From the NCBI RefSeq assembly GCF_964194025.1, contig NC_134471.1, positions 20,150,001-20,214,000 on the forward strand: a stretch of DNA of 64,000 nucleotides. Reading direction: 5' to 3'. Below are positions 1 through 64,000 of the stretch, in pieces. The stretch comes from Convolutriloba macropyga. Its lineage: Eukaryota. Both the position numbers and the translations under genes were made by a program. The notes below the pieces were generated by a model that saw nothing but the letters and a program-made list of their open reading frames with translations, had not been told where the DNA came from and searched no databases. Every line of letters begins with the position of its first letter. Position 1 is the first letter of the stretch.

Positions 1-359
1 AGCAAGTATTGCTGTTAAATTATTCAGTCTGAAACATCATGAATATACCAAAATACTATTTTGTTAGTTCAGCATAATATTTGAAGGAAAACTTCGATGT
101 CAAGGGAAGTAGATTCTTTTGGTCTTTTCCGTTTGTGCTGCCAAGCTTATTGGGTGCAAATTATTTGCACCCCAAGATGAAATTGTTATAATTGCTTATT
201 TTTTAATGAAATAGCACGTGCTATGTAATTGGGGTTGCAAAACATACTGAGGACTCAAACGGAAAAGTTTTTCAGAAAAATAGACGTTTACTTTTTCTTA
301 GTCATTCAAGTGCATCAGCAGAAAGACTACTTCTTGAGAAGCAACAACTTTCTTCACCC

Positions 360-1430
360 CCAGATGAAAAGCATAATACAGGGAACAATAAACCGCCTGT
401 TCCGAGCCACTAGCAATTGGGAAGCGTTCCATGACGTATTGACCAAAAATGAAGAAATTTGGGAACGTAATCGATATCCTAGGCATTGGGTAGGTGGGTA
501 GGTAATATTGTCAAGGATGCAATTAACCAGCTGCTAATGAAAGAACAAATAAAAAGATATAACGAAGGTGTAGTCGTAAAACAGCAGAAACAACAATTCG
601 CATTACAGTACAGAGGCAACATCTCTAATGAATTTGTTTAAAAGCTGAACAAAATTGATCCTGTACAGACAATTTTTACCACTCGCAAACTTAAGAGCTG
701 TTTACCAAGTCTTAAGTCTAGCTTTGATAAAAACCTCAAAACCCACGTGGTTTATGAACTCACTTGTAATGGATGCAAATCCATCTATGTAGGGCAGACA
801 TGCCGACATATTACCAAAAGGGTTGCAGAGCATGCCAAAGCGGACTCACCGATGGGAATAAATGCAATTGAGTGCAGCGGTGACCAAACAGCTTTCCAGT
901 GGTGACCATTGTGGCAACCATCTAAGTTAATGGCACTAGAGGCGCTCTATATAAGAACATTGAAACCAGCCATCAACACGCGCGCGCGACGAATACCGAA
1001 CACGAGAATTGACACTGAAAGCTTAATTTGATGGTTTGGAGATAAAATTCAAACTTGAAAGAAAGACACGTTATGAAACAAAAATTTCAACTTTACAATT
1101 GAACAAACCAAAGTAAGTTTAAGGTAATTTATGTAGGTTTTTTAATAAAAAACATGTTGATATGCATCTGCTACATCAAATCGAAAATGTATATTTACTC
1201 AGATGTAAAAATTTTGTAGATACGATTGTAGATATGACAAAATTCGTTTTAAATTTCCTCGAATGATTGATTTTATTGATTTGCATTTTATCTTCTGGCT
1301 TTTCATTTTAGCATTTTGTATTGTTTATAACCTGACGATGAACTCAGAGTTCGAAAAACTTCGTAAGAAAGTTTGCAATTGACAATCCTTTTTTAAATCT
1401 TTTTTCACAACAATGCCAGATACTCCTAAA
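360..1430 (+). mobile_element. Penelope-like retroelement (PLE), 5'-truncated and degenerate: RT thumb, linker, GIY-YIG endonuclease and 3' pseudo-LTR region
   Basis: Translation across stops and frameshifts gives KSIIQGTINRLFRATSNWEAFHDVLTKNEEIWERNRYP (PLE RT thumb-like), then KTHVVYELTCNGCKSIYVGQTCRHITKRVAEH...LEALYIRTLKPAINT, the GIY-YIG signature (VVY..CxxC..YVGQT..R..EH..E..N), with a stop at about 1026. The 3' boundary is approximate. Confidence 0.85.
1322..1370 (+). ncRNA. Degenerate minimal hammerhead ribozyme motif in the PLE 3' region
   Basis: CTGACGA (1332-1338), T, perfect stem II GAACTC-A-GAGTTC (1340-1352), then GAAA (1353-1356). Stem III is minimal and stem I only partly paired. 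The position about 300 nt after a PLE ORF matches known PLE hammerheads. Confidence 0.5.
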
Positions 1431-1743
1431 TTTTTGCGTGCTCTTGTTTGCTTATAAAAAAGAATTGGACTGTGTTGTTGAAGAAGTAGTCCCTTCAACG
1501 GTTGGTTATCACTACTTTTTGGGATGACTAGATGTTTTCCCTGTTGGATCTATTGGTTCTGTTCAGACTGTATATAAGCTCCTGAAGGTGTTCTGTACAG
1601 ACTACCCAAAACAGCTCAGACTTCAGACTTCCGACTGTATACTGAACTATGATCAGGCTATCCAGTCTCTTGCCCCGGCTCCGAATAGTCTGAGCACATA
1701 CTCGTGACTGAGCCCTGAGAAGGTTTATCCAGACAGTAGATTA

Positions 1744-1884
1744 GCTTAAAACACTCACGTGCACATTTTAAAATGCCGAAAGTCTGCAGTGCCAGAAGTT
1801 AAAATTCCAGAAGCTACTACTTAGCCAGAAGTTGACTTCCCTTGACTTTCGTCATTTTAAAATGGGCACGTGAGTGTTTTGAGC
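1744..1884. mobile_element. MITE-like element, 141 bp, with 41-bp terminal inverted repeats
   Basis: gcttaaaacactcacgtgcacattttaaaatgccgaaagtc (1744-1784) is the reverse complement, with 3 mismatches, of gactttcgtcattttaaaatgggcacgtgagtgttttgagc (1844-1884). Confidence 0.7.
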
Positions 1885-1886
1885 AT

Positions 1887-2001
1887 GGTTAAGTGACTCT
1901 GCAGAAGTCACTTCAAAATTTTGACTTAATATCTCGAACTGCTTCGCGGTTCTCGATAAACACCAGAAGTGCTCAGTGATTTCAAGCAGAGTCAAATAAC
2001 C
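1887..2001. mobile_element. MITE family B, copy 1 (115 bp)
   Basis: TIR GGTTAAGTGACTCTGC...GCAGAGTCAAATAACC; a second dispersed copy of the same length with different flanks lies at 5807-5921. Confidence 0.75.
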
Positions 2002-2538
2002 GTTTCTTCTAGACTGAGTCAAAAGGTCGTGTTTTACCCGGTGTATGTCGTGCATTTGAATCTGGGTATGTTAAATTTAGTGATTGCACAACTAAACGTG
2101 GCGCTCAAAAAAAATAACGGAACCGGCTTTTAACGGAACCACACCCAATCGCCTCCCCATCTACCACTTTGAGTGTTTACATCTTAATATTGATGTTTGT
2201 GTTAACACTCGCTAGTTCTATCATCAGGTTATCATGCAAACCGCATAATTGTTTCTGAAACGCTCATCACCTCACTCAAAACACAAACTTCAGTGAAAAA
2301 CAAATCAATAGCTTACGGGCGGGAGGTAGTTGTTCTCGCGTTTTTTCCATAATAGCCCTCACCCCAGGAAGTTATAGCCCTCATTATGTTGTTTACATCA
2401 TGCAGAGGGGCTATACGCTCGCCCACTAAGATGGGGTGCTTTAAGGACTCAAATTTAGCTTAGTTTTTATCCGCGATTGAAAGATGGGCTCCAAAAATCT
2501 GAATTCGAAGTTACAATGAATGATTACAAATTTATAAT

Positions 2539-3332
2539 TCAATTACTGTGTAGCTCATATATGGGTCCAACCTTGATCCATTTATCAACTGGAAACTCGA
2601 TCTTGCTTTTGCCATTTCCGTCATTGTAATCCACAACTATTTTCTCAAGATACCAGTCGGGTGCAAAACCACAGGGTCCTTTTAAATTCAGATAGAGTTT
2701 CTTCAGCTTGCCCAAGTTACTGGGCAACATTTTGGGGTAATATCCAACTTTACCCGCCTCGAAATCGTTGCCTTTGGAGTCCAACCCGAGCCAATTGGAG
2801 TTCTTATTCTCCCCCACGACTTGGATGAAAACATTACAACTGGTCCCCGCCTTTTTGGGTCTTTACCATTATAGTGGCATGTCTCAGTGCTCATATAAGG
2901 TATATGAGCCCCCCCCCCAATAACTGCAAAATGTACCATAATGGACGCTTCTTACATTTTTAAGTGGACGATAATAGACAGTTCTTACCTTTTAAAACCT
3001 ACGACAACCGACTATTTGTCGTTTTAAAAACAACAAAAACACTGAAACTGCCGGCAAAAAACCCAAGGGTTTTGATCAGTTTGAACGAAGTAGATCGGAA
3101 GAAAATCGACGATTCCTTATGTGTGAAAATCATAAAATTCTCAACAAGGGCTATGATTCCGTGCGGAATTATAATGGGAAAGACTGGCCTTTTCTTTATC
3201 TCCTGTGTACACTTCGAACACATTTTCCAGTTTATCGCCACGCCGGTGATACGACGCAGTAATTGCAGCCAAACAAACCCATGTAGCAAAAAAAGTTGCC
3301 GCGTTCACTTTAATTGTATAAAAGAGCCCCAT
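2539..3332 (-). CDS. Putative secreted single PLAT/LH2-domain protein, copy 1 (exons 3332-3189 and 2850-2539; 151 aa if spliced)
   Basis: Joined product: MGLFYTIKVNAATFFATWVCLAAITAS...VFEVYTGDKEK|AGTSCNVFIQVVGENKNSNWLGLDSKGNDFEAGK...LGKLKKLYL...PDWYLEKIVV...FPVDKWI. It carries the PLAT motifs (V.TGD..AGT..V.I...G, DFE.G, LG.L, W.LE.I.V, FP..W) and a hydrophobic N-terminus. The junction needs a GC-AG intron, otherwise the gene is a TE-disrupted pseudogene. Confidence 0.72.
2857..3186. mobile_element. Non-autonomous TIR DNA transposon inserted in the PLAT gene (forms the putative intron 2851-3188)
   Basis: Ends GGGTCTTTACCATTATA ... TATAATGGGAAAGACTG, flanked by an 8-bp direct repeat gccttttt (2849-2856) / gccttttc (3187-3194). 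Same TIR as the elements at 4364-4489 and 25585-25704. Confidence 0.85.
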
Positions 3333-3577
3333 TTTGTAAACAAACTGCTTGGTTTGATTCACAATGTACACTCGAACTTGAGACAATAAGTTTTGAGCTG
3401 ATAAATGAAAAATGGTTTGCTATAAACAATTGAACCTTTTTTAATGCAATTTACCGCAAATCTGGAAATAAAAGTCACAATCTCCAAAAACATAGTTGAT
3501 TTATGCGGAATCATCCATTTGAACATCTTTTAATGATAAGGGCGCGCATAGGAATACATATTGTAAGAAGTAAGCTG

Positions 3578-4160
3578 NNNNNNNNNNNNNNNNNNNNNNN
3601 NNNNNNNNNNNNNNNNNNNNNNNNNNNNNNNNNNNNNNNNNNNNNNNNNNNNNNNNNNNNNNNNNNNNNNNNNNNNNNNNNNNNNNNNNNNNNNNNNNNN
3701 NNNNNNNNNNNNNNNNNNNNNNNNNNNNNNNNNNNNNNNNNNNNNNNNNNNNNNNNNNNNNNNNNNNNNNNNNNNNNNNNNNNNNNNNNNNNNNNNNNNN
3801 NNNNNNNNNNNNNNNNNNNNNNNNNNNNNNNNNNNNNNNNNNNNNNNNNNNNNNNNNNNNNNNNNNNNNNNNNNNNNNNNNNNNNNNNNNNNNNNNNNNN
3901 NNNNNNNNNNNNNNNNNNNNNNNNNNNNNNNNNNNNNNNNNNNNNNNNNNNNNNNNNNNNNNNNNNNNNNNNNNNNNNNNNNNNNNNNNNNNNNNNNNNN
4001 NNNNNNNNNNNNNNNNNNNNNNNNNNNNNNNNNNNNNNNNNNNNNNNNNNNNNNNNNNNNNNNNNNNNNNNNNNNNNNNNNNNNNNNNNNNNNNNNNNNN
4101 NNNNNNNNNNNNNNNNNNNNNNNNNNNNNNNNNNNNNNNNNNNNNNNNNNNNNNNNNNNN
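3578..4160. other. Assembly gap (583 N)
   Basis: Run of N inside the PLAT tandem duplication. Confidence 1.
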
Positions 4161-4184
4161 GGGCGTTTTTAGTATAAAAATTAG

Positions 4185-4363
4185 GGGTCTTTCCGATAAT
4201 AACCCCCCCCCCCTGTTTAGTGGTCAGATAACCTATAGCCCCGCCCCCAATTATGGTAAATATACCAAAGTGGGGGCCAATAATTTCATGGGGGGATGGC
4301 GGGCTATATTGGGGGCCTAAAAAGAGTGAATATTGAGATATTAAATTGGGAACAGGTACTTAG
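4185..4363 (+). mobile_element. Partial element of the GGGTCTTTCCCATTATAGCCCC TIR family (one TIR only); paralogous copy at 6107-6283
   Basis: Begins gggtctttccgataataacccc...tagtggtcagataacctatagcccc, the same internal motif as 25585-25704. No right TIR seen. Confidence 0.6.
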
Positions 4364-4489
4364 GGGTCTTTCTCTTTCCCATTATAGCCCCCCCACGAAA
4401 ATATGGCCCCCCATTATGGAAAAATTACAAAGATTGGGGGGATATAGTTATCTGACCACTAAGCTGGGGGGCTATAATGGGAAAGACCC
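4364..4489. mobile_element. MITE (126 bp) of the GGGTCTTTCCCATTATAGCCCC TIR family with a perfect 8-bp TSD
   Basis: GTACTTAG (4356-4363) | gggtctttc...ccattatagcccc ... ggggctataatgggaaagaccc | GTACTTAG (4490-4497). Confidence 0.9.
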
Positions 4490-4685
4490 GTACTTAGTTA
4501 CAATCATCACTCATCCTAGGAAATTATAGCCCCCATTATGTTTATATCAGGCGGATGGGCTATACGCTCGCCCACTAAGATGGGGTGCTTTAAGGACCCT
4601 CAAATTTAGCTTAATTTATACCCGCGATTGAAAGATGGGCTCCAAAAATCCGAATTACTAAGTTACTTGGTTACAAATTTATATT

Positions 4686-5499
4686 TCAACTACTCTGTAG
4701 CTCATATATGCGTGCGACATTGATCCATTTATCAATTGGAAACTCAATCTTGCTTTTGCCGTTTCCGTCATTGTAATCCACAACTATTTTCTCAAGATAC
4801 CAGTCGGGTGCAAAACCACAGGGTCCTTTTAAATTCAGATAGAGTTTCTTCAGCTTGCCCAAGTTACTGGGCAACATTTTGGGGTAATATCCAACTTTAC
4901 CCGCCTCGAAATCGTTGCCTTTGGAGTCCAACCCGAGCCAATTGGAGTTCTTATTCTCCCCCACGACTTGGATGAAAACATTACAACTGGTCCCCGCCTT
5001 GGTCCCCGCCTTTTTGGGTCTTTACCATTATAGTGGCATGTCTCAGTGCTCATATAAGGTATATGAGCCCCCCCCCCAATAACTGCAAAACTGCAAAATG
5101 TACCATAATGGACGCTTCTTACATTTTTAAGTGGACGATAATAGACAGTTCTTACCTATTAAAACCTACGACAACCGACAATTTGTCGTTTTAAAAACAA
5201 CAAAAACACTGAAACTGCCGGCAAAAAACCCAAGGGTTTTGATCAGTTTGAACGAAGTAGATCGGAAGAAAATCGACGATTCCTTATGTGTGAAAATCAT
5301 AAAATTCTCAACAAGGGCTATGATTCCGTGCGGAATTATAATGGGAAAGACTGGCCTTTTCTTTATCTCCTGTGTACACTTCGAACACATTTTCCAGTTT
5401 ATCGCCACGCCGGTGATACGACGCAGTAATTGCAGCCAAACAAACCCATGTAGCAAAAAAAGTTGCCGCGTTCACTTTAATTGTATAAAAGAGCCCCAT
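4686..5499 (-). CDS. Putative secreted single PLAT/LH2-domain protein, copy 2 (exons 5499-5356 and 5009[or 4997]-4686)
   Basis: Near-identical to copy 1 with open exons. It has a 12-bp in-frame duplication at the acceptor, and the C-terminus differs (FPIDKWINVARIYELQSS). Confidence 0.7.
5016..5353. mobile_element. TIR transposon / putative intron in PLAT copy 2
   Basis: Same TIRs and TSD (gccttttt 5008-5015 / gccttttc 5354-5361) as 2857-3186. Confidence 0.85.
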
Positions 5500-5806
5500 T
5501 TTGTAAACAAACTGCTTGGTGTGATTCACAATGTACACTCGAACTTGAGACAATAAGTTTTGAGCTGATAAATGAAAAATGGTTTGCTATAAACAATTGA
5601 ACCTTTTTTAATGCAATTTACCGCAAATCTGGAAATAAAAGTCACAATCTCCAAAAACATAGTTGATTTATGCGGAATCATCCATTTGAACATCTTTTAA
5701 TGATAAGGGCGCGCATAGGAATACATATTGTAAGAAGTAAGCTGGATCTATTCTGTAACATCCTCCTCCTCAACATGGATTTAAATTACTACGGCAATTT
5801 ACTCAT

Positions 5807-5921
5807 GGTTAATTGACTCTGCAGAAGTCACTTCGAAATTCTGACTTAATATCTCGAACCGCTTCTTGGTTCTCGATAAACGCCAGAAATTCTCAGTGAC
5901 TTCAAGCAGAGTCACTTAACC
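5807..5921. mobile_element. MITE family B, copy 2 (115 bp)
   Basis: GGTTAATTGACTCTGC...GCAGAGTCACTTAACC with AT on both flanks; homologous to 1887-2001. Confidence 0.75.
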
Positions 5922-6287
5922 ATTACGTCACAATCTCCGAAATCGGAACCATCCATTATACGGAACCATCCATTTGAACATCTTTTAATGATAAGGGCGC
6001 GCAAAAGAAATACATATTGTAAGAAGTAAACTGGATCTATTCTGTAACATCCTCCTCCTACTACCCCAACCCCCAACTTAAAGGGCGTTTTTAGTGTAAA
6101 AATTAGGGGTCTTTACAATTATAGCCCCCCCCCCCCCGGCTTAGTAGTCAGATAACCTATAGCCCCCCAATCATGGTAAATATACAATAGTGGGGGGCAA
6201 TAAATTCATGGGGTACGGGGGGCTACATTGGGGGGCCAGAAAAGAGTGGATATTGAGATATTTAATTGGGAACAAGTACTTAGGGGT

Positions 6288-9200
6288 AATTTACTTTACC
6301 ATTCTCAAAATACACATATCCAATTTTTGCACAAAGAAATTCATCAAGACTAAGAATCCTAATCGATCTGCGACGAATCAAACATCTTCTTATACATGAG
6401 TAAGAGAACATTAACTTTGCAGTCCCGAAAAAGGCTGATGCAACTGCACACCTAGCTGGAAAGAGAATATTTGCCAAAATGGATTGCAGCCAAGCATATT
6501 TTTTTATTCAGTCGGCAGATGATTTGAGTACCCAATTACTAGCATTCAATTTTAGTGGACGTACTTTTGCCTTCAAACCTCAAGCTCACGGTCTCAGTTG
6601 CTCACCAACAGCATTCAGCTCCCGTGTTAGTAAACATTCGGAATCTGTAGTAGCAAATGACGAATGTTTTGTCTACTTTAATGAACGCGGTAGTCGTGCT
6701 ATAGATGGAAACTCTCTCACAGATAACTAAGAACATATTTTTGCGTGCATAGAAAAATTGGCTGAGAAACTCTTTATTGAAAAATGTCAACTTGGAACAA
6801 AGGAAATCAAATCTCTTGGTCAACCAATTACGGAACATGGAATATGCCCAAACCGTGAACAACCTTTAAAAACCTTTGAAAACTATCAAGATGCCTAAAA
6901 CGAATAAGCAAGTACGACGGCTTATCGTATTTGTCCAAAGTTTCCACAAATTCATAGCCAATATAGCTGTAAAGCTGTTACCATTCTTTAAACTTCTGAG
7001 AAATGACCAAGAATTTTTAATCAAAAAAGAACATCAAGAAAGCCTCGCTATATTGAAATCAGACTTCCCTCGCTCCTCTGAAATTTTCCTGAAAATGGCA
7101 AAATCTGGACGTCAATTAGTCATCGTCAGTGACGCGCGTTGTGTTGCCGCGGGATATATTCTTCTCATTGAAGACGAGGTTTGTCACTCTATTGACAAAC
7201 GTGAAAAACTGTATGCTCCAGTTGCTTTTGGTTCACGTCTCTTCTCACCCAATCAACTAAAATTTTCCATATACGTTAAGAAATCTTTCAATGTCTACTT
7301 TGCATTTGAAGCATTTGGACACTATGTATGGGGAGTAACTGACAAACCGATCATAGTTCTAACAGATAACAAAAGCGTTACGCGGGTTTTTTAAGCGAAA
7401 CAATTACCTGGTAGTTTGTGGAACGCATTAGACTAAGTTCTTGCATCTAAATTTCAGTTGGGACATTTTCCCGGTAAATGGCGCTGCCGATTATCTCTCC
7501 CGAATCTATGTTAACCCATCAACAAAATTTCAAATGAAGATCAAAAACGAAGTTCGCGTTCAGAACATTGAATTGAAAATTTTATCAACAAAGCCTGGAC
7601 ACACTCCCCACAGAAATATATCAACCAAACTTTATAAGCACAACGACAACAATGACCATCAATAGCGTAGAAGAAAACATTCTAGCAAATAATGCTTCTC
7701 GAAGACAATACATTGTATTCAATGGCTGAAGAAAATTCAATTGATAAACTCATTTTGGATTTTAAATTAGAGTCACTAGAAATTCGCTGAACAAACAACT
7801 GACATAGATAATGCTAAGACGATACGATGGATTGCGAAACGACAGAAAATAAAATCCAACACAACTTATCCATCGTATGATTCACAAATATATCACAAGC
7901 AAATGAATAGAATTGTTCTTGTAAATCTTGTACTGTACAGAAAATTCATTGATCACACAAGAAAAGTAGTTGCAAAATAACTTGTACTACCGGAAACCTT
8001 AAGAGAGGGACTTCAATACCAAATACAAGATTCTAAGATCAAAGGCCATTTGGGTATACAAAAAAACTATCACTGAGTTCCAAAGAAAAAATTACTTTCC
8101 TGGTTTCATTGAATTTCTGAGTGTATATTTCAACAACTGTTTATCTTCTCTTGCTTCAAAATCGCCAAAACGTGAAATAGTTACACCGCTACTGAACCCG
8201 GTAAGCTTGATCACAAGCAAAAGACTTACTTCAAGTTGATGTTGTTGGCAAAAATCAGGTGGTTAATCCTTCGTGGTAACAGCAATGGATGCATTTTCCA
8301 AATACCTATTTGCCCAACCAATAACCTTGCCCTCAGCTGAGGGTATTACAAAAGTCTTAAGGAACTGATTACTACAACAATCATATATTCCACTGTCAAT
8401 TTGAACTGATTAAAGATCAGCGTTCAAAGTCCAACTCATAAGTGAAGTAGCCAGAATGCTTGAAGTAAAATGAAACCACGCATCTGTAAAACACGCACAA
8501 ACAATTGATCTTTTGGAGCGAACGCATGGACCACAGAAACGGTACTTGAAAATTTACGAAAACACAGAAAACATGACTGGCATAAATACATTGACTTGGC
8601 TGTTTTTCAACAAAACACACAGCCCTAGTTGGTCCACCTACTCTAATCTCTTAAAGGAGAGTACCATTGAATCCAATTGATCTCCGATTTAAAAAAAAAC
8701 GTTACCAAGGTTCTCATCAAAATATGATTACGTAAGCGAAATCCAAACCAAAAAGATGGATCATTTTTCAGATGTGAAAGAACCACTAATAATGTCTTTA
8801 AAAAAACTGCGAATACTATGACAGGAAAACAAAAACTGTTCCACTAAAACAACGACCAATATTGCATGCTTCTTCATCCAAAAATTTCAGTTAAATATGA
8901 CAAAAATGGAAACCTAGAATGCAAACGGGTAAGCGTACATAGGATAGAAAAAGTCCTTACAAAAAGAGAGCATATGGAAAGCATAATAATTCCAAAATTT
9001 CATCAAATGAAGTAACAGAAAACACAACACCTAATATAAACTCACCAGAAAGCCCTTCATCATATAAGGTGCCGCCTTCATCTGTATAATCTCCAATTCA
9101 AAAAGACAATGCTCAAGCCATATCCAGAATTAGCAGTGCACTGACAACAAAATATTTTGACCCGAAAGCCCCGGTTTAAAACCTTTGTAATTTTCTGAAA
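6288..9200 (+). pseudogene. Ty3/Gypsy pol pseudogene: reverse transcriptase, RNase H, integrase (5'-truncated; no gag or protease seen)
   Basis: RT: IFAKMDCSQAYF...TFAF...GLSCSPTAFS...CFVYFNE (decayed YxDD). RNase H: LVIVSDA...PVAFGSRLFS...IIVLTDNKS. Integrase: GHLGIQKT...C..C zinc finger (best preserved in the 4th repeat copy), LQVDVVG, MDAFSKYLFA, LERTHG. RT-RH-IN order, with many stops and frameshifts. Confidence 0.92.
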
Positions 9201-10080
9201 ATCAAAAAAACAACAACAACAGCAACATATACAACAACAAGCACAACAGCCTTCAACAAGCCCATCAGTTCCTCTGTCAGTTTTAGGACCACATGTATCT
9301 AATAAAACATCTCGTTACCGAAGGCAACGAAAACAAACCCATTTCTATCAATCGGAAAAGTAAATATTACTTTACTTCATATCACCATTGCTTCACCCTC
9401 ATAACTATAAAAACTTATTATAATCTTGACCTTCTCACCGTCATTTACCCTAGCTGTTTTAATTTCCATTACTTTTTTTGATCTCAAACTTTAATTGTTT
9501 TACAATTTGTTCATTGAATCGTTAGTACCATTATATATCAAGACGTTAGCCTAATATTGCATATACACACCGCGTATTCCATACTATAGCGAGTAGCTAT
9601 GCAGACTACTGAGCACTGTTTCCATCAGTGACTAAGGAAATAGTGATTCCTAAATTTTCAAACAAGTAGTCAAAAAATTTCATCCTATTGCCATTCTTAA
9701 TACATTAAGGGAAAAAAATGTGAAAGTTATGCAAAAACAAAACCTTTTTAAAAACTCTAATTGCGAGATATTGACCAACTCATTGCCGGCTTTCGATTGA
9801 TACATATTTCAATTACTCAACTCAATACAGAAAACAGGGGTAAATGACTTGAGATTCCATACCATATATTCTTTGACTGCATTTATTTAGTCTGCAGTTT
9901 TCATTTTGCGGCCATTTTGGAATCAATTGCCCATGCATGACGAATGACTCAAGCTCTTACAAGCTTCCATGGCATGCTGAGCCACCACACAGACGAATGT
10001 TATTTTATTAGTGGAATAACAAATCCTCCACGAATGTTTCTTTATATGTTTTTGCCACTGTAGAGTAAGGTTAAAAATAA

Positions 10081-10300
10081 TCTCACTTCCTTTTACTTTA
10101 TTTTCTCACTTTCTTTTCTCACTTTTTTTCTCACTTTCTTTTCTCACTTTCTTTTCTCACTTTCTTTTTTCAGTTTCTTTTCTCACCTTCTTTTCTCACT
10201 TTTTTTCTCACTTTCTTTTCTTACTTTCTTTTCTCACTCTCTTTTCTCACTTTCTTTTCTCGCTTTCTTTTCTCACTTTGTCTTTTCACTTTTCCTTTCT
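10081..10300. repeat. Pyrimidine-rich ~14-bp minisatellite (TTTCTTTTCTCACT)n at junction 1/2
   Basis: Tandem tttcttttctcact variants directly visible. Confidence 0.95.
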
Positions 10301-13160
10301 TTATTAATCTATGTTATTATTTCTCCCGAATATCGGTGCTGCCGATTATCTCTCCCGAATCTATGTTAACCCATCAAAAAAATTTCAAATGAAAATCAAA
10401 AACGAAGTTCCCGTTCAGAACATTGAATTGAAAATTTTATCAACAAAGCCTGGACACAGTCCCCACAGAAATATCTCAACCAAACTTTATAAGCACAACA
10501 ACAATGACCATCAATAGCGTAGAAGAAGGCATTCTAGCAAGTATGCTTCTCGAAGACAATACGTTGTATTCAATGGCAGAAAAAAATTCATTTGATGAAC
10601 TCACTTTGGAATTTAAATTAGAGCCACTGGAAATTGCCGCTGAACAAACAACTGACCAGGATAATGCTGAGACGATACGATGGATTGAACAGAAAATAAA
10701 ACCCAACACAACTTATTCAGCGTATGATTCACAAAGATATCACAAGCAAATGAATAGAATTGTTCTTGTAAATCGCGTATTGTACAGAAAATTCCTTGAT
10801 CATACAGGAAAAGTAGTTGCAAAATAACTTGTACTACCGGAAACCTTAAGAGAGGGACTTCAATACCAAATACAAGATTCTAAGATCAAACGCCATTTGG
10901 GTATACAAAAAAACTATCACTGAGTTCCAAAGAAAAAATTACTTTCCTGGTTTCATTGAATTTCTGAGTGTATATTTCAACAACTGTTTATCTTCTCTTG
11001 CTTCAAAATCGCCTTTCCAAGTGACTGACTTCAAGTTGGTGTTGCTGGCCAATTACCAAAATCAGGTGGTTATTCCTTCGTGGTAACAGCAATGGATGTA
11101 TTTTCCAAATACCTGTTTGCCCAACCAATCACATTGCCCTCAGCTGAGGGTTTTACAAAAGTCTTAAAGAATTGATTTTTACAACAATCATATATTCCAC
11201 TGTCAATTTGAACTGATAAAAGATCAGCGTTCAAAATCAAACTCAGAAGTGAAGTATTCCGAATGCTTGAAGTAAAATGAAACCACGCATCTGTCAAACA
11301 CGCACAAACAATTGGTCTTTTGGAGCGAACGCATGGACCTCTGAAACGGTACTTGAAAATTTAAGAAAACACAGAAAACATGACTGGCATAAATACATTG
11401 ACTTGGCTGTTTTTCAACAAAACGCAATGTATCACACAGCCCTAGGAGTTTCACCTACTCTAATCTCTCAAAGGAGAGTACCATTGAAGCCAAATGATCT
11501 TCGATTCAAAAAATAGCTACCAGATCAAAATATGATTACGTAAGCGAAATCCAAACCAAAAAGATGGATCACTTTTCAGATGTGAAAGAACCCCTAGCAA
11601 CGTCTTTAAACGAAACTGCGAATACTATGACAGGAAAGCAAAAACTGTTCGGCTAAAACAACGACCAATATTGCACGCTTCTTCGTCCAAAAATTTCAAA
11701 TGAATATGACAAAAATGGAAACCTAGAATGCAAATGGGTAGGCGTACATAGGATAGAAAAAGTCCTCACAAAAAGCAACTATTTGAATCGAATAACAAAT
11801 ACAAATAATACTCAGATCGTCCACCCTGTACTCTTGAAACCATTTCAGTCACAATTCCAAATCGAAGATTCGCGAATAATTAGCAATGAAATTTTGCGAA
11901 GATCCAATGATTCCAGAGGCTTTGAAGGGGCCACAAATTTTTGACTCTTAAGTTGAGAAACTTATTTGTACACTAATTGATACAAGGAGTACAGCTCAAG
12001 TGAAACTTGGACTGATAGAAAAGAAACTTGATAAAAAAAAGAAGGAGAGCATACGGAAAGCATAAAAATTCCAAAACTTCATCAAATGAAGTAACAGAAA
12101 ACACAAATCCTAATATAAACTCAGCAGAGAGCCCATCATCTTATAAGACGCTGCCTCCATCTGTATAATCTGCAATTCAAAAAGACAGTGCTCAAGCCAT
12201 ATCCAGAATTAGCAGCGCACTGACAACAAAATATTCTGACCCGAAAACCCCGGTATAAAATCTTTGTAATTTTCTGAAAATCAAAAAAACAACAACAACA
12301 GCAACATATACAACAACAAGCTCATTAGCCTTCAACAAGCCCAACAGTTCTTCTGTCAGTTTTAGGACCACATGTATCTAATAAAATATCTCGTTATCGA
12401 AGACAACGAAAACAAACCCATTTCTATCAATCGGAAAAGTAAATATTTCTTTACTTCATATCATCATTGCTTCACCCTCATAACTATAAAAACTTATTAT
12501 AATCTTGACCTTCTCACCGTCATTTACCATAGCTGTTTTAATTTCCATTAGTTTTTTCGATCTCAAACCTTAATTGTTTTACCATTTGTTCATTGAAACA
12601 TTAGTACCATTATATATCAAGACGTTAGCCTAATATTGCATATACACACCGCGTGCTCCATACTATAGTGATTAGCTATGCAGACTACTGAGCACTGCTT
12701 CCATCAGTGCCTGAGGAAATAGTGATTCCTAAATTTTTAAACAAGTAGTCAAAAAAATTCATCCTATTGCCATTCATAATACATTGAGGAAAAAAATGTG
12801 AAAGTTATGCAAAAACAAAACCTTTTTAAAAACTCTAATTGCGAGATATTGACCAACTCATTGCCGGCTTTCGATTGATACATATTTCAATTACTCAACT
12901 CAATACAGAAAACAGGGGTAAATGACTTGAGATTCCATACCATATATTCTTTGACTGCATTTATTCAGTCTGCAGTTTTCATTTTGCGGCCATTTTGGAA
13001 TCAATTGCCCATGCATGACGAATGACTCAAGCTCTTACAAGCTTCCATGGCATGCTGAGCCACCACACAGACGAATGTTATTTTATTAGTGGAATAGCAA
13101 ATCCTCCACGAATGTTTCTTTATATGTTTTTGCCACTGTAGAGTAAGGTTAAAAATAATT

Positions 13161-13456
13161 TCACTTCCTTTTACTTTATTTTCTCACTTTCTTTTCTCAC
13201 TTTTTTTCTCACTTTCTTTTCTCTCTTTCTTTTCTCACTTTCTTTTTTCAGTTTCTTTTCTCACTTCCTTTTCTCACTTTTTTTTCTCACTTTCTTTTCT
13301 CACGTTCTTTTCTCACTTTCTTTTTTCAGTTTCTTTTCTCACTTTCTTTTCTCACTTTTTTTCTCACTTTCTTTTCTCACTTTCTTTTCTCACTTTCTTT
13401 TCTCACTTTCTTTTCTCGCTTTCTTTTCTCACTTTGTCTTTTCACTTTTCCTTTCT
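13161..13456. repeat. (TTTCTTTTCTCACT)n minisatellite at junction 2/3
   Basis: Same motif, longer array than at 10081-10300. Confidence 0.95.
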
Positions 13457-16322
13457 TTATTAATCTATGTTATTATTTCTCCCGAATATGGGCGCTGCCG
13501 ATTATCTCTCCCGAATCTATGTTAACCCATCAAAAAAATTTCAAATGAAAATCAAAAACGAAGTTCCCGCTCAGAACATTGAATTGAAAATTTATCAACA
13601 AAGCCTGGACACAGTCCCCTCAAAAATATCTCAAACAAACGTTATAAGCACAACAACAATGACCATCAATAGCGTAGAAGAAGGCATTCTAGCAAATATG
13701 CTTCTCGAAGACAATACGTTGTATTCAATGGCTGAAAAAAATTCAATTGATGAACTCAATTTGGATTTTAAATTAGAGTCACTAGAAATTCCCGCTGAAC
13801 AAACAACTGACATAGATAATGCTTAAGACGATACGATGGATTGAGAAACGACAGAAAATAAAACCCAACACAACTTATCCATCGTATGATTCACAAATAT
13901 ATCACAAGCAAATGAATAGAATTGTTCTTGTAAATCTTGTACTGTACAGAAAATTCATTGATCACACAAGAAAAGTAGTTGCAAAATAACTTGTACTACC
14001 GGAAACCTTAAGAGAGGGACTTCAATACCAAATACAAGATTCTAAGATCAAACGCCATTTGGGTATACAAAAAAACTATCACTGAGTTCCAAAGAAAAAA
14101 TTACTTTCCTGGTTTCATTGAATTTCTGAGTGTATATTTCAACAACTGTTTATCTTCTCTTGCTTCAAAATCGCCTTTCCAAGTGACTGACTTCAAGTTG
14201 GTGTTGCTGGCCAATTACCAAAATCAGGTGGTTATTCCTTCGTGGTAACAGCAATGGATGTATTTTCCAAATACCTGTTTGCCCAACCAATCACATTGCC
14301 CTCAGCTGAGGGTTTTACAAAAGTCTTAAAGAATTGATTTTTACAACAATCATATATTCCACTGTCAATTTGAACTGATAAAAGATCAGCGTTCAAAATC
14401 AAACTCAGAAGTGAAGTATTCCGAATGCTTGAAGTAAAATGAAACCACGCATCTGTCAAACACGCACAAACAATTGGTCTTTTGGAGCGAACGCATGGAC
14501 CTCTGAAACGGTACTTGAAAATTTAAGAAAACACAGAAAACATGACTGGCATAAATACATTGACTTGGCTGTTTTTCAACAAAACGCAATGTATCACACA
14601 GCCCTAGGAGTTTCACCTACTCTAATCTCTCAAAGGAGAGTACCATTGAAGCCAAATGATCTTCGATTCAAAAAATAGCTACCAGATCAAAATATGATTA
14701 CGTAAGCGAAATCCAAACCAAAAAGATGGATCACTTTTCAGATGTGAAAGAACCCCTAGCAACGTCTTTAAACGAAACTGCGAATACTATGTCAGGAAAG
14801 CAAAAACTGTTCGGCTAAAACAACGACCAATATTGCACGCTTCTTCGTCCAAAAATTTCAAATGAATATGACAAAAATGGAAACCTAGAATGCAAATGTG
14901 TAGGCGTACATAGGATAGAAAAAGTCCTCACAAAAAGCAACTATTTGAATCGAAAAACAAATACAAATAATACTCAGATCGTACACCCTGTACACTTGAA
15001 ACCATTTCAGTCACAATTCCAAATCGAAGATTCGCGAATAATTAGCAATGAAATTTTGCGAAGATCCAATGATTCCAGAGGCTTTGAAGGGGCCACAAAT
15101 TTTTGACTCTTAAGTTGAGAAACTTATTTGTACACTAATTGATAACAGGAGTACAGCTCAAGTGAAATTTGGACTGATAGAAAAGCAACTTGATATAAAA
15201 AAGAAGGAGAGCATACGGAAGGCATAAAAATTCAAAAACTTCATCAAATGAAGTAACAGAAAACACAAATCCTAATATAAACTCACCAGAAAGCCCATCA
15301 TCTTATAAGACGCTTCCTCCATCTGTATAATCTGCAATTCAAAAAGACAATGCTCAAGCCATATCCAGAATTAGCAGCGCACTGACAACAAAATATTCTG
15401 ACCCGAAAGCCCCGGTATAAGATCTTTGTAATTTTCTGAAAATCAAAAAAACAACAACAACAGCAACATATACAACAACAAGCTCATTAGCCTTCAACAA
15501 GCCCATCAGTTCTTCTGTCAGTTTTAGGACCACATGTATCTAATAAAAAATCTTGTTATCGAAGACAACGAAAACAAAGCCATTTCTATCAATCGGAAAA
15601 GTAAATATTACTTTACTTCATATCATCATTGCTTCACCCTCATAACTATAAAAACTTATTATAATCTTGACCTTCTCACCGTCATTTATCATAGCTGTTT
15701 TAATTTCCATCAGTTTTTTCGATCTCAAACCTTAATTGTTTTACCATTTGTTCATTGAAACATTAGTACCATTATATATCGAGACGTTAGCCTAATATTG
15801 CATATACACACCGCGTATTCCATACTATAGCGAGTAGCTATGCAGACTACTGAGCACTGCTTCCATCAGTGCCTGCGAAAATAGTGATGCCTAAATTTTC
15901 AAACAAGTAGTCAACGAAATTCATCCTATTGCCATTCTTAATACATTAAGGGAAAAAAATGTGAAAGTTATGCAAAAACAAAGCCTTTTTAAAAACTCTA
16001 ATTGCGAGATATTGACCAACTCATTGCCGGCTTTCGATTGATACATATTTCAATTACTCAACTCAATACAGAAAACAGGGGTAAATGACTTGAGATACCA
16101 TACCATATATTCATTGACTGCATTTATTTAGTCTGCAGTTTTCATTTTGCGGCCATTTTGGAATCAATTGCCCATGCATGACGAATGACTCAAGCTCTTA
16201 CAAGCTTCCATGGCATGCTGAGCCACCACACAGACGAATGTTATTTTATTAGTGGAATAACAAATCCTCCACGAATGTTTCTTTATATGTTTTTGCCACT
16301 GTAGAGTAAGGTTAAAAATAAT

Positions 16323-16618
16323 CTCACTTCCTTTTACTTTATTTTCTCACTTTCTTTTCTCACTTTTTTTCTCACTTTCTTTTCTCACTTTCTTTTCTCA
16401 CTTTCTTTTTTCAGTTTCTTTTCTCACTTTCTTTTCTAACTTTTTTTTCTCACTTTCTTTTCTCACGTTCCTTTCTCACTTGCTTTTTTCAGTTTCTTTT
16501 CTCACTTTCTTTTCTCACTGTTTTTTCGCTTTCTTTTCTCACTTTTTTTTCTCACTTTCTTTTCTCACTTTCTTTTCTCGCTTTCTTTTCTCACTTTGTC
16601 TTTTCACTTTTCCTTTCT
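16323..16618. repeat. (TTTCTTTTCTCACT)n minisatellite at junction 3/4
   Basis: Same motif and same flanks as the other two arrays. Confidence 0.95.
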
Positions 16619-19600
16619 TTGTTAATCTATGTTATTATTTCTCCCGAATATCGGCGCTGCCGATTATCTCTCCCGAATCTATGTTAACCCATCAAAAAAA
16701 TTTCAAATGAAAATCAAAAACGAAGTTCCCGTTCAGAACATTGAATTGAAAATTTTATCAACAAAGCCTGGACACAGTCCCCTCAGAAATATCTCAACCA
16801 AACTTTATAAGCACAACAACAATGACCATCAATAGCGTAGAAGAAGGCATTCTAGCAAATATGCTTCTCGAAGACAATACGTTGTATTCAATGGCTGAAA
16901 AAAATTCATTTGATGAACGCACTTTGGATTTTAAATTAGAGCCACTAGAAATTGCCGTTGAACAAACAACTGACCAGGATAATGCTGAGACGATACAATG
17001 GATTGAGAAACGAGGGACTTTAATACCGAATACAAAATTCTAAGATCAAAGGCCATTTGGGTATACAAAAAAACTATCACTGAGTTCCGTAGAAAATATT
17101 ACTTTCCTGGTTTTATTGAATTTCTGATTGTATATTTTAACAACTGTTTATCTTGTCTTGCTTCAAAATCGCCAAAACGTGAAATAGTTACACCGCCATT
17201 GAACCTGGTAAGCTTGATCACAAATTTTCCAAGTGACTGACTTCAAGTTGGTGTTGCTGGCCAATTACCAAAATCAGGTGGTTATTCCTTCGTGGTAACA
17301 GCAATGGATGTACTTTCCAAATACCTGTTTGCCCAACCAATCACATTGCCCTCAGCTGAGGGTATTACAAAAGTCTTACAGAATTGATTTTTACAACAAT
17401 CATATATTCCACTGTCAATTTGAACTGATAAAAGATCAGCGTTCAAAATCAAACTCAGAAGTGAAGTATTCCGAATGCTTGAGGTAAAATTAAACCACGC
17501 ATCTGTCAAACACGAACAAACAATTGGTCTTTTGGAGCGAACGCATGGACCTCTGAACTTGAAAATTTAAGAAAACACAGAAAAATGACTGGCATAAATA
17601 CATTGACTTGGCTGTTTTTCAACAAAACGCAATTTATCACACAGCCCTAGGAGTTTCACCTACTCTAATCTCTCAAAGGAGAGTACCATTGAAGCCAAAT
17701 AATCTTCGATTCAAAAAATAGCTACCAGATCAAAATATGATTACGTAAGCGAAATCCAAACCAAAAAGATGGATCACTTTTCAGATGTGAAAGAACCCCT
17801 AGCAACGTCTTTAAACGAATCTGCGAATACTATGACAGGAAAGCAAAAACTGTTTGGCTAAAACAACGACCAATATTGCACGCTTCTTCGTCCAAAAATT
17901 TCAAATGAATATGACAAAAATGGAAACCTAGAATGCAAATGTGTAGGCGTACATAGGATAGAAAAAGTCCTCACAAAAAGCAACTATTTGAATCGAAAAA
18001 CAAATACAAATAATACTCAGATCGTCCACCCTGTACACTTGAAACCATTTCAGTCACAATTCCAAATCGAAGATTCGCGAATAATTAGCAATGAAATTTT
18101 GCGAAGGTCCAATGATTCCAGAGGCTTTGAAGGGGCCACAAATTTTTGACTCTTGAGTTGAGAAACTTATTTGTACACTAATTGATAACAGGAGTACAGC
18201 TCAAGTGAAATTTGGACTGATAGAAAAGCAACTTGATATAAAAAAGAAGGAGAGCATACGGAAGGCATAAAAATTCCAAAACTTCATCAAATGAAGTAAC
18301 AGAAAACACAAATCCTAATATAAACTCACCAGAAAGCCCATCATCTTATAAGACGCTTCCTCCATCTGTATAATCTGCAATTCAAAAAGACAATGCTCAA
18401 GCCATATCCAGAATTAGCAGCGCACTGACAACAAAATATTCTGACCCGAAAGCCCCGGTATAAGATCTTTGTAATTTTCTGAAAATCAAAAAAACAACAA
18501 CAACAGCAACATATACAACAACAAGCTCATTAGCCTTCAACAAGCCCATCAGTTCTTCTGTCAGTTTTAGGACCACATGTATCTAATAAAATATCTTGTT
18601 ATCGAAGACAACGAAAAAAAACCCATTTCTATCAATCGGAAAAGTAAATATTACTTTACTTCATATCATCATTGCTTCACCCTCATAACTATAAAAACTT
18701 ATTATAATCTTGACCTTCTCACCTTCGTCATTTACCATAGCTGTTTTAATTTCCATTAGTTTTTTCGATCTCAAACCTTAATTGTTTTACCATTTGTTCA
18801 TTGAAACATTAGTACCATTATATATCGAGGCGTTAGCCTAATATTGCATATACACACCGCGTATTCCATACTATAGCGAGTAGCTATGCAGACTACTGAG
18901 CACTGCTTCCATCAGTGCCTGAGAAAATAGTGATGCCTAAATTTTCAAACAAGTAGTCAAAGAAATTCATCCTATTACCATTCTTAATACATTACGGGAA
19001 AAAATGTGAAAGTTATGCAAAAACAAAACCTTTTTTAAAAACTCTAATTGCGAGATGTTGACCAACTCATTGCCAGCTTTCGATTGATACATATTTCACT
19101 TACTCAACTTAATACAGAAAACAGGCGTAAATGACTTGAGATCCCTTATCTTATACGCTTTGACTGCAGATGTATAGTCTGCAGTTTTCATTTTGGAATC
19201 AATTGCTCCATGCATGACGAATGACTCAAGCCCTTATAAGCTTCTATGGCATGCTGAGCCGCCACACAGACGAATGTTATTTTATTAGGAGAATTACAAA
19301 CCCTCCACGATGGTTTCTTTATATGTTTTTGCCAGTGTAGATTAGTGTTAAAAATAAAGAACATTATTTTTACCCTTGTTCTACAGCTTGCTTTTCTAGA
19401 TACATATTGCGTTGATTTGGCAAATTAAAGCTTTGCTTTCTTCTTTTACTTGCTCCAAGATAACCGTTTTTCAGGCCACGTTTAGAATAATTACTTGTTG
19501 TATAGATTACTCCAGACTCAATGAAAGCATGCAAATGTTCAGTAAGACCACTGACTTCAACACCTCGGGATTTATCAATTGACTTGCTTACTAAAAGGGA

Positions 19601-21419
19601 GCCTTGAATGAAAGCCTAACTTAACAAAGATTTAAATCCTTCATGAGGCATGCCACTGCCATAACTTCGCAATGAACGTTGAACTCGAAGCGAATTAATA
19701 TTAGAAGCTCTCCAAACCCATCACATGGAAACACCAGCTGTTAAAGTATAAGAGCATGCGCAGAAGGACTAAGTTGGAACAAAATTATTTCTGGCTCGGG
19801 AATATGAAACTTCACAGCCTGATTTTCCTGGTCAGTTTGCACCGCACTCGGTAAGTTTCATAAAATCTTCAACAAATCAAAATCTTTATTCAAAGTGGAG
19901 TAGTGCAAACCTGGAGTACATATGATTTTTTATTCTATTTAAAGTAACGGAAATAGAATATTCTCCTCCAGTCCACCATCAGTCCACCACGCATTAAATT
20001 GAACAATCGTATAACATTTTCATTTCTTTAAAGATTGTGGAATTTGAATATGCATTCGGACATTCCAACGGGCCATATAAATTCGAGATTCTCTTTCTTT
20101 AGATCTACATTAAGAGAGAAGATAAAAATAATTGTCTGCTTATTTTCGAAAATCTAATGAATTCTCAACATTATCAAGAAAAATTATAAAATTTGCTAAT
20201 GACAACAAATTATGTTTTCGCACCACAATTGGTAGTTTTACCCAGTTGCTAAAGACGTTGCTTGCATAGCCTGATAAGGATATTAGATTTACCGCTTACA
20301 ACCACGTTTTTGCTCCATTTTGGTCAACAACTCTTACCGATTGCCACCCAAGTTATTTAACTTTTCTGGATTACGATAATCTGGGTTAATCTGAATTTTT
20401 CTATACGATCATGAATAGCAAAAAGGTTAACATTTGGCCTTAATTGATGTCTTGCATCTTTAAAAAAAATTATCTCTTACTCATTTCAATTATAACTAGA
20501 AAATTAATTGAAAAAGAAATTAATGTTGCAATTAATTGTCACGGTAGGTTGAAACAACAAAAGCTATTCCGCAAGGCCACAGACAAACACATAAGGCCGA
20601 GCAAACCAGCACAATACAAATAATACCGGACCAATGGGGGCCACTACCAACTTCAAGGCCACCATTGCAGGGATACATCATTCTTGGCACATTGTAGACA
20701 ATCGAGTCACCTTCTTACAACACAGTGCGATCTCTGCAGCACAATAAATTATTGTCACTGTCCAACTGAATAATTTTAAAAGGCGCAACCAAGGCAAGAA
20801 GAAGCAGAAAGTAAACGCTCATGATTCAACCTTGAAAAATACATTACCTGATTATCCGGTGAATTTATCATTTCAAACATTACATTTGAAGAGCTGAAAA
20901 GAACTAAAACAAATATTTTCTTTCATTTGACAAAATAAATTTAATAAGCCTCTTTAAGTAAACTTTACTTAAACTTTATTACATTGACGTCAACCGACAG
21001 TCAGCACCAAAAAAGATGCGACATCAATTCTCAGCTTCATTTATGATAAACAGCCTGCAGCGAAATTTTATTAAAGCACTTGAATTACTTTTAAAAAAAT
21101 TACCACCAAAATTTAATTCTTCTTGAAGCTATGTTTATTAAACAAAGAGTCTGTAAAGTCTCGCCGCTTCACCTTTAAAAAGTTCAAACTTTGTAGGAGG
21201 ACCAGATTTTGTATATTTTCATTCTGGAGGTTATTATTATAATTTTTTTTATCTCACGTTTTCTACAGGTTGCTCAATGTAGCTTTTTCTGGCCGACTTG
21301 ATTGCGGTGTAAGCCCCATAACAAAAAAGATTTTGACCTAGATCACCTTCCTATATGTTGTCTGAATCAAGTACAAACTTGACAATTCCAATTAATTTCA
21401 ACAGCAAATACCTATCATA

Positions 21420-23510
21420 ATGAAAATACACAAAAATCTTGCAATCCTGGCAATGATTATTTTTTGTTTACTTTAAAAATTGACAGAAAAACTTTCTAAC
21501 GATGCAATTAAATTCGTCTATCAACAAAAAATTCTCTTTGTTGTAAAATTTACAACAATTGAGTTCTTGGTTCCATGTCTACAACTACCGCCAAGTATTG
21601 ATATAAATTTAGAAAATCTATTTAACCTTATTGAATCTTCTTGGCGCACATACAAAGTTGGATGTAATCTGAGCCATATTAAAACTGATGAAGACAGTTT
21701 TGATTCCGGTTATTTAACCGAATATGTAGAACAGCAATTACATTTCGCTCAGATCTATTTGATAAACTTAAGACAAGAAATCTCATAAACACTTGCAACA
21801 AAAATGACAAATGCCAGACAATAACGAGGTGTACCGTTGATTGCCGATATCAGCTATTACCGCAGAAGCGAGGGTAGCTTGTGCAGTGGGTAGAATTTAT
21901 TTGGAGACTGCGGTGACTCAAGCCAAAATCGAGAGGATATCGATTTTGCCATAAGAAAACTAGATGAAGACGATGAACAGTGGACAGAAGTCAAATCCAA
22001 TCGAGAAGAAAAATTCTTTATTTTGGAATCAGAACTGAAAGAAGTGAAGCAAACGGAGAAACAAATTGCTCAAACGCACGAAAAACACTCAAAGATACTC
22101 AACAGAGCCATTAGATTATAGAGTCAAACTCTCGCAAATTGATAGCGAGTATTTTTACAGTATTTTTATGCTCATAATCACAGACTAAACCTTCAAATTA
22201 ATTTGGCAAGCTCTCTCATTGCGCTTAAAAACAAAATAAATTACAATAGAATTGCAACACAAGCAAAACCATTTGAATATCTTGAATGCCGTTATGACAA
22301 CGGTTAACAAACTAATCCCGTTGAGTTTGTTAGCTAAACAAATCCTGAATTCATTTGTTCAAAAGCAAATTACGTCAAACGAAAAGTTGTTATTGGCAAT
22401 CCCACCAACACAGATATTGACTTCTTATTAAACAAAACTCTTAATGAATGTCGTTCCTGAGGAAAACGGGATGATCTTCCGACTTGCTATACCATTCGCT
22501 TCTGGCTCTAGTGCCTTAAGATTGTATAGGACAATTTCGAGCTCCATGCCGACAAATGATTCTGATAGCTATGCATCACAATAAGAGACAGAGAGAGATT
22601 TTATTTCGATTGCTGAATCAAGGAGAAGAATTCTGTTACTTCACAGCATGAAATAGAGAATTGTGATGACTCCAGTAATTTTTCGGTCTGTTCTAAAATT
22701 TTTTGCTCTTGTCTTGGCAGAAAACACTTGTCTTGGTGCTCTTCTTTCAGGAAATTAGTTCACTGCTTTACAAAGTTGCGACAATAACACAGTTAGGTTG
22801 TCTGACAAAGAAAATGCACGAAATCTAGGAACCGGAAATTGGCGCATAACTTCTGCTTCTGCGCAGTTTTCTATGTTTCTGAGGGAAGTGAAGAACAATG
22901 ATCCTCTCAGATGAAAGAAACGTCCAGGATATAAAGCTTGTGTGCTTGAACTTGATGCAGAATGAAAGTTGAAACAAGATTTATGGAAAACAGAGCAGAT
23001 ATCTTTTCCTGCAGAAAGAACAGTGAAACTCAACTGGAAGTAAATTTGACAGAACCTCTGCAATATCTCTTTTCGAAAATACAATCACATAGCGAAATGC
23101 TTCATTTTGCAACGGTAACGCAAGCGCTGCAACAAATGATTGAGAGAATTCAGTTAGAGATGACGACCTTGCCCGACTACCACGTGAAATCGTTTGATGA
23201 ACTTCACGAACTAACAAAGCCAATATTAATTAACATGAGAACCATACGTCCAAGAAAAAGATTTACCGCTACAACAACTTGGCAGTTAACTATTATTTTC
23301 GGAGTCATTTTTATCATGATATCGAACCTTCTCCAATTTGCAGGTGAATATTTATGGAATCGGTAAGAAAAACCACACACGCTGACAGTTTTTTATTGGA
23401 AAGAAAGAGATACAATTCAAACCAGTGATCGTCCTCTTTGATGGAGATATGCAACTCTCACGGGTTCAATCTGAAATGGAGCTAATGAGAAATAATTATG
23501 TTTTAAGTGA
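21420..23510 (+). pseudogene. env-like (class I / F-type fusion glycoprotein) pseudogene of the Gypsy element
   Basis: Signal peptide MKIHKNLAILAMIIFCLL at 21420. Decayed furin site RQ*R (21816-21827) followed by GVPLIA. Heptad-like helix (ILESELKEVKQTEKQIAQ), then IPLSLL...LAIP...FRLAIP...LRLYR, Cys-containing segments and a C-terminal TM (WQLTIIFGVIFIMISNLL). Same strand as, and downstream of, pol. Confidence 0.75.
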
Positions 23511-25429
23511 AAGATAACTGAGACAAAGTTTAAGTTCCAGAGCCCCCAGCTATGACAAATTGACAACCTCTCCAATGAATTCACTATGCGAACAGATTGC
23601 GCTACAGTTACAAAAAAACTAATGAGCTAATATGCATGATATTTATATTCTTACAAAAAGGCTGTGGTGAGCAAAATTTTTCGGGCTAACTTTCATTAAA
23701 GAGGCCCAGTAATCTTGAAAATTTTGCATTCAGAAGCTTAACAATCAATGCATGTTGATTGGATAGATGCTAAAAAAGAATGAATGTGTCTCACCTAATG
23801 AGGCGCAGTGTCATGTATAAATTCCCTGATATTAGTACATGATTAAATAATAATAGAATCATAGTTTATCTGCTATATTTATGTCTTGCCAATGAAAGCA
23901 GTTCTCTTTAAATCTCTCGATTATTATTAATTGGATTGACTTCCAAATGGGTTAGATTCAAGTTTTGCTAATGAAGGCAAATCTCTTAGTAAATCTGATG
24001 GGTTACTTAGAATGATTGAAAATTTATAGAACTTTACAATTTGAGGAGAGACGGTTGCTAAATATTCGATGTTAGAAAGCAGATGAAAAGAAAGTAAAAG
24101 TTGAATCGCAAATTGTTTTGCAAGAGAAAGGAAAAGACCACACAAAGAACACCAAGCTTTCGAAGACCTGAAACAAAGACGAAGGATATTTCTGAAAGCG
24201 TGTATTCAATCAGACATTGATAACTTTTGCCGCTGGTGTTGATTAACTGTGTTGAATTCCATCTCGGCAAAGTTGCGACAATAACACAGTTAGGTTGTCT
24301 GACAAAGAAAATGCACGAAATCTAGGAACCGGAAATTGGCGCATAACTTCTGCTTCTGCGCAGTTTTCTATGTTTCTGAGGGAAGTGAAGAACAATGATC
24401 CTCTCAGATGAAAGAAACGTCCAGGATATAAAGCTTGTGTGCTTGAACTTGATGCAGAACGAAAGTTGAAACAAGATTTATGGAAAACAGAGCAGATATC
24501 TTTTCCTGCAGAAAGAACAGTGAAACAACTGGAAGTAAATTTGACAGAACCTCTGCAATATCTCTTTTCGAAAATACAATCACATAGCGAAATGCTTCAT
24601 TTTGCAACGGTAACGCAAGCGCTGCAACAAATGATTGAGAGAATTCAGTTAGAGATGACGACCTTGCCCGACTACCACGTGAAATCGTTTGATCAACTTC
24701 ACGAACTAACAAAGCCAATATTAATTAACATGAGAACCATACGTCCAAGAAAAAGATTTAACGCTACAACAAATTGGCAGTTAACTATTATTTTCGGAGT
24801 CATTTTAATCATGATATCGAACCTTCTCCAATTTGCACCTTCTCCAATTTGCATTAAAGAGGCCAAGTAACCTTGAAAATTTTGCATTCAGAAGCTTAAC
24901 AATCAATGCATGTTGATTGGATAGATGCTAAAGTAGAATGAATGTGTCTCACCTAATGAGGCGCAGTGTCATGTATAAATTCCCTGATATTAGTACATGA
25001 TTAAATAATAATAGAATCATAGTTTATCTGCTATATTTATGTCTTGCCAATGAAAGCAGTTCTCTTTAAATCTCTCGATTATTATTAATTGGATTGACTT
25101 CCAAATGGGTTAGATTCAAGTTTTGCTAATGAAGGCAAATCTCTTAGTAAATCTGATGGGTTACTTAGAATGATTGAAAATTTATAGAACTTTACAATTT
25201 GAGGAGAGACGGTTGCTAAATATTCGATGTTAGAAAGCAGATGAAAAGAAAGAAAAAGTTGAATCGCAAATTGTTTTGCAAGAGAAAGGAAAAGACCACA
25301 CAAAGAACACCAAGCTTTCGAAGACCTGAAACAAAGACGAAGGATATTTCTGAAAGCGTGTATTCAATCAGACATTGATAACTTGTGCCGCTGGTGTTGA
25401 TTAACTGTGTTGAATTCCATCTCGGCAAA
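22771..25429 (+). repeat. Tandem duplication of the env 3' half plus flank (22771-24267 and 24268-25429; second copy lacks about 350 bp)
   Basis: caaagttgcgacaataacac at 22771 and 24268; ORF pairs 22962/24439 and 23927/25085; CAAA microhomology at the junction. Confidence 0.93.
23663..23925 (+). mobile_element. Candidate 3' LTR of the Gypsy/env element
   Basis: Starts TGTGGTGAG directly after a short purine run (acaaaaagg), downstream of env, and contains TATAAAT (~23816) and ATTAAA. No 5' LTR in the window to confirm it, and no clear CA end. Confidence 0.3.
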
Positions 25430-25584
25430 AGTAAAATTGTAAGATTTGTCCCGAAAGCTCTATGGGTTCGTTTCTGCAAGACTATGTTAGATGAAGCAAC
25501 TAATATTTGCGATCTAGGCGTTGAGATTTGCTCCAATGTCTTGTGGTAATGTCACGTAGACTCCTCAACTTCCTCAAAAAGATG

Positions 25585-25704
25585 GGGTCTTTCCCATCAT
25601 TGCCCCCCCCCCCAGGCTAGTGGTCAGATAACCTATAGCCCCCCCCCCCCCCCCCCCAATCATGGTAATTATACCATAATGGGTGGCTATAATGAAAATG
25701 ACCC
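25585..25704. mobile_element. MITE (120 bp) of the GGGTCTTTCCCAT TIR family
   Basis: gggtctttcccatcattgcccc...ggctataatgaaaatgaccc, with the shared internal motif tagtggtcagataacctatagcccc. TSD decayed (aaaagatg / gagaaatg). Confidence 0.8.
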
Positions 25705-26314
25705 GAGAAATGTACCCGTTGGCGTTTCACTCCGACGGACAAAATACCAGTTTCGCTGGTGTTATCTGTACTCCAATGTGCGTCCTCGGTTTGGTATCCG
25801 TCGGCTTCTGTTATCCAAAAACTTAAGGTTTCAATTCACAGATTCTTGCTTTGTTGCCAATAGCTTATCAGATAATTCGAAACAATCTTTTGCAGCACTT
25901 CAAAATCGTAAATGGCATGATGGATGTAGACTTCATTCTAATGTCTACGTCCCCGAAGACAAACTGCCAAAGCGAAAAGAAAACGAAACAAGACAAAAGC
26001 AGGAATTTGAACTCCCCAAACACCGACTACATAAATCAGACGAAAATTTTTTCTTCAGAGCCACAAAGCTATTCAACATCATCAGTAGGACAACGGAGAA
26101 GCCAATGACGAAGAAACTTCTGACAGAGATGTACCAAAACTATTTCCACAGAAGCTACAACGAACTCGACAGCTGCACCTGGAGACTTCTATGCAACTGT
26201 GGAATCTGCAATCCAATGAAAAAACTCGTGCCAAACGAAAACTGAAGGGTTCCACACCCGAGGGCTCCGACCCTAAAGACTCTCCTACTACTACTACTAC
26301 TACTACTACTACTA
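25705..26314 (+). mobile_element. Non-LTR retrotransposon (LINE) 3' fragment with (ACT)n tail
   Basis: Post-RT motifs across frames (VLQCASSVWYPS; LLPIAYQIIRNNLLQHFKIVNG; FFFRATKLFN), C-terminal CTWRLLCNCGICN, stop at 26245, short 3' UTR, then (ACT)~9. Confidence 0.8.
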
Positions 26315-26590
26315 ATGTTTAGAGCGTGCAACTCAATTAGAACTTTTGTGATAAGCGAAGCACAAAAATTAAACCAGATGAGCCATTCCTTTTTGTTTGC
26401 TAAAGAGTACAGTTAGCGGCAACTCATCTTGTTTGTAATAAAATACTCAATTTAGCATATCAGTGACCTAATTCAAAGATGCCATTGACAATTATCTTTT
26501 AGAGAAGGTTTCGTTGACAATGTAATGAATAGTTACAATTGTTTGGGTTATTTTTCATAATCGATTCTTGAATATTAATGCATTATTACT

Positions 26591-26878
26591 AAATTGTAAT
26601 ATTTTCGAATAACTTCTGGACACGAAACAGAACACTGCACAACATTCTGAGTAAACATATCGATTTAACAACGAAAGAAAACAGAAAAGCACGAATAACA
26701 CAGCAATTTTGGAAATTCTTCGAAAAGTTCAACGAAGCCAATCTATGTACCTGGAGGATACTCTGCCAATGCACGAACTGTAACCAACATTCCAAACTTA
26801 CTCACGAATGACATAAAGGGTGAAAACCCATGGTATATCCCTAAAGACTTCGCTTCTACTACTACTACTACTACTACT
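26591..26878 (+). mobile_element. Second, related LINE 3' fragment with (ACT)n tail
   Basis: Encodes NNFWTRNRTLHNILS...FNEANLCTWRILCQCTNCNQHSKLTHE* (stop 26809-26811), followed by CCCTAAAGACT and (ACT)~7, as in the first element. Confidence 0.8.
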
Positions 26879-27420
26879 TCATCTTGTGCGCGGTCACCTA
26901 CCTCACTTTAGTATTTAGTAAAAAAAATAGCTACAAAAATTTTTGTTCTCTAATATTTATGATTTGATCAAACTATTATTTGTGTGTTGTTTTTCGTCCT
27001 GCCTATCTTGGTTTCTGTTTCGTAGTATAAGTAGTCTTTTACTTATTTTGTTTGGACCTTGATAGTTGTGTCCTGTATCAAATAAATTAAATTTGAACCT
27101 CTGCATGAGACCAACTTTACGAACGGATCAGAAATCCAGAGATAGTAATAGATGGAGTTTATTATTGGTTTTTGTCTTTCTTTGAGAGTACAGTTTTCTG
27201 ATTCTTCTCATTTTAATGTACAATATTTGCGAAATGCGTGACTGTTTATTCAGACCAGACTATAAAGCAACTCTATAAAGGGTGATTTCTGTTCTGTTCA
27301 GATTTAAGGGAAATACAAATGATTGAATTGTCCTTTTTTTCCAGTTCTTGGAATATTTTTTTTTAAAAACCAAGTTATAACAACCTTAAGCTTTCAAATA
27401 TAAAAAAGTAGAAAAATTTT

Positions 27421-28806
27421 TAATAAGTAGATTAATGACATTACTACGAATTTCAGAAGACTCGACATCTCACTAACAATATTGCGCAAACACAGTTTTG
27501 AAGCCAAAAAAACATGAGCTTTTCACTGAAATTATAATACATGTCCACTTGCCTTCGTTTGAACGTAAATTGATTTGTCCATTACTGAGTTTTGATTTGA
27601 ATCTTTTCTAGTCTGTATTTAACAGCAAAGTACAGTCTGTATTTAAATTCAAAAAAACCATTGGGTGCTAACTTAAAGCACTAGATAGTTTCCTTATTAG
27701 TTCCTAAGATAGCGAAGAAGGCCTATGATTAAATTAGTTTCAGCCCTAAGACTAAAAACGAACAGCAAATACCAAACTCATTAAAAAATCCCATTTATAA
27801 ATTTACAAAATCGCTTTTTTGGAGCCGTTAAAACTGTGAACTTTGCTCTGAAAGCGCAATATTTATTGGGCCTTCTTTGAATGGGCGTAAATGAAATCAG
27901 ACCTGTCAATTATTTAGACGAAAAATGCTCGGAAAATATTTAAAAAGATGTCAGACCAAAAGTACAATCCCAAAAAACCTGGCAAAAAATCAACGATGGG
28001 ACTAACTAGCCTTTCCTTAGCTGCGCGGCTGTTAAAAATTGTCATTTTTCCAAATCATTGCGTAATAAACTTTTTGTCAAACGAAGATATTAATATTGTA
28101 AAAATTAATGATGCGGCTTTGGTAATAAAATCGATTGAATTTAGCAAAAGGTCGCTTAATTGTTAGTTCCAGACCAATTTGTTGAGAACCAGAAGTAAAA
28201 ATAGCCCTCCATCTGAGTAACCGAAGATCGTGTCAGCAGTTATTGTGCCTGAACTGTCTATTTGGACAAAGTTTGCTAAAGAAGAATAATGAAGCTAAGC
28301 AAGAAACGAAACGAAAATGCCTTCAGAAAGAAGCTTAAAACATTTTTATTCCAAGAAATGTACTGTACTGTGCTTCTGAGTATGTAAATAGTGCATAAAC
28401 CAATAATAATAATATTCGGCGCAATTTTTCAGGAAAGAAAATGCTCTGAGTTTTCGAGCTGTTTCAAGCAGTTTCGCACCTTTCTATTATCTTAATGTTA
28501 ATCCAAGTAGACTTTTGTTAATAATTTTATCATAATTTTAGCAAAATTGTAGCCAAAGTTGCGAAAATTTGAACAAAACAACGAGAATGAGCATACCTTT
28601 CAAAAATCTTTAAGCCTCAGTAATTCCTATGAAAACACGAAATTCAGAAAGAAAAATCTTTTTGACTTGATATTATACGCTTGACAAGCTTTCGAATGAT
28701 ACCACTCAGAATTCTGTGCGAAGAGTAATCGATCGGCGAAAATTGACTGAACAAAATAAACCTCAGTTGAGCATATAGATCCTCCCCCTCTAAAGTTGGT
28801 CGGAAC
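27421..28806 (-). mobile_element. Older inverted Helentron-associated (HINE-like) element
   Basis: The reverse complement of 28760-28806 (tgttccgacc..gagggggaggatctatatgctcaa) and of further blocks (~28620-28760, ~28200, ~27740) matches the elements at 29083 and 31841. The far end is approximate. Confidence 0.65.
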
Positions 28807-29082
28807 ATTTTCTTTGTTTGAGTATTTCGAAGTTCTTGGAAACCATTGACCTATGCTAAAAAAACGTGCTTTTTCGCGACCATTATAATGCCAGAAAAAA
28901 ATTTTACCAGGGAGAGAGAAACAAAGAGCGTAATTACCACGGAAGAGCTATCACTTAAATGTTCCAAAGACGCAGGGAGCTTTAAAATGTTAACACATGT
29001 TAGTCTGGAATATCCTCAAAATTGTCTGAACAAAAAAGTGGGTCTAGTAGTTAATTCATTTTCGTTTTTACTCTCGTTCAAG

Positions 29083-31689
29083 TTTTTGTTCCGACCCCTC
29101 TTGAGGGGGGAGGAACTATATGCTCAAATGGATTTTTTGCAGACAATTTTTGCCGATCAATATATTCATCGTAGAGAGTTGAGACTGGTGTAATTAGAAA
29201 GCTCGTCCAGCATAGAAAATGGAACTAAAAAGATTTTTTTTATTTCCGTTTTTTACAGGGAGTTATCGAGGTTTAAACTTCGTGAGAAAAGTAGAGAGAA
29301 TTCCTTTGTTTTTATTCACATTTTGCGGAGTTTTTGCCTGAAATTTCGTCAATTTTCTAATTTTTTAAAATTTTGAAGAATTGTGTTTGATTTTATTTTT
29401 AAAGACAAAAAAATTTTATCAACATTTTTTAATTTAAATTTGTCAAAAATTCTGGCTAAATGTTTCAAAATTCAGCCTTTTTCATCAAAAACAGCACCAA
29501 ATAAGCTTCTTTAGTCCACTTTAATTAATTTAGCCGGAAGTACACACCCAGCAAACACTAGCACAATCTTTTTAAACTGAAGAGGGGGCTTCCGTTGAGA
29601 GTGCTCTGTAATTAAAACTTTGCCGTTTTTTGCTAACTTTACTCTTTTATTATCAAAAACGCAGCGTTTATTTTTGATTTTTCAACTAACAGATTATCTA
29701 TATCTATAACATTCAAAAAATTGTGTTCCTAATGGACGAACAGCCCTAACAGGGCTAGTTTTGCACCAATCTTGGACTGTTCCAATCCAAAAAGAAATCG
29801 GATTGTAATCAGTCGATCTTTTTTATATTAATTAAAGAACAGAACAATTCAAATCAAAGCTCAGTAGTGATAGGTCCAATTGGCTTCCTAAGCATTTCGA
29901 TATTAATGCATTTAGTTTTTTACACGAAAGCTTATCGTCGTTTTGACTTTTAAATATATTTGATTTGTAAATAAATAATGGCTCGTTGAACTTTGTCTTC
30001 ATTTTTTTCTTTGGTCAACCTGTAGCTTAGTATCAGCAAAGAAAGAATGCTTCTTCTTTCTACTGAATTAAAATTCAGTCTTTATTGAGGCTTTACGCCT
30101 TAAGTTATGGTTTTCTGTTTTTGCTTCTAGTAGATGTCACATTTTTTTTTTTATTTTCAGATATTTGCCCATTTTTCATGTTTTCTAGTTTCGTCACATT
30201 ATCCCATTATTGAAAGTTCATATTTCACATTATTGGCGTTCAAAAAAGACACAATTGAGCATATTAGAAGACTGAAAGTTATAGATTATGGTTATAACGG
30301 CTTTGAGATTACTTTCTTGAAGAATTTAATTGAATTTTTAATTTTTTTTATTCAACTGTCGTTTTTACTCTGTCGTTTTAGTCGTTTGAAATTTCTTGTA
30401 TAATGTCTGGTTTTATTGGCTTTTCATGGAAGAATAGATGAGCCGATTTTCTGATATTAGTAGATAGCTGATGGCGTTCATGACTTTAAAAATAATTGTT
30501 TTTCAAAATAAAAAACTCTTTTCAACATCGCAATTTTGTTCTTTTTATTGTCTATTTATTACCTAGTCTCGTTAATTAGAGGTCAAATATGACATTATCG
30601 TTGCCAAGGGAAGGTGTCAAAAGGGATTGGTGTGAAAAAAATCTAAGGTTTTTTATAGACATCGTTTTGTCTTTACTGGCTTCGACACGGGTTTTTCATA
30701 AAAAAAGTAAATTAATTTTTGTCTTTTGTCATATTCGACGTTCTTTTTCTACACGTAAGACATATTCTGGATAATTGCAGGTCTAGAGGGATTCCTTTGG
30801 ACAAATAAACAGAACTATTTAATTATTTAATTTTGTAATTATTGGCTTTTGATGACTTTTGAAGTAATTTTGTTTCGAAAAAAAAGTGTTACTTATTTTT
30901 GCCTTTTTTTCTTTTGTCTACTTTTTACCTAGTCTGATAAATTAGAGGTCACATATTACATTATTTGTATTCGAAGAAGGAGCAATCAAACATATTTTGA
31001 GGTCCAAAATATGACTTTACGGCTTCGACTGCGTTTTCTGGCAAGTTTTAATTGAATTTTTGTTCTTTGTTTTTTTAACCGCATAAAAATTTGTAAAATG
31101 ACAGTGTGTTAATGTCCTTCTATAGAAGCATTGGTAATCGTAAACCCATGAGCTATTTTATTTGATTTCTAATAGTTTTCATTACTTTGAAAATAATTGT
31201 TTTTAAAAAAATGAGCTAATTTTTTAATTTTATTGTTTTTGTTTTTTGTCTAATTGTTACCAAGGCTAATTATGGACCGGTCTCATAGCTTTTCTGGTGA
31301 ATTACAAGTTATTTTGTTTAGTTTCAGTTTTATCTTACGCTATTTTAATTTTGTTATTAACTTTTGTTTTCTAAAACGGACAAAGTTTCTGAAATAATTA
31401 ATGTTTGTTGTTGTTTGATTTTGCTGTTCGTCTTAACTCGATTTCCTAATATTGGCATATCTCATCAATTTTTTACATCGATATCTCATCAATAGAGCAT
31501 CATTTTTTACTCAACTGAGTTATTTGCTTTGGAGGCTATGTTTTCGTTCATACGCTATTTTTTTGAAAATTACTTCGAGTTTTTTGGCCTTTTCTATCTG
31601 TTCATCATTTGGTAGACAATTATGCCAAAATTGTGGATGAGTGGGGTGGGAACCTTATGTCCGGCTGCATATTAGCGAGCCTCTTTGTT
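29083..31689 (+). mobile_element. Helentron-associated non-autonomous element (HINE/DINE-1-like), copy 1
   Basis: 5' TTTTT-GTTCCGACCCCTC-TT-GAGGGGGAGGAAC (subTIR plus hairpin). 3' GGGGTGGGAAC subTIR, decayed stem-loop, ending CTTTGTT. Colinear with 31841-34475. Confidence 0.8.
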
Positions 31690-31722
31690 ATCCTTTATGT
31701 TTATTGAGTTATATTCAAACAT

Positions 31723-31780
31723 ACCTACGTTCTTTCCCCATCACTAAAAGATTTCAATGATGGGGAAAGAGAATATAGGT
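31723..31780. repeat. Short inverted repeat / mini-MITE
   Basis: acctacgttctttccccatca...tgatggggaaagagaatataggt, with a perfect 13-bp core stem. Confidence 0.55.
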
Positions 31781-31840
31781 CTATTGCGCTAGAGCTATCT
31801 GTTTGAAGTTCTCTTACTTTAAACATTAAATTGTTTCCCA

Positions 31841-34475
31841 TTTTTGTTCCGACCCCTCTTGAGGGGGAAGAACTATATACTCAAATGTGTTTTGTTTTTT
31901 TGTTCAATCAATTTTGCCGATCGATATATTCATCGTAGAGAGTTGAGACTGGTATCATTAGAAAGCTCGTCCAGCGTAGAATATGGAATTAAAAAGATTT
32001 TTTAAATTTTTGTTTTGTACAGGGAGTTATCGAGGTTTAAACTTCTTAAAAAAGTAGAGTGAATTAGTGAGTTGTTTTATTCACATTTTCCGAAATTTTT
32101 GCCTAATTTTTCGTTAATTTTGCTAAAATTTGTTGAAATTTTTAAGAATAGTGTCGTTGATTTTATTTTTAAGGACAAACAAGCCTTGTTGATTATTCTG
32201 ATTTAATTTTTTTCGGTCAAAAACTCTGGATAAATATTTCAAAATTCAGCCTTTTTCATCAAAAACAGCACGAAATAAGCTACTTTAGTCCACTTTGATA
32301 AAATTTGCCGGCACTACACCCCCAAACAACACTAATTCAATCTTTGTAGACTCAGAGGGGGGCTATTCCTACTTCAACTTCCGCTGAGAGTGCTCTGTAA
32401 TTAAAACTTTGCCGTTTTTGCTAGCTTTACTCGTTTATTATCAAAAATGCAGAATTTTTTTGGGGGTTTTCAACTAACAAATTATCTATATCTACAATAT
32501 TCGAAAAATCAATAGTTCGGAGCGGACAATAAGCATTAGCAGGGCTAGTTTTGGGCCAATCTTGGACTGTTACAATCCAAAAAGAATTCGGATTGCAATC
32601 AGTCGGTCTTTTTTTTTGAAAAAAGATCTTTTTTTAATAATAAAGAACAGAACATATCAAATGAGAGCTCAGGAGTGATAGGTCCAATTGGCTTCCTAAG
32701 CAGCTCCAAGCTAATGCATAAGGTTTTTTACTTGAAAGTTTATGATCGTTTCGACTTTTAAAAACAGTTGATTTTTAAATAAATAATGGCTTAATGAACT
32801 TTTCCTCCATTTTTTTTAATTTGGTCAACTTGCAGCTTAGTGTCAGCAAAGAAAGAATGCTTTTTCATTCTACTGATTTAAAATTTAGTCTCGATTGCGC
32901 TTTTAGGCCTGAAGTTATTGTTTCCTGGCTTTGATACTACTAGATTTCAGATTTCTTTGTTTTTAGAAATTTGCAAGTTTTTCACGTTTTCTAGTCACAT
33001 TATCACATTACTGACAGTTCTCATATCACATTATTAGAGTTCAAAATGAAACACAGTTAAACAGATTAAAATCCTTAAAGATATAGATTATCGTTTTAAC
33101 GGCCTCGACACTTCTTTCTTCAAGAAATTAATTGATTTTTTTTAAATTTTGTCTTTAACTGTTATTTTTACTTTGTCATTTCAGTTGTATGAAATTTCCT
33201 GTATAGTGATCGGTTTCACTGGCTTTTTATGGAAGAAAAGACGAGCTGATATTCTGATATTATTAGATAGCTGATGGCTTTCATGACTTTGAAAACAATT
33301 GTTTTCCAAAACTGAAAATAAAATTTTTTTTATTTTGGCAATTTTGTTCTTTTTATTTTTCTTTTGGTACCTAATCTCGTTAGTTACAGTTCAAATATGA
33401 TATTATGTGTGTCAAGGGAAGTTGTCAAAAGGTATTGATGTCCCAAAATCTATTCTTTTAAAGAATGCGTTATGACCTTACTGACTTCGACACCGGTTTT
33501 TCACAAAAAAAGTAAATTATTTTGATTTTTGTCATGTTTGACGTTCTTTTTGTAGACGCAAGAATTATTCTGGATAATTGCAGGTCTCAAAGATTTTCTT
33601 TGGATGAATAAACGACCCTATTTAAATATTTCGTAATTAATGTTTTTCATGACTTTGGATATAATTTTGTTTCGAAAAAAAATCAAAATTATTACATACT
33701 TTTGCCCTTTTCTCTTTTTTGTCTACTTGTTACCTAGTCTCACTAATAAATGGCCAATTACTACATTATCGGTGTTTGAAGATGGCGCAAACGAATATTT
33801 TTTGAGGGCCGAAATGGCTTGACGGTTTTGACAGCGTTTTCTGGCAAGTTTCAATTGAATTTTTGCTTGTTGTTTTTTTTGTTGTTCTTTTTAGCCGCTT
33901 AACGAAATGAATAAGGACAAGTCCTAATGTCCTTCTATAGAAACATTGGTAATCGTAAACCTTTGCGATATTTTACTTGATTTCTAATGGTTTTAATTAC
34001 TTTGAAGTTAATTGTTTTAAAAAAATAAGCGAATTTTTTAACTTTACTGTTTTTGTTCTTTTTTGTCTAATTGTTACCGAACATTTTTATGGACTGATCC
34101 ATATCTTTTCTGGTGATTTTTAAGTGATTTTGTTTAGTTTTAGGTTCATCTGACGGTATGTTGACTTTGTTATTAAATTTTGTTTTTTAAAACGGACAAA
34201 AAGTTTTTGATGTAATTAATGTTTGTTGTTGTTTGATTTTGCTGTTCGTCTTGACTCGCTTTCTCAATATTGGCATATCACAGCAATTTAAGGCTTCAAT
34301 TTTTACTCCACTGAGTTATTTGCTTTGGGGGCTATCTTATCGTTCATACACAATTCCCAAAAAATAATGTTTGGGTTTTCTATCTGTTCCTCATTTGGTA
34401 GACAATTATGCCGAAATTGTGGATGGGCGGGGTCGGAACCTTATGTGCCATCGCACATTGCTGAGCCGCCTTGTT
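31841..34475 (+). mobile_element. Helentron-associated non-autonomous element (HINE/DINE-1-like), copy 2
   Basis: 5' TTTTTGTTCCGACCCCTCTTGAGGGGGAAGAAC. 3' GGGGTCGGAAC (exact inverse of GTTCCGACCCC), stem-loop ATGTGC-CATC-GCACAT, ending CTTGTT. T-rich ends and no TSD. Confidence 0.85.
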
Positions 34476-35551
34476 ACTATCTGTATCAAAACTTTTTGGT
34501 ATGAAAATGGAAACTGGACTCCAGGAGCTGTCAGATGATAATGCTCATTTTTCTCTACGATACAAAAATAAAAAGATGCAAATTTGCCAGAATTCTAAAG
34601 AAAAAATAGCCGCCTTCGCATATTTATTTCCCCATTTTGAAAAAGTGTTGGAACAGTAAGAATTGAGTGAACATACATGACAATGGGCTGCGTCAAAGCT
34701 CATTGAGTCCAGATAAATTTGTCTTTTACCGACTCTTGCTGGTATGAAATTCAAAGAGAACAAGAATTGCTGGTTTATCTTGCCTCCCCCCCCCCCCCCC
34801 CCCCCCCCCCAATGAGGACATCTGGAGAAGTCAAGCCCTCAAAGCGTGTGTATAATGTTTGATCGATTTGTTTGAATCGAAAGAAAAATCTTTTCATTTA
34901 ATTATTGTTTTATCAGTTATAAAATTCTAGCTAATATGAATTGTGATATCTAATGCAGGAAGAGAAAATTTATGAAAATTATGTTAGCTTGTCTCAGTAT
35001 CAGTAGTAACTTTGAAAAATATTTATTGCTTTTTGCTTGTGCCGAAAATGTGATTTTCTGGCCAATGAAATGCTGCGAAAATTAATAGCCATTCAAAGAG
35101 CTCCAAAATATTAAATGCTGCTTGCAAAATAAAATATAAAGTCGAAGCCAATATTATTACAAGAAATCGAGCAAATTTTACAGGTTAGAGTAAAGAATTC
35201 ATATATTCAATTCAAATTCAAAGTTACTGTGCCTGCTTACTGAGTTACTACTACTACTGCTACACTGATTTATAGTCTTAAGATTGTTTATTCCAAAACC
35301 ATTTCGAACAAGCCGCCTATTTAGATACTCGTTAAGAGCTAGTTGAACCTCTGTTGAAAATCCACCACAACAAAACAACCTTTCCTATCTATTTCAGATA
35401 CTTATTGCATGGTGTGAGGTTTTCTTTCATTTCCTTATTTACTCGCTGAGTATCAGCTTAAAAAGCTTTCTAAACTGTATTTACAAGAAGCCATCTTTAC
35501 TTCCATTTGCCAATTTTGAGCCAGTTAGCTTTTTCTACTGGGAGTCTCGAA

Positions 35552-37708
35552 ATGTCGAGGAAATTCATCTTTCTATTAGCTTTATGTATTGCATGTTTGT
35601 GGGGAATGGGTTTGAGTGCACCTTCGGATAAATCAGGGCCAAAAGCAGAAGCCCAAAAATCTCGCAACTCGAATGCCGAATCGCAATTAGATCTCTCAAT
35701 TACAAAAGAACCAGTGGAAGATGCTTGTATTCCCATGAACAAGATCAAAGCCGCCTCTGAGAGGGATATAACGGCAGACACCAGTACAATCTGTGCAGGA
35801 ATTCAATGGACGTTGACATACAAAACCAATTTGCTCGGAGATTCTACTGGCTCGGACAGGACTACCTTCTGGATGGGCAACTTCCAGCCTTTGATCGGAC
35901 TTCACTGTTCCTCAAACACGGAACGATTCCTCTGCTCTTTAGCGCTACCTCTCTGTGCCCAACAACAGGCAAGCAAAACTGTACCAAACCCCAAATCTTA
36001 CATTATTCCGCCATGCAAAGAGCTTTGTCAGCAAGTGCAATTTGGTTGTGAAGCATCCATGAATGCTTACGGTTTTGACTGGCCATTCAACTGTGAGATG
36101 TTCAGAAGTAAATCTAGTCAGAATACATCCGATAAGGGCAGTGAGAATAGCATGAAGAATAACATGTGTGTGCCTCCAGTAAACACTGAGTACGATAGAC
36201 CGGCAGTGATTCCACCCGACAAGGTTTTGATTGGACCCACGGATCAAAGTGGCAACGGAGATTCAGAGTCATCGAGCACCTTCAAATGCCCGGATAAGTT
36301 GCAGACTAAAAAGGACTTGGGATACGTGTTCATGGGGGCTGAGGATTGCAGTGCTCCATGCAAAGAGGTTCTTTTCTCTCCTAAAGATTACGACGTTGCT
36401 CGATATTGGATTGGCGGATGGTCATTTGTCTGTTTCATCTCATCTTTATTCACATTTGCTACTTATTTAGTTGACAGGCGGCGATTCAAGTACCCTGAAC
36501 GACCGATTATGTTCATGGCGTTTTGTTACGTCTTCATTTCGTTCACGTTCTTCATCGGTTTTTTCGGCCAGAAGTCAATCAGTTGTTCGGCGGATCACTT
36601 ATCGACCGAATCGCCCTCCTCAATTACCTCATCAGAAAGCGGCAGTAACTCCCCCCAACCTTCCTCCGGCTATGCAGAGATTGTTTCACAGGGTATCAAA
36701 TCAAACGTTCTTTGTACGCTCTCTTTCGCGCTTCTCTACTACTGCCTAATGGCCAGCTCCTTATGGTGGGTTGTTCTTACCTTTACATGGTTACTTGCTG
36801 CAGGGCTTAAATGGTCTCACGAAGCCATTGAACGAAAAGCGTTTGTGTTCCACGCATTTGCATGGGTTGTACCATTTTTCCTCACTTTACTGGTACCTCT
36901 TTTCAACGGGGTTGAAGGCGACGATATTTCGGGCACCTGTTTCACTGGAATGCTGAATCCGGATTTCACACTGTACTTTGTTCTGACGCCGTTGGTAATC
37001 TCACTGGCGCTGGGTTTCACATTCCTGGTTTTTGGCTTTGTTTCTTTGTGTCGAGTTCGTCACTTTATTAAGAAGAATGGCGACCGGACTGACAAGCTTG
37101 AAAAACTGATGATCAGAATTGGGGTTTTCTCGTTGTTCTACATGGCGCCGGCTATTATTTTGGTGAGCTGTTTCCTGTACGAGTACAGATACAGAAGAAG
37201 CTGGCAAAACCACTGGTGGCATTCGCGATGCTCAATGTACCAGAAGGTGGGCGAGTATGATCAGTGTCTGTATTCGCAGCAGTCATCACAAATGAGTCAA
37301 AACGGAGCAGCGACCATGGATCTCTTTTCGGATACAAGCAATTCAAGAACAACCGCCAATTTCTACGTGTTCTTGTTGCGCTATTTCGTCACATTAGCAG
37401 TTGGGGTTACCTCCAGTTTCTGGCTATGGTCCAAGAAAACTTTTGATTCATGGAAAAACGTGTTGTGTATGAACGCCGTCTCCACAGCGGCCAGCAACAA
37501 TCCTCTTTTTGCTGCCAATGCCCCCCAAACAGTTGCATTGTCCAAAAAACTCACGGCCGTAAACAGCCCCCCGGGCGGTGTGAACGGAGCACAGGGTGCC
37601 AATGGAGTGACATCGATAATCAACGCCTCCAACCACCCGGGAGCAGGTGGTGGAAATCTAGGCAGGAAGGCCCAACTTAACACGGTACCCGGTGCTGCTT
37701 TTGTATAA
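35552..37708 (+). CDS. fzd: Frizzled family Wnt receptor, most similar to the Fz1/2/7 subfamily; intronless, 718 aa from the first ATG
   Basis: Signal peptide (MSRKFIFLLALCIACLWGMGLSA), 10-Cys CRD (35726-36169; NLLG, FLCS, PPCKELC, YGFDWP), and linker FKCPDKL...LGYVFMGAEDCSAPC (Fz1/2/7-like). 7TM region with RFKYPERPI, MASSLWWVVL, WSHEAIE and KLEKLMIRIGVFS, then the Dishevelled-binding KTFDSW (37436-37453). The ORF-track start at 35507 is a TTG. Confidence 0.97.
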   Translation: MSRKFIFLLALCIACLWGMGLSAPSDKSGPKAEAQKSRNSNAESQLDLSITKEPVEDACIPMNKIKAASERDITADTSTICAGIQWTLTYKTNLLGDSTGSDRTTFWMGNFQPLIGLHCSSNTERFLCSLALPLCAQQQASKTVPNPKSYIIPPCKELCQQVQFGCEASMNAYGFDWPFNCEMFRSKSSQNTSDKGSENSMKNNMCVPPVNTEYDRPAVIPPDKVLIGPTDQSGNGDSESSSTFKCPDKLQTKKDLGYVFMGAEDCSAPCKEVLFSPKDYDVARYWIGGWSFVCFISSLFTFATYLVDRRRFKYPERPIMFMAFCYVFISFTFFIGFFGQKSISCSADHLSTESPSSITSSESGSNSPQPSSGYAEIVSQGIKSNVLCTLSFALLYYCLMASSLWWVVLTFTWLLAAGLKWSHEAIERKAFVFHAFAWVVPFFLTLLVPLFNGVEGDDISGTCFTGMLNPDFTLYFVLTPLVISLALGFTFLVFGFVSLCRVRHFIKKNGDRTDKLEKLMIRIGVFSLFYMAPAIILVSCFLYEYRYRRSWQNHWWHSRCSMYQKVGEYDQCLYSQQSSQMSQNGAATMDLFSDTSNSRTTANFYVFLLRYFVTLAVGVTSSFWLWSKKTFDSWKNVLCMNAVSTAASNNPLFAANAPQTVALSKKLTAVNSPPGGVNGAQGANGVTSIINASNHPGAGGGNLGRKAQLNTVPGAAFV

Positions 37709-38291
37709 CTCATCAAACACTCGCAAATTGGAATGAAAATCTCTGACACAATTATGCAATAATGACACGCGATTATTCGTTGTTAGAAGCACGGAATGAC
37801 AGTGAAAGAAACCTTCGCTGGCCAAGACTCGGTGACGGTGAGCGCGCCAGCCAGCGAAGATGCACAAATAACAAACTCTATAGATTTAAAACTGACAAAA
37901 AAAACTTAGAAATGCTGAAATATCAGATATGATCTGCTCATTTTAACAGGGTTATTACATCTCATGTGGTCTACGAAAGCAATGTAAACATAAGGTGATC
38001 AGCTAACCACCGAAACCTCAACTGAAACTTGGTTCATACAAAATTTCCTCTTTTATTTTTGTTTTCAGCCGATGTGCTTTTGTTCACACAACAGATCGCT
38101 GCTGCTCTTTGTTTCTTGCTCTCTTTCTTATAGTTAGACATACAATTTAGTAGTTTACCAATAATCCAAGATTACCCTTCCCCCAAACTATCTCTATCTC
38201 TCTCTCTCTCTCTCTTAGACTAAGCTTTTATTGATCAACCTTTTTGATCAGAGCTCACAATATCAAAAAATACATGTTTCTCTATTAATCA

Positions 38292-41200
38292 AATGTGAAA
38301 CTTTGAACAGAAAAAAAATAAAATTTGGTAGGTAGTTTATTGATACTGTGAGTCAAACACTGCTGGTGCTTTTTGTGTTCTACTTCGTTCAAGAAAGTTA
38401 TGGCAACAAAATACCCGCCCCTTATTTTTGCATTAATCATACGAGCAGGACATACGTGACTAGACATTAATTACATAATACAAGATTGTAATGAAAAATG
38501 TGGTTTTTATTTTTGCTCCCTCTGTCGAAAAGAGTATCTTAGTTTTGGAAGTATTGTTGTAATAAATTGATGTAACTGTTGTTGGTCTTGAATTGCTCAG
38601 AGGTTTGACAGCTTTCATATAGAATTATTTCCTCTTCCTTGTAAAATAATTTTGAGTCAATACTGGACAATAAATTACATAAAATGCGACCTACTGTAGT
38701 TTTGTAATGCATTTCTCAATTCAAATTTTTCAGTTTCTTTAACTATCTTTTCACATAAAAGCACTTTATGGAAATTTCAAGTTGGCTAAATCTTATTTTA
38801 GTGGTGATCTCCTGTGAAAGTTTTCACTTTGTTAAGACTAGAATGCTTAACCCGATGGTAGAAGAGATTACAGGCGTGGGGGTGTATTTGAGCCCCGTTG
38901 AGCGTGAAATAAACACTGACAAACTATCAATAATTCAAATTCTCAACTGTTTTCTTTCCCCTCATACACTACTGCCATCCAGAATTCATATTTTTACAAC
39001 CTTACAACGCCTGACTTGAATTGGATTTAATTGTTTCTTCGAACATGATTTGGCTTTTAATAGTGCAATATCTTGTTCTAGTCTGGCTACAAACATTAAT
39101 GAACCATTTCGTGAACAATTTTTTTGCGGTGATCAAGTTTTTTATCTAACATAAAACAGTTCTCGGAGTTGGGAGTTTTTCGCGGCCATAAATTGGCTTC
39201 TAATTAATCAGAAATAGATCAAAGGTTAATTTAATTGTCTGTGTTGAAGCACGTGAATAACGGTTGCTAAATCAGGCACATATTAAAGTGATTTGTGATT
39301 TCTAGTGTGACATTCCATAAGTTGTTGCTAAAATACTTTCTCTCCCTGTTCTAAAAATTAGGGAATGATAAATTTGACGGCCAATTTGTTCGCTCTAGAT
39401 TGTTTTTGTTTATTCAGCTACTAGTTAAAGCTAATGTCACATTAAATAAGATAGATACCTCTCGACCTAAATTTAGAAAGAATCTAATATGGTTTGTCTT
39501 AGGAATGTTTTCATTCATTACTCCTCTTTAGTGAAATCGGTCAGTAGAAGAATTATTTAATTGAGCTAGCAATATTTTCAGTAGCTTGCGAAAATAGTGA
39601 CCGCTTATTGCGAAAAGATGGGAAAATATTTGCCTCAGGTAATTAGAGTGCTGTGTTGAAACAGTGAGCTGTTTGTGAGGCGTCTAAGCTCATAGTCAGT
39701 TTTACTGCCACAAAAATGCCCTCAATAAATATTACTCACATGAACAGCTATATCGGACTACTATTTTTGTTTCTCAGTTAAACATATAATCTGTTTTTAA
39801 TGACTATTAAATATGTGAATGAAAATATTTTTTTTTCTCAAAAGCTGGGATATCAATAACAATCTAAACCCTACAAAATTTTAGCAAGTCAAGGATTTGC
39901 AAATCATTTGAGCTAAGAAAGTTATGCATTTTTTCAGACTCTGTGCGCTATAAATTAACATAGACGCGTATATATAGCGCAGAGGCAATTAGGGGGTATA
40001 ATTTGGAGGTAAGCTTGGAAATCGATACGACAGACAATGCACAATAATTTGTCCCCGTAACTTGATTCGTCCTAATTATTCCTAACTACTTGCTGTCTCT
40101 GTTAGACTTCCACAATTGGCACCTTTGATTTTCCCCGCCCCAAAGCAGCAAATGGCTCGAATTTTGACTTAATTATGGAAGATTGGCGACATTAGGCTAA
40201 TGTGGGAAGTTTTAAGCTTAGCTACGCGTCTGCAATTAGGAGCCGCGTTAAAATGTCCAATGTTGAAAGGGGCGCTTTTGTTAAAATTTTGGAGTTTTTC
40301 CTGTACAGAATTTACAGTTTAGCACGTATTTTTTTGCTTTTTATTTCTTCAAGGCAATTTTTCTGACTTTTCTAAGCGTCAATGAGCGTAAAATAGTTCT
40401 GTGATCATTTTTGTAGTTTCTTTGTTGACTCCGCATAATATTTTTCAGTTCTGGATGCGATAGCTCGACTAGCTTTTTAAGCGACTTAGCCTTTTGGCAT
40501 TTAGATTCCTGAGACGAGGAAACTCGGGGCTTTAAAAGTTAGCACGTGAACAGATTACTAACTGAAGTGTAAAATCGATTAGATTTTCTATCCAGAAAAT
40601 GCCGGACCGTTATATTGACAGGAATCAATCGCGGCGTCAGTGGCCATAAACCCCTCCCCTGCTATTCGCCCCGTGTTAATACATGTGAATGTACATACAC
40701 CGCTGGCAAAGCAATGGACTGGGGCTTAATGCATCTAAAAGTAAAAAAAGTTGATTATTTTTGGGAAAAGTCTCGCTTTTAATCTGAGATTAGAGTTTAA
40801 ATTGATTTTGTAACCGCAAGCTTTCTTTTCAAAGCCCCAATTTTGTAGTTTTAAAGGTTGCCTGGGGTGAAATAAGGAAGATTTGACGTAATTTTTGTTA
40901 TAACTTTTTTTAGTTTTGGGCAAGTTATGACTTGCTTTTGTAAGTATATACAATTAAAGTTAATTTATTTAGGTAAGTTTAGTAATGTGACAATTGTTGA
41001 GCATTTGTTCAAAAGTTCAAAGTAATTGCGGCGTGAAGAAAATTCATGATCGAAGTGTTAAAAACAAGTTTTGTGAAAGTTTAATTAGTTGCAGTAAATG
41101 TGTTGGAATAAGTATTTATCAAACCATGAGCTTTGAATATTGCTAATTAGTTTAATGCTAATAATTGCCACGATAGGGGGCTGGTCACGGTTGAAAAGCA

Positions 41201-44200
41201 GCATAATACAAATGTTTCTTTTAGGATCAGCTTCGTTGAACTTGTTTTTAAATGGTTTAAGTTGATCTGAAACCAAGTTTTCAGCATTCACTCAGATATA
41301 GTTGGTGTTTTCAATTGTCTATTATGGTTCTAACTGCATGAATTTTGGTAGACAAAATATTTACGTAAATTTATAAGCTCAAACTTGGAGTGTTTTCGTT
41401 TTTTTTAAAGAATTTGAAGTTGTTTTTCCAGGTTTGTATATTTACTTAATCGAATTTTAGTCTATGGCTGGTAAACAAAAAGTAGGGAACTTTTTTAATT
41501 AAATATACAGCACGGAACTCACAATCTTAATTGAATGAGGCCGCGGCATTTTAGTATTCTTATTCCTCCTTCCGCTTTGTAGTTCACACTTTGAGTGGCC
41601 TCTTCAGGGCGGGTGACGCTAGAGGGCTAAAAGGGGGAGGGGAGAGAGGGGTGGGTGGGGCTGCAGTTACTTACTACAGGCGCAAGGGCAGATTTATCGC
41701 ACGAGGAAAAGCGTGAACATTCAAGTGCACACGTTGATTGGGCGGGCTCAGGTGCTTTTAAATATAAAAGGATCAAAATCAAAACAGTCTGATTTTAATG
41801 GCCCCAATTAAAGCCGAACGTTGACCTGCTCCATTTGGGCCTAATTTTTAAACTTCTTCCCAAGCAGTCATAAACTTGTCCTCAGACATGGTACAAAACA
41901 AGCCCCAAATTTCCTTAACAAGCTAATTTTTTTTGTAAACAATTTTTTCAAATTATTTTTCATTTTTTCACAATCTGTTTATCTACGCTGCAGAGAATTG
42001 AACGGATGACACTAATTGTTAGCGTTTTTAGCTTTACAGAACAAATAAACCTAACCAAAACCAGTGAAAATTTAAATTGAAAACAACAGCGATTTGCCGA
42101 TATTTGTAACAAGTTAGAGTTACAAGAAATGTTGAGCTGTCATCGGCGGTGAATCGGTTTAGTGAGCGTGGAGCAGCTTGTTGTTTGTTTGAATATAGGG
42201 AGGAAAGGAACGGAGGCTAGATAGCTGCAATTGAGATGAGGCAGGCGGTGGTTTAAACAGATACATTTGGAGATAGACTCCGTGGAGCCACTGCTATTAT
42301 GGCGATTGTGCGGGTGCAAAGAGCCGTATCTCAAGGGGCGGCACCCTTCACTCCCTCAACACCCCCCTCCCCCCCCCCCCCCACCTCTTTCTATCTATAT
42401 CTATATAACATCCCACACCAAATCACTACCACGAGAAGAATCAACAGAAGCAGTTCAAATGGACGAGTGTTCAAATTGACCACAACTTCAATTAGCTTAA
42501 CATTTTTTAAACTTTTTTGTTCATAGGAAATCGGCTCGAAGAAAAACAAAAGTTTAAATGGACTGTAAATATAAACACCTATCACAGCGCGGCAAATTTT
42601 GATCACTGGTTCAATTGTAATTTTACTTGTTACAAAATAGCCCCATTGACTCAAAATAGCCTCATTCGGTTGACTATTTTGTCATCGGATATTGCTTTTT
42701 GCATATTTAGCTATTGAGATGCCCACCAAAGCACCCCTTCTCCAAGTTCTGCTCATCACAGGTAGCCTGAAGCTACCTTAATAATTGATATTGTCAACAA
42801 TTTGTGAATTTTCAGTAAGGGGTCAAAATGAGAAACTTTTATAATAATAGGTGTTGCGATACAGTACTAAACGATACTAGAAAATTTTGATTTGCTGCGT
42901 CGACCATTATTTTATCGTCCTGATGATACTCTTTGAACAGAAATCCCACCACCACTACCATCGTCACAACACCACATCCCTTATCAGCCCGCCCTCCCCT
43001 CTTTTCCTCTCTCTACTCATTTAATTTCCCTCCGCGACCAACTAAACAAATCCCCTGTATTATATATGCATATACGCATATCCATTTCCATTTATAAATA
43101 TTATATTTTTAAAACTTTTGGTGCAAAAATCCGATGGCTCAAAACTTTCGTCGTGTCGATGAGAGGTTTTTATATTTCAAGCTGAATTCATGTTTAAGAT
43201 TCGTAACCTCGAAATTTTAGATTTTACCCTTAACGTAGAACAATTTAGAACTCCTGAGTAAATCTGACATTTCTTGATGAAATAATGGGTTTTAAGTTTT
43301 CTGACAAAAGCAGATTAAAAAGAATTTTAATTTTTGATGTGGAAATTTTTTAGACAATTTTTGGCTTCTGTCGTAGTACTGTTCAAAAAGAACAGTTTCT
43401 AAAAATAGACTTTGAGGTGAAAAGAAAGTGGATTTGTCACGGACAGTTAACTAGTTTGTTGATAAAAAAACGAAGTTGATGTTTTTTTAACAGGTTACTA
43501 ATTTGTTGATAAATTTTTATTATTTCAGCGCAAGCGGTAATTAACTCAAAGTTAATTTTGTAGGCAAAAATTGTCCTTCGATGATGAACTCACTGCATTA
43601 AAATAAACATCAATTCCGTTTATAAACTATAGTTTGGCTGGGAAGCGAGGGGCCTAAAAAGAGGTTTATTTTTCATTTTGCTATTTTTACAAAAAATACG
43701 GAAAACGTTTTTTTGGAGTAGTTAAAACCATGGATTGCTTTTAGCGTACTTAAAGCGTATCGATATTCGAGCCGGCCGGCGGAGGTGGAATTTTTGAATT
43801 TCATTCTAATACTCTATCCGGCTATAAATGCGGCTGTATAGAGAGTAACTTAGAGGAGCCGAGCGGGGGAATTAAAATATAGAGCAGGGATAGAATGGGA
43901 AATTAGAAGACGCTACGTGGTGTGGAATGAACTGCTGTGGAGTTTTGAGGGGAGGCTGGCGCTGAGGGGGGAGGGGGTGAAGGAATAGCAATGAGAGAGT
44001 GAAAGGGGATCATGTGTTTTATTATTCAATTCCTGACTTGATCTGCAAATTTATTGGGAGAGCTCTAGGCCGAAAAGCCACTCAACCTTCTTGTCTTCCC
44101 TCTGGGAAAATAGACCCAAACACATGCGCTTATTTGTTCGAAAAAGTGTAAATCTTGCCAAATTTATGCTTTTTAACCAAAACTATGGCTGACGTTTTTA

Positions 44201-47200
44201 ATTGAGCTATTTTACGACCCGTGTTTTGAAATAAATTGGCGAAAATTTTTTACGTTTTTGCCTGGAAAATGATTGTTGTTGGTATCTTAAATATAATGAA
44301 AGTTACTCTAAATAATTCGATCTTAAAAACTGCAATGTAACTCACGAAAAGCTTATAAGCCTATTTTAGGTGCGTTTTAATTGCAGAATTAAGCTAATTG
44401 ATGAAGCGCGAACTTCTAAAAGTTTTAAAATTATAATTCACCCCTAATTTTGGTGACCCAAAAAAGGAGTTAAATAGATTTCTGAAATAATTAAAAGTGA
44501 AGTTTTTTATTCGGCTTAGTGTGATTGGAGCCATGAGTGACACGTGTGTTAATAGTTAGTGCCCGCCCTCTTTGTAAGCGTGCAACTCATGAAGTATTTA
44601 GAAGGAAATAGGCGGCAAAAGTGGCTTTGATGTTTGATTGTATAGTGGGAAAGGGGCGAGGCTTCTGTGCGCGAGAGAGGAACAAATGTTCGTTCACTCT
44701 TTCTCTCTCTCTCTCTCTCATTTAAACTCTTCTTGTCTCTCTTCATAAATGCTTTCTGTTCATGCGAGCGAGTGAAGGAAACGTACTTTCATACATATCA
44801 ACATAAATCGCATATTATATTATGTATGAATAAAACAAAAAAAGCCAACGCCGGCTCTGTTTGTTGCTTTGCTGAATGTGAAACTTTGAACAGAAAAAAA
44901 ATAAAATTTGGTAGGTAGTTTATTGATACTGTGAGTCAAACACTGCTGGTGCTTTTTGTGTTCTACTTCGTTCAAGAAAGTTATGGCAACAAATTACCCG
45001 CCCCTTATTTTTGCATTAATCATACGAGCAGGACATACGTGACTAGACATTAATTACATAATACAAGATTGTAATGAAAAATGTGGTTTTTATTTTTGCT
45101 CCCTCTGTCGAAAAGAGTATCTTAGTTTTGGAAGTATTGTTGTAATAAATTGATGTAACTGTTGTTGGTCTTGAATTGCTCAGAGGTTTGACAGCTTTCA
45201 TATAGAATTATTTCCTCTTCCTTGTAAAATAATTTTGAGTCAATACTGGACAATAAATTACATAAAATGCGACCTACTGTAGTTTTGTAATGCATTTCTC
45301 AATTCAAATTTTTCAGTTTCTTTAACTATCTTTTCACATAAAAGCACTTTATGGAAATTTCAAGTTGGCTAAATCTTATTTTAGTGGTGATCTCCTGTGA
45401 AAGTTTTCACTTTGTTAAGACTAGAATGCTTAACCCGATGGTAGAAGAGATTACAGGCGTGGGGGTGTATTTGAGCCCCGTTGAGCGTGAAATAAACACT
45501 GACAAACTATCAATAATTCAAATTCTCAACTGTTTTCTTTCCCCTCATACACTACTGCCATCCAGAATTCATATTTTTACAACCTTACAACGCCTGACTT
45601 GAATTGGATTTAATTGTTTCTTCGAACATGATTTGGCTTTTAATAGTGCAATATCTTGTTCTAGTCTGGCTACAAACATTAATGAACCATTTCGTGAACA
45701 ATTTTTTTGCGGTGATCAAGTTTTTTATCTAACATAAAACAGTTCTCGGAGTTGGGAGTTTTTCGCGGCCATAAATTGGCTTCTAATTAATCAGAAATAG
45801 ATCAAAGGTTAATTTAATTGTCTGTGTTGAAGCACGTGAATAACGGTTGCTAAATCAGGCACATATTAAAGTGATTTGTGATTTCTAGTGTGACATTCCA
45901 TAAGTTGTTGCTAAAATACTTTCTCTCCCTGTTCTAAAAATTAGGGAATGATAAATTTGACGGCCAATTTGTTCGCTCTAGATTGTTTTTGTTTATTCAG
46001 CTACTAGTTAAAGCTAATGTCACATTAAATAAGATAGATACCTCTCGACCTAAATTTAGAAAGAATCTAATATGGTTTGTCTTAGGAATGTTTTCATTCA
46101 TTACTCCTCTTTAGTGAAATCGGTCAGTAGAAGAATTATTTAATTGAGCTAGCAATATTTTCAGTAGCTTGCGAAAATAGTGACCGCTTATTGCGAAAAG
46201 ATGGGAAAATATTTGCCTCAGGTAATTAGAGTGCTGTGTTGAAACAGTGAGCTGTTTGTGAGGCGTCTAAGCTCATAGTCAGTTTTACTGCCACAAAAAT
46301 GCCCTCAATAAATATTACTCACATGAACAGCTATATCGGACTACTATTTTTGTTTCTCAGTTAAACATATAATCTGTTTTTAATGACTATTAAATATGTG
46401 AATGAAAATATTTTTTTTTCTCAAAAGCTGGGATATCAATAACAATCTAAACCCTACAAAATTTTAGCAAGTCAAGGATTTGCAAATCATTTGAGCTAAG
46501 AAAGTTATGCATTTTTTCAGACTCTGTGCGCTATAAATTAACATAGACGCGTATATATAGCGCAGAGGCAATTAGGGGGTATAATTTGGAGGTAAGCTTG
46601 GAAATCGATACGACAGACAATGCACAATAATTTGTCCCCGTAACTTGATTCGTCCTAATTATTCCTAACTACTTGCTGTCTCTGTTAGACTTTCACAATT
46701 GGCACCTTTGATTTTCCCCGCCCCAAAGCAGCAAATGGCTCGAATTTTGACTTAATTATGGAAGATTGGCGACATTAGGCTAATGTGGGAAGTTTTAAGC
46801 TTAGCTACGCGTCTGCAATTAGGAGCCGCGTTAAAATGTCCAATGTTGAAAGGGGCGCTTTTGTTAAAATTTTGGAGTTTTTCCTGTACAGAATTTACAG
46901 TTTAGCACGTATTTTTTTGCTTTTTATTTCTTCAAGGCAATTTTTCTGACTTTTCTAAGCGTCAATGAGCGTAAAATAGTTCTGTGATCATTTTTGTAGT
47001 TTCTTTGTTGACTCCGCATAATATTTTTCAGTTCTGGATGCGATAGCTCGACTAGCTTTTTAAGCGACTTAGCCTTTTGGCATTTAGATTCCTGAGACGA
47101 GGAAACTCGGGGCTTTAAAAGTTAGCACGTGAACAGATTACTAACTGAAGTGTGAAATCGATTAGATTTTCTATCCAGAAAATGCCGGACCGTTATATTG

Positions 47201-50200
47201 ACAGGAATCAATCGCGGCGTCAGTGGCCATAAACCCCTCCCCTGCTATTCGCCCCGTGTTAATACATGTGAATGTACATACACCGCTGGCAAAGCAATGG
47301 ACTGGGGCTTAATGCATCTAAAAGTAAAAAAAGTTGATTATTTTTGGGAAAAGTCTCGCTTTTAATCTGAGATTAGAGTTTAAATTGATTTTGTAACCGC
47401 AAGCTTTCTTTTCAAAGCCCCAATTTTGTAGTTTTAAAGGTTGCCTGGGGTGAAATAAGGAAGATTTGACGTAATTTTTGTTATAACTTTTTTTAGTTTT
47501 GGGCAAGTTATGACTTGCTTTTGTAAGTATATACAATTAAAGTTAATTTATTTAGGTAAGTTTAGTAATGTGACAATTGTTGAGCATTTGTTCAAAAGTT
47601 CAAAGTAATTGCGGCGTGAAGAAAATTCATGATCGAAGTGTTAAAAACAAGTTTTGTGAAAGTTTAATTAGTTGCAGTAAATGTGTTGGAATAAGTATTT
47701 ATCAAACCATGAGCTTTGAATATTGCTAATTAGTTTAATGCTAATAATTGCCACGATAGGGGGCTGGTCACGGTTGAAAAGCAGCATAATACAAATGTTT
47801 CTTTTAGGATCAGCTTCGTTGAACTTGTTTTTAAATGGTTTAAGTTGATCTGAAACCAAGTTTTCAGCATTCACTCAGATATAGTTGGTGTTTTCAATTG
47901 TCTATTATGGTTCTAACTGCATGAATTTTGGTAGACAAAATATTTACGTAAATTTATAAGCTCAAACTTGGAGTGTTTTCGTTTTTTTTTAAAGAATTTG
48001 AAGTTGTTTTTCCAGGTTTGTATATTTACTTAATCGAATTTTAGTCTATGGCTGGTAAACAAAAAGTAGGGAACTTTTTTAATTAAATATACAGCACGGA
48101 ACTCACAATCTTAATTGAATGAGGCCGCGGCATTTTAGTATTCTTATTCCTCCTTCCGCTTTGTAGTTCACACTTTGAGTGGCCTCTTCAGGGCGGGTGA
48201 CGCTAGAGGGCTAAAAGGGGGAGGGGAGAGAGGGGTGGGTGGGGCTGCAGTTACTTACTACAGGCGCAAGGGCAGATTTATCGCACGAGGAAAAGCGTGA
48301 ACATTCAAGTGCACACGTTGATTGGGCGGGCTCAGGTGCTTTTAAATATAAAAGGATCAAAATCAAAACAGTCTGATTTTAATGGCCCCAATTAAAGCCG
48401 AACGTTGACCTGCTCCATTTGGGCCTAATTTTTAAACTTCTTCCCAAGCAGTCATAAACTTGTCCTCAGACATGGTACAAAACAAGCCCCAAATTTCCTT
48501 AACAAGCTAATTTTTTTTGTAAACAATTTTTTCAAATTATTTTTCATTTTTTCACAATCTGTTTATCTACGCTGCAGAGAATTGAACGGATGACACTAAT
48601 TGTTAGCGTTTTTAGCTTTACAGAACAAATAAACCTAACCAAAACCAGTGAAAATTTAAATTGAAAACAACAGCGATTTGCCGATATTTGTAACAAGTTA
48701 GAGTTACAAGAAATGTTGAGCTGTCATCGGCGGTGAATCGGTTTAGTGAGCGTGGAGCAGCTTGTTGTTTGTTTGAATATAGGGAGGAAAGGAACGGAGG
48801 CTAGATAGCTGCAATTGAGATGAGGCAGGCGGTGGTTTAAACAGATACATTTGGAGATAGACTCCGTGGAGCCACTGCTATTATGGCGATTGTGCGGGTG
48901 CAAAGAGCCGTATCTCAAGGGGCGGCACCCTTCACTCCCTCAACACCCCCCTCCCCCCCCCCCACCTCTTTCTATCTATATCTATATAACATCCCACACC
49001 AAATCACTACCACGAGAAGAATCAACAGAAGCAGTTCAAATGGACGAGTGTTCAAATTGACCACAACTTCAATTAGCTTAACATTTTTTAAACTTTTTTG
49101 TTCATAGGAAATCGGCTCGAAGAAAAACAAAAGTTTAAATGGACTGTAAATATAAACACCTATCACAGCGCGGCAAATTTTGATCACTGGTTCAATTGTA
49201 ATTTTACTTGTTACAAAATAGCCCCATTGACTCAAAATAGCCTCATTCGGTTGACTATTTTGTCATCGGATATTGCTTTTTGCATATTTAGCTATTGAGA
49301 TGCCCACCAAAGCACCCCTTCTCCAAGTTCTGCTCATCACAGGTAGCCTGAAGCTACCTTAATAATTGATATTGTCAACAATTTGTGAATTTTCAGTAAG
49401 GGGTCAAAATGAGAAACTTTTATAATAATAGGTGTTGCGATACAGTACTAAACGATACTAGAAAATTTTGATTTGCTGCGTCGACCATTATTTTATCGTC
49501 CTGATGATACTCTTTGAACAGAAATCCCACCACCACTACCATCGTCACAACACCACATCCCTTATCAGCCCGCCCTCCCCTCTTTTCCTCTCTCTACTCA
49601 TTTAATTTCCCTCCGCGACCAACTAAACAAATCCCCTGTATTATATATGCATATACGCATATCCATTTCCATTTATAAATATTATATTTTTAAAACTTTT
49701 GGTGCAAAAATCCGATGGCTCAAAACTTTCGTCGTGTCGATGAGAGGTTTTTATATTTCAAGCTGAATTCATGTTTAAGATTCGTAACCTCGAAATTTTA
49801 GATTTTACCCTTAACGTAGAACAATTTAGAACTCCTGAGTAAATCTGACATTTCTTGATGAAATAATGGGTTTTAAGTTTTCTGACAAAAGCAGATTAAA
49901 AAGAATTTTAATTTTTGATGTGGAAATTTTTTAGACAATTTTTGGCTTCTGTCGTAGTACTGTTCAAAAAGAACAGTTTCTAAAAATAGACTTTGAGGTG
50001 AAAAGAAAGTGGATTTGTCACGGACAGTTAACTAGTTTGTTGATAAAAAAACGAACTTGATGTTTTTTTAACAGGTTACTAATTTGTTGATAAATTTTTA
50101 TTATTTCAGCGCAAGCGGTAATTAACTCAAAGTTAATTTTGTAGGCAAAAATTGTCCTTCGATGATGAACTCACTGCATTAAAATAAACATCAATTCCGT

Positions 50201-53200
50201 TTATAAACTATAGTTTGGCTGGGAAGCGAGGGGCCTAAAAAGAGGTTTATTTTTCATTTTGCTATTTTTACAAAAAATACGGAAAACGTTTTTTTGGAGT
50301 AGTTAAAACCATGGATTGCTTTTAGCGTACTTAAAGCGTATCGATATTCGAGCCGGCCGGCGGAGGTGGAATTTTTGAATTTCATTCTAATACTCTATCC
50401 GGCTATAAATGCGGCTGTATAGAGAGTAACTTAGAGGAGCCGAGCGGGGGAATTAAAATATAGAGCAGGGATAGAATGGGAAATTAGAAGACGCTACGTG
50501 GTGTGGAATGAACTGCTGTGGAGTTTTGAGGGGAGGCTGGCGCTGAGGGGGGAGGGGGTGAAGGAATAGCAATGAGAGAGTGAAAGGGGATCATGTGTTT
50601 TATTATTCAATTCCTGACTTGATCTGCAAATTTATTGGGAGAGCTCTAGGCCGAAAAGCCACTCAACCTTCTTGTCTTCCCTCTGGGAAAATAGACCCAA
50701 ACACATGCGCTTATTTGTTCGAAAAAGTGTAAATCTTGCCAAATTTATGCTTTTTAACCAAAACTATGGCTGACGTTTTTAATTGAGCTATTTTACGACC
50801 CGTGTTTTGAAATAAATTGGCGAAAATTTTTTACGTTTTTGCCTGGAAAATGATTGTTGTTGGTATCTTAAATATAATGAAAGTTACTCTAAATAATTCG
50901 ATCTTAAAAACTGCAATGTAACTCACGAAAAGCTTATAAGCCTATTTTAGGTGCGTTTTAATTGCAGAATTAAGCTAATTGATGAAGCGCGAACTTCTAA
51001 AAGTTTTAAAATTATAATTCACCCCTAATTTTGGTGACCCAAAAAAGGAGTTAAATAGATTTCTGAAATAATTAAAAGTGAAGTTTTTTATTCGGCTTAG
51101 TGTGATTGGAGCCATGAGTGACACGTGTGTTAATAGTTAGTGCCCGCCCTCTTTGTAAGCGTGCAACTCATGAAGTATTTAGAAGGAAATAGGCGGCAAA
51201 AGTGGCTTTGATGTTTGATTGTATAGTGGGAAAGGGGCGAGGCTTCTGTGCGCGAGAGAGGAACAAATGTTCGTTCACTCTTTCTCTCTCTCTCTCTCAT
51301 TTAAACTCTTCTTGTCTCTCTTCATAAATGCTTTCTGTTCATGCGAGCGAGTGAAGGAAACGTACTTTCATACATATCAACATAAATCGCATATTATATT
51401 ATGTATGAATAAAACAAAAAAAGCCAACGCCGGCTCTGTTTGTTGCTTTGCTGAATGTGAAACTTTGAACAGAAAAAAAATAAAATTTGGTAGGTAGTTT
51501 ATTGATACTGTGAGTCAAACACTGCTGGTGCTTTTTGTGTTCTACTTCGTTCAAGAAAGTTATGGCAACAAAATACCCGCCCCTTATTTTTGCATTAATC
51601 ATACGAGCAGGACATACGTGACTAGACATTAATTACATAATACAAGATTGTAATGAAAAATGTGGTTTTTATTTTTGCTCCCTCTGTCGAAAAGAGTATC
51701 TTAGTTTTGGAAGTATTGTTGTAATAAATTGATGTAACTGTTGTTGGTCTTGAATTGCTCAGAGGTTTGACAGCTTTCATATAGAATTATTTCCTCTTCC
51801 TTGTAAAATAATTTTGAGTCAATACTGGACAATAAATTACATAAAATGCGACCTACTGTAGTTTTGTAATGCATTTCTCAATTCAAATTTTTCAGTTTCT
51901 TTAACTATCTTTTCACATAAAAGCACTTTATGGAAATTTCAAGTTGGCTAAATCTTATTTTAGTGGTGATCTCCTGTGAAAGTTTTCACTTTGTTAAGAC
52001 TAGAATGCTTAACCCGATGGTAGAAGAGATTACAGGCGTGGGGGTGTATTTGAGCCCCGTTGAGCGTGAAATAAACACTGACAAACTATCAATAATTCAA
52101 ATTCTCAACTGTTTTCTTTCCCCTCATACACTACTGCCATCCAGAATTCATATTTTTACAACCTTACAACGCCTGACTTGAATTGGATTTAATTGTTTCT
52201 TCGAACATGATTTGGCTTTTAATAGTGCAATATCTTGTTCTAGTCTGGCTACAAACATTAATGAACCATTTCGTGAACAATTTTTTTGCGGTGATCAAGT
52301 TTTTTATCTAACATAAAACAGTTCTCGGAGTTGGGAGTTTTTCGCGGCCATAAATTGGCTTCTAATTAATCAGAAATAGATCAAAGGTTAATTTAATTGT
52401 CTGTGTTGAAGCACGTGAATAACGGTTGCTAAATCAGGCACATATTAAAGTGATTTGTGATTTCTAGTGTGACATTCCATAAGTTGTTGCTAAAATACTT
52501 TCTCTCCCTGTTCTAAAAATTAGGGAATGATAAATTTGACGGCCAATTTGTTCGCTCTAGATTGTTTTTGTTTATTCAGCTACTAGTTAAAGCTAATGTC
52601 ACATTAAATAAGATAGATACCTCTCGACCTAAATTTAGAAAGAATCTAATATGGTTTGTCTTAGGAATGTTTTCATTCATTACTCCTCTTTAGTGAAATC
52701 GGTCAGTAGAAGAATTATTTAATTGAGCTAGCAATATTTTCAGTAGCTTGCGAAAATAGTGACCGCTTATTGCGAAAAGATGGGAAAATATTTGCCTCAG
52801 GTAATTAGAGTGCTGTGTTGAAACAGTGAGCTGTTTGTGAGGCGTCTAAGCTCATAGTCAGTTTTACTGCCACAAAAATGCCCTCAATAAATATTACTCA
52901 CATGAACAGCTATATCGGACTACTATTTTTGTTTCTCAGTTAAACATATAATCTGTTTTTAATGACTATTAAATATGTGAATGAAAATATTTTTTTTTCT
53001 CAAAAGCTGGGATATCAATAACAATCTAAACCCTACAAAATTTTAGCAAGTCAAGGATTTGCAAATCATTTGAGCTAAGAAAGTTATGCATTTTTTCAGA
53101 CTCTGTGCGCTATAAATTAACATAGACGCGTATATATAGCGCAGAGGCAATTAGGGGGTATAATTTGGAGGTAAGCTTGGAAATCGATACGACAGACAAT

Positions 53201-56200
53201 GCACAATAATTTGTCCCCGTAACTTGATTCGTCCTAATTATTCCTAACTACTTGCTGTCTCTGTTAGACTTCCACAATTGGCACCTTTGATTTTCCCCGC
53301 CCCAAAGCAGCAAATGGCTCGAATTTTGACTTAATTATGGAAGATTGGCGACATTAGGCTAATGTGGGAAGTTTTAAGCTTAGCTACGCGTCTGCAATTA
53401 GGAGCCGCGTTAAAATGTCCAATGTTGAAAGGGGCGCTTTTGTTAAAATTTTGGAGTTTTTCCTGTACAGAATTTACAGTTTAGCACGTATTTTTTTGCT
53501 TTTTATTTCTTCAAGGCAATTTTTCTGACTTTTCTAAGCGTCAATGAGCGTAAAATAGTTCTGTGATCATTTTTGTAGTTTCTTTGTTGACTCCGCATAA
53601 TATTTTTCAGTTCTGGATGCGATAGCTCGACTAGCTTTTTAAGCGACTTAGCCTTTTGGCATTTAGATTCCTGAGACGAGGAAACTCGGGGCTTTAAAAG
53701 TTAGCACGTGAACAGATTACTAACTGAAGTGTAAAATCGATTAGATTTTCTATCCAGAAAATGCCGGACCGTTATATTGACAGGAATCAATCGCGGCGTC
53801 AGTGGCCATAAACCCCTCCCCTGCTATTCGCCCCGTGTTAATACATGTGAATGTACATACACCGCTGGCAAAGCAATGGACTGGGGCTTAATGCATCTAA
53901 AAGTAAAAAAAGTTGATTATTTTTGGGAAAAGTCTCGCTTTTAATCTGAGATTAGAGTTTAAATTGATTTTGTAACCGCAAGCTTTCTTTTCAAAGCCCC
54001 AATTTTGTAGTTTTAAAGGTTGCCTGGGGTGAAATAAGGAAGATTTGACGTAATTTTTGTTATAACTTTTTTTAGTTTTGGGCAAGTTATGACTTGCTTT
54101 TGTAAGTATATACAATTAAAGTTAAATTATTTAGGTAAGTTTAGTAATGTGACATTTGTTGAGCATTTGTTCAAAAGTTCAAAGTAATTGCGGCGTGAAG
54201 AAAATTCATGATCGAAGTGTTAAAAACAAGTTTTGTGAAAGTTTAATTAGTTGCAGTAAATGTGTTGGAATAAGTATTTATCAAACCATGAGCTTTGAAT
54301 ATTGCTAATTAGTTTAATGCTAATAATTGCCACGATAGGGGGCTGGTCACGGTTGAAAAGCAGCATAATACAAATGTTTCTTTTAGGATCAGCTTCGTTG
54401 AACTTGTTTTTAACTGGTTTAAGTTGATCTGAAACCAAGTTTTCAGCATTCACTCAGATATAGTTGGTGTTTTCAATTGTCTATTATGGTTCTAACTGCA
54501 TGAATTTTGGTAGACAAAATATTTACGTAAATTTATAAGCTCAAACTTGGAGTGTTTTCGTTTTTTTTAAAGAATTTGAAGTTGTTTTTCCAGGTTTGTA
54601 TATTTACTTAATCGAATTTTAGTCTATGGCTGGTAAACAAAAAGTAGGGAACTTTTTTAATTAAATATACAGCACGGAACTCACAATCTTAATTGAATGA
54701 GGCCGCGGCATTTTAGTATTCTTATTCCTCCTTCCGCTTTGTAGTTCACACTTTGAGTGGCCTCTTCAGGGCGGGTGACGCTAGAGGGCTAAAAGGGGGA
54801 GGGGAGAGAGGGGTGGGTGGGGCTGCAGTTACTTACTACAGGCGCAAGGGCAGATTTATCGCACGAGGAAAAGCGTGAACATTCAAGTGCACACGTTGAT
54901 TGGGCGGGCTCAGGTGCTTTTAAATATAAAAGGATCAAAATCAAAACAGTCTGATTTTAATGGCCCCAATTAAAGCCGAACGTTGACCTGCTCCATTTGG
55001 GCCTAATTTTTAAACTTCTTCCCAAGCAGTCATAAACTTGTCCTCAGACATGGTACAAAACAAGCCCCAAATTTCCTTAACAAGCTAATTTTTTTTGTAA
55101 ACAATTTTTTCAAATTATTTTTCATTTTTTCACAATCTGTTTATCTACGCTGCAGAGAATTGAACGGATGACACTAATTGTTAGCGTTTTTAGCTTTACA
55201 GAACAAATAAACCTAACCAAAACCAGTGAAAATTTAAATTGAAAACAACAGCGATTTGCCGATATTTGTAACAAGTTAGAGTTACAAGAAATGTTGAGCT
55301 GTCATCGGCGGTGAATCGGTTTAGTGAGCGTGGAGCAGCTTGTTGTTTGTTTGAATATAGGGAGGAAAGGAACGGAGGCTAGATAGCTGCAATTGAGATG
55401 AGGCAGGCGGTGGTTTAAACAGATACATTTGGAGATAGACTCCGTGGAGCCACTGCTATTATGGCGATTGTGCGGGTGCAAAGAGCCGTATCTCAAGGGG
55501 CGGCACCCTTCACTCCCTCAACACCCCCCTCCCCCCCCACCTCTTTCTATCTATATCTATATAACATCCCACACCAGATCACTACCACGAGAAGAATCAA
55601 CAGAAGCAGTTCAAATGGACGAGTGTTCGAATTGACCACAACTTCAATTAGCTTAACATTTTTTAAACTTTTTTGTTCATAGGAAATCGGCTCGAAGAAA
55701 AACAAAAGTTTAAATGGACTGTAAATATAAACACCTATCACAGCGCGGCAAATTTTGATCACTGGTTCAATTGTAATTTTACTTGTTACAAAATAGCCCC
55801 ATTGACTCAAAATAGCCTCATTCGGTTGACTATTTTGTCATCGGATATTGCTTTTTGCATATTTAGCTATTGAGATGCCCACCAAAGCACCCCTTCTCCA
55901 AGTTCTGCTCATCACAGGTAGCCTGAAGCTACCTTAATAATTGATATTGTCAACAATTTGTGAATTTTCAGTAAGGGGTCAAAATGAGAAACTTTTATAA
56001 TAATAGGTGTTGCGATACAGTACTAAACGATACTAGAAAATTTTGATTTGCTGCGTCGACCATTATTTTATCGTCCTGATGATACTCTTTGAACAGAAAT
56101 CCCACCACCACTACCATCGTCACAACACCACATCCCTTATCAGCCCGCCCTCCCCTCTTTTCCTCTCTCTACTCATTTAATTTCCCTCCGCGACCAACTA

Positions 56201-58028
56201 AACAAATCCCCTGTATTATATATGCATATACGCATATCCATTTCCATTTATAAATATTATATTTTTAAAACTTTTGGTGCAAAAATCCGATGGCTCAAAA
56301 CTTTCGTCGTGTCGATGAGAGGTTTTTATATTTCAAGCTGAATTCATGTTTAAGATTCGTAACCTCGAAATTTTAGATTTTACCCTTAACGTAGAACAAT
56401 TTAGAACTCCTGAGTAAATCTGACATTTCTTGATGAAATAATGGGTTTTAAGTTTTCTGACAAAAGCAGATTAAAAAGAATTTTAATTTTTGATGTGGAA
56501 ATTTTTTAGACAATTTTTGGCTTCTGTCGTAGTACTGTTCAAAAAGAACAGTTTCTAAAAATAGACTTTGAGGTGAAAAGAAAGTGGATTTGTCACGGAC
56601 AGTTAACTAGTTTGTTGATAAAAAAACGAACTTGAAGTTTTTTTAACAGGTTACTAATTTGTTGATAAATTTTTATTATTTCAGCGCAAGCGGTAATTAA
56701 CTCAAAGTTAATTTTGTAGGCAAAAATTGTCCTTCGATGATGAACTCACTGCATTAAAATAAACATCAATTCCGTTTATAAACTATAGTTTGGCTGGGAA
56801 GCGAGGGGCCTAAAAAGAGGTTTATTTTTCATTTTGCTATTTTTACAAAAAATACGGAAAACGTTTTTTTGGAGTAGTTAAAACCATGGATTGCTTTTAG
56901 CGTACTTAAAGCGTATCGATATTCGAGCCGGCCGGCGGAGGTGGAATTTTTGAATTTCATTCTAATACTCTATCCGGCTATAAATGCGGCTGTATAGAGA
57001 GTAACTTAGAGGAGCCGAGCGGGGGAATTAAAATATAGAGCAGGGATAGAATGGGAAATTAGAAGACGCTACGTGGTGTGGAATGAACTGCTGTGGAGTT
57101 TTGAGGGGAGGCTGGCGCTGAGGGGGGAGGGGGTGAAGGAATAGCAATGAGAGAGTGAAAGGGGATCATGTGTTTTATTATTCAATTCCTGACTTGATCT
57201 GCAAATTTATTGGGAGAGCTCTAGGCCGAAAAGCCACTCAACCTTCTTGTCTTCCCTCTGGGAAAATAGACCCAAACACATGCGCTTATTTGTTCGAAAA
57301 AGTGTAAATCTTGCCAAATTTATGCTTTTTAACCAAAACTATGGCTGACGTTTTTAATTGAGCTATTTTACGACCCGTGTTTTGAAATAAATTGGCGAAA
57401 ATTTTTTACGTTTTTGCCTGGAAAATGATTGTTGTTGGTATCTTAAATATAATGAAAGTTACTCTAAATAATTCGATCTTAAAAACTGCAATGTAACTCA
57501 CGAAAAGCTTATAAGCCTATTTTAGGTGCGTTTTAATTGCAGAATTAAGCTAATTGATGAAGCGCGAACTTCTAAAAGTTTTAAAATTATAATTCACCCC
57601 TAATTTTGGTGACCCAAAAAAGGAGTTAAATAGATTTCTGAAATAATTAAAAGTGAAGTTTTTTATTCGGCTTAGTGTGATTGGAGCCATGAGTGACACG
57701 TGTGTTAATAGTTAGTGCCCGCCCTCTTTGTAAGCGTGCAACTCATGAAGTATTTAGAAGGAAATAGGCGGCAAAAGTGGCTTTGATGTTTGATTGTATA
57801 GTGGGAAAGGGGCGAGGCTTCTGTGCGCGAGAGAGGAACAAATGTTCGTTCACTCTTTCTCTCTCTCTCTCTCATTTAAACTCTTCTTGTCTCTCTTCAT
57901 AAATGCTTTCTGTTCATGCGAGCGAGTGAAGGAAACGTACTTTCATACATATCAACATAAATCGCATATTATATTATGTATGAATAAAACAAAAAAAGCC
58001 AACGCCGGCTCTGTTTGTTGCTTTGCTG
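38292..58028. repeat. Three-copy near-identical tandem repeat of a 6.58-kb non-coding unit (38292-44874, 44875-51453, 51454-58028)
   Basis: Identical spurious ORFs recur at offsets of 6583 and 6579. The junction ...tgttgctttgctg|aatgtgaaacttt is seen at 44874/5 and 51453/4. Copies differ by scattered SNPs and homopolymer/(CT)n length. Confidence 0.98.
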
Positions 58029-59431
58029 CGTTCTAGCGCCGTTTAGCTATTGTTCTCCCAGAACTGCCGACCAATATTAACAAAAATGAGCGCTAAATCT
58101 TAATAACAGTGGCACCCCTCCCCGGCCGACTGTAATTTGTTGTGAGATATTATATAGTAGCAAAACACACAGTGCAAAAGTGGAGTTTTTGGAGCTATAT
58201 AGCTCTTTTGTTTATCCAGAAAGGGAGAAAGCTCATTTTCCATAATCGTTTGTTCCACAAATGTATATCATGCGTAAGCCTATTAAGTTAATTAAATTCA
58301 AATTGAAGTGTTTGCTAAACTCCCCGGCTTCAATAATTCAATAAAAGGCAAAACATAAATTGAGTGCTTCAAAAAATAGTGCCGTCTCAACAAAAACTGC
58401 CGAATGTTGTTAGTTATGACACATGTTCAGTTATTGCTATAATGCATACACAGTTAGTCTTTAGTTATAGAAACTTTTTGTTTGCCGCAGTTTAACTTTA
58501 TTAATGCGCTGAATGCAATTTTCAGACTTGAAATAATTCAATAATTCATGTAGATTTGTCTACGATTTGTCATCACATTAAAGTTCTATTGTGCCATTAG
58601 CTGACTAATTTTTTGTAGAAATTTGGCGATATTGAAATTAAAGCTTCTTGGCTGCATGATTAAACGGGATGCCGCTGCGCTCTTTTTTTTCAAAATCCAA
58701 GGTAATCAAATTGAAGTAGAACGGGGATGGGTTAAACTTATTAGCGTTTGGGAAATAAAGGAATCAATGAAAAGATTGATTTGAGTATTTTTGATAAAAT
58801 CTGTGCCTGCCTTTTATTTTCTGTTTTGAGACATATTTGTGTAGCTGAAAAAGTTGAATAGCTGATGTCTTATCGCTTGTGGTTTTTGAAATTCAGGCTA
58901 GTTATGGCGTTCTAATTTTTTTCTATTTGAAGTGATTTGTCACAGGAAGGGTCGATGTTTCGTTCAAATAGAAGAAAGGGTTGACATGTTTGTTTAAAGC
59001 AGCGCGGGATGTAGGTATAAATTGTTTATATTAAGCAACTATAACTTCTTCAGTCTAGACTGCGTACATTGAAGTCTATGAAATTTAGTTTAGTATTCGT
59101 TTTTAGCTAATTTGGTTTTGTCTGCTGAAACAGTTTGATTAAGATCAGTTCAAAGGCGTCCTTGGATCGTGACTATATGAAGAATTGTGTTATTTCGCGT
59201 TGAAAGAGCTCTTCTGGCGCTCTAATGTTTGCTGTCGAACTTTTTTGCTATTAGCTTGGGAATTTAACTTGTTTATTTTTTCTGCCAATTTTCCATTATA
59301 TCTCTGCTCGGATCGACAATTCTTTCTTAGTAAACAAACTAAAGCACTTGGGATTAAAAATAAAAAACATTGGTATTGTTTTAGTTTATAAGTTAACAAA
59401 TTATTTGATTTTCCTGGGGGGGCTTAGTTTT

Positions 59432-59891
59432 TTAGGCGAAAATACGGTTTGGCCAACACAATTTCTGCAGCCATAAGGCAAATTGAACTATAGTGTTGTG
59501 GACATTAGGTTAATACCAATGAAAATTTTTAAAGACTGTACTCCAAAATCCACTTGACGCTATAAAGTACTCAAGAGTACCTAACAATTGTAACTAGATG
59601 ATAATAGCTTACAAAAACACAGTCACTTTTTTAATATTGCCCAAATGTTACCCAGGGCTGTATAAATGATGTAATAGTTTGAAAAGAAATAGTGTATTTT
59701 ACCTGTGCTTTCTCAAATCATTTTTATGTAATGACTATTTTCAGGGACACTTGACTTATAGCGTCAAGTGGATCGTGGGGTACAATCTTTAAGTGTTTTA
59801 ATAGTTATTCGACTAATGTCCACAAAAGTTAGTTCAAAATTGTTGCCTAATGTCTCCGAAAACTGTGTTCGCTAATCGAGTTTTCGCCTAA
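59432..59891. mobile_element. Foldback/MITE-like element with long, diverged inverted arms (about 140-170 bp)
   Basis: ttaggcgaaaa...tgtggacattag...atccacttgacgctataa is mirrored by ttatagcgtcaagtggat...ctaatgtccaca...ttttcgcctaa. Confidence 0.75.
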
Positions 59892-62800
59892 TATCCCATC
59901 CCTCAATCATTCTCTTTGTCTTAATGACCTTTGTTAGTGGTGCAGCCACGTTCATTAATTAGTTTTGCCACGATATGAGCCAGTTTTTTTGACAATTTGA
60001 AGTTTGTATTCTGTGCAAGTAATGTAATATTATTCTTAGCTCGAAGAGATTTTCCTACTGCTCGATGAGTTTCGCCACGGCTCATGCTATATAAATTTCT
60101 TAATCAATATTTGTATCAAAAATCATTCTATTGTTTTTTTATTTCGTGATTGACTAATTTTTCTTTTACTGCTTTTTCAGTTTCTACTTTTTTGCAATGA
60201 TATGCTGGTGCTATTAGGAATCTATATAATAGAACTAATACTGTTTTACAATAAAATCTTTGTTTAGTTCCTGATTTTTTCCTTCAGAAAGAACATCTAA
60301 TTTTTTTCTCGAGGTTTTTAAATAAAATTGTTTGTGTTTCGTTCTACGCCCGTTTCTATATCTTGGCTATTTAATGGCTTAGTATATCATGTTTATGTCT
60401 CCAATTTACTCGATAAGGTCATTTTTATATTTAAAACGTATGTTTTTGTCGCTTGTGACAACAATTGATACTTTCAATTTTGAAAGTTAATCGTATTTTT
60501 CGCTTTGTCATGTTTTCTTTTTGTTTTAAATTCTATCGTGCCGCAGATTCAAACTCTGTTGGATGGCTTCCTTAGCCGTAGTTTCGACCTCAAATTTTTA
60601 TGATTATTCAACAGTGAGGAACGAGGGAAGAAATGTTAGTTTTTTATAGTTAATTTAACTTTTTGCCCAAAAATACAACACAAAGTGAATAAAAAAATTG
60701 TCGACCTTTTTGATATCATCTGCAGCATTTTGTAACACTGAAAACACTTCTGAATTCCTTCAGGGGCGGTTCTCAGTTTCGGTGCGAGACCGCAGTGATT
60801 TATGGTCAGACCTAATTTAACGCCCAAGGTTATTATCTGCTTCCAAAATTTATGGTTTGGAAAAACGGAAGGAAGACCAAAACTTGACCAAAGTGGTACC
60901 TTAGTCTAGGTCTGATTAATTGTTGGCATGAATGGCACTGTGATACGTGTGAATTGATAGTCAACAAATTCACTAAAATGTGGGATTTTGGCTTTAGATG
61001 GAAAGTGTTCAATCTTGAAAAAACTCCCCGTAACAATGCAGTAATGTGATTGTCAATACCTTACTGACTTAAAGTCTGGCACAAAAATCTGGATAGAATC
61101 TTCTCCTTTTCTTGCAGAATTCTTGCAAATTTTTTTCCATCTCGTAAGATTCTTGAAAGATTTAAAATCTATCGTGAACGATGATCCCGAGCCATCTATT
61201 CGACTTTTTACAGCGCATAAAAGTGGCTATTTTTGCGCGCAGATAGCCCGAGAGAAGCTATTTTTGGTCTTGGATTTGATAGTAATCTTGTTTGATAGTA
61301 ATTGGATATGTCATCTATTGGATAACAGATTCTGCCTCATGTATCTCAACTTGAATCGTCATCTGAGTTGAATCGAAACTGAATTACTTGTGAGCCATTT
61401 GCTCAGTGACGAAACAATACGCTTTAAACCGGCGTTAATCATTTTTTAAACATTTATAAGTTTTATTAACTTTCCATTTACAACTAGAAAGAAACATCCA
61501 TACTGATACGTAAACTTAAAAAATAAATTTTGGAGTTCAAATTGAAAATTCGTTTTTTGCCCTTGCGCTGTTGAAATGTATGTAGACTGTATTTAGGTCA
61601 AATTTAGCTTTGAGCGGAACCAGAAATTAGCAAAAAATACCGTTTCAATATACCTGTTGTAATTTTAGGCCAACATTTTTTCCTTTATAAACGTGAATTT
61701 GAACAAGAGCCGCAGAAACAATTCATCCAATTAAAAATCCACTTTTAGTTCCTGTGTTACCTTCAATTCTGCTCCCAGTTCAATTTGCTCTGGTGGCCTG
61801 TTGAAATTTAATCCAATTTATGAGTTTGCTTAGCCAGAGGCGCTCTGGGAGAACGGAGAGACTCACTAAACGGCGTGGAGAGGAGGAAAGGGTTGGTAAT
61901 GGAAAAGGGGTGGTTAGGGGGGGGGGGGGGTGATGTTGAGTGGAAAAATGTAATGGATGGTATGAAGGGGGCGATGAAGGTGGGGCTAAACCAGAGCGCG
62001 CGACCGAGGGCATATTAACTACTAAATCACAGACATTCGCTAAACCGAAATCTCACCAAACCTAATACTTTTTTCTTACCCCAAATGCCAAAAAAAAACG
62101 TCTCAAATATATAGTCGCATTGTCGAATTTTATTTTTTTTCTGATGAAGTCAAAAAGTCAAGCAGCGTGTATGAAAATTGGTTATTCGGTTTTGTGTTGA
62201 ATCGGCTAGACAGTTGCTAATTTCAATGCAGGTGGTTAGGCGGTGATTTTATGACCTCGTATGAAATGGTTTGAAGCAAAAAAGAGTAAAATAAAATCTG
62301 GATTTCCCGGGTCTGAATTCTGAATGAGGCTTTCACTGCGTGATATAAAAAGAATTTGAGAACTAAAAATGATGCCTTATCAAATTTCAAAGCTTCTCTC
62401 ACTAATTTCAAGATATCGTGTTTTAAAAAATGACCTTTTTTTCATGAACAAAGCAAAGTTCCGATTCGATGTTGACAATTTTGCATTGAGAATAGAGGAT
62501 AATTTTTTCCTGCACAGTGAAAAGAAAACTTAAATATTTCTGTTTATACTTTGTTTCCTGTATAAATTTCAGTTTTGAATTCTTTAAATTTGAAATAATT
62601 AATCGCTGATATGCGCATAAATTTTTCATTCAATTTTTATGACGGTGCAACTTCATTTCTGTGCTCTTTTTATTTTAATCGAGGAAATAGAAAAATGAGC
62701 TACGCGGGCATAGTTTGTTTTTAAAAGCGCAGTATACGTAAAATATGCCTACGTTTTGTTTACAAAAATATAATAAAAAAGGCTATTTATTTTTAGATTT

Positions 62801-64000
62801 GTTCTATTGTGGCGCCCCGTTTTTGTGGGCGTGAAATAACGACGCCCTTTTCACTTAAAAATGCATTAACAATGGTGATATGCGCTAGAAAGCGGAATAT
62901 TGGGTTATTTTTTGCTCGGGTGGGTGGGGGGGGGGGCAATATGCGGCATTATTTTATCTGGTAACAATTACTTGTAAGGGCGTTTATAAATTTGTATGGA
63001 TATTTTTGGATCGTGTTCCGCTTCCTCTTCGAACTACCGCCTCCTTGTAAAACCTCTGGTTGTGCAAACTGGTGCGTTTATCTCGTTTCAGTCGTTTTGT
63101 TTCTATCATAATCAGAAGTTTTTCTATCCCGTTTCATACAAACAAGGAGCTTACAATTAAAAATTTAATACTTTATTGCTAAAAATTTTTAAACTAAAGA
63201 TTAATTTTAGTCGACTATTTCTGCAAAAAATATTTTCAATCATATTGTTGCGAATATTTTTGATGCATATAGTTGACTAATTATGCAAGTATTTTTTAAT
63301 CAAGTAAAGCGCACAGAATATTGATGCAATTAACATCAACTCTCAGAATTTAAATTTCAAATTTCCCCACTTTACTAAAAATAAGGTTTAACTTTTAATC
63401 TATAATCAATGAATATAATTGAAATTATCGTTTCTGCAAATTGAGTGGATTAGTTCAATTACTATCAATGAAAGAAAATGTTTTGTTCAAGTTAACTTTG
63501 ATATAATATTGAAAAATGGCGCGAGGAAATTAAACGAAACGTATAAAAGCCATGACTTAAATTGAGGTTGGGTTTAACCCAAAGCTTATTTGGGCTATCT
63601 TGACGGACTATAAAAAAGTATTAGTTACATAAGGCTTAATCAACAAAGAAAGATGAGAAGACTGCATAATGCAGAAGCAGACAGTCTGTCCAAAATGAGG
63701 GAAGATAAAGAAGGATAGGGGGCCCAGTTTTTAGGTCATTCCATATCATATCATATTATCAGATTGGAGCCATTCGCTATATCCCTTTACAGTAATATGC
63801 CTTTAGCTCAATCGTTGCAAAAAGTGGTACCATTTAATATATTTTGGTATGCTTGGTTACCAGAAAGTAACAATAATCAAATAAAACCTACCACATCTGT
63901 GCAAATTTTGACTCTTTTTCACTGAAGCATGATTAATGTCCATTAAATAACACGATAGTGGTCAATAATTTTGCACAGAATTTTTTGTTTTAGTTAATTT

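What the first reader, a model, noticed from the sequence alone, without database searches (positions are those of the whole stretch)
2849..3194. DNA transposon that can be spliced out perfectly as a GC-AG intron (introner-like) in a PLAT-domain gene
Seen: on the minus strand the gene reads ...GGA GAT AAA GAA AAG|GC-CAGTCTTTCCCATTATA...TATAATGGTAAAGACCC-AAAAAG|GCG GGG ACC. The insert has TIRs and an 8-bp TSD (GAAAAGGC/AAAAAGGC). Because the target contains AG|GC, the first TSD copy gives a donor (AAG/GCCAGT, near the GC-AG consensus AG/GCAAGT) and the second gives an AG acceptor. Removing 3188-2851 (338 nt) restores the conserved PLAT motif VYTGDKEK-AGTS with no scar. Both exons are free of stops and frameshifts in both gene copies, even though the TIRs and TSD have already mutated. 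At the donor end the family terminus GGGT has become CAGT. Established: introner elements create spliceosomal introns from TIR transposons by using TSD-derived splice sites. Inference: this is such an intron gain in an animal, with both sites taken from the TSD. Caveats: there is no polypyrimidine tract, +3 is C, and the acceptor is AAG.
Basis: partly seen in the sequence, partly recalled or inferred. Interest (0 to 1): 0.88.

Follow-up and report, generated by a model that had tools for sequence, protein, structure and literature searches.

The report
Transposon-born GC-AG intron in acoel gene
A 330-bp transposon landed inside the coding exon of a small secreted PLAT-domain gene of the acoel worm Convolutriloba macropyga, and it is annotated, and apparently kept by selection, as a GC-AG intron whose splice sites come from the duplicated target site, a rare kind of intron birth in animals.

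Summary
On the minus strand, a 330-bp element with 17-nt terminal inverted repeats (TIRs) and an 8-bp target-site duplication (TSD) splits a PLAT-domain reading frame. Removing 3188..2851 (338 nt, GC...AG) restores it without a scar.

The window is Convolutriloba macropyga (acoel). NCBI RefSeq already models this exact intron. Isoform X2 uses the same GC donor and an AG inside the TIR 10 nt upstream, which shifts the frame. X2 cannot come from protein homology, so I infer RNA-seq support for its junction. I saw no reads myself: the only runs I could lay were DNA.

New evidence comes from the other haplotype (L002). It holds an allele about 3% diverged with the frame and both splice sites intact. 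It also holds an old paralogue with the same element at the same site, which has lost donor and acceptor and gained a stop codon. Between functional copy and paralogue, dN/dS is 0.32 (p about 0.001), so selection acted after the insertion.

The window's "second copy" is a gene-conversion chimera and is not independent evidence. Whether this is a proliferating introner family is untested. The element's own GT and AG cannot give in-frame removal, so this looks like accidental intronisation made possible by AG|GC in the target. Verdict: real, a new member of a known kind.

The parts
3189..3332 (-). Exon 1 coding part (48 codons): start codon, hydrophobic signal-like N-terminus, and the first PLAT strand ending ...VYTGDKEK
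   Evidence: Identical to residues 1-48 of RefSeq isoform X1 (P0002).
2851..3188 (-). 338-nt GC-AG intron of isoform X1, made of the 330-bp element plus one TSD copy. Donor AAG|GCCAGT, acceptor AAAAAG|GC.
   Evidence: The gene call spans 794 nt, which is 456 nt of coding sequence plus 338.
2861..3188 (-). 328-nt alternative intron of isoform X2: same GC donor, acceptor GGTAAAG|ACCC inside the TIR. It adds 10 nt and shifts the frame. From the main start codon it gives a 56-aa truncated product.
   Evidence: joining 3223..3189 to 2860..2539 translates exactly to P0001.
2539..2850 (-). Exon 2 coding part (103 codons plus stop): the rest of the PLAT domain, starting AGTSCNVF
2857..3186 (.). 330-bp non-autonomous TIR DNA transposon (MITE-like). 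Its interior has no other copy in the window or in L002 apart from the gene copies.
2857..2873 (.). TIR at the acceptor side (GGGTCTTTACCATTATA on the + strand)
3170..3186 (.). TIR at the donor side (CAGTCTTTCCCATTATA on the - strand). The family terminus GGGT is changed to CAGT here.
   Evidence: The paralogue L2 has CGGT at this place.
2849..2856 (.). TSD copy at the acceptor side (minus strand AAAAAGGC). It supplies the AG.
3187..3194 (.). TSD copy at the donor side (minus strand GAAAAGGC). It supplies AG|GC of the donor.
4686..5499 (-). Tandem copy 2: exon 1 at 5356-5499, intron at 5010-5355 (element at 5016-5353), exon 2 at 4686-5009. It carries an in-frame 12-nt duplication of the acceptor junction and an 8-nt duplication in the intron. 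Its 5' part is identical to copy 1 and its 3' end resembles the pseudogene L2. No gene call is on record here.
4363..4489 (.). Short intergenic MITE of the same TIR family with a perfect 8-bp TSD (GTACTTAG). It fixes the family terminus as GGGTC and the TSD length as 8.

Best explanation
A non-autonomous TIR DNA transposon (330 bp, 8-bp TSD) inserted into what was the single coding exon of a small, probably secreted, one-PLAT-domain gene of Convolutriloba macropyga. It landed between the codons for K48 and A49.

The duplicated target GAAAAGGC contained AG|GC. The upstream TSD copy and the first element bases therefore form a GC-type 5' splice site (AAG|GCCAGU), and the downstream TSD copy supplies the 3' AG (AAAAAG|GC). 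The major (U2-type) spliceosome then removes the element plus one TSD copy, 338 nt in all, and restores the pre-insertion reading frame. This is isoform X1.

An AG carried by the TIR 10 nt upstream competes and gives a frame-shifted by-product, isoform X2.

The insertion predates a tandem duplication. One daughter copy stayed functional and is under purifying selection. The other lost its splice sites and decayed.

Shown: the transposon anatomy, the exact frame restoration, the identity to the RefSeq models, the shared insertion in allele and paralogue, and dN/dS below 1.
Inferred: that RNA-seq junction reads underlie the RefSeq models, and the relative use of the two acceptors.
For: - Transposon anatomy and family.
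- Exact restoration of the PLAT profile, positions 3-106 with no indel and about 10 bits gained.
- RefSeq isoforms X1 and X2 reproduced exactly from window coordinates. X2's first 15 residues come from another frame, so a protein alignment cannot have produced it. Neither protein name carries a 'LOW QUALITY PROTEIN' flag.
- The other haplotype (L002) is collinear with the window. Its allele L2b is about 3% diverged, with an intact frame, both splice sites unchanged, and 5 synonymous against 5 non-synonymous changes. That divergence fits the published heterozygosity of 3.65% (PMC13650328).
- The paralogue L2 carries the same element at the same site. Its donor GC is now GG, its acceptor and the AGTS codons are deleted, and TAC has become TAA. 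This shows what decay looks like at this locus.
- Functional copy against L2: dN/dS 0.32, from 15.5 synonymous and 21.5 non-synonymous differences, binomial p = 0.0012. Exons are 8.5% diverged without indels in the functional lineage. The intron is 13.6% diverged with several indels, and the flanks 15-24%.
- Exon 1 alone has dN/dS 0.31, which supports the X1 frame rather than the X2 frame.
- No empty-site allele appears in the contigs of four DNA runs.
Against: - I saw no RNA junction reads. The four runs I could lay are genomic DNA, with even depth across exon, intron and intergenic sequence. A second search listed no RNA run. The protein collection holds no transcript-derived copy of the product.
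- The splice signals are weak: a GC donor with C at +3, no polypyrimidine tract, and an AG 10 nt upstream of the productive acceptor that may win often.
- X1 might rest on protein homology and not on reads.
- The dN/dS estimate rests on 37 differences, with no outgroup, and gene conversion occurs at this locus.
Confidence: 0.8

Rival explanations
1. Transposon-disrupted pseudogene. The insertion killed the gene, and the RefSeq intron is an annotation device: a GC-AG gap placed by a protein-guided aligner to keep the PLAT frame open.
For: No junction reads were seen. The splice signals are weak. The sister copy L2 with the same insertion is clearly a pseudogene. Copy 2, nearly identical to copy 1, has no gene call.
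Against: Isoform X2 cannot come from protein homology. dN/dS is 0.32 after the insertion, p about 0.001. The frame and both splice sites are intact in two haplotypes about 3% apart, while the intron gained indels. The intact lineage stands in contrast with the decayed L2.
Confidence: 0.12
2. Member of a specialised, proliferating introner family. The TIR family would routinely create introns in C. macropyga genes, for instance through a target preference for AGGY, and this would be one of many.
For: Unverified first-stage notes on other pieces of the same genome describe the same pattern of TIR, 8-bp TSD and splice sites from the TSD: s1-263043, s1-234595, s1-224104. The host is marine, and Gozashti 2022 found introners enriched in aquatic organisms (PMC9860276).
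Against: The other family copies in this window are intergenic, with TSDs GTACTTAG and AAAATTAG and no AGGY. The element's own GT (GG|GTCTTT) and AG (AAAG|ACCC) would leave 14 nt, which shifts the frame. The interior of this copy has no other copy in about 74 kb. Its 31-mer depth in DNA runs is at most about 4.5 times single copy, so there is no recent burst. A scan of the window found no other such structure.
Confidence: 0.25
3. Only the X2 junction is used. The functional product would be the 118-aa protein without a signal peptide, or an exon-2-only product, and exon 1's main frame would be irrelevant.
For: The upstream AG (2862-2861) is the first AG after plausible branch sites, and spliceosomes usually take the first one. 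X2 is a RefSeq model.
Against: Exon 1 shows dN/dS 0.31 in the X1 frame, while X2 uses only 35 nt of exon 1 in another frame. X2 lacks the first PLAT strand, profile positions 3-12.
Confidence: 0.08

Closest known systems
Introners that take both splice sites from the insertion site (Florenciella type; Gozashti et al. 2022, PMC9860276, Fig. 2E as described)
   Same: A DNA-transposon insertion in an exon becomes a spliceosomal intron. Both splice dinucleotides lie in duplicated or target sequence, so removal leaves the mRNA length unchanged.
   Different: Those are families with many near-identical intron copies in protists. Here one insertion is documented, multiplied only by gene duplication, in an animal, with a GC donor. 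Family-wide intron creation was not shown.
Micromonas and Aureococcus introner elements (Huff, Zilberman and Roy 2016, from memory; review PMC11282704)
   Same: Short MITE-like elements with TIRs and TSDs. One splice site is co-opted from the TSD.
   Different: Those elements carry one splice site themselves, have 3-bp (Micromonas) or 8-bp (Aureococcus) TSDs, and number in the thousands. This family's own GT and AG cannot give in-frame removal.
MITE-derived non-canonical introns of the tunicate Fritillaria borealis (Henriet et al. 2019, as summarised in PMC11282704)
   Same: An animal in which introns show TIRs and TSDs at exon-intron borders, meaning MITE insertions removed by the spliceosome.
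   Different: Fritillaria uses AG-AC and AG-AT ends and an altered spliceosome across the genome. Here the ends are GC-AG, which an ordinary U2-type spliceosome handles, and only one locus is shown.
Single transposon insertions spliced from exons, such as maize Ds and dSpm alleles (Wessler; Purugganan and Wessler; recalled from memory). The review notes that 'singular introns of transposon origin' are reported in many eukaryotes (PMC11282704).
   Same: A one-off exonic insertion is rescued by cryptic splice sites at or near the element ends, with alternative and imprecise products alongside.
   Different: Those are recent mutant alleles, usually spliced imprecisely. This one is fixed, older than a gene duplication of about 13% divergence, removed exactly, and followed by purifying selection.

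Membership tests
Introner / introner-like element | The intron sequence is a transposable element (TIRs, TSD, related copies elsewhere). | tested here: met
   17-nt TIRs, an 8-bp TSD matching 7/8, and the same termini on other copies with their own TSDs.
Introner / introner-like element | The element is removed from the transcript by splicing. | tested here: inconclusive
   RefSeq isoforms X1 and X2 contain the intron and dN/dS is below 1 after the insertion. But I saw no reads.
Introner / introner-like element | Splice sites are supplied by the element and/or the TSD, so that the mRNA is restored. | tested here: met
   AG|GC comes from TSD copy 1 and AG from TSD copy 2. Donor positions +3 to +6 come from the element terminus. 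Removing 338 nt restores the PLAT frame exactly.
Introner / introner-like element | A family in which many similar copies form introns in different genes. | tested here: inconclusive
   No further case in 64 kb. The other copies are intergenic and the interior is unique locally. The genome-wide test is not possible with these tools. Three unverified notes elsewhere in this genome point the same way.
MITE (miniature inverted-repeat element) | Short, non-coding, with TIRs, a TSD of fixed length, and multiple copies. | tested here: met
   330 bp. An 8-bp TSD on two independent copies. 10 TIR matches against 0.17 expected.
Superfamily with 8-bp TSD (hAT, P, Merlin) | A matching transposase and superfamily-specific termini. 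| not testable with these tools
   No autonomous copy is in the window or in L002. The terminus GGGTC is not the usual hAT YARNG (from memory). The label 'Merlin-like' in note s1-263043 was not checked.
U2-type GC-AG intron | GC at +1/+2, AG at the 3' end, and an otherwise strong donor consensus (AG|GCAAGT). | tested here: met
   The donor AAG|GCCAGT matches at every position except the defining C at +2 and a C at +3. The acceptor is AAG|G. No polypyrimidine tract is present.
PLAT/LH2 domain protein (PF01477) | A Pfam match above the gathering score. | tested here: met
   54.9 bits against a cut-off of 23, residues 39-142. Relatives are LOXHD1-like proteins at about 30-35% identity.

The most novel reading that the evidence does not exclude
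Convolutriloba macropyga, and perhaps acoels more widely, may carry many introns born from MITEs with 8-bp TSDs. In these, both splice sites would come from an AG|GY in the duplicated target. This would be a passive 'survivor' route to intron gain that needs no specialised element. It would be the first introner-like system in Xenacoelomorpha and the third animal group after those in Gozashti 2022.
Probability: 0.3. Interest if true: 0.8.

Novelty: new member of a known kind. Interest (0 to 1): 0.55.

Why it matters
Recent, datable intron births are rare in animals. Gozashti et al. 2022 found introners in only two animal groups among 835 animal and plant genomes. My searches found no paper on transposon-born introns in acoels.

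This locus shows the process unusually clearly, with four states side by side:
- the transposon scars, still legible;
- a functional lineage with both splice sites kept;
- a sister copy that lost the sites and decayed;
- a competing acceptor inside the TIR that shows the cost of the arrangement.

It also suggests a general rule that can be tested. Any transposon with a long TSD can become an exact intron if the target contains AG|GY. Poly(A) RNA-seq for the species is public, so the claim can be settled in an afternoon.

Tried and rejected
- **Reads (the single allowed call).** The four runs offered as 'rna ?' behave as genomic DNA: even depth of about 25-30 over exon, intron and intergenic sequence, and millions of short contigs totalling about 1.1-1.4 Gb. 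They say nothing about splicing. They do show both haplotypes and no empty site.
- **Second run search.** I restricted it to the library word RNA-Seq. None was listed.
- **Transcript-derived proteins.** The word-index search found only the RefSeq cluster. The exhaustive HMMER search found only distant multi-PLAT proteins, plus P0142. P0142 is a read-through ORF call on the other haplotype, and that is what led to L002.
- **Window-wide scan for TIR plus 8-bp TSD.** No further intron-like case turned up.
- **'Two copies equals two independent witnesses'.** Rejected, because copy 2 is a conversion chimera.
- **Donor terminus 'improved by selection'.** Only partly tenable. One of the two changes predates the duplication and is shared with the pseudogene.
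- **RNA fold of the intron.** The ends pair partly, with z = -2.7. This is compatible with TIR pairing bringing the sites together, but it decides nothing.
- **Bacterial promoter and terminator scan.** Irrelevant for an animal gene.

Full report
**1. The observation**

- Exon 1 ends ...GGAGATAAAGAAAAG at 3189.
- The insert begins GCCAGTCTTTCCCATTATA at 3188 and ends ...TATAATGGTAAAGACCCAAAAAG at 2851.
- Exon 2 begins GCGGGGACC at 2850.

The insert has terminal inverted repeats (TIRs) at 2857-2873 and 3170-3186. It has an 8-bp target-site duplication (TSD), GCCTTTTT and GCCTTTTC on the + strand, a 7/8 match.

The TIR motif is not a chance palindrome.
- It occurs 10 times in the window against 0.17 expected.
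- A 127-bp copy at 4363-4489 has a perfect 8-bp TSD, GTACTTAG. This fixes the family terminus as GGGTC and the TSD length as 8.

A numerical scan of the whole window for a TIR of at least 13/16 plus a TSD of at least 7/8 returned this element, its duplicate and two poor pairs. Offset controls gave 0-2.

Joining 3332..3189 to 2850..2539 gives a 151-codon open frame.
- Its PLAT match runs over profile positions 3-106 without an indel.
- It scores 54.9 bits, against 44.6 for exon 2 alone.
- Left unspliced, the frame stops after 63 codons.

**2. What and where it is**

A protein search with exon 2 found one cluster: two RefSeq proteins of the acoel Convolutriloba macropyga. The locus is on chromosome record OZ077302.1 of assembly GCA_964194025.3.

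I reproduced it from window coordinates.
- **Isoform X2** (XP_075244111.1, 118 aa) begins MCSKCTQEIKKRPKK and then continues AGTS... It is reproduced exactly by joining 3223..3189 to 2860..2539. That means the same GC donor, an AG inside the TIR (GGTAAAG|ACCC) 10 nt upstream of the productive acceptor, and a start codon in another frame.

A frame-shifted N-terminus cannot come from a protein alignment. I therefore infer, from how NCBI's pipeline builds alternative isoforms (my own knowledge), that RNA-seq junctions underlie at least X2 and hence the GC donor. The genome note confirms that poly(A) RNA-seq of the species exists (PMC13650328). From the main start codon, the X2 junction would give a 56-aa truncated product. 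X2 is therefore most simply a by-product of acceptor competition.

**3. Direct RNA evidence: not obtained**

- The four runs found for this stretch were laid once, which is the cap. They have even depth over exon, intron, promoter and downstream sequence, and they are millions of short contigs totalling about 1.1-1.4 Gb per run. They are genomic DNA.
- They show no 338-nt skip.
- A second search restricted to RNA-Seq libraries listed none.
- No transcript-derived copy of the protein is in the collection.

**4. Evidence from the other haplotype**

The exhaustive HMMER search returned, besides distant LOXHD1-like proteins, a 63-aa ORF call (P0142). It is 75% identical to exon 1 and runs on into the element. 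Its contig, L002, is collinear with the window at about 90-93% identity and holds two gene units.

*L2b (L002 about 6642-7440), the allele of the window's copy 1.*
- It is about 3% diverged, which fits the published heterozygosity of 3.65%.
- Its frame is intact and both splice sites are unchanged.
- The exons carry 10 substitutions (5 synonymous, 5 non-synonymous, mostly conservative) and no indel.
- The intron carries 13 substitutions and two indels.
- Its variants are seen in the DNA runs.

*L2 (L002 5001-5830), at the position of the window's copy 2.*
- It carries the same element at the same site, so the insertion predates the tandem duplication.
- It is a pseudogene. Its donor GC has become GG, a deletion removed the acceptor and the AGTS codons, and TAC has become TAA in exon 2.
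- Its diagnostic junction is present in all four DNA runs (tables 5 and 5c).

*Copy 1 against L2.*
- dN = 0.063 and dS = 0.196, so dN/dS = 0.32.
- This comes from 15.5 synonymous and 21.5 non-synonymous differences, with a binomial p of 0.0012 against neutrality.
- One of the two lineages is a pseudogene, so the ratio overstates dN/dS in the functional lineage.
- Exon 1 alone gives 0.31, which supports the X1 frame.
- Exons are 8.5% diverged. The intron is 13.6% diverged with several indels, including a roughly 100-nt one. The flanks are 15-24% diverged.

Selection on the coding frame therefore continued after the insertion. That requires the 338 nt to be removed at least part of the time.

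**5.

- **Copy 2 is not independent.** The window's copy 2 (4686-5499) is about 99.7% identical to copy 1 from upstream of exon 1 to about position 4765. From there on it resembles L2. It is a gene-conversion product or an assembly chimera beside the N run. Its 12-nt and 8-nt duplications do not appear in the DNA-run contigs, and it has no gene call.
- **The donor-side terminus changed in two steps.** Element position 1 changed G to C in both copy 1 and L2, so before the duplication. The +4 G-to-A change is found only in the functional lineage. L2 instead lost the GC. This is suggestive of selection but rests on one case.

**6. Mechanism**

The target GAAAAGGC contained AG|GC. After duplication, the upstream copy plus the element's first bases give AAG|GCCAGU, and the downstream copy gives AAAAAG|GC.

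Any two splice sites at equivalent offsets in the two TSD copies remove exactly the element plus one TSD. For this family that is the only exact solution. Its own GT (GG|GTCTTT) and AG (AAAG|ACCC) would leave 14 nt behind and shift the frame.

By my arithmetic, a random 8-mer contains AGGY about 4% of the time. The simplest reading is an accidental intronisation that survived because this particular target made exact removal possible. It does not look like an element specialised for making introns.

The predicted RNA fold pairs the two ends partly (z = -2.7). That may help bring the sites together.

**7. Comparison with what is known**

The mechanism matches introners that take both sites from the insertion site, the Florenciella type of Gozashti 2022. 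In animals it resembles the MITE-derived introns of Fritillaria. As a single rescued insertion it resembles the spliced Ds and dSpm alleles of maize (recalled from memory).

On membership of the 'introner' class:
- transposon origin and splice-site supply are met;
- splicing is supported only indirectly;
- the defining family-wide property is untested.

Within this window the other copies are intergenic. The interior of this copy is locally unique and at most about 4.5 times single-copy depth in DNA runs.

Three unverified first-stage notes on other pieces of this genome describe the same pattern. They are leads only. My searches found no paper on introners or intron gain in acoels.

**8. Verdict**

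The finding is a real feature and the reading is essentially right. It is already present, though uninterpreted, in RefSeq. It is a new member of a known kind. Interest is moderate for the single locus and would be high if the genome-wide pattern holds.

Noticed in passing
window 35507-37708 (+): A 733-codon single-exon ORF encodes a Frizzled receptor (Frizzled membrane region E = 1e-106, plus the Fz domain). It sits in a local GC peak of about 46%.
   Followed up: partly
window about 7400-20400; L002 1-4785: A tandem array with a period of about 2.85-3.1 kb lies upstream of the PLAT genes. A reverse-transcriptase RNase H fragment ORF sits beside it at 6876-7394. The array is present in both haplotypes at about 86-90% identity.
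   Followed up: partly
window 4686-5770 (copy 2) and the N run 3578-4160: Copy 2 is a mosaic of copy-1-like 5' sequence and pseudogene-like 3' sequence. It has a 12-nt duplication of the acceptor junction (giving AGTKAGTS) and an 8-nt duplication in the intron. Neither was seen in four DNA runs. It is either a gene conversion or an assembly chimera next to the N stretch. I did not read the letters under the Ns.
   Followed up: partly
L002 5001-5830: This is the old paralogue with the same transposon. It is now a pseudogene: the donor is lost, the acceptor and four codons are deleted, TAC has become TAA, and about 100 nt are duplicated inside the element. It serves as a natural control for neutral decay at this locus.
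   Followed up: yes
window 10057-10325: A 13-nt tandem repeat, CTCACTTTCTTTT, of about 20 units.
   Followed up: no
window 2602-2817 in DNA runs: The exon 2 contig has about 2.6 times the word depth of the flanking single-copy contigs in run X1 (76 against 29). Exon 1 does not show this, although copies 1 and 2 are identical in both regions. The copy number of the array in other individuals is unresolved.
   Followed up: no
window 4161-4489, 6083-6303, 25585-25704: Short G/C-run-rich MITEs of about 120-300 bp share the TIR GGGTCTTTCCCATTATAG. They are partly nested and all intergenic. Their TSDs, GTACTTAG and AAAATTAG, end in AG directly before the element's GGGTC.
   Followed up: partly
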